In this document: in pieces, positions 1-64,000 of the stretch | Layout of the letters: each line of letters starts with the position of its first letter | Numbering within the stretch: position 1 is the stretch's first letter | Source: a virus | Taxonomy: Duplodnaviria; Heunggongvirae; Uroviricota; Caudoviricetes | Strand: one strand, 5' to 3' | DNA length: 64,000 bases | Virus record (IMG/VR): IMGVR_UViG_2597490230_000001 | Coordinates: 25,917 to 89,916 of that record | Made by a program: the position numbers and the translations under genes | The notes under the pieces: generated by a model | Databases searched by the model: none | What the model was told of the DNA's origin: nothing | Seen by the model: only the letters and a program-made list of their open reading frames with translations

Positions 1-244
1 GCGTAGAACTGGTGTTGAGATTGGTGGTAAGCTTTCTCAGCGTAGACTGCGTAAAGCTAAAGAGGAAGGCTCTGCTGTTACTCGTTCACTGGCTCAAGAA
101 CCTGCAAGCTTCCGTAACAGAGCTGCTGAGGCGGGTGATTTCAAAGGTGGTGCTGCTGAGGCTGCTGCTGATTTAGAATCAATGGGTATTAACACTGGTG
201 GTGCTAGACAGCAAGTTGAAGTGATGTTTGGGGTCGTGAAGTAG
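1..244 (+). CDS. C-terminal fragment of upstream late-region protein (partial, frame 2)
   Basis: Open frame from window start to TAG at 242-244 with Gly/Ala-rich tail; no start inside the window. Confidence 0.4.
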   Translation, partial: RRTGVEIGGKLSQRRLRKAKEEGSAVTRSLAQEPASFRNRAAEAGDFKGGAAEAAADLESMGINTGGARQQVEVMFGVVK

Positions 245-444
245 AGCCTGTAGCTCGTCCAGAAGATACTCCTCCAGTACAAGAATCTGCACCTGTTCAG
301 GAGCCAGAACTTGATGTTTGGGGTCGTCCTCGTGAGTTTACAGACCTTACTGGTCGTAGTGTCCGTGACGCCGAAGCAGAGGCGATTGCTAGACGTCAGG
401 CTGAAGAAGCTGCTGCTAATGAGCCTACTCCTGTAGACCCAGAA

Positions 445-1947
445 GTGGAAGCTGCTGCTCGTGCTCAAAGAGATGCTGCATTGTCTCAAGATGCTCGTGT
501 TCAGTCTAAAAGAACTGCACCTAAAGAAGAACCTGCTAAAGCTGAAGACTTCAACCCAGATAACCAAGCTAGAATCGTTCTTGATGATGGCACAATGGTT
601 GTTATGCGCCCTGATGGAAGCCGTCAAGTCGTAAGGGGACCTCTTGGTGAAGATATTGCAGTAACTCAAGCTCGTGTTGATGCTGAGGATGCAGCTAATA
701 TCAGAGCTCAAGAAGAAGCTGCATTTGCTGCCCGTGAACAAGAGATTGCTTCACGTAACGCTGACAATGCTGCTAATGCCCGTGTTGAATCTCAAAGAAG
801 AAGCCCTGCTGCACCTAAAGATGATGCCGAGGCTGTTGCTCAAGCAATTGTTGAAAGCAATCGTCGTAGAACAGATGAAGCTCGTATTGCTAACGAACGT
901 CATTTGGAAAGTGTTGAAGGTGGTAAATCAGAGACTATTGGCGATGAAGGTTTGACAATCGTTCATGGTTCCGGTAAAGGTGACATGACTGTTGATGATA
1001 TCCAAATCGTTCGTGACGGTCAGAAGCAAGGCAAGAAAGGTCGTAAATATGGTGGGTTCTATGGTGCTAGAGAGGCTGATGTAGCACATGCTGAAGGTTA
1101 TGCTGGCATGACTGGCAGCGACACCCCAACTGTTTATGACGTTAAGGTTAAACCTGGTACTAAAGTCTTCCACAAAGAAGGTGATATTACTAGACTCTCT
1201 GAGAATTATATCAATGACCTGAAATCTAAAGGTTATGGTGTTGTTGCTGGCACTGACCCAAGGGGTCGTGTTGAATACGCTGTAATTGATAAAGATGCAG
1301 TACAGTCTATGAACCCTCGTAAGAAGACACAGGAAGCTCCTAGAGCTACTGAAGAACCAAAAACATCTGAAGCTAAGGGTGAACAAGAGAAGTCCGTGGA
1401 ACCTGAACTTGAGAGTGAAAAACAAGGTGTTAAATCTTCTGATTTAGTTAGAAGACCTATTTCTGATAGATTGGATGAGATTAAAAATCTCCCAACTAAA
1501 GAGAAAAACACCATGCCTATCATTAACGAACAACAGAGACTTCGTCGTCAACTGAAGGAAGTTAATAAGGCTGTAAGTGATAAAGCTACTCAATTGTCAG
1601 TCCCAGAGGAACAAATCTGGAGAATCCTGGAACGTCAGGGCGGTGTTGAAAGAGTGTTCGCTGAGGATAACTCTGCAAGCCGTGGTTTGAATCTGTTAAT
1701 GTCGAAAGACAAAATTGAAGTATCTCGTAGAGCTGAGGCTGAAGCTGCTGCTGCTGAGAAAGCTGTTGACAACGTTGTCGCTCCGAAAGGTGACGGCACA
1801 GTAGTTGACCCAGAAGTTACCATTGCAAACATGAAGAAAGATTTCATGTCCAAAGGTGTTTCTGAAGAAACTTTCAATGAGGCAAGAGTTAAGGCTGCTA
1901 AGGATTTGGGGGTAGTGATTATACACCGACCCAATTGGCAAACGTAG
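445..1947 (+). CDS. Ala/Glu-rich hypothetical protein, possibly virion-associated; frame is open from about 220 upstream of the GTG start
   Basis: 500 aa ORF, low complexity and charged; sits in the late block beside endonuclease and spanin genes. Confidence 0.5.
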   Translation: MEAAARAQRDAALSQDARVQSKRTAPKEEPAKAEDFNPDNQARIVLDDGTMVVMRPDGSRQVVRGPLGEDIAVTQARVDAEDAANIRAQEEAAFAAREQEIASRNADNAANARVESQRRSPAAPKDDAEAVAQAIVESNRRRTDEARIANERHLESVEGGKSETIGDEGLTIVHGSGKGDMTVDDIQIVRDGQKQGKKGRKYGGFYGAREADVAHAEGYAGMTGSDTPTVYDVKVKPGTKVFHKEGDITRLSENYINDLKSKGYGVVAGTDPRGRVEYAVIDKDAVQSMNPRKKTQEAPRATEEPKTSEAKGEQEKSVEPELESEKQGVKSSDLVRRPISDRLDEIKNLPTKEKNTMPIINEQQRLRRQLKEVNKAVSDKATQLSVPEEQIWRILERQGGVERVFAEDNSASRGLNLLMSKDKIEVSRRAEAEAAAAEKAVDNVVAPKGDGTVVDPEVTIANMKKDFMSKGVSEETFNEARVKAAKDLGVVIIHRPNWQT

Positions 1948-2065
1948 TTAAAGTTCTGGCCAAAGGAAAACGGCCGCTAAAGCCCGTGAAGAAGCTAAAG
2001 CGAATAAGCCTAAGGGTGACAAGGTAGTACGTCCTGCGAAGCCTGAGAAGGGTCCTGAGCGCACT

Positions 2066-3292
2066 ATGGAAGACTCTTGGAGGGATATCAACGGCTATGC
2101 TAAGGCAAGTGGTGTTGATGCTGACCCAGAGGTCCAGAAAGCTATCAGAGAGGCAATGAATGCTGGTAACAGAATGCGTTCCCAATTCGCCCCATTAAGT
2201 GATGCGGCTGAACGTAAACTGTATAACATCATTGATAGAGCCGCTGATAATGCGAACAGAGTTCCAGAACAAGCTCGTACAATGCAAGACTCTTGGGATG
2301 AAATTAATGGTTATGCCCAGGCACTTGGTGTTGAAGGTGAGCCAGAGATTCGTAAAGCCCTTAAGAAAGCAATGAATCCGGGTAACAAGAAACGTAATGC
2401 GTTTGGCCCATTAAGTCAAACGAAAGAGCGTGAAATGTACAACGTGATTGACGACTTCATCAAAGGTCAGGAAGAAGCCTATGAGGCTGCTTTGGCTAGA
2501 CCTAAAACTGAGCAACCTGCTGAGTTGGGTGAATGGCGTAAAAGAGTTGCTGACTTGAAGAAACGTCGTGCGAGAGTTTCGAACTTCAATGAATGGCAAA
2601 ATCAGAAAGCCAATGCTCGTAAAAAGGCTGCGGAAGAGAAGATTCGTCAGGAAGATGTTCGTAAAGAGAGACTGGAAGCTGAAGCTAAGAAGGCTGAGGA
2701 AGAGGCTAAGAAAGCCGACGAGGTTGTCGAAGCTCTGAATGAAGCCAAAGCTAAACAAGTTGAGGATGCTAAAGAAGCAGTTAGAGAAGAGTTTGCTGAG
2801 AAGCAAATGGATAATGATGTTATCACTGAAGCTGGTACTAATCTGTTTGAGAAATTGGCAGACCGTGTACATAACACAGATTCACCTGATTATGTCAAAC
2901 TCAAAGCTGTTATGGATGTTATTTCCGAAAACTTGACAACTGGTCCATTCCGCAAGGGTGAACGTGACCCACAAAGAGCTCTGCTGAATGCTCAGAAGGC
3001 GTTGTTTGATGGTTTACAGCGTAAAGCTGAATTCCCTAACAACCCAGAACTCTGGTTGTCTACCACCGAACGTAATGCCATCGGTGAAGCCTACACCGGT
3101 AAGGTAGGTACTAAGGAATATGGTAGCATGTACCAGAAACTTCGTGCAGGTTTGTTTGAAGATGAACAAACTCGTGAGTTCGTGAAGTTCCCAATTGAAG
3201 CTATTAACAAGAAGATTAAACATCTTCGTAAGCGTCAAGAGGGTGTCAGAGACCTCAGCGAAGGGGCAATCAACGTTCAAGATATTAAGTAA
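2066..3292 (+). CDS. hypothetical protein with internal tandem duplication of about 72 aa
   Basis: MEDSWRDINGYAKA...ERKLYNIIDRA repeated as MQDSWDEINGYAQA...EREMYNVIDDF. Confidence 0.6.
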   Translation: MEDSWRDINGYAKASGVDADPEVQKAIREAMNAGNRMRSQFAPLSDAAERKLYNIIDRAADNANRVPEQARTMQDSWDEINGYAQALGVEGEPEIRKALKKAMNPGNKKRNAFGPLSQTKEREMYNVIDDFIKGQEEAYEAALARPKTEQPAELGEWRKRVADLKKRRARVSNFNEWQNQKANARKKAAEEKIRQEDVRKERLEAEAKKAEEEAKKADEVVEALNEAKAKQVEDAKEAVREEFAEKQMDNDVITEAGTNLFEKLADRVHNTDSPDYVKLKAVMDVISENLTTGPFRKGERDPQRALLNAQKALFDGLQRKAEFPNNPELWLSTTERNAIGEAYTGKVGTKEYGSMYQKLRAGLFEDEQTREFVKFPIEAINKKIKHLRKRQEGVRDLSEGAINVQDIK

Positions 3293-3365
3293 TTGTAAGG
3301 AAGGTGTGTAGTGGTCACTAATATAAATGTAACCATTACACATCACTCCTTTAAGGTACTTAATA

Positions 3366-3497
3366 ATGAACGAATACAGACTTCCTTCAGGTAAAAATAA
3401 AGACTTCTGGGAACGCAACTCTGAATCTCGTAAAGAGAGTAAAATTGCCAAGAAGAAGGAAGATAAGAATCAATGGACTCCATACCGGAGTTGGTAA
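3366..3497 (+). CDS. small basic hypothetical protein (43 aa; not in the ORF track)
   Basis: ATG-initiated ORF MNEYRLPSGKNKDFWERNSE... immediately followed by a hairpin plus T-run. Confidence 0.25.
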   Translation: MNEYRLPSGKNKDFWERNSESRKESKIAKKKEDKNQWTPYRSW

Positions 3498-3516
3498 CTA
3501 AATTAGGCTCCCTCGT
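3487..3516 (+). terminator. rho-independent terminator
   Basis: ggctcc-ctcgtg-gagcc hairpin followed by tttcttttt. Confidence 0.5.
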
Positions 3517-3545
3517 GGAGCCTTTCTTTTTATTAGGGTATACGA

Positions 3546-3974
3546 ATGACCAAGAAGCGTTATTTTAAAAAGAAGGAAGCATCTCTTAAAGGTACTGGAT
3601 ACGATTCCTACCTGGAGAAGCATGTCCACCAAAACCTATTACCAAATGCTCGATTCCACGATAAAAGTGACAAGGTTTCTTATACAGTGTCTCACACTTA
3701 CGAGCCAGACTTTGTGGTTGAAAAGAATGGTAAAATCTACTTCGTTGAAACAAAGGGAAGATTTCGAGATTCTACCGAAGCTAGAAAATACATCTTTATA
3801 AGAGACTTTCTGCCAGAGAATGCAGAGCTAGTTTTTGTTTGGGAGAAAGCAGGAACTGTATTCCCATTTGCTAAAAAGAGAAAGGATGGTACAAAAGCCA
3901 CCCATGAGGAATGGGCCGATAAAAACGGCTTCAGGAATTGGGTTCAAACCAACTTTAGAGAGGATGTGCTATGA
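3546..3974 (+). CDS. endonuclease I (T7 gp3-like Holliday junction resolvase)
   Basis: HTYEPDF and FVETKG motifs, overall similarity to T7 gp3 as recalled. Confidence 0.7.
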   Translation: MTKKRYFKKKEASLKGTGYDSYLEKHVHQNLLPNARFHDKSDKVSYTVSHTYEPDFVVEKNGKIYFVETKGRFRDSTEARKYIFIRDFLPENAELVFVWEKAGTVFPFAKKRKDGTKATHEEWADKNGFRNWVQTNFREDVL

Positions 3975-4390
3975 TTTTTACAATCAAAGCTTGGGTAAAG
4001 CAAGTTATACTGGGAGCAGGTATTGTAGCAATACTCTGCCTCTTTCCACTCGGATATAAATATGGGGTTGATGCTGAGAAGGCTGAACAACAACAGAAGT
4101 ATACCAAAGGTCTTGAGAATCTCATTGAATCTTATGGCAGTACTCAAAACCTGTTGAATGCTATTGCTCAGAATCAACAAGTAACTTTATCACTGATTCG
4201 AACTAAACAGGGTGAGGTAAAAGAAGGTGTTCAAGAATACAATAGGACTAATGAGTCTAATGTTCATGGTCTTGATGATAAGTGGGTGCAACTCTACAAC
4301 CAATCTATCAACACAGTTGGGTCTGAATCCGGAGTCAAGGTTGATGGAAAGGGCGGAGCCAAGAAGGACGCTGCAAAAGGGTCAAAGTAA
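3971..4390 (+). CDS. Rz: i-spanin (Rz-like)
   Basis: N-terminal TM segment, coiled-coil Q-rich periplasmic part, ATGA start overlap with upstream gene, Rz1 embedded in the +1 frame. Confidence 0.6.
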   Translation: MIFTIKAWVKQVILGAGIVAILCLFPLGYKYGVDAEKAEQQQKYTKGLENLIESYGSTQNLLNAIAQNQQVTLSLIRTKQGEVKEGVQEYNRTNESNVHGLDDKWVQLYNQSINTVGSESGVKVDGKGGAKKDAAKGSK

Positions 4391-4505
4391 TGGTGTTCAA
4401 CTTTCTATAATCACTGATAACAACATGATTTGTGAAAGAGAAATCAACAAACTCACTGATTTGCAAGATTGGGTATCAATGTTGAAACATGTACCGAAGG
4501 ATTAA
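4227..4505 (+). CDS. Rz1: o-spanin lipoprotein (Rz1-like), embedded in and extending beyond Rz
   Basis: Signal peptide with lipobox LMISGC, Pro-rich, in the +1 frame inside Rz. Confidence 0.6.
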   Translation: MFKNTIGLMSLMFMVLMISGCNSTTNLSTQLGLNPESRLMERAEPRRTLQKGQSNGVQLSIITDNNMICEREINKLTDLQDWVSMLKHVPKD

Positions 4506-4508
4506 GAG

Positions 4509-4540
4509 AAAGGGGATTAATTTCCCCTTTTCTTTTATAC
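4509..4540 (+). terminator. rho-independent terminator ending the rightward late unit
   Basis: aaagggga-ttaatt-tccccttt stem-loop followed by tctttt. Confidence 0.6.
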
Positions 4541-4577
4541 AGTGTAAGATAATAAGAAAACCAGTATTTAGTTCCCT

Positions 4578-4598
4578 TTATTATATGTGGATTTACTG
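4578..4598 (-). promoter_or_regulatory. copy of the conserved promoter-like motif (CAGTAAATCCACATATAATAA) at the convergence point
   Basis: Near-identical to motifs at 32911, 45863, 58205 and 63983. Confidence 0.35.
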
Positions 4599-4599
4599 T

Positions 4600-4935
4600 T
4601 TACTTTTTAGCCACGTAAATGGTCTTTTTAATCTCTTTTGGAACCACTTCGAAGTACTGAGGGTCAGCATATTCCCAATCAGTGAAGTAGCTACCAGAAC
4701 GACCAATCACAACTGAACAGAATACAGTCTTTTCTTTATCAGCGAAGATTGATTCTTGATACTCATACTTTCCTTCGTTAATCCAATCACCCTCTTCGAT
4801 GAGAATAACATCGTCGTCTTTATCCACTTCAACGCAATCATATTCATCATAGGTGTTTTTCAGGAACTCTTCAAGCTGTTCGTAATTCATAAGATTTAAT
4901 CCACTCTTCAATTGTTGGAGGAGAAACTTTTTCAA
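4600..4935 (-). CDS. hypothetical protein
   Basis: 111 aa ORF, last gene of the leftward block. Confidence 0.5.
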   Translation of the reverse strand: MKKFLLQQLKSGLNLMNYEQLEEFLKNTYDEYDCVEVDKDDDVILIEEGDWINEGKYEYQESIFADKEKTVFCSVVIGRSGSYFTDWEYADPQYFEVVPKEIKKTIYVAKK

Positions 4936-5611
4936 TTGCAGCTCTCATTATAGCTGCTCTGTGTAATTTGTCCTGAATCTCAGGAACTTTGACTCTGGTT
5001 TTAGGAACCATAATCGAAACATAAGAACTGTCTGCCGAAGCAAACGGATATTGACTCAAGGCACGAACATCCAAAGCCCTCAAACCATGAATCTTAACAT
5101 CAAACTTGTTCTTAATGTAGATGAAGTCAAATACCTCATCCATACGCTCACGCCAAGCCTTAGAACGAATTGATTTGTGTTTACCCATACAACCTATGGC
5201 AACTCTATCAAAACGCTCACAGAGCCTTCCTAGGCGCTCTAATGAGCCTTCACTATGCCAGACTGGAACAGCCTTACTGATTATTTCTTCGGGGACTTTC
5301 GAGAGGAGTTCGTCGTTTTCCTCATCAGAGCCACCAATAACATCAGGGACAATAAACCAGCTGATACGACCAAAAAGAGAGCTAACCCAGCTATAATACT
5401 TAGACCAGTGCTTGTCCCAATCAACAATTTCACCCTTCCTTGTGGATTTCATCCAAACAGAGAAAGCACCATTGTCAAGAACAAGTTCACAATCTAACTG
5501 AACAATCCTTTTGATTTGGTCTGGTCGATGAAAGGAGACTAGGGCTCCACCTCCACGGTAGAGCGCCTTAATCAACTCATCACCTTCACCGCCCCAAACT
5601 CGGACCTCCAT
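4871..5611 (-). CDS. tRNA-guanine transglycosylase-like protein (putative DpdA-type DNA transglycosylase)
   Basis: VLDNGAFSV resembles the TGT LTDSGGFQV motif; FIVPDVIGG, AIGCMG and IHGLRALD resemble TGT barrel motifs; no Zn subdomain. Confidence 0.4.
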   Translation of the reverse strand: MEVRVWGGEGDELIKALYRGGGALVSFHRPDQIKRIVQLDCELVLDNGAFSVWMKSTRKGEIVDWDKHWSKYYSWVSSLFGRISWFIVPDVIGGSDEENDELLSKVPEEIISKAVPVWHSEGSLERLGRLCERFDRVAIGCMGKHKSIRSKAWRERMDEVFDFIYIKNKFDVKIHGLRALDVRALSQYPFASADSSYVSIMVPKTRVKVPEIQDKLHRAAIMRAAIEKVSPPTIEEWIKSYELRTA

Positions 5612-5817
5612 GAAAGTGTACTGTCAAAACGGTAACTCCTCAAGCTCTTTCTTGACTGCAATGGCTACTGCTTCATCACAAGATGGGCATGACCACATTT
5701 CACCACGCTTTGTTCCGTATCCACTTTCAGCAGCTATTACTGGAACCTTAGCACTACAAGTGCAATTAACATAGCCATCATCGTCTTGTTTTGAAAGGTA
5801 AATCCACAGGCTGTCTT

Positions 5818-6093
5818 TTAGCCATTGACCAATTCCTTCGCCTGTCGCTTAAATGTCTCCAGACCTTCCGTGTCGTCACAGTAGTACAACTCCGCTTCAA
5901 TAAGTGCGTAATGGATAACTTTCAGTAAATACCTTCGATGAAGACCATTCTTATTCTTATGACGAAAGGCATACTTAATCATGTTACACTGTTGGAAATC
6001 CAACTGAGGGTTGGCATGATAGAACTGAATTGGTTGAATTGTGTTGGAACCTTGATAATGAGCCCCACCAACCATAGTGTTTAAAGCACTCAA
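5818..6093 (-). CDS. hypothetical protein
   Basis: 91 aa ORF co-oriented with neighbours. Confidence 0.4.
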   Translation of the reverse strand: MSALNTMVGGAHYQGSNTIQPIQFYHANPQLDFQQCNMIKYAFRHKNKNGLHRRYLLKVIHYALIEAELYYCDDTEGLETFKRQAKELVNG

Positions 6094-6394
6094 GCTTCAA
6101 CCTCCATTGTTTCAATGTAATAGTTATGTTTATGAATACCTAAAGATTCTGCTTTAGCTCTTGCACCTTCTTCTGTGTGGTGCAGACTGCGGACCATAAA
6201 AGCATACTCGCCTTCAACAGACTCTTCTACCATTAATGCGAAAACAACCTGAACCATTATATTACCTCAATGCCCAAGAGATGCCAAGTGCAAATTCTGT
6301 TTGCTTAAGACGTTTGTTAAGACGCCAAGCGTAAATTGTTAATCCGAGGTTGCAAGCAAATGTAACCCCGAATAAGAATTGATAAACTTGTAAC

Positions 6395-6715
6395 TCATTC
6401 ATAAGTAACCTTCAATCTCTTAATTTCAGTGACATTGGGATTTGGTCTTTCATCCCTCATATAAGGCTCCACCATTTGAAACTCATATATTTCACGACCA
6501 AATGGTAATTGAACCGGCTTTTCAAGTTTACGCTGAATTACTGCTGATTCCATCGGACCATTAAAAAGTTCCAACCACTCTGTGAGCCTGTCAATAACTT
6601 CTTGTTGAGCTTTGATTCGATGTTTCATCATTTCATTATCAGCGGATAACTCAATGTTTTTAATCTTTAATTCACGATTCTCTTCGTAAACACCTCTTTC
6701 AGGGTTAGTAAACAT
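6395..6715 (-). CDS. hypothetical protein
   Basis: 106 aa ORF with coiled-coil-like sequence. Confidence 0.5.
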   Translation of the reverse strand: MFTNPERGVYEENRELKIKNIELSADNEMMKHRIKAQQEVIDRLTEWLELFNGPMESAVIQRKLEKPVQLPFGREIYEFQMVEPYMRDERPNPNVTEIKRLKVTYE

Positions 6716-7049
6716 AGCAAGGCTTCCCTTTCTTCTTCATGCAATCAATCATGTGCTTTGTACCCCTTGACTCACCATCCCAGAAGATGATTGCTTGGTC
6801 AGCATATAGAGCCATTTGGGCATTACGAAGCATTCCAGCCTTTTTACCATGAATGTGCCACTCAGGTATGAATCGTTTAATTGGAGCCTTGCAGCGACGT
6901 GCTACACACTCTCCATGCTGGTCTGGACCACGAGCACCACCGGAAACGACTTCGGTAATAGATGCTCGTATCTCTTTGGGAATCTTATTCCACTGAATCA
7001 CGAACTCTTCCCAACTGATATCTCGTGTTCCGGCGATAATCGTTTTCAA
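6705..7049 (-). CDS. SLOG/DprA-LOG-like Rossmann-fold protein
   Basis: SGGARGPD motif typical of the SLOG superfamily. Confidence 0.35.
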   Translation of the reverse strand: MKTIIAGTRDISWEEFVIQWNKIPKEIRASITEVVSGGARGPDQHGECVARRCKAPIKRFIPEWHIHGKKAGMLRNAQMALYADQAIIFWDGESRGTKHMIDCMKKKGKPCYVY

Positions 7050-7454
7050 AATAATTCCTCACCAAAATATTTAATCGCTGCAAATAGTGCTACGAATACA
7101 GCGATTGTTAGGACTATGACAATTACTTCACCACTCATGATGGGCAAATAACCTCATATTCTGTAATTCTGAAGTCAGAACAAGACGTTACTTCAGCATC
7201 ATGCTCTGCCATTTCGAGCAATAGATATACACCCTGGAATTCCCAAGGCTCAAACTCATCAGTGAGTTCGTCGTAATCCATCGTCTCCAAGACGTAAACC
7301 TTCATTTGGGGCTCCTAAGACTGAGATTTCCATTACCTCATAATCTTGGTCTGGGTTCTCTTTAACATACTCCCGACCAACCCTGTCAGCATCTTCTATA
7401 TTCCAGAAGACACCTTTTAGCTGCCATTCAAACTCATTGTATGCTGAGTAAGAA

Positions 7455-7919
7455 TCAGCCGTCACTTGTAATACGGCTACCTTCACAGGACACCCTCTTA
7501 TATTTTAAAACCATCTCATACTGGGATGTAGCTTTGGTGTAAGCTATCCATTCAATCCCATTACTGATTGCAAGTTCCTTCAACCACTTGTAACCACCAA
7601 TGAGAGCCCGCTTGTGCTCGTCTGTGCTGAACGCTACAAGGACACTAAGGCATTCACCTACGTGCATGTCCCAATCCCTGTAAATGGCCATAGAGGCCAC
7701 TATATTGCGTTCATCATCATACACCACATATTCCCAACGGTCAGTGTTTTCAATGATTCGAAGGGTTGTTTGGTAGAATTCAAACGGACTGCGATGGTGG
7801 AAAAGAGGTTGGCCATTGAATACCATTTGAGCGAAGCGAGGAGAGAAACCATAGGTTGTCTGACCAGCGCTTTTTTCAAGTTTTAATACATTCATGGCCA
7901 ACTCCTTAATTAGTCGCAA
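7455..7919 (-). CDS. hypothetical protein
   Basis: 154 aa ORF. Confidence 0.5.
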   Translation of the reverse strand: MRLIKELAMNVLKLEKSAGQTTYGFSPRFAQMVFNGQPLFHHRSPFEFYQTTLRIIENTDRWEYVVYDDERNIVASMAIYRDWDMHVGECLSVLVAFSTDEHKRALIGGYKWLKELAISNGIEWIAYTKATSQYEMVLKYKRVSCEGSRITSDG

Positions 7920-8182
7920 GAACCGCTGAAGCTAGAGCTAGAGTCGCAACTAGAATAGCTGTCAGAGCTGCTAGAGCTTGAACTGTACGTAGAGCTTGAG
8001 TCATATTGAGAATATGTCCAAGGGTCATATGCTGGAGCTGATGCTGAACGAGCATCATCTTCACGGCGACGGCGATAAGTTTCGTTACAGACTGTCTGAG
8101 ATTGACGAGTCTGATGTACTGAACCACAATTAGAGCAACGATTAGTCATTAGTTTTAGCCTCAATACGAGATAATTCACCAA
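7910..8182 (-). CDS. hypothetical Zn-ribbon protein with Ser-rich tail
   Basis: CSNCGS...C motif followed by poly-Ser/Tyr tail. Confidence 0.35.
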   Translation of the reverse strand: MVNYLVLRLKLMTNRCSNCGSVHQTRQSQTVCNETYRRRREDDARSASAPAYDPWTYSQYDSSSTYSSSSSSSDSYSSCDSSSSFSGSCD

Positions 8183-8546
8183 GGGTAGGTGCTTGTGCCT
8201 GACCTACACTTGCATGTTGTGTTTGACCACCAATGGCAGTCGGTTGGTTATACCAATACTCTATTCCACCGGCTCCTGGGTTTCGCCAAGGGATTCCGCC
8301 ACCGCCCGGGTAAGCAATACCCGAACCGGAACGACCTGGGCAAAAATGCGCACCTTGGATGTAGGAGCCGCACGTTGGGCAAGGTTGAGGCCCACGCGAC
8401 GAACGAATAAACCGCTTAGCAGCGGCCAGAAGAACATCATAACCAACATCTGGCTGTAGACCTTCAGCTACAGCAACAGCCCTTTCCAGGGCGTCTAAGC
8501 TTGTATTATTCAATTGGGTTACCTTCTTTGTCACATTCACGGACAT
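8142..8546 (-). CDS. hypothetical Gly-rich protein
   Basis: 134 aa ORF. Confidence 0.45.
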   Translation of the reverse strand: MSVNVTKKVTQLNNTSLDALERAVAVAEGLQPDVGYDVLLAAAKRFIRSSRGPQPCPTCGSYIQGAHFCPGRSGSGIAYPGGGGIPWRNPGAGGIEYWYNQPTAIGGQTQHASVGQAQAPTLGELSRIEAKTND

Positions 8547-9594
8547 ATAAGCCTACTGGGAATTGAGGAACTCCATCATTTGTCAAAGCCTGATACTTAA
8601 AAGTAATCCACTGACCGACGAGTTTCTGTTGTTTCTCGAAGACCCTCTCTTCATGAGTGCCCTTCATCTTGCATTTGAACTGAATCCAACCTGCTCCACC
8701 ATTAAACTCACAGATTAGAACACCTTCCTTATTGTTGTCAATAACAACATCGACAACTTTAGCCTCAGCGTCATTCATGAGTTTCCACTTCTGTAAATTG
8801 TGTGAACGGTGGTTAAATTCATAAACTCCACGAAGATTTCGGAGCATTAACCCTTCATAGCCTTCATTCATGAATTTTGTTAAGAAGATACGAGCTGAAT
8901 CTTCACTGTTAACCGTAACGTTCTGAACCACTTTCAGCGGTAAACGACAAGCTTGTTTAACTGCTTCAAGCATGTTTTTACGTTCTGTCCAAGGAACACG
9001 CTGTACAGGGATATCAAATACGTGGAATTCCAAACGATGAGTGTTCATGTTTGACTTCTTGACAGCACTCACAATATCCTGAAGAGGAAGACCGTGGATG
9101 TATAGTTCACCATCAAGCTTCTCTACATGAGCTTTTTTGGCAACCAGAATTAATTCACGACGAATATGTTCTGGGCAATCATATGTTTTACCGCCACGAG
9201 AGTGAAGTGTTACTTCATCATCAACAATGCTTGCAATACAGCGTACACCATCGAGTTTAGGAGAAACATCGCAAGGAAATATGATACGATGAGACTGCTG
9301 AAGATAATTATGAGCAAGCATAGGAAGAGCTTCACCCACATTTCTTGCTTCTTCAATTGTTGGTCGGTAGCACTTGTCAAGTTGCTTTGCATACTTCGCT
9401 TCAGCTTCTCTGAGCGCTTGTTCGTGGGGAGATGTCTCATTAGCTTTACCAATGTTTTTGCCCTTCACAGTAGTTTCTTTTGACTGCATCTTGCCGCCAA
9501 ACTTACCATGTCGAACAATGATAGTTGATTCGAGGACTTCAATTGTCCAGTGCTTAACTCCACCATTCTTATCAACTGCAAATAACTCTTTCAT
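8506..9594 (-). CDS. ATP-dependent DNA ligase
   Basis: KLDGVRC (KxDG adenylation motif I) and size/organisation like T7 gp1.3. Confidence 0.85.
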   Translation of the reverse strand: MKELFAVDKNGGVKHWTIEVLESTIIVRHGKFGGKMQSKETTVKGKNIGKANETSPHEQALREAEAKYAKQLDKCYRPTIEEARNVGEALPMLAHNYLQQSHRIIFPCDVSPKLDGVRCIASIVDDEVTLHSRGGKTYDCPEHIRRELILVAKKAHVEKLDGELYIHGLPLQDIVSAVKKSNMNTHRLEFHVFDIPVQRVPWTERKNMLEAVKQACRLPLKVVQNVTVNSEDSARIFLTKFMNEGYEGLMLRNLRGVYEFNHRSHNLQKWKLMNDAEAKVVDVVIDNNKEGVLICEFNGGAGWIQFKCKMKGTHEERVFEKQQKLVGQWITFKYQALTNDGVPQFPVGLYVRECDKEGNPIE

Positions 9595-9610
9595 CCACTT
9601 TCCTTAGAGA

Positions 9611-9640
9611 CGAAAAAGGCTCCCGAAGGAGCCCTTTATT
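9611..9640 (-). terminator. rho-independent terminator with TTCG loop
   Basis: On the minus strand: aagggctcc-ttcg-ggagccttt followed by ttttcg. Confidence 0.55.
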
Positions 9641-9641
9641 A

Positions 9642-10058
9642 TTACTTAAGACCTTTAGTTGCTCGCATCACCAAAGCAATGTTTGCGATATCTTTTGGTG
9701 AAACTTGTTCAAGGCCAAGTTCCTGGATAACCCGAAAAACATCTTCAGGGGAGATATCTTCTTCTTCATCGTAGACAGCCTCAGAACCTTCAATCTGAGC
9801 ATTATCGTGAGGTTCAGCAAGAGCTGCTTCCTGCACCATAGTACCATCAGACAGGTTTGTTACGTCTTCAATATCAGAACCATCAAGTCGTTCAAACTCT
9901 GTGGTATTAGCAATAGGGTCTTTTTCTTGAACCCCTTTGAACTCATACACTTCAGAACCAGAAGCAGTTAACGCTGACTGGAAGGAGCGATTAGTTACTT
10001 CTTCAACATCACCGCTTACCAGATACAGTCGGACAAAGTCCTCAGAAGGGCGTTCCAT
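9642..10058 (-). CDS. acidic hypothetical protein
   Basis: ORF 9642..10136 trimmed to an internal Met to avoid overlap with the exonuclease gene. Confidence 0.45.
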   Translation of the reverse strand: MERPSEDFVRLYLVSGDVEEVTNRSFQSALTASGSEVYEFKGVQEKDPIANTTEFERLDGSDIEDVTNLSDGTMVQEAALAEPHDNAQIEGSEAVYDEEEDISPEDVFRVIQELGLEQVSPKDIANIALVMRATKGLK

Positions 10059-10953
10059 CTTCGTAATCAGCGCTAGGTTCAGGAACAGCGGGGTCGAGTG
10101 GTTCACAGAGGTCAGTTGGTGTAGCTTCAGGCTCATTATCAGTATCCTTACTTAATGAATAGTCTAACCAGTCCCACTCAAACAGATTGTCTGGTGTCTG
10201 GCCGATATATAAAAGTCTTGCATTTTCGAGCATTGCAGATTCGTGTTCTTCTCCGAACACTTTCTCATACTCTAACTTAACGGCATCATACATCTCTTGA
10301 ACAGTTGTCAGATTTTCAAGAATCTTTATGGCTGTCTTCTCACCAACGCCTTTACGACGCATCATGAGCTTTCCACCCCACATTGTTTCTTGCTTTTTAC
10401 CACAACCCATTATGTTGTCGGTGTTATCACCGTGAAGCAATTGTTCAAAGAAGAAACGTTTGGATTCAAATTCATCAACCCAGTGTTTCTGTATTTCAGG
10501 CTGGTTTTCACCACAAGCCCAACGATAGTGCCAACCATAACAAGTCCAAAGGTCTTTATCACGAGTAGCAATTAAAGTGTTTTCAGGGTCTTTACGCTGT
10601 TCGATGGCTAACCAATCATCAGCTTCCATACCATCAACAACTACATGAGGGTGATTTTTAATAATATAATCACCTACAGTTGCATAGTGAAAGGGTCTTT
10701 GCTCATTAGGGTCTCGGTTACCCTTATAAGGTTCCTGTTTGGCAACCTCATTTCTGAAGTTGCCTTTACCAGAAAGAGCACAAATGTACTCATCACCTTT
10801 GTTAATCTTGAATACGTGTTGAATGAGGTCTTCAACGAGCTTACAAATTTCACCCTCAGGTGCAGGAACGTATTCCTTTGGGATAAATGGATGGGCTGCT
10901 TTAACAGAGCCAATCTGATATCTTAAAATGTCGGCGTCGATTAAGATTCTCAT
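10042..10953 (-). CDS. 5'-3' exonuclease / flap endonuclease (T7 gp6 / T5 D15-like)
   Basis: YKGNRD and GMEADD motifs of the FEN family; C-terminal acidic tail ending in F. Confidence 0.8.
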   Translation of the reverse strand: MRILIDADILRYQIGSVKAAHPFIPKEYVPAPEGEICKLVEDLIQHVFKINKGDEYICALSGKGNFRNEVAKQEPYKGNRDPNEQRPFHYATVGDYIIKNHPHVVVDGMEADDWLAIEQRKDPENTLIATRDKDLWTCYGWHYRWACGENQPEIQKHWVDEFESKRFFFEQLLHGDNTDNIMGCGKKQETMWGGKLMMRRKGVGEKTAIKILENLTTVQEMYDAVKLEYEKVFGEEHESAMLENARLLYIGQTPDNLFEWDWLDYSLSKDTDNEPEATPTDLCEPLDPAVPEPSADYEDGTPF

Positions 10954-11135
10954 TGCTTCTCCAACTGGTCGAACTTAGCAGAAGCAGCCTTAAGTGCCTC
11001 AGCTTTGAACTTTGCAGTTGGAAGTGCAGATTCTCGTGCCTCAACAACTTGAGTCTCAATGTTAACAATGAGATACTCGTTGTCATAACGGTTCACGACG
11101 ATTTTGTACATTCCGTTGTCGTATAAGCTATCCAT
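10950..11135 (-). CDS. hypothetical protein
   Basis: 61 aa ORF. Confidence 0.4.
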   Translation of the reverse strand: MDSLYDNGMYKIVVNRYDNEYLIVNIETQVVEARESALPTAKFKAEALKAASAKFDQLEKQ

Positions 11136-11144
11136 GCTAACTCC

Positions 11145-11702
11145 TTAGTCGTCAAGAACTACATTGTGTGGTTCGAGGTTGACGATAAGGCGATTACGAA
11201 TACGGTGCAAACTAACATAAATGTTGTTCGCTGTCATACGATGCTTCTTAGCGACGTCCTTGGTTTCCAAATTCTTCAAGTAGATATCGGCGAATAATTC
11301 TCGCTCTGAATCCTTAAGACTTTCAAAAGCCTCTTGAACAAAGTTGGATGCCTCGTCTGATAATAGCTCTCGAATGGGGTCAGTTAATCCATCGTCATGG
11401 CATTCAAACTCTAACACATTGTCATACAATTCAGTGTCTACTCGGTCGAATTCCTTGCGTACATATCCATATCGGACATTGTTAGCTATCGTACCGATTA
11501 CACCACCTAACTTATCCCACTGAATTCGGTCCCAATACTGCCAAACTCTCAGAAGAGTTTCTTGAGCCAAATCTTCAGCAAGATGATAATCTTTTTCCAT
11601 GTAGAAGAATTGCTTCTGCAATGGACCCCAGAACTCAGCATATAATTCTTCGAATGTATATGAAGTTTTCTTAGGAGTTGGAGCACTAATGCGCTTTGCC
11701 AT
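11145..11702 (-). CDS. sigma-70 family (ECF-like) RNA polymerase sigma factor
   Basis: Region 2 (DLAQETLLRVWQYWDRI) and region 4 HTH (NIYVSLHRIRNRL) signatures. Confidence 0.65.
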   Translation of the reverse strand: MAKRISAPTPKKTSYTFEELYAEFWGPLQKQFFYMEKDYHLAEDLAQETLLRVWQYWDRIQWDKLGGVIGTIANNVRYGYVRKEFDRVDTELYDNVLEFECHDDGLTDPIRELLSDEASNFVQEAFESLKDSERELFADIYLKNLETKDVAKKHRMTANNIYVSLHRIRNRLIVNLEPHNVVLDD

Positions 11703-11727
11703 AATACAATCCCTGTATTAAATGGAA

Positions 11728-11756
11728 AAGAAGCCCTCCGAAGAGGGCATTTTCTA
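11728..11756 (-). terminator. rho-independent terminator (TTCG loop) downstream of ssb
   Basis: gccctc-ttcg-gagggc followed by ttcttttcc on the minus strand. Confidence 0.55.
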
Positions 11757-11791
11757 GCTGCACTTAAGGTAGCAAATCACCTGAATTTCAA

Positions 11792-12565
11792 TTAGAACGG
11801 GATGTCGTCGTCAAAAGCAACATCGTTCGGGGTGTTACGAGTGTTGGTATTGCTACCATACTTCTCTTCTTCACGAGTAGTAGTGTTATCTGGACGGTCA
11901 CCATCACCACCATCATTGACAGGCTCTTTACCTGCATATGGGATGTGCTGAGCATCTTTAGCTTCGGTCAGCATGTCACGCTGGAACTTGTAAACCTTAG
12001 CATACGCAGCAGTCATTGCTGGAGTATCGGAATACGGGTTGAACGCAACCAGTTCTGAACGAGCTTCACCTACTTTGGATTTGTTACGAGAGCTAACAGC
12101 GCCAACAGAAGTTACTTTGTTACGAGTGATGCCCTGTTTCGTGGTATAAGAACCAACACCAACAGAAACAACTTCACCCAGTTTATCCATGAACCATTCC
12201 AGATTACGTGGAACTTCAGTGATAGTTGGGTCAATTGCTTTGCAGAGGTCGAATACACCACCACGTTTAGCACCTGGGAACAGGAAGTAATCTTTGAACT
12301 GGCAAGATGGGCGAGGGTCAATCGGCTTACCGACTTTGTCGTCGTCACCTTCGAAAGTACGACCGGTAGCATCGATATCAATCAGTTCGAATGCAATGGA
12401 GCACTTAAAAGCTGGAGCTTTGCGTTCGCCCTGCCATTCAGGTTGTTCCTGAACACCAAGACCGATAAAGCGGACAATACGCGCATCATATACATCGTTT
12501 TCAATAACGTCATATACGGTACGGGATTTTTTAGAAGAGGAAGTAGATGGGATAGCAGTAGTCAT
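11792..12565 (-). CDS. ssb: single-stranded DNA-binding protein
   Basis: OB-fold-like N-terminal part and Gly-rich linker; C-terminus DDDIPF identical to E. coli SSB. Confidence 0.7.
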   Translation of the reverse strand: MTTAIPSTSSSKKSRTVYDVIENDVYDARIVRFIGLGVQEQPEWQGERKAPAFKCSIAFELIDIDATGRTFEGDDDKVGKPIDPRPSCQFKDYFLFPGAKRGGVFDLCKAIDPTITEVPRNLEWFMDKLGEVVSVGVGSYTTKQGITRNKVTSVGAVSSRNKSKVGEARSELVAFNPYSDTPAMTAAYAKVYKFQRDMLTEAKDAQHIPYAGKEPVNDGGDGDRPDNTTTREEEKYGSNTNTRNTPNDVAFDDDIPF

Positions 12566-12636
12566 GTGTATATTCCTTAATATAGCTCAATTAAAATGAA
12601 GAGACTGTTTATGCTCTTCGCTTGGTTTGTATATTG

Positions 12637-12705
12637 TTTAGTGTCAATCCGTGACAATACTTACACATTTAAGTAAATATTTGTGACCGTGAAACACCGT
12701 CAAAG
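12637..12705 (-). promoter_or_regulatory. two TGTCA/TGACA-type palindromes upstream of ssb (candidate operator)
   Basis: gtgtcaatccgtgaca and tgaccgtgaaacaccgtca within 100 bp upstream of the ssb start. Confidence 0.25.
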
Positions 12706-13091
12706 TAGCAGAAATCACCGGCAAATGTGGAATTTCGATGATACAAATCTCGAAGCTTTCCACCTGTCTTCTTCTCATAATGAAACTCAATTGCCTTCCT
12801 GGCATAGATGAGTCGATTCATAAATGCGTAGTTGTGACTCCTGCTGAAAGTTCTTCCATCAACCGTCTCAGATTTAATGTTCACAAACCGTGTCACTGAC
12901 TCTAAGTCGATTGTTTGTAGAGCTCTCAACGCTTGAAATAAAGCATAGGGAGATGAGGGACGCGAATGACCAGAATTCGCAGCCCCATACAGCACATCTT
13001 GAATCCATCCACTGAGTTCATGAAACTCATCAAAATTCGAGAACAAGTTTTGCAGGTCCGAGTTGTCAATTGAAGTGGCTGGTCGTGCCAT
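12669..13091 (-). CDS. hypothetical protein
   Basis: 140 aa ORF. Confidence 0.5.
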   Translation of the reverse strand: MARPATSIDNSDLQNLFSNFDEFHELSGWIQDVLYGAANSGHSRPSSPYALFQALRALQTIDLESVTRFVNIKSETVDGRTFSRSHNYAFMNRLIYARKAIEFHYEKKTGGKLRDLYHRNSTFAGDFCYFDGVSRSQIFT

Positions 13092-13102
13092 ATTTCCTCA
13101 TG

Positions 13103-13495
13103 TTAAATTTCGAAATGAGGACCATCGAACCGTTTGTTCTTTTGCCAACCTTCAGTAGTAGGTGCCCAGGTTCCACCCCAAACAACTCTAATACCTAACT
13201 TGTCAGCAGCAGCTAGCACATGTGCAGCCATAACAACGAATCGTTCCAAATTGTTCCAATCCACTGGATATGGTGCAATGTCAACAGCCCGACCGTCCAA
13301 ATGCTTAGACTTCATTGTCCAAGACACACCTTTTTCAACATTCTTGCGTTGCTCTTCTACAGTGCGAATTGTAGATGGTAACACAGTAATGTCGAAAGGC
13401 ATAGACTTAAAGGCTTCTTCAAGAACTTTTCTTAAATCTGGATGTACCTGATTTAATAGCTCTTGCGACTTTTTGCCCAAATGTACGTTGCTCAC
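13103..13495 (-). CDS. L-alanyl-D-glutamate peptidase endolysin (peptidase M15, T5 Lys-like)
   Basis: HLDGRAVDIAP and DGPHFE zinc-binding motifs of the VanY/M15 family. Confidence 0.75.
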   Translation of the reverse strand: MSNVHLGKKSQELLNQVHPDLRKVLEEAFKSMPFDITVLPSTIRTVEEQRKNVEKGVSWTMKSKHLDGRAVDIAPYPVDWNNLERFVVMAAHVLAAADKLGIRVVWGGTWAPTTEGWQKNKRFDGPHFEI

Positions 13496-13964
13496 TGAAA
13501 TACCTCCGAATATCTTGTAAAGAAATGGGACGATAATTCAGACGCTCTGCACTTGTACAGAAATACCGTGGGTCGTTAATAGCAGAACGGTGCATGTGAC
13601 CGTGGATATTACGCTTACCACGAAGTTCCATAGGATGCACTGGAATGTGCGTCAGCCAGAACTCTTTGTATTTGATTGGACCAGAGACCCATTTGAACAC
13701 TTTAGTAAAGTCTACATTGTAGTCGTCGTGGTTTCCAAGAACCAGATGCTTGTTCGGGCACTTAATCTTTGCAATCAAAGCCAAAGCTGAATCATCAAAA
13801 ACCCAGTCGCCCATGAAGAACATCTTATCACGCACTGTTACCACTGCGTTGATGTTATCAATGATTGTCTGGTTATGCTGTTCAATAGTGCTAAATTCCG
13901 GACGATATTTCAAAATATTTCGGTGGGCAAAATGTCCATCGCCCATAAAGTAAACTTCAGCCAT
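13419..13964 (-). CDS. Ser/Thr protein phosphatase family metallophosphoesterase
   Basis: GDGHF, GDWVFD, GNHD and GHMH calcineurin-like motifs. Confidence 0.75.
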   Translation of the reverse strand: MAEVYFMGDGHFAHRNILKYRPEFSTIEQHNQTIIDNINAVVTVRDKMFFMGDWVFDDSALALIAKIKCPNKHLVLGNHDDYNVDFTKVFKWVSGPIKYKEFWLTHIPVHPMELRGKRNIHGHMHRSAINDPRYFCTSAERLNYRPISLQDIRRYFSEQRTFGQKVARAIKSGTSRFKKSS

Positions 13965-14187
13965 GCTCTTTATCAATCCATGCAGAGACAAACCACAACC
14001 CTACAGCAAAGAGGGTTGCGATAAAAAGTGCTCCCCAGAAACTCATTCCTGAACTTCCTGAAGCTTGATAATTGTACCACCCAACAGAATCAAGTTCTCT
14101 GCTGCAACGTCGGCATCAGTATAAACTTTCTTAACTTCTTTTGGTCTTACCAGAAGAGTATTTTAAAAGTGTGGTAATAGTAGAACA

Positions 14188-14616
14188 TTAATCCTCCAAG
14201 GATGTAAAAGCTTTTGTTTCTTCAATCTCTGTAGCCAAGTCACCAACATCACCTTCATTAATACAGGACTGTAAAATCCAAGTCATTTGGTGAACTGATG
14301 GAATGAAGTGTGGGGAGTCGTCAATCCAGATATGAGGAACCCACCCGATTTCACGGGTGTGGTGTCGTTTCTGCTTTCCGTTAGTGAAAATTACAGGAAT
14401 ACCTGCTTCTTTAGCGAAACTGAGGACATCCTCATTATCACTTACCCCGTGCTCATGACGGAAGGTGGTGATGCGAACATCCCAACCAATTCCCTTCATC
14501 AAGCAAACAACGGCAGACCAGCCTTCAATATCAGCGCTAACAGTATCATCAAAATCGAGGCCAATTCGAAGCTCCCGAGTCACAGTAGTTTCATCAAAAT
14601 CCATTAGATTGTACAC
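14188..14616 (-). CDS. HAD-superfamily hydrolase (possible nucleotidase)
   Basis: LDFDDTV (DxDxT) motif I. Confidence 0.55.
   Translation of the reverse strand: MYNLMDFDETTVTRELRIGLDFDDTVSADIEGWSAVVCLMKGIGWDVRITTFRHEHGVSDNEDVLSFAKEAGIPVIFTNGKQKRHHTREIGWVPHIWIDDSPHFIPSVHQMTWILQSCINEGDVGDLATEIEETKAFTSLED
14577..14589 (-). repeat. copy of co-oriented 13-bp motif (coding-strand ACTACTGTGACTC)
   Basis: Plus strand gagtcacagtagt. Confidence 0.6.
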
Positions 14617-14816
14617 CCATCGCAGGTCAGGTCACCAAGTAGTGATGCTTGGAGAATTCGAGATGATTCATCAGAATGAAGTGCATCAATTTGCTCTTTC
14701 AGTTCTGAAAGCTTAATGAAATCAATAACATCACCTGGAGTGTATTCAAAATCAGACGTGAAAATGAAGATACCTTCTTTGTTAGGCTCAGAGTAGCGTT
14801 CAATTAGTGTAGTCAT
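14604..14816 (-). CDS. hypothetical protein
   Basis: 70 aa ORF. Confidence 0.4.
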   Translation of the reverse strand: MTTLIERYSEPNKEGIFIFTSDFEYTPGDVIDFIKLSELKEQIDALHSDESSRILQASLLGDLTCDGCTI

Positions 14817-14825
14817 TATCCTTCC

Positions 14826-15026
14826 TTAGATTTTATCAACACGTTCATAATACATTTCCATCTCTCTGTCCATATTTGAATGGAACATCAATATGAAATC
14901 TTCATCAACTTCGTACCCTATTTCACGAAGTTCCTGTATACACTGTTCTGGCTGGAATCCACGACTCCAACCATCAATCAGCGCTTCATGGAACCGGGTA
15001 CCATCTTTATACCCAGTGGTTCTCAT
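14826..15026 (-). CDS. hypothetical protein
   Basis: 66 aa ORF. Confidence 0.4.
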   Translation of the reverse strand: MRTTGYKDGTRFHEALIDGWSRGFQPEQCIQELREIGYEVDEDFILMFHSNMDREMEMYYERVDKI

Positions 15027-15028
15027 AA

Positions 15029-15250
15029 TTAACGAACCTTCTTATAAGTGTAAACACCTTCCTGAACCATTTTAGAAAGACCAGGTAAGACGGTTACTTT
15101 ATAAATATCAGCAGTTGTGATAGTCTGAGGACTACCATTCTGTAGGATATTTTTCTTATGAGCTCGTGCTTCTGCTCGTGTTTTGTGAATAGATTTCATC
15201 TCGAAACCATAAGAGTAAACGAAATGAACTTCCCATTGAACTTTAGACAT
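15029..15250 (-). CDS. hypothetical protein
   Basis: 73 aa ORF. Confidence 0.4.
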   Translation of the reverse strand: MSKVQWEVHFVYSYGFEMKSIHKTRAEARAHKKNILQNGSPQTITTADIYKVTVLPGLSKMVQEGVYTYKKVR

Positions 15251-15400
15251 GTGTGTATCCTTCCGATTCGAGATTGTTGTGAAAAATTAACCAACCAAGA
15301 GTACCAACTTTTAACACTTAAGTCCATACTCATAAAGGTTAGATACTCTTCAATATCATGACCATAGCACCAAGTGCCATCAGGCCATACATAGTAATCA

Positions 15401-16243
15401 TCACCCACGTTCCATGTGTCCTTCAATTAGTGCCAGAAACTCTGGATTAGTGAAGGCATCTTCTGCTGTTGTGAGGAAGTATTGGATACCATTGGACTCC
15501 ATTTGATACCGTTCACTCATGTCAATTTGAGGATTAACCACAACCAACTTTGCACCACGGTTAATGGCTGGGAACAAGTCCCAAATAAAGTTGATTACTT
15601 GGTTTGAAGCCCCTACCAATATGATAATATCATCAGGCATTATATCATCAAACACATTATACATGTCTTGATACTTTGGAGCCAATTCACCAAAGAAAAC
15701 AACATCAGGTTTACACCAGTGATAATCATCTGGTTCAATCTGAGTGTAACCAATGTTTACACATTGTTCTTCAGAACCCTCTTCGAGTTTATAGCGAAGA
15801 TAATTCAATCTGCCATGAACATGAATAACTTCCTCTTCAGGAATTCCAGCACGTTCAAGCAAATCATCAACGTTTGTTGTGACGTTTTTAACACGACCTT
15901 TATAACGTTCAAACCATTCAGCAATACGGAGGTGAGCCACATTGGGCTCAACTGTTCCTAGCTCTTCACGGCGCTTGTTGTAGAAGGTGTGAGTTTTGTG
16001 GTAGAAGTTTCCACGGAAAGCTTGGATGTTACAAACCTCTTCAAGGTCATACTCATCCCACATAGCTTTACCGCTATCAGTATCAGTGCGGAAAGCACGG
16101 ACTCCACTTGCAACAGAGAGTCCTGCCCCGCTGACTACAATCAGGTTAGGCAAAGGAAACACTCCCATTAGTTTGGAATACAGCTTCAGCAAACCCACGA
16201 GGAGTTGCAGAGCGAATATTCTTAGTCTTAAGTGACTTACCAC
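15401..16243 (-). CDS. Sir2-family NAD-dependent deacylase / ADP-ribosyltransferase
   Basis: GAGLSVASGVRAFR, NVDDLLERAG, HVHG, VVFFGE and VVVNPQ Sir2 motifs; the Zn-ribbon Cys quartet appears incomplete. Confidence 0.7.
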   Translation of the reverse strand: MVSHLRLRIFALQLLVGLLKLYSKLMGVFPLPNLIVVSGAGLSVASGVRAFRTDTDSGKAMWDEYDLEEVCNIQAFRGNFYHKTHTFYNKRREELGTVEPNVAHLRIAEWFERYKGRVKNVTTNVDDLLERAGIPEEEVIHVHGRLNYLRYKLEEGSEEQCVNIGYTQIEPDDYHWCKPDVVFFGELAPKYQDMYNVFDDIMPDDIIILVGASNQVINFIWDLFPAINRGAKLVVVNPQIDMSERYQMESNGIQYFLTTAEDAFTNPEFLALIEGHMERG

Positions 16244-16871
16244 CTAAGAGTTTGTGTTGACGACTGAATCCATCCTCAGGAATCACAGCTCGTTTATCAG
16301 GTTGGAGAAAGCCATTACCTGACCAGATGCAAGTCTTTTTAGGATAAGCATCACGAGGTGCGATGTATTCAGGATACAGAGGATGAACATCGTCAGATGG
16401 TAAATATCCACCATACTCATATGGATGGAAGTTAAAGTCAGGCTTACGCCACAAAGTTGCCAACACACTTACTGGATTCTCAGCACCCCAAGGTGCATTC
16501 CAATGGTCTGCAACAACCTGAACAAACTTGGCCCTCTCAGTAGCTCGAATCTGACATTCAGGGTCAGCTTCAAGTTTCTTTTTGAAGTGGACAGCACCAG
16601 ATACAGCTAAGTCTGTACACTCAGGGAACCCGAACACAAACTTGACTTCATTATCACCAATAATGTCAATGATTTTATCAAGAGTTGATTCGTCATTTTC
16701 AAGCCACATACCAACCTTAACATGATTAGTATCGGCATCAGTTACACCTTCTGGGTGTTGACCATCAAAGCAGAAACACTTGTACCCATTTCGAATCCAA
16801 GGCTGAGCCATGATTCCGGTCAGGTCATACAAGAAAATCGCAGCTTTCATCTTCAACATCCTCATCAGCAT
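16146..16871 (-). CDS. hypothetical protein (weak resemblance of FGFPECTDLAVSGA to C5-methyltransferase motif IV; unassigned)
   Basis: 241 aa ORF. Confidence 0.5.
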   Translation of the reverse strand: MLMRMLKMKAAIFLYDLTGIMAQPWIRNGYKCFCFDGQHPEGVTDADTNHVKVGMWLENDESTLDKIIDIIGDNEVKFVFGFPECTDLAVSGAVHFKKKLEADPECQIRATERAKFVQVVADHWNAPWGAENPVSVLATLWRKPDFNFHPYEYGGYLPSDDVHPLYPEYIAPRDAYPKKTCIWSGNGFLQPDKRAVIPEDGFSRQHKLLGGKSLKTKNIRSATPRGFAEAVFQTNGSVSFA

Positions 16872-17109
16872 AAACAGGAATAATTTTAACTAAGTTCTCA
16901 TGATAACGACGCCAAACACGATATTCATCTACTGGCTCTTTATCGAACTCAAAACGAGGACAAACATCAGTCACATACACATGACCAATGAGTACTTTAG
17001 TATTCACGTTTTCCAACGAAGACTCCGTTCTCCCACTGATGGAGATGTTCAATATCCCAACAATCTGCGACAGCTTCAGCCTGGAATGAATCACAGCGCC
17101 AAGTATCAC
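16825..17109 (-). CDS. hypothetical protein
   Basis: 94 aa ORF. Confidence 0.4.
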   Translation of the reverse strand: MILGAVIHSRLKLSQIVGILNISISGRTESSLENVNTKVLIGHVYVTDVCPRFEFDKEPVDEYRVWRRYHENLVKIIPVYADEDVEDESCDFLV

Positions 17110-17211
17110 CTTCCATTAATCCATCAACGTGCTGACGAGCATAACGAAATGCCTCATGTGTATCAAAGAAATTCATGATACCATGTTCGTCGTAAATCCA
17201 CCAAAATGTTT

Positions 17212-17415
17212 TCATCGTTGTGCCTTAAGTACGTGAACTGGAGAAACAGTGAATCTTTCCCTTTGGGATTCATCAATGCGATTTGTTATAAACTCCCAAG
17301 CTTTATGTTCACTGTCGAACATATAGTAATTGGTGTCTGTATTGGATTGGTCACATGTCATGACAAATTTCCCATCAATCATCCGACCAATTATCCACAA
17401 TTTAGAACCTGCCAT
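17212..17415 (-). CDS. hypothetical protein
   Basis: 67 aa ORF. Confidence 0.4.
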   Translation of the reverse strand: MAGSKLWIIGRMIDGKFVMTCDQSNTDTNYYMFDSEHKAWEFITNRIDESQRERFTVSPVHVLKAQR

Positions 17416-17416
17416 A

Positions 17417-17617
17417 TCAACTCCAAGGCATTTTGGTTAAGTTTCTCATCGAACTTTTGTACGATGGGTGAAGTTTATAGAGACAGCCTCTTTCTACACA
17501 CCAGTCAGTTGCTCTATTCCGTAAGCGTATAAGACCGCAAACAGCACAGACGTGCTTACCAGCATTGCTGTCAAGAAACCATCGGTGTCCTTCCATTCGA
17601 TACTTTTCACTGTCCAT
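17417..17617 (-). CDS. hypothetical Zn-finger protein
   Basis: CAVCG motif. Confidence 0.4.
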   Translation of the reverse strand: MDSEKYRMEGHRWFLDSNAGKHVCAVCGLIRLRNRATDWCVERGCLYKLHPSYKSSMRNLTKMPWS

Positions 17618-17729
17618 TCAACACACCTAAATCTATTAAGAACTTAGATATAATTAACGGGAGGCATACAATTATGAACCACCAGAATACTGCTGCCAGA
17701 AAACAATTAATGCCTCTCATTATCATACC

Positions 17730-19631
17730 TTAGTGAGTGTGTAACCAGGAGCCGCCTAACATAGAGTCAGACGCCAATGGACATTCCATATTCAGAGATT
17801 CACCAGCCTTCTTAACACAAGCATCAATATAAGAGCGAAGAGTTGGAACATCTTCCCATTTGCAAGTGAACTGGAATTCATCGTGCATCATGATAACTTG
17901 GTAAGCTTCCAGACCAGATTTTTCAATCCAACCTGTCAGATAGCAATCTGCAATCTTCATTACGATTGAACCAGCAGACTGTAACATTGTGTTCAAAGCT
18001 TTGTGAGTCATTACTTCGCCGCTGAATGGGTCACGACGCATGATGAGCTTACGACCATCAATTGCTGGAACCCAACCATTCTTGCCAGCGAAATCCTGAA
18101 CCCAATCCATAAGAACTGGAATACAAGGACACTCTTTCAAGAATGCTTCACGAGCTTTCTGACCCTCTTCAAGACCACCACCCAACTGAGCACCTAAGTT
18201 TGCGTTACCAGCGCCATACAAGAACGCATAGATAAACGTCTTAGCTTGCTTACGAGTTGGAAGACCTGCAAGTTTCTGGTTGTGTGAGTGGATATCACCA
18301 TTCAACAGAACTTCACGATATTCTAAAGCTGAATCAAGAGCTTTCTGATAATAAGATTCTTTCTTCTTATCACCACTCTCTTTAGCTTCTTCCAGAAGCA
18401 TCTTAGAAACTGCAATCAGATAATGAGTCAACATACGTAACTCAAGACCTGCACCATCCCCACCAACAAACGCATCTTGACCAGCAGGAATCAGGAATGA
18501 ACAGTGACCTGCGTCTTCCCAACGACCTTTGTCAAACTCCTGCATAATGTTGGTAAGCGGTTTACGTCTGAACTTGCCAGATGCTTCCATCTCAGCAGTC
18601 AGCTTACGAACAAGTTTAGCTGTTGAGCCTTTACGTTTGTCACCTTTGAACAAGTGACGACACTCCTCACCGAATGGTGAACCTGCGGCTGGAATGTTAA
18701 CAATAATCTTATGTCGCATACGTGCTGTAGGAGTCGCACATGGGTTAGCTTCACCCGACAACTTCCCATCCACACGCACCTGCTCAATCAGACCTTGAAT
18801 CAACGAACGACGGTGAGCCCAAATCATTCGTTCTTTCAGAAGTTTGAGAGCGAGACCTTCATCCTCACTCACTGATTCAAATGAATCCTCAGTGATTTTC
18901 GGAGAGGTTGGCCAAAACTGTCGCAGTAGTAACTTCTTTTTAATCTGGTCAAAGTTAGGAACCTTGCGGCTTAGGTCGAAGCCAATTGCCGTCAAGATTG
19001 CTCTCATGTAACCTTTTGATTTTCCACGGAGATGGGAATCTACGAAACCCTCAACCGCTTCTAAGAAAGCTACTTTATCTTCTTTGTCACACTGATTGTT
19101 GATGAAGTTCGCAAACGTTGATTTCTCAAGACGTTTACGATACTGCCACACTTGGAATGGAGTTTTCTTCTCATTCCATTCAGTAGGTAACCAACCCATA
19201 TCCAACATGACATCTTTCAGACGAGATGTTTTACCTGGGTCAAATGGAGTATACCAAACCGCTGAAAACGGTCCGGAGACTTCATCAAGAGTCAGTCCAT
19301 GAGTGTCCATGTATTTCTGCACGAACACTTTCGGCTGGCCATTCATCTTGAACGGTGCTTTATATTCAGTACCTTTGTGCTGCATCGGCGGCAACAGAGG
19401 AACCAACTCAAGGTCAATCTTGAGAATCTTTTCAGTGAGAACATGAACATACCAACGAGCTTGACGCTCATCGAAATTACACCCATGCTTCCATTGTTTT
19501 GAGATTAAATCTGCAACCTTCTGTTCAAGAAGGAAAGGTTTTGTCCAGTCCGGTTTGATATCCATATCTACCTCAATCAGTTCACTTGCCGTACACCTGA
19601 ACCCATTTGGCCAGTTTATTGCTGATAGCAA
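17730..19631 (-). CDS. DNA polymerase I family, polymerase (palm/fingers/thumb) subunit; the exonuclease domain is encoded separately at 26294..26800
   Basis: Motif B RKQAKTFIYAFLYGAG and motif C HDE; no 3'-5' exo motifs in this ORF. Confidence 0.8.
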   Translation of the reverse strand: MLSAINWPNGFRCTASELIEVDMDIKPDWTKPFLLEQKVADLISKQWKHGCNFDERQARWYVHVLTEKILKIDLELVPLLPPMQHKGTEYKAPFKMNGQPKVFVQKYMDTHGLTLDEVSGPFSAVWYTPFDPGKTSRLKDVMLDMGWLPTEWNEKKTPFQVWQYRKRLEKSTFANFINNQCDKEDKVAFLEAVEGFVDSHLRGKSKGYMRAILTAIGFDLSRKVPNFDQIKKKLLLRQFWPTSPKITEDSFESVSEDEGLALKLLKERMIWAHRRSLIQGLIEQVRVDGKLSGEANPCATPTARMRHKIIVNIPAAGSPFGEECRHLFKGDKRKGSTAKLVRKLTAEMEASGKFRRKPLTNIMQEFDKGRWEDAGHCSFLIPAGQDAFVGGDGAGLELRMLTHYLIAVSKMLLEEAKESGDKKKESYYQKALDSALEYREVLLNGDIHSHNQKLAGLPTRKQAKTFIYAFLYGAGNANLGAQLGGGLEEGQKAREAFLKECPCIPVLMDWVQDFAGKNGWVPAIDGRKLIMRRDPFSGEVMTHKALNTMLQSAGSIVMKIADCYLTGWIEKSGLEAYQVIMMHDEFQFTCKWEDVPTLRSYIDACVKKAGESLNMECPLASDSMLGGSWLHTH

Positions 19632-19866
19632 TCATTAAGTCGGCTTCGTATTTTCCTTGAAGACCAGAGTCCAATGCGGCCTGGTATCCTGCGTCAGTTA
19701 CTGCAATAATCACATCAGCTACTTCACTGACAATCTCTTCGTAGCCCATACGCTTAAGAACTGCCTGAGCAAGTTCTCCAGTTTCTTCAGCTACCTTGAG
19801 AGTGACACCTATAGTGTCACGCTCTTGTTCAATGCTTCTGGCAGTACAAATGACCTCATCCAGCAT
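19582..19866 (-). CDS. MazG-like nucleoside triphosphate pyrophosphohydrolase
   Basis: EETGELAQAV (EExGE) motif. Confidence 0.6.
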   Translation of the reverse strand: MLDEVICTARSIEQERDTIGVTLKVAEETGELAQAVLKRMGYEEIVSEVADVIIAVTDAGYQAALDSGLQGKYEADLMIAISNKLAKWVQVYGK

Positions 19867-20240
19867 TAGATTAAGTTACCCCATTTAACGAAACGACCAG
19901 TCTTAGTATCACGAACAGATACGTTAGTACGGAAAAGTTCTTTCAACTCTTCTTTCTTAGACATGAGTTTCTGATGTTTATAGATTTCACCAACAGCAAG
20001 TCGAGTAGGCTTGTCATTGGACTCAAACAGGCACACCAAATCGTCGGCCAGTACAGAAGAGTGAGTTTCGTACTCGGCTGCTGATACAAAACGACCGTCG
20101 GTGGTATATTCACGATATGCAATCAGAAGTGCCATAATTTTACTGCTCCATAGTATTAGGGAAATAACGTTGGTAGTTCTTTGCGTGTGCCGTTTCCATT
20201 TTGGCAACACACTGACGACAAAGGGGAAATAACCCATCAT
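19866..20240 (-). CDS. hypothetical protein
   Basis: ORF; true start probably at an internal Met. Confidence 0.4.
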   Translation of the reverse strand: MMGYFPFVVSVLPKWKRHTQRTTNVISLILWSSKIMALLIAYREYTTDGRFVSAAEYETHSSVLADDLVCLFESNDKPTRLAVGEIYKHQKLMSKKEELKELFRTNVSVRDTKTGRFVKWGNLI

Positions 20241-20448
20241 CGCTATTGGAGGACTCTTCGAAGTGGAAGACCCCTCTCAAATTCTGACAGTGAGAGCAAC
20301 GCTTGCATTCACCGTATTGGGACCGAGCCCAGTTATCCATGTCACGACGAACTCTCCCGGCATCCACCTGGGCTAAGAGTAACCGTGCATCCAGATAACG
20401 TTTATTCAGAGACTTCTTCAACGGAGTATTCACGACCATCCTCATCAT
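20140..20448 (-). CDS. hypothetical Zn-finger protein
   Basis: CKRCSHC...CRQC motifs. Confidence 0.45.
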   Translation of the reverse strand: MMRMVVNTPLKKSLNKRYLDARLLLAQVDAGRVRRDMDNWARSQYGECKRCSHCQNLRGVFHFEESSNSDDGLFPLCRQCVAKMETAHAKNYQRYFPNTMEQ

Positions 20449-20866
20449 AATATGTTATATGAGTGTAATCATAAGATGCTTCACCCCAGTAATCCCAATT
20501 GCAAGGCCAGTAATCTCCGAAGACACCATACTCGTTGGTTTCTTCATCGTAACCAAACCACTTATTCCAATCAGGAACATCTTTTGAATTTTTGTAAAGA
20601 TACTCATCACCGCCGCCACGACCATGAGGGTATGCAACCGCCATCTGATTTTTCAGGAAGTCAGCGAATTCAACAGCTTGCTCTTTACTCTTAATCTTGA
20701 TATTTACTGTTTCATAAGCATCAGCGTCACCGAAATATGTATGAATTTCAAAACGATATTCATTCTTCGGGTTTTCTTTAGTTACTTCTTTACCAATTTT
20801 CAGGTCAATTACATTTGCCATATTAGCCTTAGAGATGTTACGATTACGATAAATCGCCATTGCCAT
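20402..20866 (-). CDS. hypothetical protein
   Basis: 154 aa ORF rich in W/Y. Confidence 0.5.
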   Translation of the reverse strand: MAMAIYRNRNISKANMANVIDLKIGKEVTKENPKNEYRFEIHTYFGDADAYETVNIKIKSKEQAVEFADFLKNQMAVAYPHGRGGGDEYLYKNSKDVPDWNKWFGYDEETNEYGVFGDYWPCNWDYWGEASYDYTHITYYDEDGREYSVEEVSE

Positions 20867-20904
20867 TCCTTAGAGACAAGAAAGGCCGCCTTTCGGCAGC
20901 CCTG

Positions 20905-21246
20905 TTAATCGGGACGTTTCACTGGTAAGCGTTTGGACTTAGCGCCCTTCTTCCCACCTTTGGACTTCCCTGCCTTACTACCTGACTTGCCACCAGCAGA
21001 CATATTCTCACTAGCATCACGAAGACGCAAGTTAGAGCTGTGGTTATCGCCACCAGATTTCAGAGTTTTCTTGTGGTCAACATGAGTTGAAGTAGGCAAC
21101 TTCTTGCCCATCTCATTTTGAACCTTTCTACGAGCCTTATGACGCATTGCATCACCAGACTTCGCACCTACGCCTGTTTCACCACGTTTAATGGCTGTCA
21201 GACGTTCTTGCTTATAATTACGAACGTATCCAGGACTAGACGGCAT
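20905..21246 (-). CDS. highly basic hypothetical protein (possible DNA-binding)
   Basis: 113 aa, Lys/Arg/Gly-rich. Confidence 0.45.
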   Translation of the reverse strand: MPSSPGYVRNYKQERLTAIKRGETGVGAKSGDAMRHKARRKVQNEMGKKLPTSTHVDHKKTLKSGGDNHSSNLRLRDASENMSAGGKSGSKAGKSKGGKKGAKSKRLPVKRPD

Positions 21247-21435
21247 TGTAAACCTCCGTGTTATTCACTGCACGAACGGTCAACGCCACGTTCACTTTGT
21301 TGCTCTCGTTTCATCCAAACCTGACCTAGCTCTTGATAAGCTCGACCGGACTTTTCATCACCAGCAGCATAAGCGTCGTCACGCATTTTAAAACACCATT
21401 CAGTAGCAGTCATTTGTACACCTTCCATGTTATTA

Positions 21436-21603
21436 ATTCTCCCAATAATCGTCTACATCAGATTCATCGAATCTTTCCCCGGGGACTGTTTCTTTACAGC
21501 GGGGGCATTCATAATAGTGGGAATAATCATCCGTACTTACTTGTTTCATTGGAATAAAGCACCAGTCACATTCCACTGACCGGCGTGTGACTCGACGATA
21601 CAT
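21436..21603 (-). CDS. small Zn-ribbon protein (56 aa; not in the ORF track)
   Basis: CDWC...CPRC; start is coupled to the macro-domain gene stop via TAATG. Confidence 0.35.
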
Positions 21604-22103
21604 TATACCGAATACTCCACATAAGTTACATCAAACATTGGATAACCAATTCTTTCATTGTCGAAGATTTCTTCGATATGTTTTGAGATTCGTTCCCAAT
21701 TACCACCACCCAAACCACAACCGATTTTTGGGAAACCGATACGATAGGTTTGGAAGTCAACAGCATTAGCCTTAAGTTCATTGGCCATCATGTTGAGTGC
21801 ATGAACTAAAGCCTCTTCATCAGTACCATAATTACCCTGGGTTTTATCCCAACCGTACTGACCATAGAGGTTGAAAACCAAAAGACCACTTTTCTCTTTA
21901 CCTACAGAGAAATTACCAAGCTTAGCTTTGTCACCACGATTGGTATCGGCATCTGCACGGAAAGCAGAGTAAAAGTTGTCAGCAATCTGAGGGGCAATGC
22001 CACTTCTCATTGTACAGAAGCAGTTAGCCTGATGTGCAATCACATCAAACTGACCTTCTTTAGCCAGTTGAATCAAGTTGCCCCGAATTGTCTTCAGGCT
22101 CAT
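21603..22103 (-). CDS. macro-domain (ADP-ribose binding/processing) protein
   Basis: VIAHQANCFCTMRSGIA and GFPKIGCGLGGG macro motifs. Confidence 0.8.
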   Translation of the reverse strand: MSLKTIRGNLIQLAKEGQFDVIAHQANCFCTMRSGIAPQIADNFYSAFRADADTNRGDKAKLGNFSVGKEKSGLLVFNLYGQYGWDKTQGNYGTDEEALVHALNMMANELKANAVDFQTYRIGFPKIGCGLGGGNWERISKHIEEIFDNERIGYPMFDVTYVEYSV

Positions 22104-22165
22104 TAACTACCTCCCAAGATTGGGTTTCTTCGTTAAAGTTGATAAGGACGGGTTTCCCCGTCACT

Positions 22166-22465
22166 TTACTGATTACCCGCAGCATTTTGTAAATCCTGAG
22201 TTACCAGTTTTGTTACACGACGAGTGATATAAGCCCTCGCCACCTTAGGGTTAAGTTCCATCAGCAGGTCTTCAACTTCCTCATCAATCTCGTGAGGTGT
22301 CACAACCAGTTGGTGCAGATACTTACCCTGGACAATCATTGCAATCTGCAACGCTTGGTCGAAAGACGACATTTCGACCGCCTCTTGGGCGGCCATGATT
22401 GATTGGATAATCTGATTAACATCGAAGTCAATCAAACCACCCTGACGTGCCATAAACTTTACCAC
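22166..22465 (-). CDS. hypothetical protein
   Basis: 99 aa ORF. Confidence 0.45.
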   Translation of the reverse strand: MVKFMARQGGLIDFDVNQIIQSIMAAQEAVEMSSFDQALQIAMIVQGKYLHQLVVTPHEIDEEVEDLLMELNPKVARAYITRRVTKLVTQDLQNAAGNQ

Positions 22466-22473
22466 AACTTACC

Positions 22474-22914
22474 TCACTGAGAAGAGCGCAGGAAATATGC
22501 TTGTTTTTCCAAATCAGCACACAGGTCCTGGAGGATGTTCTGAGTGACCGGATTATCGGCATCCCGAATCATAGAGTAGAGATGAGTAGCAACAGTCTCA
22601 AGAGTAGAAACCATACCACCCACCATGTCGTCTCGGTCAATTTCATGGTCGCCTTCACTAAACCACATACTCTCAAGATAGAGAGCTGCACGAGCATCAA
22701 CGGGCTCTTGTAAAGCTCGCATACGCTCTGCGATGGTGTCAATCCAGTCTTCAACTAAATCAGCGAGTCCATCAAAGGTGTGATGGTCGCCATAGAAACT
22801 TTCACCTGTAACATTCCAGTGATAGTTTTTAGCCTTAATCTGCAACAGTGTCAGGTTACCAACAAGTACCTGGAGTGATTCTGGTGCAGGGCGTTTTGGA
22901 CGTGCTCCTAACAT
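22474..22914 (-). CDS. dps: Dps-family ferritin-like DNA-protection protein
   Basis: KNYHWNVTG...F...HH pattern matching Dps ferroxidase-site residues. Confidence 0.75.
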   Translation of the reverse strand: MLGARPKRPAPESLQVLVGNLTLLQIKAKNYHWNVTGESFYGDHHTFDGLADLVEDWIDTIAERMRALQEPVDARAALYLESMWFSEGDHEIDRDDMVGGMVSTLETVATHLYSMIRDADNPVTQNILQDLCADLEKQAYFLRSSQ

Positions 22915-23579
22915 TATTCAGTATCCTTAATAGTAGCTTTCAGGGATTCCCAAGCAATTGGGAAGAGTTTGGACAATTCTTTGTCAATCTCTTGAGCAAA
23001 GAGTCTTACCTCATACTGAGCATGTGTGCTTGAACGCTGACGATAAACTTCAAACCAACCGTACAGTGAACCAGTCCATACCCACTCGGTAATCATGCCT
23101 TGTGGCAGTACGAATCTCGCTTGTTCAGGTGTGACACCCATTTCAAGCAGTCGTTCATAATTGGCTACAGCATCTTCACACATACGCTCAAAAACAACAT
23201 GAGCCATAGTTCCATCAACAGAAGACTTATCAAAAGCTTCACCGGAACCATCATGAAGATTATCTGGTCGCTTGAACAACACATCAGGTTTAAACACTTC
23301 AACTCCACCATCTTTGTATCGACGGCTAAGTTCATTCCAGCTAAAACCAACTTGGTGCTTGCCTAACTGACGGGCAATAGCAATAGGTGCTTTACAGCGG
23401 AAGGTAATAGTAGCATGACGGAAGGGTGTAACATGACGCTCACGAGCAAGGAACTTAACCAGACGAACATCTCGTTCATTCATCTCACCTTCACGAACTA
23501 CACCGTATGAAACTCGTGCTGCATTAACAACAGAAGTATCATTACCCATTACATCAACAAGTTTAGCTTCAATAGTCAT
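22914..23579 (-). CDS. thyX: flavin-dependent thymidylate synthase
   Basis: ThyX-like RH...S...R signature (FRHATITF ... ELSRRY) and size. Confidence 0.75.
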   Translation of the reverse strand: MTIEAKLVDVMGNDTSVVNAARVSYGVVREGEMNERDVRLVKFLARERHVTPFRHATITFRCKAPIAIARQLGKHQVGFSWNELSRRYKDGGVEVFKPDVLFKRPDNLHDGSGEAFDKSSVDGTMAHVVFERMCEDAVANYERLLEMGVTPEQARFVLPQGMITEWVWTGSLYGWFEVYRQRSSTHAQYEVRLFAQEIDKELSKLFPIAWESLKATIKDTE

Positions 23580-23597
23580 CCATGACTCCCAAATTAA

Positions 23598-23837
23598 TTA
23601 TTCTTCCAAATCCCACTCATAGTCACTGAATCCACCTGGAGGATAGAACCCTTCTGGAACATCAATGATATCCATACTATCATTAAGACCAAAAGTTTCA
23701 CAGTGAGTATCACAATCTTGTAACTGACTAGCATAGATTAAATCTTTGAAATAATGAATGCTTGCCGAACCGTCACCACCATTAGCTATTAATAAACCAA
23801 CTTTCATTGTGAGTATTCCAAGGAACAGGATTGACAA
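23598..23837 (-). CDS. hypothetical protein
   Basis: 79 aa ORF. Confidence 0.4.
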   Translation of the reverse strand: MSILFLGILTMKVGLLIANGGDGSASIHYFKDLIYASQLQDCDTHCETFGLNDSMDIIDVPEGFYPPGGFSDYEWDLEE

Positions 23838-23977
23838 TCACGACACTTCCACTCTTTTACAGTGATAGTGACGTACTCTTTATTCTTACCACGCTTGGGA
23901 GAGCCCTTCTTGAGCTCTCTCATTGTGTAAGTTCGAGATGCCATATGAGTGCTATCACACTTGAAGCATTTCATAAA

Positions 23978-24211
23978 TCACCAATACAACATGCCGATTG
24001 CATCATCCCTTTCATCCCAATCGTCATAATCACGAGAGGAATTGTATCCAAATACTCGGAAGTGGTCTGGACAACTGGGCCGTTTTGGGAACTTCTTAAC
24101 TTGGGAACTTGAGAACAAAGCAACTCCGTCGGAAGAACGAGCCGAAGCTCGCTCACCCTTCTTCACCATCTTGCCCTTCTTGTTCCAATCCTTCAAGGAA
24201 CGATAGACCAT
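23978..24211 (-). CDS. hypothetical protein
   Basis: 77 aa ORF. Confidence 0.4.
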   Translation of the reverse strand: MVYRSLKDWNKKGKMVKKGERASARSSDGVALFSSSQVKKFPKRPSCPDHFRVFGYNSSRDYDDWDERDDAIGMLYW

Positions 24212-24212
24212 A

Positions 24213-24479
24213 TTAGCGACTCTCTTCTAAATCCATGTTAGCACCCACATTACCTTCAAGGTTGGCATTCACTTGCTGAGTGATTACCACAAGGTTTTTA
24301 GGGTAGGAGAGGGTTGTTTTACCACTGGACAGAACATGGATACGAACTTTCTGTTTGGTTACACCAACAACTCGTGCAACCATAATAGGTTGGTTGTATT
24401 TACCGTTCGACCAGATAACAATATCATCACCGCGAATTACACGGTTCAGTTTATCACGATGGTTATAATCAAGAAGCAT
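24213..24479 (-). CDS. hypothetical protein
   Basis: 88 aa ORF. Confidence 0.45.
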   Translation of the reverse strand: MLLDYNHRDKLNRVIRGDDIVIWSNGKYNQPIMVARVVGVTKQKVRIHVLSSGKTTLSYPKNLVVITQQVNANLEGNVGANMDLEESR

Positions 24480-24765
24480 TTTCCGCCTTCCGTGCCGCTG
24501 AGAGAATGAAATTCCGCAGCATGTCTTCAGACTGCATACCTGTCTTCATGTCCAGAGGAGCAGAATCCTCAAACACAACGATAGTAGGAATGCCACGGAT
24601 GCCAAAAGTACGAGCTTCGTCTCGATAGGTATCTTCATCAATACTCCGTGATTCAAATACGAAACCCTCTTCTTCAAGTTCTTTTTGAACTTTATCGAAG
24701 ATTGGAGCGATGGCCTTACATGGTGCGCAGGTGCTACCGAAATACTTAATTACCTTAAACGTCAT
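24469..24765 (-). CDS. thioredoxin
   Basis: STCAPCK (CxxC) active site in a thioredoxin-size ORF. Confidence 0.8.
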   Translation of the reverse strand: MTFKVIKYFGSTCAPCKAIAPIFDKVQKELEEEGFVFESRSIDEDTYRDEARTFGIRGIPTIVVFEDSAPLDMKTGMQSEDMLRNFILSAARKAENAS

Positions 24766-25508
24766 TACTTATCCTTTCTCTCGTTGTCATGTTCCATAGC
24801 CTTAACAACTGCTTTACAGAAGCCGCTTCGAACGATATCGTCTGAAGAACCTTCCACTACTGCTGCGAAACTGTCGAGATTATGGCGGTCAATGAAATCG
24901 ACTGACCATTCAAGGCCATTCTGCCCACTCATGTCATGCTGTTCGGAGTCACCTAAGCAGAAGAGCTTAGATGTTTCACCCAGACGAGTCATGATTGAAT
25001 AGGCTTCATCAGGTTTGGTGTTTTGTAATTCGTCAACGATGATGATTGCATCATTGAATGAACGGCCACGCAGATATTCCAGCGGGACGAATTCAATATT
25101 GCCATTACCGAGCTGACATTCATAGAAACCATGACCATAACGCTCTTTGATTACATCAATCAGAGGCATCAGGTATGGCTCGAACTTCTCACGCATTGTA
25201 CCTGGCAGAAGGCCAAGAGAGCGACCCATGCCAACTGAAGGTCGGCTAAGGATAATCTTCTTGACTTTATTCTTTTTAAGCCAGTCAATAGCGGTTGACA
25301 TGATAATAAATGTTTTACCACATCCAGCCGGAGCGTCTACGAAAACTACTTGCGACTCATGAATTTCAGCCTGTAATTCAGCCTGGAACTCATTGAGGGG
25401 ATGCACAGGTTTCGCAACTCTTACTTCTTCACTCTCACGACGAGCATGACGAGTGCTTTCTTTCAGAGCTTCACGACGCTGTTCTTTACGACTTTGACGA
25501 CGATTCAT
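24765..25508 (-). CDS. phoH: PhoH-like ATPase
   Basis: Walker A GCGKTF and PhoH family architecture. Confidence 0.8.
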   Translation of the reverse strand: MNRRQSRKEQRREALKESTRHARRESEEVRVAKPVHPLNEFQAELQAEIHESQVVFVDAPAGCGKTFIIMSTAIDWLKKNKVKKIILSRPSVGMGRSLGLLPGTMREKFEPYLMPLIDVIKERYGHGFYECQLGNGNIEFVPLEYLRGRSFNDAIIIVDELQNTKPDEAYSIMTRLGETSKLFCLGDSEQHDMSGQNGLEWSVDFIDRHNLDSFAAVVEGSSDDIVRSGFCKAVVKAMEHDNERKDK

Positions 25509-25520
25509 TCAACACCTCAC

Positions 25521-26108
25521 TTATTCCGTGTGACCTTCACCAGCGTAAGCCTTTGTTGCACCACGCTGCTTATTGTAATTACCTTTCACAGCGTATGAAT
25601 CCTCACCCACTGTTTCGTGCTGGAAGAACACCATTTGACCGATACGCATACCTGGTTTAATTAACAGGCGATGGTACTCGTTCATGTTTTTGAACTCAAG
25701 TGTAAGCTGAGCGCCATGCCAACCGGCGTCAGCCCACCCGGCTTGCATATGTTCAAGAAAACACCGTGCGACTGTAGAACGTTCAATAAACTGCCCGGAG
25801 ATGGTGTCAGGTAAATTAAAAGTTTCGACGGTGTGTGCAAGGAAGCATTGGCCTGGTTCAATTACAATACCCTCTTCTGGAATGGTTACCTTATGGAAGG
25901 TTGGTGACTGCTTAGCAGATATGTCCACTGGTTCCTCATGGACGGCATGGAATAAACCAATACCTGGGGCACGACCGTCAGCCGGTGCTTCTATGAGGAT
26001 TTCATTACCAATACGAACATCGATGGATGCAGAGTTCACATTCTCATGCAGTGCATCAATTACACCATCTTCAATCAGTTGGTGCAGTTGAGGAGCAGAT
26101 AACAGCAT
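25521..26108 (-). CDS. dcd: dCTP deaminase (Dcd family)
   Basis: Similarity to E. coli Dcd N-terminus (IDVRIGN) and the GW.D.GW.G...L.PGMRIGQ block; start set to an internal Met. Confidence 0.75.
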   Translation of the reverse strand: MLLSAPQLHQLIEDGVIDALHENVNSASIDVRIGNEILIEAPADGRAPGIGLFHAVHEEPVDISAKQSPTFHKVTIPEEGIVIEPGQCFLAHTVETFNLPDTISGQFIERSTVARCFLEHMQAGWADAGWHGAQLTLEFKNMNEYHRLLIKPGMRIGQMVFFQHETVGEDSYAVKGNYNKQRGATKAYAGEGHTE

Positions 26109-26293
26109 TAGACCTTCCTTAGTCTTCTGACTCTTCCGAGTCGTAGAAAGAATACGGGTCAGAGCAGACAATTGTGTCTGATAACTCGTCATAGCTAAAC
26201 ATAATTCCGTTTACTTCAAATAGTGAATCCATGCTAATTCCTTTAGCAAGGCCACCCTTATAGTAGTGGCCTTTGAGGGGTATCCTTACACCG

Positions 26294-26800
26294 TTATTTG
26301 TAAAATTCGATTAAGCTCGATGGCGGATTGAACGGGTCAAAACCAGCCTTTTCACAAAGGTGCAAATACAGTGCGACTGTTACGTTAACGTCCTGCTCAC
26401 AGTAGTTAAACATGTCCTCGCTGAAAACGTCCCAAACATCTTCACCTTCGCCATAAGTTCCTTTTAAGATGCCAAGTGCAACACCCCAAGACTTAAGGCT
26501 ATGACCGCCTTGACGGTCAGGCTCCAACATACGACTCAGCACAAGCGTATCAAAGACACGCTTAATACGAAATTCGTTCGGGAACAATTTTGCAAGCACT
26601 GGAAAATCGTAATCAATCACGTTGTGGCCAATCACAATATCGTATCCGGCTAAATCCTCCAGATACTCTTTCCATTGCTCAGGACGATACCCTTTACGGA
26701 TACCAGTGGTCGGCTCAATAATCCAAGCACAATGCCACTTGTCTACATCCAGATACAGGTTATTCGTTTCAATATCGGTACAAGCAATTCTTAATGCCAT
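26294..26800 (-). CDS. DNA polymerase I family 3'-5' exonuclease (proofreading) subunit, encoded apart from the polymerase domain
   Basis: Exo I DIET, Exo II HNVIDYD and Exo III YCEQD motifs in a 168 aa ORF ending at a stop. Confidence 0.8.
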   Translation of the reverse strand: MALRIACTDIETNNLYLDVDKWHCAWIIEPTTGIRKGYRPEQWKEYLEDLAGYDIVIGHNVIDYDFPVLAKLFPNEFRIKRVFDTLVLSRMLEPDRQGGHSLKSWGVALGILKGTYGEGEDVWDVFSEDMFNYCEQDVNVTVALYLHLCEKAGFDPFNPPSSLIEFYK

Positions 26801-26809
26801 GTCCTATCC

Positions 26810-27223
26810 TTAGGAATTCTCTAAATACTCCACAGCTTTTCTCAATATCTCAATGCTATCCTTGAATTGTCCTAAACCAGCGTTACAAGTTCGACAGAGT
26901 ATGCCTCGGACTTTCAATGTTCCGTGACAGTGGTCGAGAACGCCAGCACCATCCAATTCATTTTTACAGATTTTGCATTTACCTTCTTGAGATTCTAACA
27001 GAGAATTAAACTCTTCTAAGGAGATACCATATCGAGTTTTAAGTCTCTTGTTCTTCAAGTATTCATCTTGATGGGCGTAAAGCCTTTTATGTCTTTCTGC
27101 CGAAGCAGCTCTATCACAACTTTTACATTGTGATTGATATCTGCCTCGACTTTTGACAAAGTAAAATTCACCTAAACCCTTCTCAGACCCACACTTGGTG
27201 CAAATCTTAGAATGGTCGGCTAT
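26810..27223 (-). CDS. HNH homing-type endonuclease
   Basis: Cys-rich HNH motif CKICKNELDGAGVLDHCHGTLKVRGILCRTCN. Confidence 0.75.
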   Translation of the reverse strand: MADHSKICTKCGSEKGLGEFYFVKSRGRYQSQCKSCDRAASAERHKRLYAHQDEYLKNKRLKTRYGISLEEFNSLLESQEGKCKICKNELDGAGVLDHCHGTLKVRGILCRTCNAGLGQFKDSIEILRKAVEYLENS

Positions 27224-29009
27224 CATCACGAGGAACACCTCCGTCGTCTTCCGGCTCAGCGCCAGGAATTGAGAACGGATTCTTAGCGTCGTATTCATCC
27301 TCAGTACGCTGTCTCAGGCGTCCTGTTACAGGATTGTACACAGTCGGAACAATGCCGGTCTGTCCGAAGTTTCGGTCTTTGAGAAGACGAATCTGGGACA
27401 AATTACGTGCATCGCCGTCAGCCTGTTTATTGCGCTCAAAACCAAGGATTAGTTGGCTGAAACGCATTAACGCTCGGCTACCTGTAAACTGTACTTCCTG
27501 AACCTGACCACCCTCTTCGTGCGGAGCACCAGTTTTTGGTGGGTTCAAGTGAGAGAATACGAAGCAAGTGAAGTTCAACTCATTACACAGACCAGCCAGT
27601 TCAACGGCAATCTTTGCAACTTCAGTGTTGATTTCAGTCGCTGAGAGATGAGAAACCAGAGCGGTGATGTTGTCCAAGAAGATGAACTTAACACCATGCT
27701 CTACCACCCAGAAACGCATACAACGTTTGATATCTTCCCAATCGTTTTGACCGAAGTTACGGTACAAGAACAGTTGACCATCATACTTCATGGCCTCGTT
27801 CTTCAACAGGTCGGGGTCGAAATCTACGTCTGGACGGTGGAAAGGAATGTTCGCTGATTTACCAGCGATGTTCTTGATGGTGTTACCCACGGTCTCTTCG
27901 AGCATGAAAGCTCCGACCTTGTGCTTGTGTACGTTAATGATATGAGACGCAATCTCGTGTGCGAGAAGAGTCTTGCCACCACCTACACCACCACCAATAG
28001 AAATTACTTCACCGAATCGAAGACCAAAGGTCAGGTTGGTCAGACCTTCCCAAGGGAAAGACAGACCCCACTCTGGCTTCTTCAGAGCATCTTCCAAGCA
28101 TTCAGCTACAGTTGCAGAACCTGCTGGAGATTCTTTAGCTGCATTGAAACGCAGGATGTTGTTCAGCTCTAAATTACGGCCTTCCATCAGAAGGTCATTG
28201 GCATCCTTTACAGGAGAACCATCCTTCTTCAAGCCCTTTGGAATACGTGCAATCTTCACGTTCGGATACATAGCACGAATCGTGTTTACAGCATCATCAC
28301 CAGCCTCATCATTATCCATACAGACAACGATTTCAGCGAATGAATCAACGAACTGCCGGTTACGAGCTAAAGCCGAAGCTGCTGATTTAGAACCATCAGG
28401 CAACGACACACACGCTGGCTTATAAGTTGATTTGCTGTTCTCAACCAACACCTGGAAACCAGACATTGCACTGAGTTCATCTTCGAAGATAAACAGCTTC
28501 TGAGAATAAACATCACCCATTCGTGCTTGGCTGATACCAAACAGGTCACAACCACTACCAGAACCTACAGCATAAAAGCTTTTAGGATTCAGGATACGAA
28601 CTTTGTACGCCATGATAACACCATCTTTCTCCTTCGGGTAGAAGTGAGAAATAGGTTCACGGTTTGTGGATGAAAGTCCAACTCGAACGCCATAACGTTC
28701 AGCAACATCTCGCTTAATACCACGAGAATCAAGAGCCATCATTGGTAACTCACGCACCTGAGACAGCGCTGCTTCACGTTCCTCTTCTGTCAGTTCACGA
28801 TATTCTGTACGAACACCTTCCCATTCAGATTTGTTACCTTCGTCAATCTTTTCGTAGAATCCATCACGGGAGCAATAGACCCACTGTTCTTGCGTTTCGT
28901 CGTTAATCCAGTGCTGGAGATGGTTACCAGTACGGTCACGACCTTCCGCTGTACAAACTGGGCACGGAGAGTCACCCAGAATGCGTTTGTTACCATAAGA
29001 CTTGCTCAT
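27207..29009 (-). CDS. DNA primase-helicase (T7 gp4-like)
   Basis: N-terminal Zn-ribbon (CPVC...C), TOPRIM (CMDNDEAGDDA), DnaB-like Walker A GGGVGGGKT, C-terminal acidic tail ending in F. Confidence 0.85.
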   Translation of the reverse strand: MSKSYGNKRILGDSPCPVCTAEGRDRTGNHLQHWINDETQEQWVYCSRDGFYEKIDEGNKSEWEGVRTEYRELTEEEREAALSQVRELPMMALDSRGIKRDVAERYGVRVGLSSTNREPISHFYPKEKDGVIMAYKVRILNPKSFYAVGSGSGCDLFGISQARMGDVYSQKLFIFEDELSAMSGFQVLVENSKSTYKPACVSLPDGSKSAASALARNRQFVDSFAEIVVCMDNDEAGDDAVNTIRAMYPNVKIARIPKGLKKDGSPVKDANDLLMEGRNLELNNILRFNAAKESPAGSATVAECLEDALKKPEWGLSFPWEGLTNLTFGLRFGEVISIGGGVGGGKTLLAHEIASHIINVHKHKVGAFMLEETVGNTIKNIAGKSANIPFHRPDVDFDPDLLKNEAMKYDGQLFLYRNFGQNDWEDIKRCMRFWVVEHGVKFIFLDNITALVSHLSATEINTEVAKIAVELAGLCNELNFTCFVFSHLNPPKTGAPHEEGGQVQEVQFTGSRALMRFSQLILGFERNKQADGDARNLSQIRLLKDRNFGQTGIVPTVYNPVTGRLRQRTEDEYDAKNPFSIPGAEPEDDGGVPRDDSRPF

Positions 29010-29056
29010 GACTTAATTCCCTTTTCCATGTCAAACAGCATTCCATTAATGCAGGA

Positions 29057-29560
29057 TTACTTGATAGTGCGAGTTTGGCCTTCTGCATTACAGACCGCAA
29101 CGCTCTGCAAGATTAGGACTTCATGTCCAAATTCCCGCACAAGCTGACGAGCTCTGGCTTCCGCATCTTCACGAGTAAAGAAACGACGACCATAAATTCC
29201 GCGCTGAGCTTCCATATAACGAGAACCAGTTGCGAAATCGATTCCATCACGGACAGTCTCATTACGCTGAACGAGCATCCACACTTTCCGAGCCTGGTCA
29301 ACTTTGATTTTGTCCAGTCGGATGCGCAGTGGTGGAGCACCCTCCAACCAGTTCACATGAGCCAGAGGAGTGCCAATACTGGACAAACTAAATCCAGAGA
29401 TTACACCCTTAGTGAAGTTGCTCAGAATCAGATTATTCTGAACAACAACCTTTTGGCCGATGTGATATTCAAAGTTTTCCAGTTCGCACTCTTCGACGAA
29501 TCCGTATTCAAACTTACCTTCGTCAGTACTCCAGACTACATTGATTTTACGCTTTGACAT
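29057..29560 (-). CDS. hypothetical protein
   Basis: 167 aa ORF. Confidence 0.5.
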   Translation of the reverse strand: MSKRKINVVWSTDEGKFEYGFVEECELENFEYHIGQKVVVQNNLILSNFTKGVISGFSLSSIGTPLAHVNWLEGAPPLRIRLDKIKVDQARKVWMLVQRNETVRDGIDFATGSRYMEAQRGIYGRRFFTREDAEARARQLVREFGHEVLILQSVAVCNAEGQTRTIK

Positions 29561-29580
29561 GCCAGCCTCTTTGCCGATAA

Positions 29581-30243
29581 TTACTCTGGAAGTTCGTTGT
29601 AGTAGTTAGGACGGTTGTGCAGACACCAGTCACCAGACTCTACACGATTTGCATCACCCTGGTCTTCATCAATGTGATAAATCCACGCCTTGAGGAATGA
29701 ACCATCTTCCATTTCAATTTCAACCTGGGTACGGTTGTAGAAGTTTGCAGTGCTGTCTTTTTCGTAATGACCCTCAAGGGCATCATACGCACCAGTAAGA
29801 CCTGCAAGAGGTGCTTCAAAAACATCTACAACAACAGGACAGCCTGATTTAGAAGCTGTCAGATTTACCGATGGGAAATATGCGCCTGAACCATAACGAT
29901 ACAGGTCGTAGTTCTCAACGGTTTTACCCAGACCTACGAACTCACCACCACCGCCAGCATTTACACGGAAGTTCTGCATACCACGACGCAGAGAACCATA
30001 AGTTGCGATGAAAGTTTTGCCCTCAGATGGGAAGATTACGTTTTTAACTACGTCAGTCATTTTCTTTTCCTGTTCAGGGATATAGTGTCGGAACTCGACA
30101 AAACGCCAAGTATTCATGTAATGCAGTGCGAGGCTTTTAGCCTCTTCGTACTGAAGGCCACTTCCAATTACGTGGCCATCTTCACCCTTGCCCATACGTC
30201 CAATGAGCATGAAGCGGTATTTTGGGTCGTTAAGATTTCCCAT
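29581..30243 (-). CDS. gamma-glutamyl cyclotransferase-like (AIG2/GGCT fold) protein with N-terminal extension
   Basis: FIATYGSLRRG motif. Confidence 0.45.
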   Translation of the reverse strand: MGNLNDPKYRFMLIGRMGKGEDGHVIGSGLQYEEAKSLALHYMNTWRFVEFRHYIPEQEKKMTDVVKNVIFPSEGKTFIATYGSLRRGMQNFRVNAGGGGEFVGLGKTVENYDLYRYGSGAYFPSVNLTASKSGCPVVVDVFEAPLAGLTGAYDALEGHYEKDSTANFYNRTQVEIEMEDGSFLKAWIYHIDEDQGDANRVESGDWCLHNRPNYYNELPE

Positions 30244-30404
30244 TCACAACCTTCCTACTATTGAGACTGTTGAGCAGGTTTCTGGAAAAATTAAAGGACA
30301 TTGTATCAAATACTCCGTCACCCTTAGGACCAGCTTTAACTGTTTTCTCTAAGTTTTCACGGAGCTTTCGCCCATTCTCTTCCATTTGAGCTTTGTGTTT
30401 TTCA

Positions 30405-30803
30405 TCAAACAGAGCCACTTTTACCCTCCGCCCAGATTGGCGACAGAGATTTCAAGAATGAAAACACTTCTTTATCACTCTTGAAACGTTTAATGCCTTT
30501 GTGACGTTGAATGCCTTCACCGACCGCTTGAATGTACTCAAACGCATCATCAAATGAGAAGAATTCAAACTCTTCACCACTGTATCGGTTCTTCGTTAAA
30601 CGCCAAGACAGTGTCGCATCGTAGTCACAATCAATGACGTACTCTGCGAATCGAATAAGGTCGCGGTAATAGCGATGGGTTAGTTCATCGGCGGCCTCTT
30701 CAAAATCACAGAAGTCATACGGCTCCTCTTCCAAGAAAGCATATAACTTACCCTGAATTACCAGAATTGTCATGTTAAAATCGCCGCAATGAATATAAAC
30801 CAA
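30405..30803 (-). CDS. hypothetical protein
   Basis: 132 aa ORF. Confidence 0.5.
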   Translation of the reverse strand: MVYIHCGDFNMTILVIQGKLYAFLEEEPYDFCDFEEAADELTHRYYRDLIRFAEYVIDCDYDATLSWRLTKNRYSGEEFEFFSFDDAFEYIQAVGEGIQRHKGIKRFKSDKEVFSFLKSLSPIWAEGKSGSV

Positions 30804-31157
30804 CCCCAGCCTTCACTTTTAGTTAGGGCTAGTACGAATGCCCCAAGGAGGGCTGCTAAAATGCAAATTGTACGCCAATCAGGCATCTTGACTTTTGACA
30901 TACACCCTCACTTGATGCTTACAGATACATCAAACACAGAAGTTGGACCATCGCCACAATTCATAATGTTACTACCAGTCATAACAACAACCTTTGTGAC
31001 TTTATGTTTTGCAGCGAATGCAGCAATGGCTTCCGTTAGTGCAGTATATGAATTCACATACCCAATATCATCACAAGACCTCATGTTTGGGGAAGTCAGG
31101 GAACAATACGGACCTTTACCGGCAATAACAGAATCAATCAGCTGCTTTTTGTTGATT

Positions 31158-31478
31158 TCATTCTTCGTCACAGTAGTGAACCTCAGCAACACGGGTCACT
31201 GATTTCTTAGTCGGGTTGATACTCGAACCTTGATACCAGCGAGAATCAGAAGAAAGTACATGACCAACCTCTGCTTCTTCAGCAGGCAGAATGGCCACAT
31301 TACAGGTTTCACCCATTGCATCTTTCATATGACTGAAAGGGTTCAGAGAGAAACGTTCGATTTTGTTACACACAGTAACTTTACAGAGACGCTGATTCTT
31401 CAGTTCATCTTTCAGGGATGCTGCTGAACCAAACGAAACGCCTAAACCAATTACTGCAACAAGTAAAGCCTTCTTCAT
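31158..31478 (-). CDS. secreted hypothetical protein
   Basis: N-terminal signal peptide MKKALLVAVIGLGVSFGSAAS. Confidence 0.5.
   Translation of the reverse strand: MKKALLVAVIGLGVSFGSAASLKDELKNQRLCKVTVCNKIERFSLNPFSHMKDAMGETCNVAILPAEEAEVGHVLSSDSRWYQGSSINPTKKSVTRVAEVHYCDEE
31165..31177 (-). repeat. copy of co-oriented 13-bp motif (ACTACTGTGACGA)
   Basis: Plus strand tcgtcacagtagt. Confidence 0.6.
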
Positions 31479-31682
31479 TTAATAATCACCTTTTCTTTTA
31501 AAGTTAGAACCTACGAGAGTCCCTCTACTTCTTATGGTAGAAGTAGATACTGAGAATTGATTTCCCGTCTTTGGATTAAAAACATCACAACTTGAAGACC
31601 AGCAATATAATATTACCAGATGTTGTCCAGTTTTACCATCCATTTTAACAACAAGCCCTGGGCACAGGAAAGTATCTTTCAT
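31479..31682 (-). CDS. hypothetical protein
   Basis: 67 aa ORF. Confidence 0.4.
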   Translation of the reverse strand: MKDTFLCPGLVVKMDGKTGQHLVILYCWSSSCDVFNPKTGNQFSVSTSTIRSRGTLVGSNFKRKGDY

Positions 31683-31892
31683 TCAACCTCCGAGCCACTG
31701 GCTCATTGTTTTTTCTATGTACTCACACTGAACGTCTGTTGCACCTGTGGAGAATTGTTCATGCAACATGCACTCCCAGAATGGGTTAAAAACCTCAATC
31801 CAAGTTGTTCCGTTTGAGAAGTGTGTTCTGTAGATAACACATCCATTGTTCCAAACAGAATCAATTGCTTTCTTCAGACGTTCATTTTCCAT
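31683..31892 (-). CDS. hypothetical protein
   Basis: 69 aa ORF. Confidence 0.4.
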   Translation of the reverse strand: MENERLKKAIDSVWNNGCVIYRTHFSNGTTWIEVFNPFWECMLHEQFSTGATDVQCEYIEKTMSQWLGG

Positions 31893-32159
31893 GAATACCT
31901 CAGATTACTATTTTAATAAATCTCTCACGAGAATCATCATAGGTGATTGAATCGATGCTGACATCATCTCTGTCAAGCTCTCTTGAGAAATCACCATCTT
32001 CATTGGTTACGATTACTGTTGCATCGCCTCCAACAGTTACGGACAGGTTCTCAAGTTTGATGATTAATTCATCCACGGTCATTGGTGGGCTCCTAGGGTG
32101 TCGCGCCCTACAGTTGTTGAAATTATCTCACTATGCTGTCCTACACAGGGAGTCCTAAT

Positions 32160-32245
32160 TGGTCGGGGAGTAGGAATCGAACCTACCTTGATTTCTTCGG
32201 AGCTTCACAGAGGTCTTGATTCGCCAACTACGTTGGTAACAAGTT
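32160..32245 (-). tRNA. tRNA-like element (T-arm plus acceptor 3' half plus CCA; no 5' half found)
   Basis: Minus strand reads GTAGGTTCGATTCCTACTCCCCGACCA in a 220-bp non-coding gap. Confidence 0.3.
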
Positions 32246-32317
32246 CCATACCGATGCCTGTCAATACCATACACCCGTATTTGACAAAGGCCACTCCGAA
32301 GAATGACCTTTAGCAAA

Positions 32318-32896
32318 TTACTCAGGCTTAGCCTTGAGCTTGACGACTCGTAACTGTTTGGTCTGAGCAGTGCGCTTGTATTCATCCAGAGAATCCGGAG
32401 ATACAGTCATAGCGCCCCAACCTTCAACACGAACATTAATACGAACCATCTTATCATACAACTCCTTGATTTGTGCTGGAGTTTCAATCTTATCACCCTG
32501 TACCTGGTTAACCACAACTACAGTTTTACCAGTGGATTTCAGACCTTTCTTCACAACACGAGCAGTTACATGATAACCAACAATTACCTCAGTTGTTTCA
32601 ATGTCAAGGAATTCATCAGTCAGGTCAATAATGTTGGCATCCTTACGACGACCAATATCATATACGCTGCCAACACGGAAATTGTCACCAATGTCATAGA
32701 CACGGATGCCAGTTAACTGAGAGCTTGCATATGCTTCTGCACTGCCATAGTTACGAACCATATAAGAATGCTGATTAGCAGACTGACGGACGTAGTTGCT
32801 ATGATAGGCATCATAGATTGACTTTAACTGAGCGAATACATCATCTTTCTCAGTGGAGATGGACATGATGTTGCCAGAATTAACAGTGATAAACAT
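32318..32896 (-). CDS. hypothetical protein
   Basis: 192 aa ORF directly downstream of a promoter-like motif. Confidence 0.55.
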   Translation of the reverse strand: MFITVNSGNIMSISTEKDDVFAQLKSIYDAYHSNYVRQSANQHSYMVRNYGSAEAYASSQLTGIRVYDIGDNFRVGSVYDIGRRKDANIIDLTDEFLDIETTEVIVGYHVTARVVKKGLKSTGKTVVVVNQVQGDKIETPAQIKELYDKMVRINVRVEGWGAMTVSPDSLDEYKRTAQTKQLRVVKLKAKPE

Positions 32897-32910
32897 GAGA
32901 ATATAGTTCC

Positions 32911-32932
32911 TTTATATTATGTGGATTTACTG
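32911..32932 (-). promoter_or_regulatory. conserved promoter-like motif CAGTAAATCCACATAATATAAA, 15 nt upstream of the RBS
   Basis: One of five or six near-identical copies; preceded by hairpin CTGTACAAagaTTGTACAG. Confidence 0.45.
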
Positions 32933-32953
32933 TACAATCTTTGTACAGGTCTA

Positions 32954-33475
32954 TTACAGACGAGTTACTACGTTTTCGTAAGTGGTTACAGCTTTGCGAG
33001 CCACTTTACCGTGCAGGCGACACCAGAAGAACTCACCGCCATGACGCTCAGCCATAGAGTGAGCAACAGCACGAGCCTGCTTTTCACTTTCCAGAACTAC
33101 ACGAGGTGGCAGGTTTGAAGTCGGACACCAGATGATGTATTTACCTGGAACATTATCGTCGTCTTTCTCTGGGATTGCTTTAGCACCATTGGGGCAAAGC
33201 TTCTCTTCTTTGTAAATGGACTTGCCATACAGGAAGCCCCAGAAGATATTATCACGGATGTGCTTCACAGTGACTGAGGCAGAGAGAAGTTTGTGATTGC
33301 GAACCTGGTGACCAGTGTGGTCAAGCAGTTTGAGATTAACACCAGAACCATCAGATTCAACCAGAATTACACCAGCTACACTGGAGCCTACGCGGATTTC
33401 TAAACGGTCACCACCACGAACAATGTGGTTTGTTGCGTCGCCGCGAGATGGAATCAGAGTGTGCTTAACGGTCAT
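32954..33475 (-). CDS. hypothetical protein
   Basis: 173 aa ORF. Confidence 0.5.
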   Translation of the reverse strand: MTVKHTLIPSRGDATNHIVRGGDRLEIRVGSSVAGVILVESDGSGVNLKLLDHTGHQVRNHKLLSASVTVKHIRDNIFWGFLYGKSIYKEEKLCPNGAKAIPEKDDDNVPGKYIIWCPTSNLPPRVVLESEKQARAVAHSMAERHGGEFFWCRLHGKVARKAVTTYENVVTRL

Positions 33476-33681
33476 TATTTACCTACCTTGGTAACTGCTT
33501 CGATGATGTGAGAAGGGAATGATGCAACCAACTGCATGTTGGATTGACCTTTATCGTTCACACCGCTTTCATAGAACTTGGTGTGAGCCGGGTCAATTTG
33601 AACCATATCCGCATGAAATGTCTGAGCTTTACGGTCAACCTCAGATTTCAGGAACTCTACTTTGTACTTAACCTTTGCCAT
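33475..33681 (-). CDS. hypothetical protein
   Basis: 68 aa ORF. Confidence 0.4.
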   Translation of the reverse strand: MAKVKYKVEFLKSEVDRKAQTFHADMVQIDPAHTKFYESGVNDKGQSNMQLVASFPSHIIEAVTKVGK

Positions 33682-33870
33682 TGTTAAACCTCAACGACTG
33701 ATTTGATTTGCTCTAACGGATAGAGCGCCACGGTATCATAGCGGCCTTCACCACTACGAATTGTTTCTTTCTCCAGGAGAACCTGCACTGATGCAGAATC
33801 TGTCCAGAGTTTAGTGCCGTTATGACGAACCTTCTCGTCATTGTACAGTGTTACTTCGTAGACTTTCATG

Positions 33871-34098
33871 TTACGACCACGCTGGTGTCATGTCCTTCAA
33901 GGCAAAGTCACGAACCTGGTCTTTATCCACGTCGAGCGCCTTCAGGAGCCACTGGTCCTCAGGATGCCACTCCGTGTGGCCGAACCAGATGTTGATAGGG
34001 ATGATTCTGCGTTCAGCAGTTTCACCACGATAGTTAGTATAGGTGACCCGGTGTGGAACACCGAGCACCATCAACTTAGGACGGTACTCGTTTGCCAT
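33871..34098 (-). CDS. hypothetical protein
   Basis: 75 aa ORF. Confidence 0.4.
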   Translation of the reverse strand: MANEYRPKLMVLGVPHRVTYTNYRGETAERRIIPINIWFGHTEWHPEDQWLLKALDVDKDQVRDFALKDMTPAWS

Positions 34099-34418
34099 TA
34101 GAAAGGTATCTTGTCGTCAAAGCCAATCATAGACTGAGCAATACGCTCAATCTCCCTGTCACGCATCTGCTGACGGAAGCACATTTTGTCATATATTTCA
34201 ATGACCTTTCGTACTTTATCATCGATGGTGATTTTAGGCTTCACATCGTCAATGAAATGAAGCCTTCGGAAAGGCATGACCAAGTACACAAACTTCGCAG
34301 CTTCAAGATTAGTGCGAAGGCATACTCGGTCACCATTGCTCAACTTATAATACACAGAGGTGCTCCAGAATTGTTGCGTCTGATGCCGCGACTGGAACCT
34401 CCCAGCCAACGATTTCAA
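34098..34418 (-). CDS. hypothetical protein
   Basis: 106 aa ORF. Confidence 0.45.
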   Translation of the reverse strand: MKSLAGRFQSRHQTQQFWSTSVYYKLSNGDRVCLRTNLEAAKFVYLVMPFRRLHFIDDVKPKITIDDKVRKVIEIYDKMCFRQQMRDREIERIAQSMIGFDDKIPF

Positions 34419-35604
34419 AGTGAGACATGTTTACATCGTACTTACCAACAGTGCGCTCACCGTCAACAGTGATTAAATAAACACCGTTGTTTTGGAGAGT
34501 TGGAGTGCTATTTGCCAACTGAACAGCACGTTCGCCATTACGACGGCTCTGGTTGCTTTGGGTACGGTTTACAGGAGTTGCCCGTAAGTTTTGTGCAGAA
34601 TCGCCGGACAGCGCAAAGTTTTCATCAGCAGCAACTTCTGGTTCAGGAGCCGGTGCTGGCGCTGGGGCAGGTGCAGCTTCACGCTGTAAAGTCTGACGAA
34701 CTGTACGTGGCTGGGCAGGAGGTGTGTTGTTCACTTCACGCTGAAGTTCGTCCAGAGAAGGGGCAGGCATCACCTCTTCAACTTCCTGACCGTTCAGGAG
34801 ACGCAGCACGTTTGATGCGAAGGTTGTCAGGTTAGTACCAGTCATACCCGGAGCAGTGTTCACTTCCAGAACCCACGCTTCTTCACGGCGAGTGATTACG
34901 TCAACTGCACCATAATCCAGACCCAGAGCCTGAATAGCTTTCAGCGCTTCACGCTTAGCTTCTTCATTAAGCTGAGCCATTTGGGTGGCATAAATCCAGC
35001 CGGTATGGTAGTTGCGAACTACGCCAGAATATTCCGGCATGTCAGCGTAACCATCACGACGCTTTTTCTGCTGAACGTAGGTGATTTTACCTTTCATGAC
35101 GTGAATACGGAACTCACGACGGTCTGCGGTAATACCACGAGTGTACAACTGGGCGCTTACCGCTGATTCAGAAGTCTGGACACCACCGATGTTTCCCAGG
35201 CTGGAAGGGTCGCGGTGACAGGCAACGATGCCCTCACCTGAATGGCCCTGGAGTCTTGTGCGGGCATAGACAAGTTCACCGTTGTCAACCCACTCTTGGG
35301 CGGTTGTGCGTGAAGTGGTGAAGTCGACAGTTTTGACTCCAGCATCTGCAAAAGTTCGGAAAGCGGTTGATTTATTGGAAGCGTTGCCAATGCGATGTCC
35401 TGGGTTGAGAACGGTAGCACGACCGATTACGTGAGAAGGCATGTTGGAATCACCATAGTTAATGATGATATCACCAGCACGGCCTGTGAAATTGGAGTTG
35501 TTGCGACGAATTTTAATCAGGTTGTCACCCTGGGCAGCCACTTCAACTTTCAGTGCATTTACAGTGTCAGAAGCCGCGTGAGACCAGATTGCTAAACGTG
35601 CCAT
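34345..35604 (-). CDS. ATP-grasp family ligase (RimK-like) with Pro/Ala linker and C-terminal extension
   Basis: REFRIHVMKGK and GLDYGAVDVI...VLEVNTAPGM ATP-grasp signatures; APAPAPAPAPEPE linker. Confidence 0.6.
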   Translation of the reverse strand: MARLAIWSHAASDTVNALKVEVAAQGDNLIKIRRNNSNFTGRAGDIIINYGDSNMPSHVIGRATVLNPGHRIGNASNKSTAFRTFADAGVKTVDFTTSRTTAQEWVDNGELVYARTRLQGHSGEGIVACHRDPSSLGNIGGVQTSESAVSAQLYTRGITADRREFRIHVMKGKITYVQQKKRRDGYADMPEYSGVVRNYHTGWIYATQMAQLNEEAKREALKAIQALGLDYGAVDVITRREEAWVLEVNTAPGMTGTNLTTFASNVLRLLNGQEVEEVMPAPSLDELQREVNNTPPAQPRTVRQTLQREAAPAPAPAPAPEPEVAADENFALSGDSAQNLRATPVNRTQSNQSRRNGERAVQLANSTPTLQNNGVYLITVDGERTVGKYDVNMSHFEIVGWEVPVAASDATILEHLCVL

Positions 35605-35644
35605 TTTGTATTTACCTTTTCATCTATTGGTTGGGAAGAATCTA

Positions 35645-35668
35645 CATTATAAGAGGCTCCGAAGAACC
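35645..35668 (-). terminator. hairpin terminator with TTCG loop
   Basis: agaggttc-ttcg-gagcctct on the minus strand. Confidence 0.4.
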
Positions 35669-35681
35669 TCTGAAATATAGA

Positions 35682-35933
35682 CTACGGACCTTTCAAGGCA
35701 AGAAGGCTTGCGACGATATCACGGTTCTTGGTTTTAAGACCCGCAATTTCATCATCGATAAGGCTGTAGTGATAGGTGAGCATCATAAGTGAAAGTTCGC
35801 CATTCGTATGGGAAATCATCTGATTGACGTAATACAACTTCTCTTCAAGAAGCTCACCAATACGCTTGAGGTTGTCTTTGCAGAGAGCATCACTCTCTGC
35901 TTTCAACTCCTTCATTACATCCTTATCGGACAT
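35682..35933 (-). CDS. hypothetical protein
   Basis: 83 aa ORF. Confidence 0.45.
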   Translation of the reverse strand: MSDKDVMKELKAESDALCKDNLKRIGELLEEKLYYVNQMISHTNGELSLMMLTYHYSLIDDEIAGLKTKNRDIVASLLALKGP

Positions 35934-36163
35934 TAGACCTTGATACCTTTTAGTCGGCAGTAATCGGCCAGCATCATGTGGATTGACACTGGATAAGGGA
36001 TGGCCACTTTGACTCCCTTCTGCTCTTCATGGAGACGGACTTGGTAGTCACGTACCGCTCGGAGCATATCTGAACCAAAATCGGTCATGGGCACTTTACG
36101 TACTACAACCGGGTTGTCCAGGCGGAGCATTTTAACTTCTTTCATTGAATTATCCATATTCAT
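35933..36163 (-). CDS. hypothetical protein
   Basis: 76 aa ORF. Confidence 0.45.
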   Translation of the reverse strand: MNMDNSMKEVKMLRLDNPVVVRKVPMTDFGSDMLRAVRDYQVRLHEEQKGVKVAIPYPVSIHMMLADYCRLKGIKV

Positions 36164-36172
36164 CTTTACCTA

Positions 36173-38122
36173 TTACTTGTTGTGGCTTGGAACCATTCCC
36201 AGTTCCAATTTTTTAGCGCAGGTTTCACAGCAAGGTGTGCTACCTACGAATTCTGTCGTTGCTGCCTTTTTGAATGGAATTTTATCATGACACCAAGAAC
36301 AGGTGTTCATTTCATTCCACTGAGACAGCGTGACCTTCATCCCATTTTGAAGAGTTTTACGATACGTCAGAATTGGACGAACGTTACCCTTCGGTTTGTT
36401 AGCGTATTTGTTTGCAAAACACTGCAAACAGACACACTCTTTTTCTGACTCTGCATCAACTGGGAGTTCAGTCGAACATTCGATACACTCGAAGCGAAGT
36501 TCTCCCAGTTGAGGCTCCCCCTTTGATTGTGATTCCTTTGGTTCAATGCCGTCAATAAGACCGGCATCTACGCAGGCGTCACAGTAGGCGAAGTCACGGA
36601 ACACAGTGGCATCAGCCATGAAGTCGAAGGGGATTGGAGAGCCACAATTTCCGCAGGAATTTAAACAATCGTGTCTCTCCCACTCCTTTTTTGTGTAGAC
36701 GCTACCATCTCTGGTTACGTCCATTTCGTTACCGTCTGATTCCTCTTCTTCCATTTCTGGGTCTTGAGGGACGTCAACATCATCAGGAGTGTGTGTCTGA
36801 GCAATCAGCGCAGTTCCACGAACAGTTGATGTAATGATATGTTCCATTTCATCATCTTCATCAAAATCATCATCCAAAGGAATTGGAGTGACTTTGACAG
36901 TTTCGTCACGAACATCGCTGACAATCAGAGTCAGAATGTAGTTGGCTTCATAAGCCGAGATAACTTTACCAGAGTACAGTTGCTCACCGCCATAGATGTT
37001 TTTATCAACACCATGACCCTGAACTTCGATGTACTCACCTTCACCAATCCAGCCGGTCAGTTGACCACGCTCAGGATTTTTCGGATACGGTTCGAACTGG
37101 AACGCTTCGAACTTAATACGGTCGCCGATTACAGCATCAACACCGTGGCCCTGAAGCATCTCATTTAACTGATGATGCTTTTCGAGCGTGGCTCTCATCT
37201 CTGATGTTTGATGAGTGTTGCTAGAAACGCGGCTTGGATAGCTGTTAGCCCCGTGCGCATTTCGGCTGGCTCGCCAATCGTAGTCGTCGTAGTCGTCGTC
37301 ATACGAGTTATAACCGCCCGTATTCCAGTTGCGATAGTTGTAAGAATAGGTGGAGCGAAAGGTTGGAAGCTCATGCTTCACCTCCTCCCTAAACTTCAGC
37401 CCATCGGCGGTATCAAAGATATACTGAACACCAACTTCGAGTTCAAACTCTTTTTCAATCGTCGGATTGAACTTCCGGCGAGACATAATCCATTTAATCA
37501 TGTCTTTTTCGGAAGCACCATACCAGTCACCGGTATTGGTTTTCATCATGTAGAAAGGACGCTCATCGTTTCGGATGAAGTTCAGAGTGTTCTCTTTAGC
37601 ATCATGCCAAACCAGAACGAATGCACCATGCAATTTCTTGATGGTTTCAGCGATACCGATTGTAGCAATCGAATAGCAGACGTTTTCACTGTCTACTTCG
37701 AAACGCTTGTGGTCTGGTAACAAGGACTGGTCAACCAGTGAACCGTTGTGAACCAGGGTGATATGCTCATGTTGGAAAGGGTGAGCGTTTTTGTCGTTAA
37801 CCGCACCGGCAGTTGCATAACGGTTGTGACCAACCATGAACTTCGGATTGATTGAAGACGTCGTTGTTGCCTTCGTAACCGGATTAACATTTTTGGTTTT
37901 GTGTTCTTTAACATCATCCCAGATTTGGGAACGAACAAACATGTCACCTGGGATTGCTTTCTTTGCAACCTTAATGAAAGCTTGTTCATTATACGGCTTG
38001 TAATAAGCCATGACGCCAGTTGAGTGCTCACCACGGAAAGTGTCAGCAAACAACATGTTTTCAAAACGTTCGATATTAGCCGACGAAAGTGTCACGCCGC
38101 CCACAAATACGATTCCACACAT
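36173..38122 (-). CDS. class II glutamine amidotransferase (Ntn, N-terminal Cys) fused to a long Cys-rich C-terminal region
   Basis: MCGIVF start, GHNRYATAG...NAHPF and LVHNG motifs; C-terminus carries more than six CxxC pairs. Confidence 0.7.
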   Translation of the reverse strand: MCGIVFVGGVTLSSANIERFENMLFADTFRGEHSTGVMAYYKPYNEQAFIKVAKKAIPGDMFVRSQIWDDVKEHKTKNVNPVTKATTTSSINPKFMVGHNRYATAGAVNDKNAHPFQHEHITLVHNGSLVDQSLLPDHKRFEVDSENVCYSIATIGIAETIKKLHGAFVLVWHDAKENTLNFIRNDERPFYMMKTNTGDWYGASEKDMIKWIMSRRKFNPTIEKEFELEVGVQYIFDTADGLKFREEVKHELPTFRSTYSYNYRNWNTGGYNSYDDDYDDYDWRASRNAHGANSYPSRVSSNTHQTSEMRATLEKHHQLNEMLQGHGVDAVIGDRIKFEAFQFEPYPKNPERGQLTGWIGEGEYIEVQGHGVDKNIYGGEQLYSGKVISAYEANYILTLIVSDVRDETVKVTPIPLDDDFDEDDEMEHIITSTVRGTALIAQTHTPDDVDVPQDPEMEEEESDGNEMDVTRDGSVYTKKEWERHDCLNSCGNCGSPIPFDFMADATVFRDFAYCDACVDAGLIDGIEPKESQSKGEPQLGELRFECIECSTELPVDAESEKECVCLQCFANKYANKPKGNVRPILTYRKTLQNGMKVTLSQWNEMNTCSWCHDKIPFKKAATTEFVGSTPCCETCAKKLELGMVPSHNK

Positions 38123-38189
38123 GGGAAAGTTTCCTCTTGAAACATTTAAAGAAGGGGCTTTATGCCCCTATGATGGACGATAGTTCGTC

Positions 38190-39893
38190 TCAGAAGTTGG
38201 CTGTATCTTCGTCGTCTTCTTCGTCGTAACCTTCGTACTCTTCATCATCGTCTTCAAAAGAAGCGCGACGAGGAACAGGTTGAGGTGCGTTACGATTTGA
38301 GTAGAACTCACGATACAACTGGCGGTGTTGACTTGGCAATTGACGTGGAACGAACCAGTCAGATTCAAAAGTAATGCCAACTTCGCGGCACTTCTCTTGC
38401 AGTTCAGCCAACCATTCGAATGTGATTACATCCGGGGCGTTATCAGGGAACAGCCACATGCCGTCAGTTTTACGACGAAGTTCGCGCTGAAGGTGGTTCA
38501 CGTATGGCGATTCAACCGTCACACGCATACGGCGCGATGTATCATCAGTTTCGTTACGAACATTGTGGACGTAAACATTACGACGACGACACTTAGCCAG
38601 AGAAACCACATCGTGAGCCAGCTTATAACCAATCTCCATGTCTTGCTCAAAGTCCGGTAAGACTTTAGGCAGACCTTTGCGAATCGCTTGGTGAAGCGGA
38701 ATCGTCATGAGATATTCGATGAACGATGAATCATCGCCCTCGAAGTTCATTGCCAACTCTTTCAGTGAGAGGAAGCGGTTAACCAGTCGAATCAAGCGAC
38801 CTTTACGCCACTTAGCTTCACTGATGCGGAACTCAATGGAACCGAAGCTCTGCATTGGCAGCAAGTTCAAGGACGTGTACTTGTCCCAGTTTGAAGCGAT
38901 GCTACGCATGAAGTTCTGGTCGTCTTGTTCCCACGCACGAGCCAGAATAGCCAACTGGTCTTGGGCAAAGCCCAAAGCAACACAGAAGTTATTCTTGTAA
39001 CGATGCCACCCTGAACATTTGAACAGGATACGCTCGTAAACAATGTACGCCAGAATCATTCGCTTCAACTGCGGAGCAGTCATGTTACGAACGTCTACGT
39101 GGACGTGAGTTGAACAACGCCAAGACTCATCCGGAGAGTTCGTGAACAGGAAGCTGTCGATTTCAATCGCAGCATTGTACAGGTCGCGTCCGCCCCACGG
39201 AGATGAGCAGACAAATTCCATTCCGGAATTACGCAGAGAACCATCTGACTTAGCTTCCCAATATTGGAAGTTAGGGGGGTTGGAGGTCATGTTCTCCAAC
39301 TCAATCTCAACCCCAGCGAGATTCTGACCCACAATCAGTGGGTGACTCTCAATTGTCGGATACGACGCTCGTTGTCCAAAAACCTGAGCAACAGTAACCA
39401 TATTATTATCAACCTCTACGTTACCAGATATGAAGTTTTCCTGATTAACACTTCCAAAGCTTCCGTTGCCTTGGCGAGGGTGGTCTTCATCAGACCAGTG
39501 ATAGCCACCACCAACAGCACCAGGTGCATCATCAATTGGCTCTGCGTGGTCGGCTTGGAAGGGGTTGGGAACTAAGCCACCAGAACCCCCACCAAAAGCG
39601 TGTGCAAATTGGGCATAGCGACTGATTCCACCGTTAGTACGTGAACGTGATGAGACAGTCTGAACTGTACGTTGACCGGATTCAGCTTCTGCCCTCATAC
39701 GCTCTTGACGTTCTTGGATTCGAGCCAAATCCCTGTCCCACATTGCCTGCCACTCATTTACCGCCCTTGTGGCATCTTCTGTTGGCGGGGCAGGTGTTGG
39801 AGCAGAAGCCTCACGAGCCTCTGCTTCTAAACGAGTCCGGTCATTTTCAGACCGGATATGAGCCATTAACTCGTCGAAACTACGGTTTGGCAT
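38190..39893 (-). CDS. amidoligase (COOH-NH2 ligase, Amidoligase_2-like) with long N-terminal low-complexity extension
   Basis: GVEIELE...DGSLRNSGMEFVCSSP...WRCSTHVHVDV motif block. Confidence 0.5.
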   Translation of the reverse strand: MPNRSFDELMAHIRSENDRTRLEAEAREASAPTPAPPTEDATRAVNEWQAMWDRDLARIQERQERMRAEAESGQRTVQTVSSRSRTNGGISRYAQFAHAFGGGSGGLVPNPFQADHAEPIDDAPGAVGGGYHWSDEDHPRQGNGSFGSVNQENFISGNVEVDNNMVTVAQVFGQRASYPTIESHPLIVGQNLAGVEIELENMTSNPPNFQYWEAKSDGSLRNSGMEFVCSSPWGGRDLYNAAIEIDSFLFTNSPDESWRCSTHVHVDVRNMTAPQLKRMILAYIVYERILFKCSGWHRYKNNFCVALGFAQDQLAILARAWEQDDQNFMRSIASNWDKYTSLNLLPMQSFGSIEFRISEAKWRKGRLIRLVNRFLSLKELAMNFEGDDSSFIEYLMTIPLHQAIRKGLPKVLPDFEQDMEIGYKLAHDVVSLAKCRRRNVYVHNVRNETDDTSRRMRVTVESPYVNHLQRELRRKTDGMWLFPDNAPDVITFEWLAELQEKCREVGITFESDWFVPRQLPSQHRQLYREFYSNRNAPQPVPRRASFEDDDEEYEGYDEEDDEDTANF

Positions 39894-40471
39894 TCTGGGT
39901 ACTCCTGACTCACTGAACGAAGCAAATGAGCCGCCTCTGGGAACAGCTCAATGCCTTCCCCAACGAACTTACCGATGTACACGTCTTTGTAACGCAAATC
40001 ATCGTCAGTTTTAAGGAAGACGTTGCCAGACACTTCCGGATACTTGCGTTCACTGAAGAACTCAGCGATTGTATCCCAATCGAACACTGGCATTCCGCAA
40101 ACACGGCGACTTGTCAGACCTTTCTTGGTCGAACGGTTCGCACGATACGAAACCCAATAGTAACGATTACGCCACTTAATGTAGCGAGAGTCTGGAAGTT
40201 CCAGAACCAACTTCTCGTCAGTGTGAGGAACTGAACGGTTTTCGTAATTACCGTTCGGATAACGAACTGTTCCGTGGAACACCAGAGCATCCAGTGCATC
40301 ATCAGAGAAACCCAAAGTCTCACGGTCAGATGCACTCATTGCTCGCAGGTTCATCACATTGTTATCGTGAGTTACCGCTTCAATTTGAAACGGCAACAAA
40401 CCATGTTCAGGGTCACGATAACCGACGTAAGTCGAACAGTAATACATTCCGAAATCGTCGGATAAAGCCAT
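39866..40471 (-). CDS. hypothetical protein in the amidoligase cluster
   Basis: 201 aa ORF. Confidence 0.5.
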   Translation of the reverse strand: MALSDDFGMYYCSTYVGYRDPEHGLLPFQIEAVTHDNNVMNLRAMSASDRETLGFSDDALDALVFHGTVRYPNGNYENRSVPHTDEKLVLELPDSRYIKWRNRYYWVSYRANRSTKKGLTSRRVCGMPVFDWDTIAEFFSERKYPEVSGNVFLKTDDDLRYKDVYIGKFVGEGIELFPEAAHLLRSVSQEYPECQTVVSTS

Positions 40472-40481
40472 CTTGTGCTCC

Positions 40482-41285
40482 TTAGCAGATGTTCAACATA
40501 CGGATGAACTGTTCCGCCATGTGTTTGTCATTGTTGTTGATTGCTTTCTGAATATCTTCAGGGTTAACAATCGACACCATCTCCATGTAATCACCCTGAG
40601 ACATGTCGAACGCTTTATGAGCCTGTTCCCAAGCCCAGCGACGATTGTCGTCATTGGCAATCCAGAAGTTAGACAGAACACGATATTCAATACCGTACTC
40701 TTTGAAACGGCAAGCACCTGCTTTGCCATACAGCTCTTTACGACGGTCGTCTCCGTCCAGAAGAAGTGCAGGCAGACCCAGATAGTAATCACACATTACG
40801 CCCATAACCTTCTGAAGTTCAGAAGTCACAGGAACCACACCGCTTACGCCAATGTGGATGTGACCACCTGCTGTACGGAGGCCTGGGTCAGCAGCAGCCG
40901 GTTTAGGGTTACGCATACCAGTCAGAGCATTGTAATCCGGCTCACAACCGAATACGAATGCGTCTTTGTGGAATGATAATAACTCTTCCGGCGTGAAGAT
41001 ATGAGAGCTCACACCGAGAATAACTTCGTGACCAACTTCTGCAACAGCTTCTTGACATAAGTCAATACCGCGCTTAATGTTGTTATTGAAGCCGTCAAAA
41101 TCACCATGCGGGTTGGTATCAAACTCAACCAGCACGTTATCTTCCTGAATACGAATGTCGTCCGTGACTACCTTTTTGTTGTACTTGTCCGCTCCCAGCA
41201 GACCTGCAACTGAACTGATAAGTTTGCTGCTCACATTACGAGTAAACAGTTCCGGGTCAGTTGCCAACAAAATGACTTTAGACAT
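40482..41285 (-). CDS. second amidoligase-like protein (putative)
   Basis: VEFDTNPHGD...AGGHIHIGV block resembling the THVHV motif of the 567-aa neighbour. Confidence 0.35.
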   Translation of the reverse strand: MSKVILLATDPELFTRNVSSKLISSVAGLLGADKYNKKVVTDDIRIQEDNVLVEFDTNPHGDFDGFNNNIKRGIDLCQEAVAEVGHEVILGVSSHIFTPEELLSFHKDAFVFGCEPDYNALTGMRNPKPAAADPGLRTAGGHIHIGVSGVVPVTSELQKVMGVMCDYYLGLPALLLDGDDRRKELYGKAGACRFKEYGIEYRVLSNFWIANDDNRRWAWEQAHKAFDMSQGDYMEMVSIVNPEDIQKAINNNDKHMAEQFIRMLNIC

Positions 41286-41299
41286 TTCTATATCCTTAA

Positions 41300-42373
41300 T
41301 TAAAGACGTGGTGGAATGTTGTTATCGGTACAGAATTGAGCAAGACGCTCAATAAGAAGCTCAGCCTTCTCATCGCTTAAGCTCTCCTGTAGATATGTGA
41401 TATCATCTAAGAAAAACTTAAACCCAAGAACACTGTTCCATTGTTGAATTTCTTCATCAATGGGAACATCCCCTGGAATACTGAACACATCAATCATATG
41501 CCAGTATTTACGAGGACACATTGGTACTCGGTCTTCACGACCCCAGTTTTGAAGCTCAGCAGCAACATCGCGGCTCTTCGTCGTGAAGTTCCAAAGGAAC
41601 CCTTCATAACGTTCGTCGAACCAGATTTCGTTTCTGCGGAACCACTCTTCGCGGAAGTAGCCCTTAGACTCACTCCACTTGTGCTGCTTCCACCGGAAAG
41701 CTTCCAGATTCTGACTCATAAGGTTCAGGAACCCTTGACGACCCAGCGTATCAGGACTACACCAGTTATATTCACCGGTTTGTGTGTTCTGAATTACAGC
41801 TTTAGGAGCACGACCGAAAGTACCCGGCATCACATCAATGTAAACCATGTGAGCCACAACAGCCGCGAAACGAGGACGATAACCTTTATTCAGTAACCAA
41901 CGATAACCCATTGCGAAGTTACCGTATTGAGCTAAGTTACGGAAAAGGTAGAGAGCCAACATGATTTGGTCGGCAGTGTGGTCTTTGATATGCACACGAA
42001 TGCCGCCGATGAGGGGGTGGACAGTTACAAGACCCGCCAGCATTGGCAAGTCTTCAACCAAGTCCTTCATCATGTTCAGGAAGTTACGATTTGCGGTTTT
42101 ACGAGCATCGGTTCGAGATACGTCGCTAGGCCAGTCACGAGTCGAATAATCAGACTGGTCGTAGCACCAAATCGGATGAATCCCATGAAGAGAGTCATAC
42201 AAAATGAACGCATGGTCAGAACCCTCACGGTCTAACAGACTGTGTACGTTGCTTCCAGAGAAGCTGTACGGTCTCTGCTCATGCCAACGGGCGTTTCCCA
42301 TAACCCCGAAGCAAATGGATTCGTTTGAAAAACGGTTCCCATCCTTGAAAACCACACTGTAACGTACTGACAT
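41300..42373 (-). CDS. hypothetical protein, paralog of 42375..43286 (candidate base-modification transferase)
   Basis: Shared pattern M..L(F)RNL..Y..F...Y..L..G...PFA.V.A..Y between the two adjacent ORFs. Confidence 0.4.
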   Translation of the reverse strand: MSVRYSVVFKDGNRFSNESICFGVMGNARWHEQRPYSFSGSNVHSLLDREGSDHAFILYDSLHGIHPIWCYDQSDYSTRDWPSDVSRTDARKTANRNFLNMMKDLVEDLPMLAGLVTVHPLIGGIRVHIKDHTADQIMLALYLFRNLAQYGNFAMGYRWLLNKGYRPRFAAVVAHMVYIDVMPGTFGRAPKAVIQNTQTGEYNWCSPDTLGRQGFLNLMSQNLEAFRWKQHKWSESKGYFREEWFRRNEIWFDERYEGFLWNFTTKSRDVAAELQNWGREDRVPMCPRKYWHMIDVFSIPGDVPIDEEIQQWNSVLGFKFFLDDITYLQESLSDEKAELLIERLAQFCTDNNIPPRL

Positions 42374-42374
42374 T

Positions 42375-43286
42375 TTATTCCCCTTTATTATCTTTCAGTA
42401 CTTTCTCCCACACCGCCTGAGCAAGCTTCAGGAATTCACTTTCAACAAAGCGATGATGGTTTCCAAAACTGTTGTTGATAGTCAACAGTTCAGTTTTATC
42501 CCAATCTTCCGGGATGTTTTCCAGAGACGTTAACATCGTTGTATCAGTCAGAGTACAACGACGACCGGTACGTGGGTTAACAGGAGCAGAACCGTCCCCA
42601 TAGTTACCATAACGACCGTAGCCTTGCTCAGTGTCACCGAACACACCCTGGTAGATGTGGCCTGTTTCACCTTCGAGCATGTTGATTAAATCAGCGACAG
42701 TTACTTCGTCACCAAATACACACTCGTCTCCACCTGAACCCTGCCAGAACGAGAATTCAGACGAGCCGAAGCTCTTGTTGCACTGATACGTCATTGCCAT
42801 AACAAAAGCAAACGGAACTTCAAAACCACCGGCACGGAGGATGTTGTACGAATTACCGAATGAGCTATACTCAATCAGGTTGCGCAGCATCATCGCACCC
42901 ATCACAGTAGTTTGCATGTTTTGGTCAGCCAGTGGGATATAAATGTCACCGGTATCAAAACCGCCAAGTTCCAGACCTGGATAACTTTCGTCTTCATCCA
43001 GAATCTTAAACCCGCTGAAATACTGCGGGAATGCTGCCAGAATTTCTGGAAGCTCTTTGTTAATCAGTGGGGTTCCATCACACCCAGATGGACCAGGCGA
43101 CCAAACCATATGGCTTAACTCACCAGAAGAGAAACCACTGAGAGGACCGGCTACATACTCGTCCTCTTCGTCGTCCCACTGTTCGTTATCTTCATCCCAC
43201 TGTTCGATGTAGGATAAAAATCCAAAGCAAGGTTTTGCAAACTCTTCGCTCGCACCTCGCTTATTAAACACCGTAGCCATTACCAT
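42375..43286 (-). CDS. hypothetical protein, paralog of 41300..42373
   Basis: See the paralog entry; acidic N-terminus. Confidence 0.4.
   Translation of the reverse strand: MVMATVFNKRGASEEFAKPCFGFLSYIEQWDEDNEQWDDEEDEYVAGPLSGFSSGELSHMVWSPGPSGCDGTPLINKELPEILAAFPQYFSGFKILDEDESYPGLELGGFDTGDIYIPLADQNMQTTVMGAMMLRNLIEYSSFGNSYNILRAGGFEVPFAFVMAMTYQCNKSFGSSEFSFWQGSGGDECVFGDEVTVADLINMLEGETGHIYQGVFGDTEQGYGRYGNYGDGSAPVNPRTGRRCTLTDTTMLTSLENIPEDWDKTELLTINNSFGNHHRFVESEFLKLAQAVWEKVLKDNKGE
42899..42911 (-). repeat. copy of co-oriented 13-bp motif (ACTACTGTGATGG)
   Basis: Plus strand ccatcacagtagt. Confidence 0.55.
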
Positions 43287-43362
43287 TGCATTGTTACCTC
43301 TTTAGTAAGATTCATCAAGAGCCCCTCCCGAAGGAGAGGCGCTTTGAGTATCCGACTAATTA

Positions 43363-43758
43363 TTAGTTAGCCGCTTCTTTTGCTTTGGCTTCTTCCCAAG
43401 CCGCATCCAGTGCCAGAACTTTGCCGTTCTGAGCATCGATGAATTGGGCGAACTGGGTGCGCTGGTATTTGTAACCCAGAGCATCGACCAGCAGTTCGGT
43501 GTACTGCTGAGCCAGGAAGTTACGCGCCGCAATCAGAGCTTTCTGGCCGTGACCGGATTTACCGACACGAATCGCAGCGTTCAGCTCTTGCAGGTTTTTG
43601 GAAATCTGCTTACGCAGGATTTTCGCAGCGGTCACTTCGATGTTGAAACGGAAGCGGTCTTTACGGGCGCGGGTCAGGATGGAACCCTCCTGCTTAACAA
43701 CTTCACCCAGAGCAACAGCAGCAGTGATAACAATCTTAGCAGTAGTGGTAGTAGTCAT
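43363..43758 (-). CDS. hypothetical protein
   Basis: 131 aa ORF. Confidence 0.5.
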   Translation of the reverse strand: MTTTTTAKIVITAAVALGEVVKQEGSILTRARKDRFRFNIEVTAAKILRKQISKNLQELNAAIRVGKSGHGQKALIAARNFLAQQYTELLVDALGYKYQRTQFAQFIDAQNGKVLALDAAWEEAKAKEAAN

Positions 43759-44042
43759 GATTAAATACCTTTTATCGATTTGATTTGGATTGGGAAGATT
43801 TTACTACAGTTTCAAACGGTACTGCCGGGCAATTAGCCCAGCAGGTTGTCGAAGAACGCTTTCACTTTGGAGATTTTAGCGCCTTCAGCTTCGCACTCAG
43901 ATACTTTCTGCTGTGCTTTAGCCAGCTCTTCATTGTTGAAGTTTTCCGCAGCCTGGAGTTCTTCCTGAGCTTTGGTGAAAGTTTTCATTGCAGATGCGAA
44001 AGTCGGTTTACCAGTGATGCCTGTCAACATTGTTGTACCCTC

Positions 44043-44300
44043 TTAGATTTTAGCAGTTAATTCGACGACTGATGCCGCCTGGAAAGTTGAAGAAGAGTGA
44101 ATGTGTGGCTGAACCACAACACCGTTGCTCAGGTCAACCAAACTGAAGGTGGAGGAATGAGAGCCTTCAAACTTGATTTTCATGAACATTGTTTCAGACA
44201 AGATTGTATCCTGTCTTGTTTTCATGCGGACAACTTCACCGCACTTCACTTCGTTAAAACTAACCCAGGGGTTTCCCCCTGAGTCAATCGCAATTTTCAT
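44043..44300 (-). CDS. small hypothetical protein, paralog of 44977..45204
   Basis: MKIAIDSGGNPWVSFNEVKCGEVV vs MKIAPKPKARIEFKEVNCGEVF. Confidence 0.45.
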   Translation of the reverse strand: MKIAIDSGGNPWVSFNEVKCGEVVRMKTRQDTILSETMFMKIKFEGSHSSTFSLVDLSNGVVVQPHIHSSSTFQAASVVELTAKI

Positions 44301-44304
44301 ATTC

Positions 44305-44727
44305 CTATTCTCGCAAGAAATAATGGTTTCCGTACTTATATGCACGTTTACCTTTTGCCCAGTATGGTTTGTCACTTCCGCTGTAGAAGTGAATATAACG
44401 ATACTTAGGGGTGTAACCGGGCTTCATTACTTTGTACGCTATCTGAGCGGCTTGGAAGTACGCATGACGTTCCTTGTCACCAAACTTTCGCTCAGCGAAC
44501 ACCTTCTCTTGATAACGTAACAAACCATTGAAGTCTTTGGATTTAAGGCGTTTAGTCCAATTGAACTGATTGGGCTGTAGAACAACTTTACAAATGTCAT
44601 TCGGGTACTTTTTATTGTGTACACGAGTAACCACTGTATCAGCGATTAACTCCATACCCTTAGTACCTTCGCCTCCGGCCTCCGTATAAATGTTAAGAGT
44701 GAGTGCTAACCAGCACACTAAAAAGCT
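44305..44727 (-). CDS. cell-wall hydrolase (SleB/Hydrolase_2 family) with N-terminal signal-like segment
   Basis: NIYTEAGGEG...IADTVVTRV...VVLQPNQF motif; hydrophobic N-terminus MSFLVCWLALTL. Confidence 0.6.
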   Translation of the reverse strand, partial: SFLVCWLALTLNIYTEAGGEGTKGMELIADTVVTRVHNKKYPNDICKVVLQPNQFNWTKRLKSKDFNGLLRYQEKVFAERKFGDKERHAYFQAAQIAYKVMKPGYTPKYRYIHFYSGSDKPYWAKGKRAYKYGNHYFLRE

Positions 44728-44976
44728 CATCGGGGATTGACTCTCCTTATAGCCGCCATTGAGTTTAAAAAAGGACTCTGTTTCCAGAGCCAAACTTTAA
44801 AGCCAATGTAAACTGTGGATAACCTATTCTCTTTACTCTATTCGGCGGATGTTTGAGCAGTTGCTCGCCCTAGCACCGAAGCCATACGGCAATTGTTTAA
44901 AAAGATTAGGTTAGTGAGTTACCCTGTTAAAATAACTCCAATAGCCCACTCGGGAGTAGGCTATAAGTGTTACTTA

Positions 44977-45204
44977 TTAAAACGTAACAGTTGCATCAGG
45001 CCAGGTCATAACTTTTTGACAATCAGCCCACCAATGTCCACTGCCGGTTGCTAAGGAAACCGCATTTACATTGGATTCACTTTCAGAATCCCTCATTGGT
45101 GGTGTTTTCATGTAAGTCAACGTTGAGCCGTCAACAGTAAACACTTCTCCACAGTTGACCTCTTTAAATTCAATACGAGCTTTAGGCTTTGGTGCGATTT
45201 TCAT
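44977..45204 (-). CDS. small hypothetical protein (paralog of 44043..44300)
   Basis: See the paralog entry. Confidence 0.45.
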   Translation of the reverse strand: MKIAPKPKARIEFKEVNCGEVFTVDGSTLTYMKTPPMRDSESESNVNAVSLATGSGHWWADCQKVMTWPDATVTF

Positions 45205-45653
45205 TTAACCTCCATACGAGGGCAGTATTTATCTTTGTACCCTGACCACATTGTTGCAACCCAGCTTTTCTTTTTGATTTTCTTAGGTTTCTTTCTGAAG
45301 ATGAGATTCCTAATAAAAATCAGAACTGTTGCTATAGTCCAAGAAACAGCCCACAACCCACAAACCACTGTGAGGACTAACCCAGCACCAGCAAAAGGCG
45401 CAGCGTAGTATTTCCAGGTTGGAATCAACTCCCAATGTCGGAATACGTGTTCCGTTTCACTCAGAGGCAAAGTTCCAATAAGTGATGCAATGAATAACAC
45501 TACAAGGACAACCAGGATTATCAGCACAAAGTGCTTAACAGTTTTCCAGAAGTATGGGCAGAAGTTAGTCTGTTCATCCCACCACCAATCTGGTTGGTCA
45601 GACACTGCTTTGTTGAATCGGTGAATCCAACTATTCTTGTTGATTTCAATCAT
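45201..45653 (-). CDS. membrane protein (two or more TM helices)
   Basis: Hydrophobic stretches HFVLIILVVLVVLFIASLIG and GAGLVLTVVCGLWAVSWTIATVLIFI. Confidence 0.5.
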   Translation of the reverse strand: MIEINKNSWIHRFNKAVSDQPDWWWDEQTNFCPYFWKTVKHFVLIILVVLVVLFIASLIGTLPLSETEHVFRHWELIPTWKYYAAPFAGAGLVLTVVCGLWAVSWTIATVLIFIRNLIFRKKPKKIKKKSWVATMWSGYKDKYCPRMEVK

Positions 45654-45656
45654 AAA

Positions 45657-45851
45657 TCATCCAAAAGCAAGGAGGTCAACAGTGTGACGGATACGCTGCA
45701 TATTCTTTCCATCATAGGCTTCACGCTTTACAGCAAGTTCAGCAGCATCTTTGGCATAGACTGGATAGTCTTCATAGCTGAATGTGTCAGTTACAACAAG
45801 CATGTATTGCTTACCATCAGCCAGTCCACGAGAAATCCATTCAGACATCAT
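45657..45851 (-). CDS. hypothetical protein
   Basis: 64 aa ORF directly downstream of a promoter-like motif. Confidence 0.45.
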   Translation of the reverse strand: MMSEWISRGLADGKQYMLVVTDTFSYEDYPVYAKDAAELAVKREAYDGKNMQRIRHTVDLLAFG

Positions 45852-45862
45852 AAAGAATACCT

Positions 45863-45884
45863 CTTATATTATGTGGATTTACTG
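45863..45884 (-). promoter_or_regulatory. conserved promoter-like motif CAGTAAATCCACATAATATAAG
   Basis: Immediately upstream of a GAGGT RBS and the ATG of 45657..45851. Confidence 0.45.
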
Positions 45885-46048
45885 ATTGAGTCCCCAGATG
45901 ATTCCCTGAATCAATCCGAATATACAACCAGTAATAGCAATTGATACTGCTGAGTTTGGGAGACCAACCATGTACAAGATAAATGTCATGAACAAGGTAA
46001 CACCAAAAGTTGCAACAGAGGAATAACCAAACAATCTGCAAGCAGTTA

Positions 46049-46363
46049 TCATTTCTTTTTCAACCTCAGTGAAACATCAAGAACATAACAAGCGTGATAT
46101 GAAAGAGAAGCAACGGTACGACCCAACTTCTCAGCCATTTTAGTTCTTGACATGCGACCTGCCCAACGACGGACATAAGCCTCTTCTTCTTTTGTCCACA
46201 CCTTTCTGTGGAATGCGATTGAGATTCCATAATTGGAAGCTGTCCGCTTTATAGTTTTAACAGTGACGCCGAAGTGTTCAGCAATAGTTTCTGCTGAAAC
46301 CTTCGTACCCATTTCAGTTAGTTCATCTAACCGTTCATCTGTCCAGAACTTTCTACGACCCAT
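46049..46363 (-). CDS. HTH DNA-binding protein (putative regulator)
   Basis: Two HTH-like segments (VSAETIAEHFGVTVKTIKR; MSRTKMAEKLGRTVASLS). Confidence 0.45.
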   Translation of the reverse strand: MGRRKFWTDERLDELTEMGTKVSAETIAEHFGVTVKTIKRTASNYGISIAFHRKVWTKEEEAYVRRWAGRMSRTKMAEKLGRTVASLSYHACYVLDVSLRLKKK

Positions 46364-46499
46364 TTTAACCTCTAACGATTTAATAAAGGGCTCCGAAGAA
46401 CCCTTGATAAATATTCAGAGAGAGTCTACATCAAAGAACACGAACAAAACGAATGCAAATGCGAACACTGCAATCGTTAAGGCCAAGCCCCAATCCATA

Positions 46500-46721
46500 T
46501 TAACCCTCCCTTTCGACGTTACCGCTCACTTTTACTTTGAAATGCTTCTTCAAAGTTTCAATGGACATGTAAGCCAGTACAACATCGATGAAAGCACCGA
46601 GCACACTGGCATTACGAACATCGTAAATAAACAGGAAAGTCAGAATAACTAAAAACACCATATGTGCATACGGTGTGTTCAGGAAATCTGCAACCTTATT
46701 CAACTTAGCTTTCCAGCTCAA
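46500..46721 (-). CDS. small membrane protein
   Basis: 73 aa with two hydrophobic helices. Confidence 0.45.
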   Translation of the reverse strand: MSWKAKLNKVADFLNTPYAHMVFLVILTFLFIYDVRNASVLGAFIDVVLAYMSIETLKKHFKVKVSGNVEREG

Positions 46722-48388
46722 AAGAGTCCCTTAGCTACGGCTTCTTTTACCGTGCGGTTAACGTATGATTCGATACGCGCCAGCACATCATCACCACTTT
46801 CAGTGAAGATTTCACCGTTGCGGTAAATCGTTACCAGAGCAGTGTCAGCTTCTTCTTCAACAGACGCTTGGTCTTTGAAAGTCCAGTTGCCGTCTGCATC
46901 AACGAAGTGAGCCATTAAGCCTTTGGCAGACTTCTTGGTTCCATCGTCAGTTGCAGGGTCTTTGAAGATTTCACGAGGTTCACCATCAACGATACCCCAT
47001 GTCGCCTTCATCGCCCAACCCAGAGTGTCACGAGTGACATACTGATAGGTGAACGAGCCGATACCCAGCACGACGTTGCTAGAGGCAAAGCCCTTAGCTT
47101 TCAGACGCTGGAAGATTTCCAGTTGGCGAACCAGGGAGATTGAATCGCCGTAAATCAGGCCGATGTGGTCGTCAAGAACTTTGTAGCCCTTGTTGTTGAT
47201 ATGACCACCAAAGGTGTCCCAGAGAACCTGAATAGCACCTTTAACTTCTGCTTCTGACTTTTTAGTCACGCAGAAATAACCGCCATTAAAGTAGGCATAG
47301 GTGAAATACTCTTCACCAATCTGCACTACATACGCACCATCTTCCGGCAGGTCGTTAGCATCATCCATCATCCACTGACGTGCAATGTTCTCGTCTTTGA
47401 AACGAGCCACAACAGTGAAGCCACAGATGATATCTTCCGGAACACCAGAGTCAGGGCGAACAACCAGCTTACCATCACGATTCATGATGATATCTTTGAT
47501 GCTCGGCAGGGTGTTGGTCAGAACAGACCAGAAGTCCCAGGTATCGGATACGACCGACAGGATGCCAGTTGGATACACTTCGGTGAGAAGTCGGACGAAC
47601 GTTTCACGCTCATCATCTTTACCACCCATGCACATCACTGAGTGCTCAGTTGCATTTACCGAGCCACCACGGCCAGCTTCAGTCGGGTAGTGTGCATTGA
47701 AGCGCTCACGGGCAAACACAGAGTCAGTACCGTTGTAAGCCATCATGTGACCAACACCGGTCAGGCTGTTAGCCCACATACCCATGCTGCCACGAGCCGC
47801 GAAGTCGTGACCCTGCCACTGAACGTGCAGGTTGTTGTCGCAGGTCAGTTCCGCGAAGTATTCACTCATCAGACGGAAGCTGAGAGCAGTTGTTGCTGAG
47901 GTTGCAACCGGCCAGAGTTCAGCACTCATCAGAGTTTCCAGATAGTTCGGAATCCAGTAGAAACTGTCGATGGTGTTGATGATAGTGATTGGCGGGCACT
48001 TCACCTGAACAACGTTGCCTTCCGGCACGGCTTTAACATGAATCGGCAGGTAGCCGAGGGCGTGGAGGTCGTAGAACGGCTTCACATCGAAATCAGTACC
48101 GAGGTAACTGTTCACGGAAGCGCGGAACTTCTCAACCACTTCATGAGCGTCCTGGTTAAAGAAGTTGTTCTGGAACTCGTCAACCAGCCATTGCAGCATG
48201 AAGGTCTGAGCACCAACCCAAAGGATGGGTGAACCTTCATCACCACGCAGCGCTTTGAAGAACGGAGATTTCAGGAACTTGTTAGCACGAGGCGTGAAGT
48301 TACTGTAAACGCGGGTAGTACCCTTTGGATACTGAGCGCGGTGGCCGAGTTTATAGCCGTCAATTGCAAAGATAGGACTAATAACCAT
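46718..48388 (-). CDS. nicotinamide phosphoribosyltransferase family protein (NAMPT/NadV-like; possible Namat of the NARP1 NAD-reconstitution pathway)
   Basis: 556 aa, NAPRTase/NAMPT family features (FAIDGYKLGHRAQYP N-terminus); adjacent to a Prs-like gene. Confidence 0.8.
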   Translation of the reverse strand: MVISPIFAIDGYKLGHRAQYPKGTTRVYSNFTPRANKFLKSPFFKALRGDEGSPILWVGAQTFMLQWLVDEFQNNFFNQDAHEVVEKFRASVNSYLGTDFDVKPFYDLHALGYLPIHVKAVPEGNVVQVKCPPITIINTIDSFYWIPNYLETLMSAELWPVATSATTALSFRLMSEYFAELTCDNNLHVQWQGHDFAARGSMGMWANSLTGVGHMMAYNGTDSVFARERFNAHYPTEAGRGGSVNATEHSVMCMGGKDDERETFVRLLTEVYPTGILSVVSDTWDFWSVLTNTLPSIKDIIMNRDGKLVVRPDSGVPEDIICGFTVVARFKDENIARQWMMDDANDLPEDGAYVVQIGEEYFTYAYFNGGYFCVTKKSEAEVKGAIQVLWDTFGGHINNKGYKVLDDHIGLIYGDSISLVRQLEIFQRLKAKGFASSNVVLGIGSFTYQYVTRDTLGWAMKATWGIVDGEPREIFKDPATDDGTKKSAKGLMAHFVDADGNWTFKDQASVEEEADTALVTIYRNGEIFTESGDDVLARIESYVNRTVKEAVAKGLF

Positions 48389-48396
48389 TTAGTGAC

Positions 48397-49281
48397 CTAT
48401 AGATAGTTGAGTGTACGCATAAGATGGTCGCAGTTGTAAATGCGAACCTGCGGGTGGTCTACGTGAGGCTTCTCACAGAAGGCCACAGAATCAGTGGTGT
48501 AGATTTTATCAACACCATTTTGAAGCAGATGGTCGTAACCCTTGCTGAAGATTCCGTGGGTAACTACCAACTCAACCGACTTAGCACCTGCCTTCTTCAA
48601 GGCGGTAGCTGCACCGATAAATGTCATACCACCGTCGCAAATATCATCAAAGATAACGCAACGACGGTCTTCCAGCGATTGCAGAGTGCTATCAACGATA
48701 CGCATACCGACGATTTCGCCAGTCTCTACATTACGCTCTTTGTCCAGAACAACTAGCCCGATGTTCGGGATAACTTTCTGAATGCCGTGAATCTTTTTCA
48801 AAGCACCGGCGTCCGGAGAAACGATAACAATATCGTCACCCGCTGTCAGGCCGTAGTGCCAAGGGTTCACTTGCAGTAAACGATTCTGAGGAATGTTTAC
48901 GCAGTTTTCAATCAAACCTGGGCCAACGTCAGAGTGAGCATCAAACACCAGAACTGAATCGAGTTCAAGTGCATTCAACTGATTGGCGTACACCTTTAAG
49001 GTAAACGCATCGTTGGTGACCATTCGGCGGTCTTGCCGTGCATACGGCAGGTAAGGCATAAACAGTGTGATACGAATACGCGGGTTAATCCAGCGAAGCA
49101 CACTGACTACGCAAGCGACCTCAAAGAATTGATTCTGAGGGTCAGTATCCGCTGTTACACGGATAATGGCACTTTCAACATGGCGAGGGAGAACCCCAGA
49201 CAGTTTTAAGCGCAAAGCACCGTCACTGAATTTACCAGTGTCGATTGCCACATCGAGAGCATTAACCGAAAGATTAATCAT
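48397..49281 (-). CDS. ribose-phosphate pyrophosphokinase family protein (Prs-like; possible ADPR-PP synthetase Adps)
   Basis: 294 aa PRTase-type fold with FDAHS and IVIVSPDAG motifs. Confidence 0.75.
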   Translation of the reverse strand: MINLSVNALDVAIDTGKFSDGALRLKLSGVLPRHVESAIIRVTADTDPQNQFFEVACVVSVLRWINPRIRITLFMPYLPYARQDRRMVTNDAFTLKVYANQLNALELDSVLVFDAHSDVGPGLIENCVNIPQNRLLQVNPWHYGLTAGDDIVIVSPDAGALKKIHGIQKVIPNIGLVVLDKERNVETGEIVGMRIVDSTLQSLEDRRCVIFDDICDGGMTFIGAATALKKAGAKSVELVVTHGIFSKGYDHLLQNGVDKIYTTDSVAFCEKPHVDHPQVRIYNCDHLMRTLNYL

Positions 49282-49340
49282 GTTGCCTCTTTGTTGTTGG
49301 GGTGGTAACCACTCTACCAGCCTGGCCTAAAAACACGGGA

Positions 49341-49610
49341 ACAGAAAATCCACATAAAAGGTTTACTCCAGGATTTTAAGAGCCATACAAGCTATCGCTT
49401 GAGAGACGCCATCGGGGCGTCTGTATGAGTCTTATTCAACTAATTCTTGAAACGGGTCACTAGACCTCACTGATTCTTGACCACTGAGTCTTGAGTCTTA
49501 CTCCGGTGCTGTTTTACGGCTGCCCGGTAAGCCCCTAGGTTTCAATTAGCAGTTGAATGCCCCTATCGCTGAGGCTTGCGTTCTGTTTTAGTTTTAACGG
49601 CAGGTGATTA
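49341..49610 (+). ncRNA. candidate non-coding RNA in a 340-bp ORF-free gap, preceded by a plus-oriented variant of the promoter-like motif
   Basis: ACAGAAAATCCACATAAAAGG at 49341-49361; perfect hairpin agacgcc-atcg-gggcgtct at 49404-49422; tgagtctt direct repeats; T-rich end. Confidence 0.25.
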
Positions 49611-49620
49611 CCGAGTTTGT

Positions 49621-50262
49621 TTACGCCGCTGGGACTTCGATTTTAGTCGCAGCGTTTGTTTCGTTCAGAGCAATATCAACTTCCTGCTCGAACTCTTCGA
49701 TACCGGACATCTCTTTGGTAATGAAGGCTTGCAGGTCAACAGGCGCAACAATCGAAGGAGTACCACGCTTACGCATGTCTGCAATCGTGTTTTTCACCAG
49801 TTCTTCGTTGCCGTTATCAGCCTGCTCTTTCGAGTAAGCGTCAATACGGTTCTGTAACTCGGTTGTCTTTGTACCGACCGTCGCCGATACTGAACGGAGC
49901 TGCATCTGAAGACGAAGCAGGAACGCTTTACGACTTACGACGAATTTCTTCATCTCAATCGCTTCTGCCAGCGTGTAGTTTTTGCCACCAATCGTCACAG
50001 TAGTTTCGGCATTAGCCTTAACCAGAGCGCGTTTGATAAGCTCACGACGCTGAATCAAACCTTGAAGTGAGTCGAAGTTTGACTTCAACGCAACTTTCAG
50101 GGATTCAACATCTTTGAAAGTGTTATCGTTTGGCTTAGCCACTTCGGCTTCACCGAGGACAACACTAACAACTGGTTGAGCAGCCGCACGTTCAATGCGA
50201 CCACCCAGTGATTTTAATTCTACCAACGCACGAGCGATGGAGATTTTATTCGTTTCCGACAT
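49621..50262 (-). CDS. hypothetical protein
   Basis: 213 aa ORF. Confidence 0.55.
   Translation of the reverse strand: MSETNKISIARALVELKSLGGRIERAAAQPVVSVVLGEAEVAKPNDNTFKDVESLKVALKSNFDSLQGLIQRRELIKRALVKANAETTVTIGGKNYTLAEAIEMKKFVVSRKAFLLRLQMQLRSVSATVGTKTTELQNRIDAYSKEQADNGNEELVKNTIADMRKRGTPSIVAPVDLQAFITKEMSGIEEFEQEVDIALNETNAATKIEVPAA
49992..50004 (-). repeat. copy of co-oriented 13-bp motif (ACTACTGTGACGA)
   Basis: Plus strand tcgtcacagtagt. Confidence 0.6.
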
Positions 50263-50967
50263 TTAGGAAGCCTCTTTCTTTTTGAAGTTACGGTGCTCCA
50301 TGTCCAGGCCTTCGATTTCACCCATAATGCGGTACACGCTGTTAAGGGTTTCAACGAACCAGACTTGAGCTATGGAGTAGATTTTAACCACACTGCTCGT
50401 GTGAATCCACGTTGCATCACGGAATGGATGATTGCCTGTTGTTTTCTTATCATCCCAGATATTACCCCAAACAATCGCACGTGATTTGTCGTGGTTATAT
50501 TGAATGATTGAGTGTGACAGACGAGCTTCGAAGAACTGTTGCTTGACCGGCTTAATCAATCCGGTAAGCAGTGGATTTTCATCAGCAGTAAAGGATGCAA
50601 ACGCTTCACGCTCGTAAAGGACTTTGAAGTCACGAGCGAACTGCTGAAGACGTTTAGGGTTAAGACGAAGAACTGCTTTCTGGAAGCCACGTAACTGTTG
50701 CGGGTGCATCAGTTGCATAGAACCATCCAGACCAACACGACTACCAACTGAAGTCGCCATGCAGAGATATTCAGCACGGCCACACCATACATACAACAAC
50801 TGACTGATTTCATGTTCAGTGAAGTCAGTGTACTTAACCAGTTCTTGAGTAGTTCCGATTGCCAAAGGCTCAGGGAACTTCTTGTTGAAAAGATGTGGAT
50901 ACTTTTCAATCAGCTCTGGCATACGGCGTTTGTAGAAATCATATTGAACAGGGGAAACAGGACGCAT
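50263..50967 (-). CDS. ProQ/FinO-domain RNA-binding protein
   Basis: LIEKYPHLF...PLAIGT...LLYVW...YL...G..RVGLDGS matches the ProQ/FinO N-terminal domain pattern. Confidence 0.55.
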   Translation of the reverse strand: MRPVSPVQYDFYKRRMPELIEKYPHLFNKKFPEPLAIGTTQELVKYTDFTEHEISQLLYVWCGRAEYLCMATSVGSRVGLDGSMQLMHPQQLRGFQKAVLRLNPKRLQQFARDFKVLYEREAFASFTADENPLLTGLIKPVKQQFFEARLSHSIIQYNHDKSRAIVWGNIWDDKKTTGNHPFRDATWIHTSSVVKIYSIAQVWFVETLNSVYRIMGEIEGLDMEHRNFKKKEAS

Positions 50968-51200
50968 CTTAACCTCTCTATATTAGTTGAGATATAACTA
51001 ATAAAGCCCACTTATCAACCACCCCTCTAAGAAGGGAAGCTGTAAATGGGCTTGATAGTTACATCAGGTCTTTAATCTTACCCACTGCCAACTGCACAGC
51101 AGATACAAACAAGGCAATCAGAATCACTCCGATGCCACCTTTAATTGCAACCACTACACAATCAACAATGAAGTTAGACATTAAGCACCTATGTTATCGA

Positions 51201-52043
51201 TTATTTGGAACGACTGTCGAAGATGGTAGAGCCAGCGTAGCCAGCACCCATAACAGTGTTCGGAACGCCACCCTGGTATTTATCAGCAATGGTCTGCTGA
51301 ACATCCAGTTCTTTCCAGCGAATCATCTCAGGTGTGATGGTCTGCTGAAGGGCGCGGTTAGCTTCTGCTTCTTTCTTAGCTGCGTACAGCTTAGCATCAG
51401 CATCACGTTCGTTAGCCTGAGCGGCGTTAGCACGAGACTCTTTTGCTGCCACAGAAGTAACAACTTGCTGTTGAGCAATCTGTTCTTTCTTAGCCAGTTC
51501 AGCTTTCTCTGCGTTCACCTCTTCTTCACGAATCTTGGTGTTGGTCACCTGAGTCATGATAACTTCCGGCAGGGTGATATCCTGCAAGAAGATCTCCTTA
51601 ACGGTATAACCGTAAGGACGGGCGTACGCTTCGATTTCTGCTTTCACAGAATCCTGCAACTGAGCCTGGATTTCAGCGTTGAAAAGGTCTTGCGCCTTGG
51701 GCACAGACTTACCGAACTCACGGACAGTAGAGAGCAATTTCTGCTCTACGTACTTATCCAGAGCCTGCTCCTGAGTACCAGCGTTGATGCGGTTCATTGG
51801 CGCTTTAGAGCCATCAAACTGCAACATGACAGTCATATCCACAGTGGATTTGAACTTGTCCTGGCTAGGAACCTGGAGCTTGTCGTATGAGATTTTAATA
51901 TCCTTCGTGGAGAAGGTATCAAAACTTGCAAACGGGTTCACGATGTGGAAGCCCGGCTTGACAGGTGCAGTGGCGACTTTACCAGAAGGTCTGAGTCTTA
52001 ACCGTACCGTCTTGCACAACGGTGTAGGAGTTGAGGCCAACAA
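51201..52043 (-). CDS. SPFH/band-7 (prohibitin/HflK-like) domain protein; N-terminal TM segment lies in another frame (52120..51980)
   Basis: GYTVKEIFLQDITLPEVI SPFH signature; upstream ORF MSREQDLFKKFKKWGLGGLVAVVALIVGLNSYTVVQDGTV... stops after a frame change. Confidence 0.6.
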   Translation of the reverse strand: MLASTPTPLCKTVRLRLRPSGKVATAPVKPGFHIVNPFASFDTFSTKDIKISYDKLQVPSQDKFKSTVDMTVMLQFDGSKAPMNRINAGTQEQALDKYVEQKLLSTVREFGKSVPKAQDLFNAEIQAQLQDSVKAEIEAYARPYGYTVKEIFLQDITLPEVIMTQVTNTKIREEEVNAEKAELAKKEQIAQQQVVTSVAAKESRANAAQANERDADAKLYAAKKEAEANRALQQTITPEMIRWKELDVQQTIADKYQGGVPNTVMGAGYAGSTIFDSRSK

Positions 52044-52169
52044 TCAGTGCAACGACTGCAACCAGACCACCTAAACCCCACTTCTTAAACTTCTTGAACA
52101 AGTCTTGCTCACGAGACATGGATTAACCTTATCAGTTAGTTGTTGAAACCGGAGCCAACATGACCCCGA

Positions 52170-52196
52170 ACAAACCCTCTCGTAAGAGGGCTTGCG
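52170..52196 (-). terminator. hairpin terminator (ccctc-ttacg-agaggg then T-rich)
   Basis: Downstream of the P-loop gene on the minus strand. Confidence 0.45.
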
Positions 52197-52204
52197 CAGA
52201 GCAC

Positions 52205-53437
52205 TTAGCTGAACAGGCGTTCCAGCATGTCTTTCTCAGTCTTCGCCTTCATCGGCTCGATTGTTACAGTGAACAATTTGCCGTCAATCTGGCGTTCGAA
52301 GCGAGCACCTTTGGTAGTGCTGAAGGTGTCGGTCGCCGTGTCCAGACGCAGGTAGGCTTTGAATGGGGTTTCAAAATCTTCCAGGTCTTCTTCGGTCGGT
52401 TCACGCTCTTTGGAGATTTCCACCAGTTCGCGGTTGTAGTGATAGCAGTTGGATTTGCCCATCGCGCTGATGAAGGTCGCCATGTCTTTCCAGTTATCGA
52501 GTTCGAACCCGATATTGAACAGGTGGCTGCCTTCATGTACAGCGACCAGGTCAACCATAACGTGAGCGTCGTGAACTTTCAGCTCTTCGTCACCCCAGGT
52601 AACTTTGGTGGTGCGGCAGTGCATACGGGTCGCTTCACCCAGCGTCACGTTCATGTCCAGAATCAGGTCAACGAAGTTGGCGTCAGGGTAACGGTTGAGT
52701 TCTTCAACCACAGACTGCAACACGTCGAAGGACATGTCAGTGCTGATACCCCAGAACACGCGGATTTTCGGCAGGAAGTCTTTGTTGACCAGCACGTCGT
52801 TACAGTAGCCAATCAGAACTTCTTCTTCCAGCTTGACGTAACGCCAGTGATAGAAGAAACGGCTTGGACGAGACAGCAGGAATTCACTGACCTGGCCATC
52901 GTTGGTAGTCGCCAGGAACAGCTTGTTGTTAACGCCAGTGCCGTCCAGCAGGGACAGGAGGCCGTTCTGTTTGTCGTGGTCGTTGTATTTCTTCTCGAAC
53001 TCGTCGATGAATACGACAACCGGCTGAGTGATGGAGTTCATGAACTGGTTGAACTCAGTACCCATGTACGCTTCTTCAATCAGAAGAACAGGTTTGTCTT
53101 CTTCAAGCGCCAGAGCGCAGATGGTACGGGACAGCAGGGTTTTGCCAGAGCCTTTGTTACCAGACAGCAGTACGCCGGTGTTCTTGTCCGTGCGGCTGTT
53201 GAAGGTGTTCAGCACTTTACGAGCACGAGGCTCAACAGTACCGTACAGCTTCTCAGGCAGAGTCATGTCAGCCTGACGACGCAGGAAGAAACCGCCAGCC
53301 ATAGGGTTGTAATCAACCACATAGACGCCGGTTGGGATAGCAGGAATCTCATCACCACGGTCAGACGCAGTGAATACATTCTTGCCACGGGCTACAAAAT
53401 GTTGCTGTTCCATGTTACTTCCTCTTTTTGTTTGCAT
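52205..53437 (-). CDS. P-loop NTPase (AAA-like ATPase or kinase)
   Basis: Walker A GNKGSGKT and Walker B VVFIDEFE. Confidence 0.65.
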   Translation of the reverse strand: MQTKRGSNMEQQHFVARGKNVFTASDRGDEIPAIPTGVYVVDYNPMAGGFFLRRQADMTLPEKLYGTVEPRARKVLNTFNSRTDKNTGVLLSGNKGSGKTLLSRTICALALEEDKPVLLIEEAYMGTEFNQFMNSITQPVVVFIDEFEKKYNDHDKQNGLLSLLDGTGVNNKLFLATTNDGQVSEFLLSRPSRFFYHWRYVKLEEEVLIGYCNDVLVNKDFLPKIRVFWGISTDMSFDVLQSVVEELNRYPDANFVDLILDMNVTLGEATRMHCRTTKVTWGDEELKVHDAHVMVDLVAVHEGSHLFNIGFELDNWKDMATFISAMGKSNCYHYNRELVEISKEREPTEEDLEDFETPFKAYLRLDTATDTFSTTKGARFERQIDGKLFTVTIEPMKAKTEKDMLERLFS

Positions 53438-53482
53438 TACAGTAAAAGTGAATAAGCCCTCTCGAAAGAAGGCTTAAGCAAA

Positions 53483-53671
53483 TTACTGGCCGTTTGTACG
53501 GATTACCAGTGTGCTATCACGTTCTGCCATTTGCAGAGTTTCAACCAATGCAATTGCTGCATTGAGACCTTCCATAGCGAGCCGGTAGCCTTTCTCATAA
53601 GTGGTGGCGGATTGGGCTCCATCACGCTGAGATTTCAGGTGATATAGGGTGGATGGGTTAATGATTGACAC
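53483..53671 (-). CDS. hypothetical protein
   Basis: 62 aa ORF. Confidence 0.4.
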   Translation of the reverse strand: MSIINPSTLYHLKSQRDGAQSATTYEKGYRLAMEGLNAAIALVETLQMAERDSTLVIRTNGQ

Positions 53672-53674
53672 TAA

Positions 53675-53893
53675 CTACCTCACTGAATTATTGATTTCGT
53701 CTACACGGTCACGATGGGTAAGGAAACTTTCTTTAGCTTTATACCAGCTTTCAGTTCCATAATTCCAAATGCCGTAGAATTTTAGAAGATTTCGATAATA
53801 CACCATTTCACGACGGTGAATGACGTATGCCTCACCCATGCTAATAGTGTTACGTTTTATCAACATCCCCTTTGTTTGCCATAAGGTAGTCAT
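53675..53893 (-). CDS. hypothetical protein
   Basis: 72 aa ORF. Confidence 0.4.
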   Translation of the reverse strand: MTTLWQTKGMLIKRNTISMGEAYVIHRREMVYYRNLLKFYGIWNYGTESWYKAKESFLTHRDRVDEINNSVR

Positions 53894-53974
53894 GACTTTC
53901 TACCACAATAACCTTCGACAAATATCCAGATTACAGCACCAACAGCAAGTAGTGCGTAATCAATCCACCAGTAG

Positions 53975-54208
53975 TCAGACATAATAGTGGAACTCCTTGT
54001 TGTGGAAGATAAACTTCTTACCAAGCAAAGTGCCCACTAAGACGGGAGACGTCACAGTAGTTTTAACTTCCAGAACAACCATTGATTCATTTTCAATCTT
54101 CAGTGGCTTGCTCTTCTTTTGCTTCTTTGTCATTGACTGGCTCCGGTAAACAACGTGGGTTGGATTTTGGGAACCAGTGAATGCGACCATCAGATTGGCG
54201 AATGCCAA
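53975..54208 (-). CDS. hypothetical protein
   Basis: 77 aa ORF. Confidence 0.4.
   Translation of the reverse strand: MAFANLMVAFTGSQNPTHVVYRSQSMTKKQKKSKPLKIENESMVVLEVKTTVTSPVLVGTLLGKKFIFHNKEFHYYV
54049..54061 (-). repeat. copy of co-oriented 13-bp motif (ACTACTGTGACGT)
   Basis: Plus strand acgtcacagtagt. Confidence 0.6.
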
Positions 54209-54219
54209 ATCCAGGCAGG

Positions 54220-54639
54220 TTAATCACCTGTTCCAGGTTTGCTGACACCATTGAAACGACCTCGCTTCATAACTCTCGCCTGTTCTGCGAGACGATGTGC
54301 CCTACCTGCTTCTGCTGCTTGTCGTTGTGACTCTTTAACCACACGCAAGGCTTCCTGCTGTAACTTGTTATTCATTCGACGCTGAAGAACCATAATGCAC
54401 TTCTTCAGAATCGCAATCTTAACAGCGTCAGGAATCTTATTGAGTCGCAGGAATTTATCAACGAAAGACTTGGCGTTGTTATATTCTTTACGAACAAAGA
54501 CAACGTTGCTTTCCGTGTAATCCAACAATGGGTCAAGACGTTCAAATGTAACGTCATGCACATCGCTGAATTCTTCGCCTGAGTAGTAGCAAGTTCCATC
54601 ACCTTTTCGGAACAGCTTAACCATCTTCTCAAGGCTCAT
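54220..54639 (-). CDS. HNH-like endonuclease (putative)
   Basis: CYYSGEEF...ERLDP...SNVVFV pattern; start trimmed to an internal Met. Confidence 0.35.
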   Translation of the reverse strand: MSLEKMVKLFRKGDGTCYYSGEEFSDVHDVTFERLDPLLDYTESNVVFVRKEYNNAKSFVDKFLRLNKIPDAVKIAILKKCIMVLQRRMNNKLQQEALRVVKESQRQAAEAGRAHRLAEQARVMKRGRFNGVSKPGTGD

Positions 54640-54712
54640 TTTAACCTTTGGCTCATTGCTTGCACCACGGTCGCAGTTAGCGTATTTGGTGGCAATCAAC
54701 CGGCTGATAGCA

Positions 54713-55027
54713 CTATCGGTCAAAGTCGAGTACAACACTCCCTTTCTCCTCAATCTCAGCCATAACTTTGTTGTACTCTCGAACAGTTCGAACAAGAGCA
54801 GCTTTTGGATTGCTCTGCATTGCTATACCAACAATAACACCCTGTACTTGAATATCAGTACACCAAGTGTTAGTGATTGCAGCAGCACAACCTACTAATT
54901 TCTGTTTGGTACGAGCCTTACGCTTCTCAATTTTGGCAATACGCTCTTCTAATAAAAGAGTCATAATCATTGCCTCAAGAGCGTCCTCATACATCTCTAA
55001 CTTTTTGTCAGGGACAATCATTCGCAT
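54713..55027 (-). CDS. hypothetical protein
   Basis: 104 aa ORF. Confidence 0.45.
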   Translation of the reverse strand: MRMIVPDKKLEMYEDALEAMIMTLLLEERIAKIEKRKARTKQKLVGCAAAITNTWCTDIQVQGVIVGIAMQSNPKAALVRTVREYNKVMAEIEEKGSVVLDFDR

Positions 55028-55263
55028 AAGTCCTATTTTAAAATAGGGAGGCGGGGACGAGCCGCCTTTATCCCTAGAAGCATGTAAGACCTAACAAACC
55101 CTACCCCGTCCGAAGTGAGGGGATACGATTCTAAGGGGCGGTGAATTACCCGGCCTACGTTTCGCATTGTTTAAGTTAGTGTCACCTTTCGGTGACGGTT
55201 AGGTGTCAAGGTTATCTAAGCCTCAACTCAAAGGGCTCTCGAAAGAACCCTTCACGTTGTAGG

Positions 55264-55506
55264 TTAGAACGTGAGTGTAACCTTTGCACTCTTAACAACA
55301 GTGCAGTATACATTATTAACTGGTGCGATTACTTCACCAGTGTCTAAACGCGCCAGCATTGTACGCAATTCGGTATCACTCTTTCTGACGAAGTGGCTCG
55401 ACGTGTTGCTGAGAACAAGATAATGTTCATCATTTATGCAAATAACCTCGCCAGGTTTAACAGTTCCAACTGTTACCTTTTTATGATTCGTAACTTCAAC
55501 TTTCAT
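55264..55506 (-). CDS. hypothetical protein
   Basis: 80 aa ORF. Confidence 0.45.
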   Translation of the reverse strand: MKVEVTNHKKVTVGTVKPGEVICINDEHYLVLSNTSSHFVRKSDTELRTMLARLDTGEVIAPVNNVYCTVVKSAKVTLTF

Positions 55507-55513
55507 TCAACGC

Positions 55514-55526
55514 ACCATCACAGTAG
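55514..55526 (-). repeat. copy of co-oriented 13-bp motif (ACTACTGTGATGG)
   Basis: Plus strand ccatcacagtagt. Confidence 0.55.
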
Positions 55527-55693
55527 TTACTGGAGTTTAGGCTCCGAGTGAAGATTACGAGAAGGCTCATAACGGTCATACGTTTTTGAGCCACCAGACT
55601 GCTTGACACTTGCGAAGCGGTCATGATTGAGCGCCTCGATAATATCTTTACAGAAGAAGTCTTTAATGTGTTTCCACATAAATACCTCAGAAG

Positions 55694-55769
55694 TGGAGGG
55701 TAGCACCCGATTCGAACGGGTGTGATTCGGATTTGCAATCCGATGCCTAAGCCACTCAGCCAGCTACCC
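55694..55769 (-). tRNA. tRNA-Cys (anticodon GCA)
   Basis: Acceptor GGGTAGC/GCTACCC, anticodon stem-loop TCGGA-TTGCAAA-TCCGA, T-arm ACCCGTTCGAATCGGGT, CCA encoded. Confidence 0.6.
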
Positions 55770-55775
55770 TATAAA

Positions 55776-56006
55776 TTATTTCAGGATGATATCAACATCC
55801 AACAGGTGCTTGACCCGCTGAGTACAGGAGAAGTGCTTGAACCCGCCTTCCACATCAACAGCGTTAAAGTTAATCCCACGATGGCTTAGGTCTTTTGAAT
55901 CGTTGACCTTAATGAACACGTTTGAATCAACCTGGAAGTATGACCAAAGGGGCAACTCACTGAAAGTTGCCTTTGCTTTAGTTTTATCAATCACTTTGAT
56001 AGACAT
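55776..56006 (-). CDS. hypothetical protein
   Basis: 76 aa ORF. Confidence 0.45.
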   Translation of the reverse strand: MSIKVIDKTKAKATFSELPLWSYFQVDSNVFIKVNDSKDLSHRGINFNAVDVEGGFKHFSCTQRVKHLLDVDIILK

Positions 56007-56022
56007 GATATCACCCTAGCGA

Positions 56023-56217
56023 TTACTCGCCCTTAGTCAGGCCAGTAGGAAAGCTTTTAGCGCCAGCGCGGTTCATCGCTTTACGTGCGATACGCTGGAG
56101 CTGAGCGCCCAGAACATCAACGCGCTTGTTGGACTTACGCTTGTAACCGTTGCGGGAGGTTGCCGGTTTAGCGAAAACTTTAGAGCTGGAATCTTGTTTC
56201 TTAGCACCTTTAGCCAT
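56023..56217 (-). CDS. small basic hypothetical protein
   Basis: 64 aa, Lys/Arg-rich. Confidence 0.45.
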   Translation of the reverse strand: MAKGAKKQDSSSKVFAKPATSRNGYKRKSNKRVDVLGAQLQRIARKAMNRAGAKSFPTGLTKGE

Positions 56218-56252
56218 TTTGAATCTCTCTTTGTTAGTTTGGTTAATTAAGT

Positions 56253-56335
56253 TGGAGCGGGCATCAGGAGTCGAACCTGAATCAGTTGCGCACCACTGTA
56301 TGCCTACAATGGACTGATAATCCTACATTACCCGC
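56253..56335 (-). tRNA. tRNA-like gene (type II-like length, CCA encoded; anticodon not resolved)
   Basis: Acceptor GCGGGTA/TGCCCGC, T-arm TCAGGTTCGACTCCTGA; internal stem CAGT/ACTG with 8-nt loop. Confidence 0.35.
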
Positions 56336-56340
56336 TGAGG

Positions 56341-56419
56341 TGGGACGACCAAGGATTCGAACCTCGTACTGACTACGTAACAGCGCGCCTTCTGTAGCCA
56401 GCAACTACCTGCATCATCC
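56341..56419 (-). tRNA. tRNA-like gene (possibly Ser-GCU-like; non-canonical)
   Basis: Acceptor GGATGAT/GTCGTCC with G-U pairs, T-arm CGAGGTTCGAATCCTTG, candidate anticodon loop TTGCTGG. Confidence 0.3.
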
Positions 56420-56928
56420 ATCGAGCCCCCTTTCCTTAATACAGAGTAGGGAGAACACTCCGGTCGTTTCGATTATGAAGGCGACTCACCCTTCACGAGC
56501 GCATTGGCGATTAAGCTGCTACTCGGAACGCATTATCATTTGCATTTATCTTTGTGGTCTGTTTCTTAAAACCGCATAGACGCTACGACGATAACGAAAA
56601 CCTTTAAGAACTCTCGTGAGAACTCTTAGAGCTTTTCGTTGCCGCCTGTATCGTAGACGGCACACGCCCTATCAAGGGAAGCATTCTTAGTTCGAGTCAC
56701 ATTCTCGGTTAAATTTACTGCTTCGGACTAGCTCGGATAGATTTCATAGTTTCTTTTCCGGATTCGCGGCGGTTAATGGGCGATGCCGAGTTTTGTTAGA
56801 GCAGGTTTTCTCGGAAACTGCTTGTTATGGCGTTTGTTAACCCAGTTATCTCTGGAAGGCTTGTACCGTCAACCCCTATTGGCGAGGTGAGATTGATAGT
56901 CTCATAGGGGCTGGCAGGTGGCGTCCGA

Positions 56929-57108
56929 TTACACCAACTGAGTCCCGAAAGGACGGGTTTGCTCAATCATGTTGATGTTACGGACAATGCCGCGAAGAAT
57001 AACCGCTTCAGATTTCAGAGCACCATTGCTGATGCTTTCCATCTTGGAAGGGCGATTCATACGCTTTTCAGCGTTACGGCGGAATGCTTTGGTGTTACGA
57101 GAATTCAT
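56929..57108 (-). CDS. small basic hypothetical protein
   Basis: ORF trimmed to a Met preceded by AAGGAAG. Confidence 0.35.
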   Translation of the reverse strand: MNSRNTKAFRRNAEKRMNRPSKMESISNGALKSEAVILRGIVRNINMIEQTRPFGTQLV

Positions 57109-57227
57109 TAATGTCTTCCTTAATTTGCATGAGGAGAGTTTCTTTAGATACGGCACAACCCGTACCATTACAAGCGGTGCATGTCCATTCATTGAATGAC
57201 ATATCACCAGGTTCAGCGTCGTTGCAA

Positions 57228-57545
57228 CTACCGCCCCCGTAACAAACGGGACACTTCATGTCCTCGACGTGGCGCTTTAAGTTCCGGTAAAAGCCTGTAG
57301 GCTGAGGCATTGAATCGTGCTCCTGTGAAGATAAGACCTTCACCAGAACACTGATATGGCGTCAGGTCAGTTGATTTGAAGAACATTTCACGAGCAAAAG
57401 CTCGGAACTTACTCATCAAACTGTGCATCGTATCATAACGATGTTGGCAGATACTGAGCTTATAGAACTGGCCATTACATTTGAAGTAAAGAGCATCACG
57501 GTCTTTATCCAATGCTTTCTTATATACGGTAACGATAAGAGCCAT
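57228..57545 (-). CDS. hypothetical protein
   Basis: Start chosen at MALIVTVYKK after GGAG; ATGA overlap with the upstream gene. Confidence 0.45.
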   Translation of the reverse strand: MALIVTVYKKALDKDRDALYFKCNGQFYKLSICQHRYDTMHSLMSKFRAFAREMFFKSTDLTPYQCSGEGLIFTGARFNASAYRLLPELKAPRRGHEVSRLLRGR

Positions 57546-57546
57546 T

Positions 57547-57828
57547 TTATTTTCTCCAGACCGGTTTGACTTTACCAGGGTTAAACCATATCCATCTTTT
57601 TGAAATGATTCCGGCATATGGACCACCTTCGGGGAGCTTACGATAACCTTTCCACCAGACACGCTTGAGATAACCATCAGCGTCTAACTCACCGATACGA
57701 ACATAGCCACGCTTAGTAGCATAACGTTTTGCAGTGAGCAGGTTATGTCTGACGTAAACCACTTCGTTTTTCTTAGTCATAATGACATAAGTTTCAGCGG
57801 GGAATTTGAGCACTGAGTCAGCCGTCAT
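57547..57828 (-). CDS. hypothetical protein
   Basis: 93 aa ORF; its start codon lies inside a variant copy of the 13-bp repeat. Confidence 0.5.
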   Translation of the reverse strand: MTADSVLKFPAETYVIMTKKNEVVYVRHNLLTAKRYATKRGYVRIGELDADGYLKRVWWKGYRKLPEGGPYAGIISKRWIWFNPGKVKPVWRK

Positions 57829-57834
57829 AGTAGT
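57822..57834 (-). repeat. variant copy of 13-bp motif (ACTACTATGACGG), overlapping a start codon
   Basis: Plus strand ccgtcatagtagt. Confidence 0.45.
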
Positions 57835-58196
57835 TAAGCCTTTTCTAAGAGCTTGTCGCTCTCACGTTTAAATTCTTCAATCAAACCATCATCAGGTTGG
57901 ATTGGTAAAAGATTTTCTTCTGCAACAAACGCATAACCTTCTGGTAAATCGACCACAACCATCGGGTTGTGATAACCATCTTTCCGTATCAACCAGAGGT
58001 TTTTACCAGAAAGATTTAAGTTATAGGTTGTGTCTGGGAAGATTACACAAGAGCCACGCCATACACCATCTTCATCAGCATCTACAACAGCCATACGCTG
58101 AACAAGTAAGACAGTTCTACCTACCAAATGTTTCTTTCCGTGATTAGTACGAGCACCAATCACAAGAGCATTCTCACCAGGAATTAAACCTTTCAC
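57834..58196 (-). CDS. hypothetical protein (GTG start)
   Basis: 120 aa; AAGGAG RBS 8 nt upstream; promoter-like motif just upstream. Confidence 0.5.
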   Translation of the reverse strand: MKGLIPGENALVIGARTNHGKKHLVGRTVLLVQRMAVVDADEDGVWRGSCVIFPDTTYNLNLSGKNLWLIRKDGYHNPMVVVDLPEGYAFVAEENLLPIQPDDGLIEEFKRESDKLLEKA

Positions 58197-58204
58197 AGTG
58201 AACT

Positions 58205-58227
58205 CCTTATTATATGTGGATTAACTG
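58205..58227 (-). promoter_or_regulatory. conserved promoter-like motif CAGTTAATCCACATATAATAAGGAG (contains a perfect TATAAT)
   Basis: Directly upstream of the RBS of 57834..58196. Confidence 0.45.
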
Positions 58228-58526
58228 ACTAATAAATACTCAGAGAATACTCATTAGTGAGTTGCCAGTCTCTTCCTGGCAGTCAAACCTAATCGGTGTC
58301 ATAGCGGTTAACTATGTATGCGAGGGAAATCTCCATGTGGGAGCAAAACCTCCACCTAACTCATTCATTCCTGTTCCAACGTGCTCGGCCAAAGGAGGAG
58401 ACCTTATCTGTACAACGAGTTGGTAGACTCACAGAGGGCTACATTGGGGAACTGTCCCATCTCAGGGAATTGACGATGAGCTGCCGCCTTCAGCAACGCA
58501 GACTAGCGTCTACAGCAGTGTTATTT

Positions 58527-58682
58527 CTCGGTCAGATACTTAATATCTGCCAGGATTTTGAATTGTTGCCCACAGTGAGTGCAGGTAACACGAATCTGGT
58601 CGAACTGACGTACACGATATGCAATCGTCCACGGTGTAACTTCTTTCTTACCCTCGCAATGAGGACAAGTAACAAACATCTT
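58527..58682 (-). CDS. small Zn-ribbon protein (51 aa; not in the ORF track)
   Basis: MFVTCPHCEGKKEV...VTCTHCGQQF with two CxxC pairs. Confidence 0.4.
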
Positions 58683-58962
58683 ATCCACTTTTGATTACCT
58701 CTGTTTTAAATGTGTAGTCTGCACGAATATTGAATTCGGTTTCGCAGCCAGAGCATTTACGTTTAATGGGAGCGCCAGCCTTAACAAGACCAGAGACGCT
58801 ATCAGACAAATTACCCCGTGTACCACACACGGGGCAAAAGAAAGCATTTTTGAAAATATCCATGCTACCAACCACGGATAGTGTTGTTACGGCGTACAGA
58901 GTACTCTTCTTCACGCAGACGGCGAAGGTTTTCGCTAATCTGTTGTGTTTCAGATTTCTCAT
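58681..58962 (-). CDS. Zn-ribbon hypothetical protein
   Basis: CPVCG...CSGCE motifs. Confidence 0.45.
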   Translation of the reverse strand: MRNLKHNRLAKTFAVCVKKSTLYAVTTLSVVGSMDIFKNAFFCPVCGTRGNLSDSVSGLVKAGAPIKRKCSGCETEFNIRADYTFKTEVIKSG

Positions 58963-59028
58963 TCTTCTTATTCAGAAGACGCTCACGACGGTCTAAGTCA
59001 CGCTCAGTCTGTCCGATAACAGCAGGTT

Positions 59029-59406
59029 TCATTTCTTTGGTATCCATCTTCTCTGTTGGAAATTAATGCTCCGAGCATACAGTGCCAAGTGATTAGCACG
59101 ATTGGCGATTACTTCAAGCGGGATGTCACCCTGCTCAAGCCCGGCGTCACAGTAGTACTTCTGGTGCAGACAAACACCCATCGCATATTCTCGACGGTTC
59201 TGCCAGATAGTAAAGAAGTCGTCCAACATCTCATCACTGAATTTGATGTATGGGTCAGACTTCATTCGGTTGATTGCCTCCGGTGATAGAGGCAACGGAG
59301 AGTGAGGCTTCATTGTGTGCTCATACAAGTCACACATCATAGGCTTCACTGCTTTGTAATTCTCGTACTGCTCAGGGGTGAAGTGCGTTATCTCTGCCCG
59401 TACCAT
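59029..59406 (-). CDS. hypothetical protein
   Basis: 125 aa ORF. Confidence 0.5.
   Translation of the reverse strand: MVRAEITHFTPEQYENYKAVKPMMCDLYEHTMKPHSPLPLSPEAINRMKSDPYIKFSDEMLDDFFTIWQNRREYAMGVCLHQKYYCDAGLEQGDIPLEVIANRANHLALYARSINFQQRRWIPKK
59144..59156 (-). repeat. copy of co-oriented 13-bp motif (ACTACTGTGACGC)
   Basis: Plus strand gcgtcacagtagt. Confidence 0.6.
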
Positions 59407-59773
59407 TTAGAACCTTCGCTTTATTAGCCTCACCTACAACATAATACGAACCCCAGAGAGGTGTATAAATCTTGCAAGACTGAGAAGGGTTATCGACACA
59501 ACCTGTTTGCACATCAGCGAGTTTGAGGATATCGACTAACGTCTTTTCCTCAGTTTCTCTCGCACCCATCTCGACAGCTTCAAGATAGCTATCGAAAACA
59601 ACATCAAGACAAGTATCAGAATCGCCTTGAGAAGAAGCATCACACACCACCTTAGCGTCGTCGTTCATTTCGTCAACGAGTGCTTGCGGCAGAAACAGGT
59701 CAGCTTCATGTGCAAGCGCAGGAGCTGGATGACAAGCAGTCATCAGCAGGATTACCAATAAACGTTTCATCAT
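59372..59773 (-). CDS. secreted or lipoprotein-like hypothetical protein
   Basis: Signal peptide MMKRLLVILLMTAC with Cys near the cleavage site. Confidence 0.5.
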   Translation of the reverse strand: MMKRLLVILLMTACHPAPALAHEADLFLPQALVDEMNDDAKVVCDASSQGDSDTCLDVVFDSYLEAVEMGARETEEKTLVDILKLADVQTGCVDNPSQSCKIYTPLWGSYYVVGEANKAKVLNGTGRDNALHP

Positions 59774-60012
59774 TTGATAACCTCTAAAGATTTGATACTA
59801 CGGGCTTCAACTGCCCCATCAGACCACTTAACCCACACACGCTGGATGTTTCCGGTGAACGCTGTAATGGTTCCGAACACCTGCTGGGTTGGTCGTGCAT
59901 AGCGATAAAGCACTTTCTTATTTAACAGCACTTCACGCTGTACCTGACTAACAGGTGCGCCGTTGTTGTTATCGAGAGAGGCTTTTAATAATTGGAAAGC
60001 TGATTGACGCAT
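59770..60012 (-). CDS. hypothetical protein
   Basis: 80 aa ORF. Confidence 0.45.
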   Translation of the reverse strand: MRQSAFQLLKASLDNNNGAPVSQVQREVLLNKKVLYRYARPTQQVFGTITAFTGNIQRVWVKWSDGAVEARSIKSLEVIK

Positions 60013-60101
60013 GATTTACATCCCCAAAGCTGCGGCAAATAACAGGCCGCCGAACACACCAGTGGCGCACAATGCAACCACACCAGATACAACAGAACGC
60101 G

Positions 60102-60114
60102 CCGTCACAGTAGT
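60102..60114 (-). repeat. copy of co-oriented 13-bp motif (ACTACTGTGACGG)
   Basis: Plus strand ccgtcacagtagt. Confidence 0.6.
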
Positions 60115-60140
60115 ATTACGAGTTGCCATGAGTGAGCACC

Positions 60141-60503
60141 TTAACCATTGCATATGGGTTGATGGAAGTAATGTCGCCAGTTTCCAGAACTTTGGCACGA
60201 ACTTCGGAGAAATACACCCCTCCATTTTCGTAGGATTAAAAACGTTTCAGAATTGAAGTTGTTCTTATCATCTACCATACGAACAACATCATTCACATCA
60301 AGTGCGCCAGCTTCTACTGGTTCAACTACCTGAGTAGGTAGGAATTCGCACGCTGCATACGGCGGGAACTTAACCATACGCTTAGAATCTTCGTCGATAG
60401 CCAGTACATTGTCATACTCGCCATACATACGGATGCACACGAACACCGCGCCGTTTGATTTAAAACGTTCGCCGATATTCAATTCAAACATTTCTTTACG
60501 CAT
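60141..60503 (-). CDS. hypothetical protein
   Basis: 120 aa ORF. Confidence 0.5.
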   Translation of the reverse strand: MRKEMFELNIGERFKSNGAVFVCIRMYGEYDNVLAIDEDSKRMVKFPPYAACEFLPTQVVEPVEAGALDVNDVVRMVDDKNNFNSETFLILRKWRGVFLRSSCQSSGNWRHYFHQPICNG

Positions 60504-60505
60504 GG

Positions 60506-60694
60506 TTAACTCCAGATATCACGTTTAACATGGATGTTAATTTGTGGCTTGCTACCAAACAGAGCCACACGAATTGCAGGCCACAAGGCAAGAATCAGGA
60601 AAACGCTTGCCAACATGTTGCCACCCATGAGCCAGAAGAAGGCAGCCAGGAACAGGAACAGTACGGACAGAACAACAGTCAGAAACGTTTTCAT
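60506..60694 (-). CDS. small membrane protein
   Basis: 62 aa with two TM helices. Confidence 0.5.
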   Translation of the reverse strand: MKTFLTVVLSVLFLFLAAFFWLMGGNMLASVFLILALWPAIRVALFGSKPQINIHVKRDIWS

Positions 60695-60696
60695 AA

Positions 60697-61410
60697 TTAA
60701 CCCTTAAACAGGTTCCAGTGGATACGCAAAGCTTCCACATCTAATTTGACACGGTGTGCTTTGAGTCCATTACCCTCATACAGAGCCGCATAAGGGTGAT
60801 TACATTTAAAGTGAACCGTCAAAGTATCAGGATTGATACTCATCAGGTGGTTGTCAAACAACAGGTGCAAATCAGCACTCATGAGAATGCCGTTTGAAGT
60901 GTTGTTGTTCTTATCATCTGCAAACGGGCTAATATGAGCAGCTTGCAGGCACTGAGTAACATTGTGGCCAGTGATTGCACACGAGCCACCGAAATTCATT
61001 GATACACGATTGCGGAAGTCAGACTGACCAGTACGAACTTCAACAGTGCGCTGAACAGTAGAACCTTTGCGCTCAACAGGGGCAGCCGTCACAGTAGTTT
61101 GTGACTCTACTCTACGTGCAGGAGCTGGACGCTGAGGGTGATACGTCACTGTTTCAGCTGTTGCCCTTGCCTCTGCTTCCATTCTAGCCTGTCGACGACG
61201 CTCTTTAGCACTACCTTTGTGTGAGATTTCATTCAGGCGTTTAGCTTGTCCAGCCATTAACTCAGCAATGATAGCATCTTGTTCTTCCTTAGTGGATGAA
61301 CTAACCTCTTCCGTTGTTTCGAAAGATTTAGATACTAGCTTAGAAGCTCCCTTAAACTGGACTCTTACTGGTTTATTTTTGCCTGAATAAATCATGGTTA
61401 GAAACCCCAC
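60697..61410 (-). CDS. HNH endonuclease (HNH_2-type) with N-terminal extension
   Basis: C-terminal GGSCAITGHN...CLQAAHISPF...NGILMSADLHLLFD motif. Confidence 0.65.
   Translation of the reverse strand: MGFLTMIYSGKNKPVRVQFKGASKLVSKSFETTEEVSSSTKEEQDAIIAELMAGQAKRLNEISHKGSAKERRRQARMEAEARATAETVTYHPQRPAPARRVESQTTVTAAPVERKGSTVQRTVEVRTGQSDFRNRVSMNFGGSCAITGHNVTQCLQAAHISPFADDKNNNTSNGILMSADLHLLFDNHLMSINPDTLTVHFKCNHPYAALYEGNGLKAHRVKLDVEALRIHWNLFKG
61086..61098 (-). repeat. copy of co-oriented 13-bp motif (ACTACTGTGACGG)
   Basis: Plus strand ccgtcacagtagt. Confidence 0.6.
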
Positions 61411-61607
61411 ACGTTATTTGTGTAACTCACACCTGTAGGCCGTGACGTGTCCGCCATTGACCTATCGTGTGCTTTCTTGATGTTAGCCTTGAGTTGTTTT
61501 CTCTCAGCCTGTAGACGTTTGTAGAGCTTTTTGCTCTTGACACGCGGAACACAGCGGCCTTTACACTTTTGAAGATGTTCGAGGTCGTTCCACGTTTTAC
61601 TAGCCAT
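61398..61607 (-). CDS. small basic hypothetical protein
   Basis: Start ATG overlaps the stop of the upstream gene (ATGGCTAG). Confidence 0.4.
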   Translation of the reverse strand: MASKTWNDLEHLQKCKGRCVPRVKSKKLYKRLQAERKQLKANIKKAHDRSMADTSRPTGVSYTNNVWGF

Positions 61608-61960
61608 GACGTAAACCTTTAGCGTGTTTAGTGCCAGCTTTACGTGCCTTATGAATGCGAGGCTCTTTCTTTTTCGCATTCTTGCGTGGCTTTTCTGCCT
61701 TAGCAGCGAGCATAGCAGGTGTGTAGGTACGCTCATCACCCAGCTTAATTGTTTCACCTGACACTTTGGTCTTGAAGCCGTGTTGACTCACCTGGTAGTG
61801 CAGACACTTACGCTTACGACCGTCTAAGAGTTTTGTAGTCAGTTCACTGGCACTCTTACGACCTCCTATCGGCGAAAGGGCTTGCTTGCGTTTAGGCTGG
61901 CGAGATTTACCCTTTGGTTTGACTGCGTAGATTGACGCATTCATGATGAATTGAACAGAC
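61600..61960 (-). CDS. basic hypothetical protein
   Basis: Lys/Arg-rich; start trimmed to MSVQFIMNAS. Confidence 0.45.
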
Positions 61961-62112
61961 ATACTAACCCCTTTGTCAGTTAAATGGTGTGGCAATTGAG
62001 GGACTGCCACCAACCTATCGTCATTGGAAGCTACTTACGCACTAATCGGGCGCTAACCGAACCTACGCGCTGGCTTATGCCTACCTTTCCCGCGCTACGT
62101 TGCAAGGGGGAA

Positions 62113-62125
62113 CCGTCACAGTAGT
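62113..62125 (-). repeat. copy of co-oriented 13-bp motif (ACTACTGTGACGG), intergenic
   Basis: Plus strand ccgtcacagtagt. Confidence 0.6.
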
Positions 62126-62130
62126 GACAC

Positions 62131-62259
62131 CTATCCCTTAGATGAACAGGCTTGCTACAATCATTGCAGCGATAATCAATCCGGCAAACTTTGCCCAGAA
62201 TGCTGTCACGCCTTCATGAATGTCAATATCACCGTATTCAACGGTGTACTTGTTACGCT
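62131..62259 (-). CDS. small hydrophobic membrane peptide (42 aa; not in the ORF track)
   Basis: MKRNKYTVEYGDIDIHEGVTAFWAKFAGLIIAAMIVASLFI preceded by AGGAG. Confidence 0.35.
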
Positions 62260-62329
62260 TCATAACATTACTCCTGTCGTCAGTGAATTTAATAAAGCCC
62301 CTGCTATCAGAGGCTTGATAATCCCACTG

Positions 62330-62947
62330 TTACGCCGCTTTCTTTTCTGCTTTGTTGCGCAGTTCACGGACGTTATCAGCTGCAAACATATCGCTAACAG
62401 CTTTCAGTGCCATATTACGCAGCACGTCGATGTTAGCGCCGCTATCAATCGCAGCCTGGATTTGAGACTGGATAGAGGTACGGATTGCTTTTGCAGACTT
62501 ATCCATGTCGTAGGATTTTTCAGTACGCGCCACGGTCTTTTTATCGTGCAGCAGAGAAGTATGCTCCGCTTCGATGAAAGACTTAACAAAGGTACGGAAA
62601 GCAACCTTTTCTTCTTTCGTGGTCGCAACTTCGCCTTTTTCGGCGTTCGGTTTCCAGTTAACCACGGTGTAAGCCTTCTCTTTCTTATCAGCGGACGTGT
62701 TGTCTTTGTCCAGCTTGATAGTCAGTTTAGCCATACGCGGCAGCAGGTCATTAATGACCGCCTTTTGTAACTGAGGGAAACGCTTGATAGCGTTCACGAA
62801 AAATTCAATGTTGGCCGGGTTACAGGAGTCTTTGCCCCAATAATCAGACACAACTACTTCGAAAGACTTAACCAGACCACGGGAACCTTCACGGAAATTC
62901 TTGACGGATTCCAGAATCAGAGTTTGGGTAGCATTCAGTTTAGCCAT
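62330..62947 (-). CDS. hypothetical early protein (first gene of the leftward block)
   Basis: ORF 62330..62971; likely start at MAKLNATQ. Confidence 0.5.
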   Translation of the reverse strand: MAKLNATQTLILESVKNFREGSRGLVKSFEVVVSDYWGKDSCNPANIEFFVNAIKRFPQLQKAVINDLLPRMAKLTIKLDKDNTSADKKEKAYTVVNWKPNAEKGEVATTKEEKVAFRTFVKSFIEAEHTSLLHDKKTVARTEKSYDMDKSAKAIRTSIQSQIQAAIDSGANIDVLRNMALKAVSDMFAADNVRELRNKAEKKAA

Positions 62948-63982
62948 GATAACACCTCGATAATTAACCATTTAGTTTGAAGGAAGCAACGCGCTTCGGT
63001 GGATAGACCTCGCCTCATAAGATTTAAGGTCTACCCGAAACACACTACAACCAGCCGCCGGAGAGTCCAGGAGCTGGAAGGTAGAACTCTAGCCGGTATT
63101 AGCTAGACCGGCAACGCTCGATAGCTACGCCCATCACTGAATGGGGAAACAGCCCGGAGCCGTTCGACGCTATCAATTTTGCTTATCTTTCCTCAAAGCA
63201 GGACGCACCGCGCTACCAGTGCAATTTCTTTCCCCTTTATACTCCCGACAATTAGCAATTGAGCCAGTGCTATTTGATTCAGGGGAACGCCTCACACACA
63301 AAAGGCAGCGTGATAATCAAATCACCGCCGCGCTATTGTTTAACGTGGTATCGTTGTTCCCCGTTGTCGCATTCTTTGCTTAACGCTTTCGGGAGTTAGT
63401 CGCAATTAGTAGACAAATCCATGCCTAGCTATTGCTTTCACCTTTCGGCTTTTGCATCACGGTTTTACCCATACGGACTATTCTATTTATCCGTTACCCA
63501 AAAACATTGCGGCGCTTACTATCGAGTCATAATGACCGGATAATGTTTCCGACTTTGATAAAACCAGTCTCTACTTTGGTGACAACCTTACTACGCTAAA
63601 CTAGCCGTTTCATAATGACTCGCAAGGCATTGCGTTTTAAATCACCGTTTCGACTCCCCTCCCAATCCGTGAAGATTGGCGAGGATAGGAATCAAGTGCT
63701 TCCATCTTGGGAGGATTGGTATCAGACTTCACCGCACCGCCGTATAAGTTTCGCCCTTGTCGTGGTTTAATATCATCTACATTTCAGGGTAGATACTCAC
63801 AATGAAGCGGGGAAAATATCCATGCTTCTGTTTTCTTTGCCTATGGCTGGCTAGTCTTGCGACTTTTACGAGGTACGGTCTTGCCGTCGAAAGATATTAC
63901 TATCTTTACATAGCCATTGTGAGTGGCGACTCGTTAGCGGTACTGCTACCATTACCCGCTAATATATTGCTCAAATTTTATA

Positions 63983-64000
63983 CAGTAAATCCACATATAA
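63983..64000 (+). promoter_or_regulatory. rightward-oriented copy of the promoter-like motif (CAGTAAATCCACATATAA, cut by window end)
   Basis: Same motif as the four minus-oriented copies but on the + strand, at the right edge of a 1 kb ORF-free region. Confidence 0.4.

Follow-up and report, generated by a model that had tools for sequence, protein, structure and literature searches.

Predicted amide-bond module of Salmonella phage 7-11: conserved gene order, enzymes and candidate targets

When a single region of a phage genome encodes an amidotransferase, several ligase-like proteins and a cyclotransferase, the question arises of whether these enzymes share a pathway and, if they do, what that pathway modifies. 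The window analysed here, a stretch of 64,000 nucleotides, matches Salmonella phage 7-11 (NC_015938) at 100% identity, and a preliminary description of it had presented the cluster as a candidate hypermodification system, by analogy with phages whose thymidine is modified through 5-hmdU, while cautioning that sequence cannot name the substrate, a caution that we uphold.

The locus and its predicted enzymes

All seven ORFs singled out in the preliminary description were recovered at the positions it gave, on the minus strand (Table 1), together with an eighth member, gp104, and two conserved small genes, gp100 and gp101, that its list had left off. The single-strand run of about 14 kb that it described holds for strand, which is uninformative because the whole early/middle region of 7-11 is minus-strand, but not for contiguity: the contiguous module occupies 34345-43286, and the gamma-glutamyl cyclotransferase (GGCT) gene, gp086, is set apart from it by ~4.1 kb occupied by small ORFs that do not share the module's conservation. 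The contents of this insert vary among relatives (A24, Privateer and LUZ24 compared), and it gave no Pfam matches save one weak WYL, in a scan that covered 47 proteins of the window, with some small ORFs outside it.

Table 1. Genes of the 7-11 module and the adjoining insert, with coordinates in the window
Gene	Coordinates	Strand	Length (aa)	Description
gp107	42375..43286	-	303	First of paralog pair; CFG-motif family, KP-CFG-FLS; ortholog of phiEco32 gp88
gp106	41300..42373	-	357	Second of paralog pair; ortholog of phiEco32 gp87
gp105	40482..41285	-	267	Predicted phiEco32-type COOH-NH2 ligase type 2 (glutamine-synthetase-like carboxylate-amine ligase)
gp104	39866..40471	-	201	Between the two ligase genes; conserved, non-enzymatic-looking
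gp103	38190..39893	-	567	Predicted Amidoligase_2-type carboxylate-amine ligase, core ~165-470
gp102	36173..38122	-	649	Predicted class II (Ntn, Cys2) glutamine amidotransferase (GAT), residues 1-240
gp101	35933..36157	-	74	DUF7195; PF23825, E 4.4e-36
gp100	35682..35933	-	83	Small helical protein between GAT and ATP-grasp genes; position kept in relatives
gp099	34345..35604	-	419	Predicted RimK-like ATP-grasp ligase, core ~1-280
gp098	34098..34355	-	85	Overlaps 3' end of ATP-grasp gene; module membership uncertain
gp087-gp097	30230..34098	-		About 11 small ORFs inserted between ATP-grasp and GGCT genes; outside conserved module
gp086	29581..30243	-	220	Predicted gamma-glutamyl(amine) cyclotransferase (AIG2/GGACT), domain 70-214

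Three of the products are predicted ATP-dependent carboxylate-amine ligases, gp105 and gp103 with a glutamine-synthetase fold and gp099 resembling RimK. The first of these, previously noted as a second, shorter amidoligase-like protein, is placed by profile search among the phiEco32-type COOH-NH2 ligases (PF14395, E 1.1e-9, scoring 38.3 bits where the cut-off is 25; phrog_3815, E 1e-108); it is 48% identical to phiEco32 gp86, it has tblastn matches in 303 phage records, and an alignment from 9 phages gives DPE, E54, GC.PD, H142.H144 and E200-Y-R202 as invariant. The second, gp103, matches the PHROG 'amidoligase' family phrog_7469 (E 6e-90) and lies slightly below the Pfam cut-off for Amidoligase_2 (PF12224, E 2.2e-4, 21.6 bits against 22), with G.E.E.E, H263.H265 and E354-F-R356 invariant; its N-terminus is extended by low-complexity sequence, and its acidic C-terminal tail, which ends in Phe, is lineage-specific in a comparison of C-termini. 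A search for solved structures related in sequence to gp103 or gp105 found none. The third, gp099, matches the RimK ATP-grasp family (PF08443, E 4.7e-7), its closest relatives in the PDB are the RimK structures 7qys and 7qyr, and its matches to TIGR00768 rimK_fam (E 4e-11) and MptN (E 3e-11) are both far under the family cut-offs. It shares the ATP-grasp subfamily fold with RimK, the ribosomal protein S6 poly-alpha-glutamate ligase, but differs in falling short of the equivalog thresholds (42.8 versus 143.4 bits for TIGR00768; 25.7 versus 331 for PRK10446) and in carrying a proline/alanine (AP)n linker after the core, followed by a small C-terminal beta domain. It is predicted to be a RimK-like superfamily member only, and not an S6 glutamate ligase equivalog.

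The remaining two enzymes, gp102 (an Ntn class II amidotransferase) and gp086 (a GGCT), are predicted to act on gamma-glutamyl or glutamine amides. In gp102 the Pfam match is confined to residues 1-240 (GATase_6, E 5.8e-15, with GATase_7 and GATase_4 also matching), and there are weak NCBIfam matches to the N-terminal domains of GlmS, PurF, AsnB and EgtC. Residues 235-649 are without a Pfam match; here a beta-rich middle domain is followed by three CxxC...CxxC zinc-ribbon-like motifs. This Cys-rich half had been called unusual, but its Cys motifs are kept in an alignment of six relatives and are not peculiar to 7-11. For its part, gp086 matches PF06094 (GGACT/AIG2, E 5.5e-17) and phrog_2520 (E 3.7e-41), contains an LEG motif and has an additional N-terminal domain of 60 aa (phrog_2381). 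Pfam and PHROG thus agree with the families first assigned (GGCT/AIG2, ATP-grasp, class II GAT, Amidoligase_2), the motifs quoted for them are present (MCGIV at the gp102 N-terminus, STHVHVDV in gp103, GGHIHIG in gp105, YGSL in gp086), and catalytic-type motifs are kept in all five enzymes, as judged across 9-13 homologs.

The two adjacent proteins gp106 and gp107, suspected earlier of being paralogs, are true paralogs: BLASTP relates them weakly (E 0.14), but family profiles make the relationship firm, with reciprocal HMM matches of ~1e-5 to 1e-10 and an hhalign probability of 97.7% (E 2e-12, 203 columns). They belong to a small family that is without a Pfam entry, has a conserved N-terminal CFG motif and is of phage origin wherever the source is traceable. 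Searches of Pfam, NCBIfam and PADLOC gave no match for gp107, which matches phiEco32 gp88 by HMM (E 3e-6); in gp106, C21, G23, R145, N146, G238, Y239 and R241 are invariant. The pair may form an accessory heteromeric component with a conserved Cys and Arg. The gp104 gene overlaps gp103 by 28 nt, and its product is predicted to fold as tandem small beta-barrels (Tudor/SH3/Sm-like) of an adaptor type. The gp101 gene always directly follows the GAT gene (as phiEco32 gp82 and LUZ24 gp20; orthologs aligned by eye), and gp098 ends in ...GFDDKIPF, resembling the SSB C-terminal tip, with orthologs of the same position and tail in A24, Privateer, PKM.Lu.22.1 and BUCT695.

A published module with a conserved gene order

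The 7-11 genes have one-to-one orthologs in phiEco32 (gp77-gp88), and their order also matches LUZ24 gp14-22. A gamma-glutamyl amide cassette of the phiEco32/LUZ24 type was reportedly described by Iyer et al. in Mol Biosyst in 2009. In print the cassette is labelled "gamma-glutamyl amide / putative peptidoglycan modification" (PMC5498523, PMC11945000), both sources using the name 'peptidoglycan modification cassette' and the former listing 7-11 as a carrier; PMC4819975 and PMC5498523 cite Hardies et al. 2013 for it. The 7-11 cluster is a copy of this already published module, carried by many lytic phages, and is not new; the earlier link to predicted Gn-AT II, COOH-NH2 ligase and GGCT systems was correct, whereas the combination with an ATP-grasp enzyme, which had seemed unusual, is part of the conserved cassette (PMC5498523). 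Like the phiEco32 and LUZ24 cassettes, the 7-11 copy has COOH-NH2_lig type 2, Amidoligase_2, GAT-II, RimK-like ATP-grasp and GGCT in a shared order, but it is expanded: another 4 kb of small ORFs precedes its GGCT gene, its amidoligase is extended at both termini, and its GGCT carries one further domain at the N-terminus. In the accessible papers the cassette comprises five to seven genes, and no discussion of the paralog pair or gp104 was seen there.

The common order, which runs from the paralog pair through the COOH-NH2 ligase, a protein of ~200 aa, Amidoligase_2, GAT, a small protein and the ATP-grasp enzyme to, further on, GGCT and then primase/helicase, is held in A24, Privateer, PKM.Lu.22.1, BUCT695, phiEco32, LUZ24 and Bas93, with variant orders in CW02 and crAss-like phage cr108_1; in LUZ24 the ATP-grasp gene is followed immediately by that for GGCT. 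Besides phiEco32, LUZ24, CW02 and the crAss-like phage, the syntenic module is present in ~300 other phage records, and it recurs, its genes often overlapping, in Grimontviridae, Kuravirus, Bruynoghevirus, Zobellviridae and Crassvirales. Checking neighbours in related phages, as had been proposed, showed this gene set recurring in one order across at least five phage families, a grouping far beyond chance. A search of 185,579 species genomes gave 30 loci of the COOH-NH2 ligase family, mostly MAG contigs and several of phage-genome size; this distribution suggests that the family is essentially phage-only, and the module as a whole appears confined to phages. Among 20 other loci, each 5 kb or longer, 17 have GAT, 15 Amidoligase_2 and 14 ATP-grasp.

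Proposed pathway and favoured target

We read the 7-11 region as a phage module running a multi-step amide-bond pathway, with a macromolecular or polymer-bound host target favoured, and give this reading a probability of about 50%. The pathway would operate inside infected cells, in the early or middle phase of infection, the ligases activating carboxylates as acyl-phosphates and coupling these to amines, whether amino acids or ammonia. Amidotransferase gp102 would either feed glutamine-derived ammonia to its neighbour gp103 or hydrolyse a gamma-glutamyl amide in the manner of EgtC, and the GGCT would release the gamma-glutamyl group as 5-oxoproline, like BtrG in butirosin biosynthesis, so that a peptide-like or amide adduct would be assembled and trimmed on the target. 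A small HMM detected no GGCT close to the core of the 30 MAG loci, so that trimming may be missing from some carriers.

A 'protect and remove' logic of this kind is known from butirosin, with BtrJ (ATP-grasp) and BtrG (GGCT-like), and from ergothioneine, with EgtA (a GCL-type ligase) and EgtC (a class II GAT hydrolase, to which gp102 has its weak match). The shared feature is an ATP-dependent glutamyl ligase paired with a GGCT or Ntn-GAT that removes the glutamyl group later; those systems differ in serving bacterial small-molecule biosynthesis, and the 7-11 module is without a carrier protein, PLP enzyme or other tailoring enzyme.

A macromolecular or polymer-bound target is favoured over a free metabolite and over DNA bases because of the predicted non-catalytic binding parts, namely the Tudor/SH3-like barrels of gp104, the zinc ribbons at the end of gp102 and the additional beta domain in gp099. 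It would be a protein carboxylate or a peptidoglycan stem peptide. The peptidoglycan idea derives solely from analogy, MurT/GatD, AsnB/LtsA and Ddl being the analogues behind it. Published work proposes the stem peptide. A nucleic-acid or replisome target would fit the zinc ribbons, the Tudor-like barrels and the unvarying replication-gene neighbourhood equally well.

Competing explanations and significance

It is possible, if rather unlikely, that the enzymes instead make or recycle a free gamma-glutamyl compound, for example a gamma-glutamyl polyamine, a peptide resembling glutathione or some other short non-ribosomal peptide, in which case host metabolism would be adjusted or a signalling or inhibitory molecule produced. 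Small-molecule members are well known in all five enzyme families: GCL and PuuA are glutamine-synthetase-fold ligases, free gamma-glutamyl amines are substrates of GGCT enzymes, and gp099 scores about as well against the cofactor glutamate ligases MptN and CofF as against RimK. Some marine phages have the amidoligase and GAT pair only, treated as auxiliary metabolic genes (PMC10580990). Unlike host-borrowed genes of that class, however, those of the core ligase family hardly occur in cellular genomes, and small-molecule enzymes normally have no need of adaptor-type domains such as those of gp104 and the GAT.

We consider it improbable that the module decorates a phage DNA base or nucleotide precursor with an amide-linked group for protection from restriction. 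In its 5-hmdU-derived form the idea is not supported. Thymidine hypermodification clusters (ViI, M6, SP10, PhiW-14) are likewise multi-enzyme phage clusters near replication genes, and in some viral contigs amidoligase or amidotransferase domains adjoin them (PMC8989533), but their defining genes were not found here: there is no ThyA-like dUMP hydroxymethylase or TET/JBP in the proteins scanned or the record annotation, no kinase family match for a 5-hmdU kinase (5-HMUDK) among the 47 window proteins scanned, and no aGPT-Pplase-type transferase, gp106 and gp107, once suggested for that role, not being aGPT-Pplases. The sole thymidylate enzyme found is ThyX (PF02511, E 1e-45), with a dCTP deaminase alongside, pointing to an ordinary route to dTMP, and nothing found links the module to thymidine hypermodification. 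Separately, gp033, annotated 'dNMP kinase', is actually a DUF3310 protein.

Other observations bear on DNA modification in general. In every lineage examined, genes for primase/helicase and nucleotide metabolism adjoin the module, its GAT bears zinc-ribbon motifs, and Gordonclarkvirinae, all carriers, resist RM systems with no known modification pathway (PMC11990801), although the BASEL authors propose another candidate, dCTP deaminase plus a nucleotidyltransferase (PMC11990801), the latter being absent from 7-11. DNA of 7-11 contains dADG, an amide with no known phage enzyme to make it, but only in trace amount (~0.02% of G, by LC-MS targeted at 7-deazaguanines; PMC6884629), and most carriers are without DpdA; of the 16 restriction enzymes tried on DNA of the LUZ24-like carrier U17, 11 cut it (PMC11945000).

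Less probable still is Pup-like tagging, with the pupylation enzymes PafA/Dop as the nearest known counterpart, in which a small module protein would be attached, via its C-terminal or gamma-carboxylate, to lysines on proteins of the host or the phage and the GGCT or GAT would de-tag; a comparison of C-termini in gp100 and gp101 orthologs revealed no tag with a conserved C-terminal Gln or Glu. A chance neighbourhood of unrelated auxiliary genes, which the 4 kb offset of gp086 and the long same-strand block might suggest, is refuted by the order conserved in the five lineages and 20 further contigs.

New here are the characterisation of the gp106/gp107 CFG family, the predicted gp104 adaptor fold and the protein with an SSB-type tail after the ATP-grasp gene. 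Our literature search found no published experiments on the module's activity or product. Two evolved derivatives (rounds 15 and 30) of a trained Pseudomonas phage carry missense changes that in both cases hit the amidoligase and GAT genes, though at different positions (PMC11450229), which argues that the module affects infection success.

Composition and distribution of the module

The gene cluster lies in Salmonella phage 7-11 (NC_015938 / HM997019; Moazamivirus, Grimontviridae), with 100% identity across the 13.7-kb region, window positions being record positions minus 25,916. The genes covered, gp086 to gp107, are all on the minus strand, and because the same is true of the entire early/middle region of 7-11 (record 30.5 kb to ~77 kb), the same-strand run mentioned in the preliminary description is uninformative. 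Every open reading frame listed there was recovered at its coordinates, and the enzyme family calls (GGCT, ATP-grasp, class II amidotransferase (GAT) and amidoligases) hold in Pfam and PHROG searches. In 7-11 the GGCT gene is separated from the contiguous block by ~4.1 kb of small non-conserved ORFs; gp101 is a DUF7195 member.

Features of the module and its surroundings in the window
Feature	Window position	Strand	Length	Assignment or observation
gp032	4871-5575	-		annotated queuine tRNA-ribosyltransferase; lies 24 kb away
gp033	5818-6093	-	91 aa	annotated 'deoxynucleoside monophosphate kinase'; sole match DUF3310
gp048	11792-12565	-	257 aa	no Pfam match; C-terminus ...AFDDDIPF
gp056	15401-16153	-		Sir2-family protein
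gp071	21603-22103	-		Macro-domain protein; annotated only as Tk.4-like
gp073	22474-22914	-		annotated 'DNA binding protein'; Dps/ferritin-like, E 2e-12
gp084	27207-29009	-		primase/helicase; C-terminus ...RDDSRPF
gp086		-	220 aa	GGACT/AIG2, E 5.5e-17; YGSL and LEG motifs
gp098	34098-34355	-	85 aa	overlaps 3' end of ATP-grasp gene; C-terminus ...GFDDKIPF
Contiguous block	34345-43286	-
gp099		-	419 aa	RimK-type ATP-grasp, E 4.7e-7; rimK_fam 4e-11, far under family cut-off; closest solved structures RimK
gp102		-	649 aa	class II amidotransferase, residues 1-240 only; N-terminus MCGIV
gp103		-	567 aa	Amidoligase_2, 21.6 bits vs 22-bit cut-off; PHROG amidoligase 6e-90
gp103 C-terminus	38190-38300	-		strongly acidic tail
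gp105		-	267 aa	phage COOH-NH2 ligase type 2, PF14395, E 1.1e-9
gp119-gp120	46718-49281	-		NAMPT and PRPP synthetase
gp122	50263-50967	-		annotated 'hypothetical'; ProQ/FinO RNA-chaperone domain, E 4e-9

As judged from sequence, the module comprises three predicted ATP-dependent carboxylate-amine ligases and two predicted gamma-glutamyl/glutamine amide-cleaving enzymes, with catalytic-type motifs intact, which are co-inherited almost only in phages. Residues of the glutamine-synthetase-fold type (acidic metal ligands, H-x-H and E-(F/Y)-R) are kept in 9-13 aligned homologs, and this conservation makes the ligase enzymes look active. Sequence and profile searches of solved structures found no relative of either gp103 or gp105. 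PADLOC returned no matches, a promoter/terminator scan performed no better than on shuffled sequence, and no tRNA was found within 28-46 kb, although a T-arm-like hairpin is present.

A tblastn search with gp105 retrieved 303 phage records. A characteristic gene order recurs: paralog 1, paralog 2, COOH-NH2 ligase, a ~200-aa protein, Amidoligase_2, GAT-II, one or two small ORFs, ATP-grasp, GGCT and primase/helicase, with GGCT next to ATP-grasp in some carriers but not all. This order is found in Cronobacter A24, Proteus Privateer, phage PKM.Lu.22.1, Aeromonas BUCT695, phiEco32 (gp88 down to gp77), the BASEL phage Bas93 and Pseudomonas LUZ24 (gp14-gp22), with variant arrangements in Salinivibrio CW02 and the crAss-like phage cr108_1; the neighbours thus show conserved synteny over multiple phage lineages. 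Features that had been thought unusual are conserved in the module. The ATP-grasp enzyme and the paralog pair both belong to its usual gene set. The Cys-rich C-terminal half of gp102 consists of three CxxC...CxxC zinc-ribbon-like motifs following a beta-rich middle domain; these motifs are kept in orthologs from Grimontviridae and from phiEco32, and LUZ24 retains them in part.

Among 185,579 species, each represented by one genome, only 30 loci encode the COOH-NH2 ligase, nearly all of them on MAG contigs, several of which are phage-genome-sized. The 20 loci with at least 5 kb of sequence have GAT (17/20), Amidoligase_2 (15/20) and ATP-grasp (14/20) as neighbours, and the core is therefore a five-gene block, gp105-gp104-gp103-gp102-gp099, found almost only in phages, to which GGCT and the paralog pair are often added; an HMM search placed no GGCT near the core ligase in the MAG loci. 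The sole type 2 homolog on a large, cellular-sized contig (locus L036, 7983-8939 of a 546-kb contig from a Bacteriovoracaceae MAG) is without GAT, Amidoligase_2 or ATP-grasp partners. Three ligase loci (L011, L013 and L015) with 55-63% identity to the 7-11 protein lie on 537-1119 bp scaffolds of an isolate assembly of the actinobacterium Herbiconiux daphne, and are most likely phage contamination of that assembly. In CW02 (locus L010, 2206-6692), five small paralogs (gp4, gp6, gp7, gp11 and gp13), all ending in ...(I/L)LE(E/D)N(V/L), are interspersed among the module ligases, of which they could be substrates or adaptors.

In later papers, Iyer et al. 2009 and Hardies et al. 2013 are credited with recognising the system. 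One paper names it a 'peptidoglycan modification cassette' and counts phiEco32, Salmonella phage 7-11, LUZ24, PaP3 and CW02 among the phages that conserve it (PMC5498523), and a 2025 paper still uses the name 'putative peptidoglycan modification module' (PMC11945000). Our literature search found no experimental test of the module, and no substrate report or solved structure since the 2009 prediction. The cluster has thus already been published as a predicted system, with 7-11 as a named carrier, and its detection here is the re-identification of a known cassette.

The paralogous pair gp106 and gp107

That the 357-aa and 303-aa proteins, gp106 and gp107, are paralogs is borne out by their family profiles, which find each other reciprocally at ~1e-5 to 1e-10 (hhalign 97.7%, E 2e-12 over 203 columns); such profiles are required, since BLASTP between the two is not significant (E 0.14). 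The family is small, with 132 representatives at E<1e-3 among 1.84 billion proteins, and repeating the word-indexed homolog search with a mixed alignment gave almost no gain (14 proteins). Wherever the origin of a member could be traced (INPHARED, BFVD, named clusters), it was a phage. Bar a few multi-domain outliers, the family lacks any Pfam domain, and the suggested kinship with aGPT-Pplases does not hold.

Near-invariant residues (gp106 numbering) are C21, G23, R145, N146, G238, Y239 and R241. The N-terminal C-F-G motif also occurs in LUZ24 gp14 and gp15, at the same gene position, and in one protein of a cr108_1 pair at that position, the other carrying CFA; the cr108_1 proteins are paralogous to each other (BLASTP 4e-11). 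Neither HMM searches nor hhalign linked the LUZ24 or cr108_1 proteins to the 7-11 pair, to which they are tied only by the CFG motif and gene position, and CF[GA] occurs within the first 80 residues of 12/839 ORFs as background. In the MAG loci, no CFG motif was found 5' of the ligase gene. Comparison by hhalign of the paralog family with the gp103, gp104 and gp105 families, all in shallow alignments, gave no signal; gp103 against gp105 also gave none, and with such alignments the method is unfit to test a shared GS fold.

Acidic C-termini and neighbouring genes

Several proteins encoded around the module end in acidic tails. The E. coli SSB C-terminal tip is DFDDDIPF, which the ends of gp098 and its orthologs match. 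The orthologs, located identically in A24, Privateer, PKM.Lu.22.1 and BUCT695, end in ...DD(D/H/E)(I/C)PF, a tiny SSB-tail protein thus having a fixed place beside the RimK-like C-terminal ligase. The protein gp048 is probably the phage SSB. The acidic amidoligase tail is shared by 7-11, A24 and PKM.Lu.22.1, has an aromatic last residue in 7-11 (...DEEDDEDTANF) and A24 (...EDDEDDSSPDFW), is absent from Privateer, BUCT695, phiEco32 and LUZ24, and resembles the tails of T7-type replisome proteins.

An NAD/ADP-ribose theme also runs through the window, formed by gp119-gp120, gp056 and gp071. The NAMPT/PRS pair resembles the pathway of NAD+ reconstitution that phages are reported to use against host defence; A24 and Privateer also carry the pair upstream of their modules. 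Elsewhere, gp073 and gp122 have domains that their annotations do not name, and the kinase annotation of gp033 looks wrong from its only domain match.

Candidate targets and significance

The ligases would make acyl-phosphates and then couple them to amines, the Ntn-amidotransferase gp102 may supply ammonia to its neighbour gp103 or hydrolyse a gamma-glutamyl amide, and GGCT would remove a gamma-glutamyl group as 5-oxoproline, the net outcome being an amide or peptide-like adduct that is assembled and trimmed. The barrels of gp104, the zinc ribbons of the GAT and the additional domain of the ATP-grasp enzyme are adaptor-type parts, and they make a macromolecular or polymer-bound target more likely than a free metabolite; such a target could be a protein carboxylate or a peptidoglycan stem peptide.

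A role for the module on DNA or the replisome, to which its invariable position adjoining replication genes would point, is improbable. The enzyme assignments of the preliminary description stand, but not the 5-hmdU-derived thymidine hypermodification it raised, since the defining genes (a ThyA-like hydroxymethylase, TET/JBP and a P-loop kinase) are absent from the 47 window proteins scanned and from the record annotation. DNA of U17, a LUZ24-like carrier, is cut by 11/16 restriction enzymes (PMC11945000), and the BASEL authors attribute RM resistance by preference to a dCTP deaminase and a nucleotidyltransferase instead (PMC11990801); 7-11 encodes ThyX and a dCTP deaminase, and that nucleotidyltransferase is missing from it. 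We consider it similarly unlikely that the module is the missing covalent-modification/anti-restriction function of phiEco32-like phages, placing an amide-linked group on DNA or on a replisome/SSB-type acidic C-terminal tail, with the CFG-motif pair as a new target-selecting enzyme family; if true, this would account for the broad RM resistance seen in carriers as well as for the module's fixed place beside replication genes.

Targeted LC-MS of 7-11 DNA detected only trace dADG, at ~0.02% of G, linked to a separate DpdA gene, gp032, with no phage enzyme known to make it (PMC6884629). The gene is given as the 7-11 DpdA in the list of Hutinet et al. 2019 (PMC6884629), and its product has no Pfam match at E<=0.001. 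Conversion of 7-carboxy-deazaguanine to dADG was rejected as a general function of the module because of this trace level and because the DpdA list names 7-11 and SE131 among recognised module carriers, with no phiEco32- or LUZ24-type phage among the matches listed.

An adduct on a macromolecular or polymer-bound target remains our preferred reading. Some 300 sequenced lytic phages, among them therapy candidates against Pseudomonas, E. coli, Salmonella, Proteus and Cronobacter, carry the module, which amounts to 8-10 genes and roughly 9 kb and is kept even in small 45-kb genomes. During host-range training of a Pseudomonas phage, two evolved derivatives (rounds 15 and 30) both acquired missense changes in the amidoligase gene and in the GAT gene, at positions that differ between them (PMC11450229). 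Together with retention in small genomes, this suggests that the module influences infection success. The identity of its target would decide between cell-wall remodelling, protein tagging and DNA modification by these phages, and might also account for the RM resistance of Kuravirus-type phages.

Follow-up and report, generated by a model that had tools for sequence, protein, structure and literature searches.

A probable NARP1 operon, gp120-gp119, in Salmonella phage 7-11

The adjacent genes gp120 and gp119 of Salmonella phage 7-11 very probably form a NARP1 operon, a pair composed of the genes for Adps and Namat (Osterman et al. 2024; Lan et al. 2026; Liu et al. 2026). This assignment is based on homology and signature residues, on the layout of the operon, and on conservation of the pair in relatives. 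The DNA analyzed (the window, 64,000 nucleotides) was found to be the last 64 kb of the phage 7-11 genome (HM997019/NC_015938), whose lineage is Grimontviridae, Moazamivirus. The pair in 7-11 is already known, because Osterman et al. (2024) have both genes in their supplement, gp120 among the Adps homologues (Table S1, "Namat within 10 genes: Yes") and gp119 among the Namat proteins (Table S2, labelled "Adps-associated"). It is thus one more instance of NARP1, which occurs in about 4% of sequenced phages.

The adps gene (gp120, SaPh711_gp120; 48397..49281, minus strand) encodes a 294-aa Prs-like protein, the putative ADP-ribose pyrophosphokinase, and namat (gp119; 46718..48388, minus strand) encodes a 556-aa NAMPT-like protein, the putative nicotinamide ADP-ribose transferase. 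Both open reading frames were found where the preliminary description had placed them. That description had the NAMPT-like gene first, followed after 9 bp by the Prs-like gene; since both genes are on the minus strand, the order in the direction of transcription is the reverse, and the spacer between the adps stop codon and the namat start codon is 8 nt long (48389..48396, minus strand, TAG-gtcactaa-ATG). Thus adps and namat are adjacent on one strand with adps first, which is the vicinity expected of NARP1. No terminator was seen in the sequence of the 8-nt spacer, so that gp120 and gp119 probably share one transcript and have coupled translation. The annotated adps and namat coding sequences of the relative pSal-SNUABM-01 overlap by 1 nt. 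The earlier statement that such a pairing is found in many phages was borne out by a tblastn search, in which gp120 homologues were present in 1,523 of 50,697 phage records; Namat adjoins 97% of Adps-clade genes (Osterman et al.).

It is extremely improbable that the two genes are decaying or inactive passenger remnants. Both reading frames are full length with all catalytic residues intact, and the pair is kept in four distinct phages (7-11, SE131, SeKF_80 and pSal-SNUABM-01) at nucleotide identities down to 84%.

A 339-nt non-coding leader is located upstream of adps (49282..49620, minus strand) and ends in the ribosome-binding site AAAGAGG. It is kept in all relatives (99.1%, 97.6% and 83.5% identity), and its fold has a z-score of -2.65 with compensatory changes in three hairpins. 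No sigma-70-like promoter was found in the leader by consensus scan, and the sole Rfam match in the whole window was a tRNA-Cys, with none in the leader. The fully conserved leader stretch TTTATGTGGATTT was considered as a recurring phage promoter motif and rejected because its matches in the window (28) do not exceed the expected number (28.7). A terminator-like hairpin with a 9-bp stem followed by TTTTAGTT was found by consensus scan of the sequence (46655..46676, minus strand); it starts 42 nt downstream of the namat stop codon, inside the small open reading frame gp118.

gp119 has the selectivity clamp of Namat enzymes

The family assignments given earlier, NAMPT for gp119 and Prs for gp120, were upheld by Pfam, NCBIfam and PHROG matches. 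These names, together with those in RefSeq, where the genes are still called "nicotinamide phosphoribosyl transferase" and "ribose-phosphate pyrophosphokinase", agree with a classical salvage pathway, in which gp120 would be a true PRPP synthetase and gp119 a true NAMPT forming NMN, and the host NadR or NadD would complete NAD+. This was the reading in use before 2024.

gp119 matches Pfam NAPRTase and NAMPT_N, NCBIfam PRK09198 (492 bits, cutoff 405) and PHROG 448 (1e-180). Its top match among solved structures was 9w5x/9w5w (E value of 9e-129, compared to approximately 5e-53 for human NAMPT); the residue numbers of 9w5x/9w5w agree with those of the published SPbetaL1 Namat. At 19 of 22 checked positions gp119 was identical to SPbetaL1 Namat (D10, Y12, F196, R199, D222, A246, catalytic H249, R311, D313, G414, D415, G444, S445, F446, Y448, Y450, T452, R453 and D454). 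The NAMPT-like catalytic core is complete, with F196, R199, D222, H249, R311 and D313 all identical to the reference residues (F189, R192, D215, catalytic His, R306 and D308 in SPbetaL1 numbering). The three differences were S190 to A197, A362 to S416, and a residue of the selectivity-clamp loop (SCL); the residue corresponding to S416 is also Ser in Bas63 and ICP1.

The selectivity-clamp helix (SCH) of gp119, GSFTYQYVTRD (aa 444-454; 47027..47059, minus strand), has the Namat-only consensus GS-X-phi1-X-phi2-X-phi3-TRD with aromatic X (Lan et al. 2026), where the X residues are F, Y and Y and phi1, phi2 and phi3 are T, Q and V, respectively. Human NAMPT has GSGGGLLQKLTRD at this site, with G385, L387 and K389 in place of the clamp aromatics F446, Y448 and Y450. 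The SCL was aligned as TPRANKFLKSPFFKALRGDEGSPI (aa 32-55; 48224..48295, minus strand) and is 11 aa longer than that of SPbetaL1. In published Namat enzymes, Arg at the third SCL position stacks itself, and if Lys or Tyr is present the following residue stacks, as in the K-W of Bas63. The K37-F38 of gp119 is at this stacking position, aligned with R40 of SPbetaL1 and K42-W43 of Bas63, which suggests that F38 would stack on the adenine.

An insertion of approximately 50 aa is present between the RPDSG strand and the FGG motif of gp119 (aa ~324-380; 47249..47419, minus strand). The distance from RPDSG to FGG was 77 aa in gp119, 76 aa in the validated Gary Namat, 105 aa in Bas63, and 28-29 aa in SPbetaL1 and ICP1. 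The insertion and the longer clamp loop were considered as novelties and rejected: since the validated Gary and Bas63 Namat proteins have insertions at the same site, the insertion is a known length variant.

gp120 has the signatures of Adps

gp120 matches Pribosyltran_N, Pribosyltran and Pribosyl_synth, PHROG 619 (5e-85), and the broad Prs subfamily TIGR01251, where it scored 131.6 bits and passed the cutoff of 113. In contrast, gp120 was below the canonical-Prs cutoffs. It scored 128.5 bits with PRK01259 (cutoff 297), and with every NCBIfam Prs equivalog model it scored 100 bits or less against cutoffs of 296-536. Three validated Adps proteins were also below these cutoffs, and E. coli Prs scored 529.5 bits. 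When profile HMMs were compared, gp120 scored 204 bits with a model of four validated Adps proteins versus 108 bits with a Prs model; leave-one-out controls and the E. coli Prs control fell on the expected sides. Of the E. coli, human and B. subtilis Prs sequences used, that of E. coli was checked against PDB 4s2u. Raw identity was rejected as a test of clade because gp120 is 29% identical to both ICP1 Adps (sequence from GenBank) and E. coli Prs in global alignments, so that the assignment is made from the signatures and profile scores. A search of solved structures with gp120 gave Prs entries only (best E value of 1e-24), and the ICP1 Adps structures were not among the matches.

The catalytic beta-hairpin of gp120, KERNVETGEIV (aa 181-191; 48709..48741, minus strand, by alignment), follows the Adps pattern K-x-R-(N/D)-x-x-T-G-(E/D)-I compared to KRRPRANVSQV in Prs. 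Its K181 occupies the column of ICP1 K185 and SPbetaL1 K162 and is K in 119 of 119 homologues; the K185A (ICP1) and K162A (SPbetaL1) substitutions abolish activity in the published Adps enzymes. K181 is necessary and not discriminating because the catalytic basic residue is conserved in canonical PRPS too (Liu et al.). The PP (donor) loop, DDICDGGMTF (aa 212-221; 48619..48648, minus strand, by alignment), was compared to DDICDGAASF in ICP1, DDICDGGRTF in Bas63 and DDMIDTGGTL in E. coli Prs, and its residues D212, D213, I214, C215, D216 and F221 are at the same positions as in ICP1 Adps. In the acceptor groove, for which the ICP1 reference residues are F18, R87, F92, H121, D161, D212, D213 and D216, gp120 has conserved F18, R82, H116, D157, D212, D213 and D216. 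Two ICP1 ligand contacts differ, F92 being M87 and F223 being G223 in gp120; both contacts are likewise unconserved in the validated Bas63 and SPbetaL1 Adps proteins, and M87 is as in Bas63. Adps proteins are expected to be without the C-terminal alpha11-alpha12 module that PRPS has. After the shared VR strand motif, 14 residues are left in gp120 versus 27 in E. coli Prs, so that this end is only partly truncated, a point against the assignment, and a short helix remnant (DHLMRTLNYL) may persist.

Taken together, these data make the classical salvage pathway very unlikely as the function of the pair. It is favored by the database names, by the TIGR01251 score of gp120, and by the published finding that Namat keeps NMN-forming activity with PRPP at about half the level of human NAMPT. 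In contrast, gp119 has an adenine clamp which NAMPT is without, gp120 is below all Prs equivalog cutoffs and scores 96 bits more with the Adps profile than with that of Prs, and gp119 is labelled "Adps-associated" by Osterman et al. (2024). In addition, NMNAT, NadM, NadR and PnuC were all absent from the 167 annotated features of the 7-11 genome, and with no annotated phage NMNAT there is no NARP2-type completion. Because Namat enzymes keep PRPP-dependent NMN formation, gp119 may have some classical salvage activity by analogy. The preliminary description had proposed a residue-level comparison that could overturn its NARP1-type assignment. This comparison placed both proteins on the Adps/Namat side and not with canonical PRPP synthetase and NAMPT, and the assignment stands on the Namat clamp, the Adps signatures, the sub-cutoff Prs scores and the listing by Osterman et al. 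(2024).

As a NARP1 operon, the pair would act in two steps. gp120 would move the beta,gamma-pyrophosphate of ATP to the 1'' hydroxyl of the distal ribose of ADP-ribose, forming ADPR-PP and AMP, and gp119 would join ADPR-PP and nicotinamide through its NAMPT-like catalytic core to form NAD+, with its adenine-binding clamp giving a preference for ADPR-PP over PRPP. Because the substrates of NARP1 are the two products of SIR2, TIR, SEFIR and DSR NADases, NAD+ would be restored only after its cleavage by a defence system, which would allow the phage to replicate. These activities and the counter-defence phenotype have been demonstrated for the homologues of SPbetaL1, Bas63, Fado, ICP1 and Gary, and gp120 and gp119 would share them by analogy.

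gp071 is a candidate unlinked third enzyme

The preliminary description had suggested broader ADP-ribose and NAD handling from a macro-domain protein and a Sir2-family protein in the same region. The macro part of this suggestion gained a link that the description did not contain: gp071 (21603..22103, minus strand) is a homologue of Adpp, the ADPR-1''-phosphate phosphatase. The open reading frame is real as described, and its Pfam Macro match is marginal (22.7 bits, cutoff 22); PHROG 335 "phosphatase" was matched at 4e-53. BLASTP with the validated Adpp of Vibrio phage Gary (KNV71_gp137) aligned the two proteins over their whole length at 35% identity (E value of 7e-34; aa 3-159 with aa 2-158). 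Every family-invariant residue is present (H24, N27, G35, A37, G63, P125, G128 and W136). Bit scores were 95-108 to seven of nine sampled NARP1-linked macro proteins compared to 69 to the T4-type Tk.4, and in a crude neighbor-joining tree gp071 was placed among the NARP1-linked macro proteins. Its profile is that of the TARG1/DarG/Poa1p (OARD1) macro clade. A role of gp071 as an anti-DarT factor is only a minor rival, as the similarity to the DarG macro domain is weak (NCBIfam 29 bits, cutoff 250); the orphan anti-DarTG1 factors described in the literature are of the NADAR type and not of the macro type.

The gp071 gene is approximately 25 kb from adps-namat, in a block of replication and nucleotide-metabolism genes, and no Macro match was found in the genes flanking the pair (gp116-gp118 and gp121-gp122). 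A split layout is also found in Cronobacter phage CR3, where the closest gp071 homologue is approximately 78 kb from adps-namat. gp071 is a putative member of the NAD-rebuilding pathway. Tentatively, and with somewhat less than an even chance of being right, it can be proposed that 7-11 runs a split NARP1-AP in which gp071 is an Adpp feeding the distant adps-namat pair, conferring resistance to both RES-type (aRES) NAD+ phosphorolysis and NADases.

The Sir2 part of the earlier suggestion was narrowed. The Sir2 family assignment was correct (Pfam SIR2, 2.6e-24), and the extent given (15401..16243) was that of the longest open reading frame; RefSeq starts the gene, gp056, at 16153 (15401..16153, minus strand). 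The longer frame has a GTG start and overlaps the upstream methyltransferase gene, and its SIR2 domain begins at residue 39. gp056 matched E. coli CobB (1s5p) at 1.6e-19 and has conserved GAGxS, TxNxD and HG motifs with an intact catalytic His; the Zn cysteines are mostly absent. Its nearest relatives are CobB-type deacylases, and the PADLOC models of defence SIR2 effectors did not match it. By its sequence, gp056 is CobB-like and not of the defence type, and it is treated here as context.

The presence of these two proteins bears on whether an ADPR-to-NAD+ recycler in 7-11 serves mainly the metabolic housekeeping of the phage's own NAD+ consumers and not counter-defence. An example would be recycling of the phage Sir2 product once the macro protein has processed it. 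By established chemistry, sirtuins acting together with macro deacetylases yield ADP-ribose and nicotinamide. The genome has both a CobB-like sirtuin with its catalytic His intact and a macro protein from the OARD1/TARG1/Poa1p clade, which would yield these two compounds, and the same pair adjoins the NAD regulator gene nrtR on enterobacterial chromosomes, suggesting a housekeeping use in bacteria. Housekeeping as the main role is nevertheless most unlikely: distances of 25-31 kb separate the three loci, which are not co-organized, and loss of NARP1 has led to sensitivity to NAD-depleting defences in every tested phage. The housekeeping and counter-defence roles are not mutually exclusive. More speculatively, the O-acyl-ADPR product of gp056 may be processed by gp071, closing a phage-encoded NAD+ cycle.

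Implications for NARP1 annotation and census

The practical value of these comparisons is that the Namat motif GS-X-phi-X-phi-X-phi-TRD and the Adps motifs DDICDGG-x-TF and K-x-R-N-x-x-T-G-E tell NARP1 apart from true Prs and NAMPT by sequence. A modest new point is that operon-based censuses of NARP1-AP can miss phages with the macro phosphatase gene elsewhere in the genome. The published estimate, with a window of two genes either side, is that Adpp is present in 15% of NARP1 phages. If the split NARP1-AP is true, this estimate is too low, and missed unlinked macro genes would shift estimates of the phages able to escape aRES-type defence. This is relevant to the choice of therapeutic Salmonella phages against hosts with NAD-depleting systems.

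Comparison with known NAD+ restoration systems

The NARP1 loci of Bacillus phage SPbetaL1, E. coli phage Bas63 and Vibrio phage ICP1 have the same two-gene order, adps followed by namat, and share with 7-11 the GS-F-T-Y-Q-Y-V-TRD clamp, the NAD+ contacts, the Adps Lys, the DDICD loop and the K-x-R-N-x-x-T-G-E hairpin. The 7-11 Namat is 48%, 47% and 43% identical to those of SPbetaL1, ICP1 and Bas63, respectively, and the 7-11 Adps is 37% identical to that of Bas63. In contrast to these three loci, the carrier phage is of another lineage and the 7-11 proteins are known from sequence alone. The Namat insertion of approximately 50 aa is common to 7-11, Gary and Bas63 and absent from SPbetaL1 and ICP1.

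7-11 has homologues of all three enzymes of the NARP1-AP of Vibrio phage Gary (Adps, Adpp and Namat). However, the macro gene is located between adps and namat in Gary and approximately 25 kb away in 7-11. The NARP1-AP census of the Osterman et al. (2026) preprint looked within two genes of the operon, and because gp071 is outside this range, 7-11 is missing from the published NARP1-AP list (Table S1).

NARP2 (Nampt and Nmnat, Vibrio phage KVP40), which also uses a NAMPT-family enzyme, and NARP3 (PnuC and NadR, Bas30) are phage NAD+ restoration systems too. 7-11 differs from them in that no NMNAT, NadR or PnuC is annotated in its genome, and from NARP2 in that gp119 has the Namat clamp in place of the NAMPT residues.

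The chromosomal nrtR/prs-like/nadV-like loci of Kosakonia, Cronobacter, Enterobacter and Citrobacter may be compared with the bacterial NARP1 of Lan et al. (2026). Apart from its own phage lineage, gp120 has some of its closest relatives in these loci (41-46% identity among the named top matches); some metagenome proteins are up to 61% identical. These loci have the same gene order as 7-11, a 12-nt spacer and the Namat motif GSFTYQYNTRD. Unlike the 7-11 operon, they are chromosomal, are located beside the gene of the Nudix-type regulator NrtR and have no known counter-defence role, and their Namat is 496 aa long and without the 50-aa insertion.

The predicted adps-namat gene pair of phage 7-11

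When positions 46000-50000 were searched by megablast, they were found to be 100% identical to Salmonella phage 7-11 (HM997019.1/NC_015938.1, 89,916 bp; genus Moazamivirus, Grimontviridae), and window positions equal record positions minus 25,916, so that the window covers the final 64 kb of this genome. The same search recovered the adps-namat region in the related phages SE131 and SeKF_80 (96-97% nucleotide identity) and pSal-SNUABM-01 (84%). Transcription is leftward across the entire 30-90 kb arm. The sole tRNA gene in the window, a tRNA-Cys (GCA) at 55694..55769 on the minus strand, lies in the early region and was called by both ARAGORN and Rfam; five further tRNA genes of phage 7-11 lie outside the window.

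The two adjacent open reading frames of the preliminary description were present on the minus strand at 46718..48388 (gp119, 556 aa) and 48397..49281 (gp120, 294 aa), and their assignment to the NAMPT and Prs families, respectively, was upheld by Pfam, NCBIfam and PHROGs. RefSeq names them 'nicotinamide phosphoribosyl transferase' and 'ribose-phosphate pyrophosphokinase'. The order first given, NAMPT-like then Prs-like, is reversed in transcription: with the pair on the minus strand, the Prs-like gene comes first. The spacer, previously given as 9 bp, is 8 nt (TAG gtcactaa ATG). A good ribosome-binding site (AAAGAGG) was found for gp120 and none to speak of for gp119, which would agree with the translational coupling predicted between gp119 and gp120.

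Downstream, a small hydrophobic ORF of 73 aa with a TTG start (gp118, 46500..46721, minus strand) overlaps the namat stop codon (TTGA). A terminator-like hairpin inside it (46655..46676, minus strand), with a 9-bp stem followed by TTTTAGTT, begins 42 nt past the namat stop codon. Either gp118 is spurious or its hairpin serves as an internal attenuator. Upstream of adps, gp121 (49621..50262, minus strand) is named 'tail fiber protein' in RefSeq and had no Pfam match, and the pSal-SNUABM-01 counterpart of gp121 is named 'septicolysin-like'; the RefSeq name seems doubtful. The second gene upstream of adps, gp122 (50263..50967, minus strand), contains a ProQ/FinO RNA-chaperone domain (Pfam 4e-9).

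The operon is preceded by a non-coding leader of 339 nt (49282..49620, minus strand). In SE131 and SeKF_80, the two closest relatives, the leader was more highly conserved than the 4 kb around it (99.1% compared to 96.4%, and 97.6% compared to 96.8%, respectively), and in pSal-SNUABM-01 it was roughly equal to its flanks (83.5% and 83.9%). Its folding was stronger than that of shuffled sequence (z = -2.65), compensatory changes were present in three local hairpins, and two of the three contained the octamer AGCGATAG, which has no other copy in the window. No Rfam match to the leader and no sigma-70-like promoter within it were found.

gp120 resembles Adps

Global identity was rejected as a clade test for gp120, which is 29% identical both to ICP1 Adps and to E. 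coli Prs. Because this measure does not discriminate, two controlled tests were run. Against the NCBIfam cutoffs, the one model that gp120 cleared was TIGR01251 (131.6 bits), which is broad, and its scores fell far under every Prs equivalog cutoff; the Bas63, SPbetaL1 and ICP1 Adps controls showed the same pattern (98-138 bits on TIGR01251), and the E. coli Prs control scored 529 bits. In the second test, an HMM built from the four validated Adps proteins (Bas63, SPbetaL1, ICP1 and Gary) competed with a Prs HMM, which included human and B. subtilis sequences; of the Prs sequences, that of E. coli was confirmed against PDB entry 4s2u. gp120 scored 204 bits on the Adps HMM compared to 108 bits on the Prs HMM, the validated Adps proteins, each left out in turn, scored 114-273 bits compared to 61-84 bits, and E. 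coli Prs scored 105 bits compared to 393 bits.

When gp120 was aligned to the ICP1 Adps active site defined by Liu et al. 2026 (PMC13586617), F18, R82 (ICP1 R87), H116 (ICP1 H121) and D157 (ICP1 D161) were conserved, the catalytic K181 corresponded to ICP1 K185 and SPbetaL1 K162, and D212, D213, I214, C215, D216 and F221 also matched ICP1 Adps. ICP1 F92 and F223 were not kept in gp120, nor in the validated Bas63 or SPbetaL1 Adps. Among 119 database homologues, the Adps-type columns were near-invariant, namely a K-x-R-(N/D)-x-x-(T/S)-G hairpin, C215, F221, H-S and T-H-G, whereas E. coli Prs has KRRPRANVSQ, I, L, H-A and T-H-P. After the common VR strand motif, 14 residues remain in gp120 compared to 27 in Prs, the C-terminus thus being shorter and not fully removed.

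gp119 carries the Namat selectivity clamp

Namat retains the NAMPT catalytic core and owes its specificity for ADPR-PP to an adenine 'selectivity clamp' made of a helix with the consensus GS-X-phi1-X-phi2-X-phi3-TRD, in which X is aromatic, and of a variable loop giving one more stacking residue (Lan et al. 2026, PMC12774641). Residues 444-454 of gp119 read GSFTYQYVTRD. In a MAFFT alignment of gp119 with the SPbetaL1, Bas63 and ICP1 Namat proteins and human NAMPT, 22 SPbetaL1 positions were compared, comprising the published NAD+-contacting residues, the catalytic His and the clamp residue Y394. At 19 of them gp119 was identical (D10, Y12, F196, R199, D222, A246, H249, R311, D313, G414, D415, G444, S445, F446, Y448, Y450, T452, R453 and D454). 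The remaining changes were S190 to A197, A362 to S416, which is shared with Bas63 and ICP1, and loop residue R40 to K37, followed by F38; K37-F38 represents the variant in which Lys precedes a stacking residue, as described for Bas63 Namat (K-W). Human NAMPT, its sequence confirmed against PDB entry 2gvg, has G385, L387 and K389 at the three clamp aromatics.

The top solved-structure match of gp119 was 9w5x/9w5w (E 9e-129), and mammalian NAMPT matched at approximately 5e-53. The 9w5x/9w5w chain is labelled only 'nicotinamide phosphoribosyltransferase' in PDB, and its residue numbers (D13, Y15, R40) agree with those published for SPbetaL1 Namat. With 556 aa, gp119 exceeds the 491-aa SPbetaL1 Namat in length because its clamp loop is 11 aa longer and because of an insertion of approximately 50 aa between RPDSG and FGG (47249..47419, minus strand). 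SPbetaL1 Namat, ICP1 Namat and human NAMPT lack this insertion, whereas at the same site the validated Gary Namat has the same length as gp119 (76 and 77 residues, respectively) and Bas63 Namat is longer (105 residues). Judged by these comparisons, the insertion is a known length variant.

These findings support gp120-gp119 as a predicted NARP1 pair, the published Adps plus Namat pathway rebuilding NAD+ from ADP-ribose and nicotinamide, and the NARP1 reading of the preliminary description has support at residue level. Classical PRPP/NMN salvage is a minor possibility: NMN-forming activity persists in Namat in vitro (Lan et al. 2026, PMC12774641). As for other reconstitution pathways, NARP2 requires NMNAT and NARP3 requires PnuC and NadR, and all three were absent, at annotation level, among the 167 annotated features of the 7-11 genome.

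An unlinked Adpp-like macro-domain gene

The RES-domain defence aRES converts NAD+ to nicotinamide and ADPR-1''-phosphate, which is unusable by NARP1; the macro-domain phosphatase Adpp, found in 15% of NARP1 operons and functionally validated for Vibrio phage Gary, restores ADPR (Osterman et al. 2026, bioRxiv 10.64898/2026.01.28.702374). NARP1 with Adpp is termed NARP1-AP, and its census covered only genes at most two genes from NARP1 (Osterman et al. 2026, bioRxiv 10.64898/2026.01.28.702374).

The macro-domain protein gp071 (21603..22103, minus strand) barely cleared the Pfam Macro model (22.7 bits, cutoff 22) and matched PHROG 335 'phosphatase' at 4e-53. It aligned over its full length to Gary Adpp (KNV71_gp137; E 7e-34, 35% identity), and all invariant residues of the family alignment were present. 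Nine NARP1-linked macros were sampled from Table S1 of Osterman et al. 2026. By BLASTP, gp071 scored 95-108 bits to seven of the nine and 63 and 49 bits to the two most divergent, compared to 69 bits to the T4-type Tk.4. Its scores to macros of the Felix O1 and Ag3 types were 61-63 bits. A crude neighbour-joining tree placed it among the NARP1-linked macros. The family profile matched the TARG1/OARD1, DarG and Poa1p macro clade in PDB (E 1e-22 to 1e-10), and therefore solved-structure homology alone does not settle the substrate of gp071.

Phage 7-11 is missing from the NARP1-AP list in that Table S1 because gp071 lies about 25 kb from adps-namat and the census reached no further than two genes. 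Cronobacter phage CR3 also encodes NARP1, and its gp089, the nearest gp071 homologue among those retrieved (50% identity), lies approximately 78 kb from adps-namat (CR3 loci L008, 271-801, and L019, 11551-14283); the split layout is thus not unique to 7-11. A 'split NARP1-AP' in phage 7-11, with gp071 as its unlinked Adpp, is plausible from homology and is put forward tentatively. The main caveat is that Tequatrovirus phages, for example AR1, also have members of the gp071 family and are not known to carry NARP1.

The Sir2-family protein gp056

The interval 15401..16243 first assigned to the Sir2 gene is the longest ORF; RefSeq places the start at 16153 (gp056, 15401..16153, minus strand). gp056 was most like CobB-type deacylases (E. 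coli CobB 1s5p at 1.6e-19, and NCBIfam deacylase models), retains the GAGxS, T-x-N-x-D, catalytic HG and FGE motifs and lacks most zinc cysteines, and it had no match to the PADLOC defence SIR2 models. These features favour a putative NAD+-using deacylase or ADP-ribosyltransferase rather than a defence-type NADase. Homologues were found in 995 phage records, those listed including rV5-type genomes, one 'T5-like' phage and large Vibrio phages, and many of these phages seem to belong to lineages having some NAD+ reconstitution pathway. A functional link of gp056 to NARP1 would be speculation.

Comparison with catalogued and bacterial NARP1 systems

No experimental papers on phage 7-11 were found in a literature search. 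In Osterman et al. 2024 (bioRxiv 10.1101/2024.02.11.579819), HM997019_00126 appears in Supplementary Table 1 'Adps homologs' (host Salmonella, 'Namat within 10 genes: Yes') and Supplementary Table 2 contains HM997019_00125, a Namat homologue classed as 'Adps-associated', so the 7-11 pair is among the 859 NARP1 phages counted there. The pair itself is therefore already catalogued as NARP1, and what is new is limited to the unlinked macro gene and its resemblance to Adpp.

Some unnamed metagenome proteins were 47-61% identical to gp120. Among the named top matches, its closest relatives beyond its phage lineage were enterobacterial chromosomal proteins, many of them of 283-286 aa from Kosakonia, Cronobacter, Enterobacter and Citrobacter (41-46% identity). 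In a Kosakonia-type contig (L014, 3082-6364), a namat-like gene, whose 496-aa NAMPT-like product has the motif GSFTYQYNTRD, lies 12 nt downstream of an adps-like gene, and an nrtR-like Nudix regulator gene lies upstream of the adps-like gene on the opposite strand. This arrangement fits the NARP1 reported in bacteria by Lan et al. 2026 (PMC12774641).
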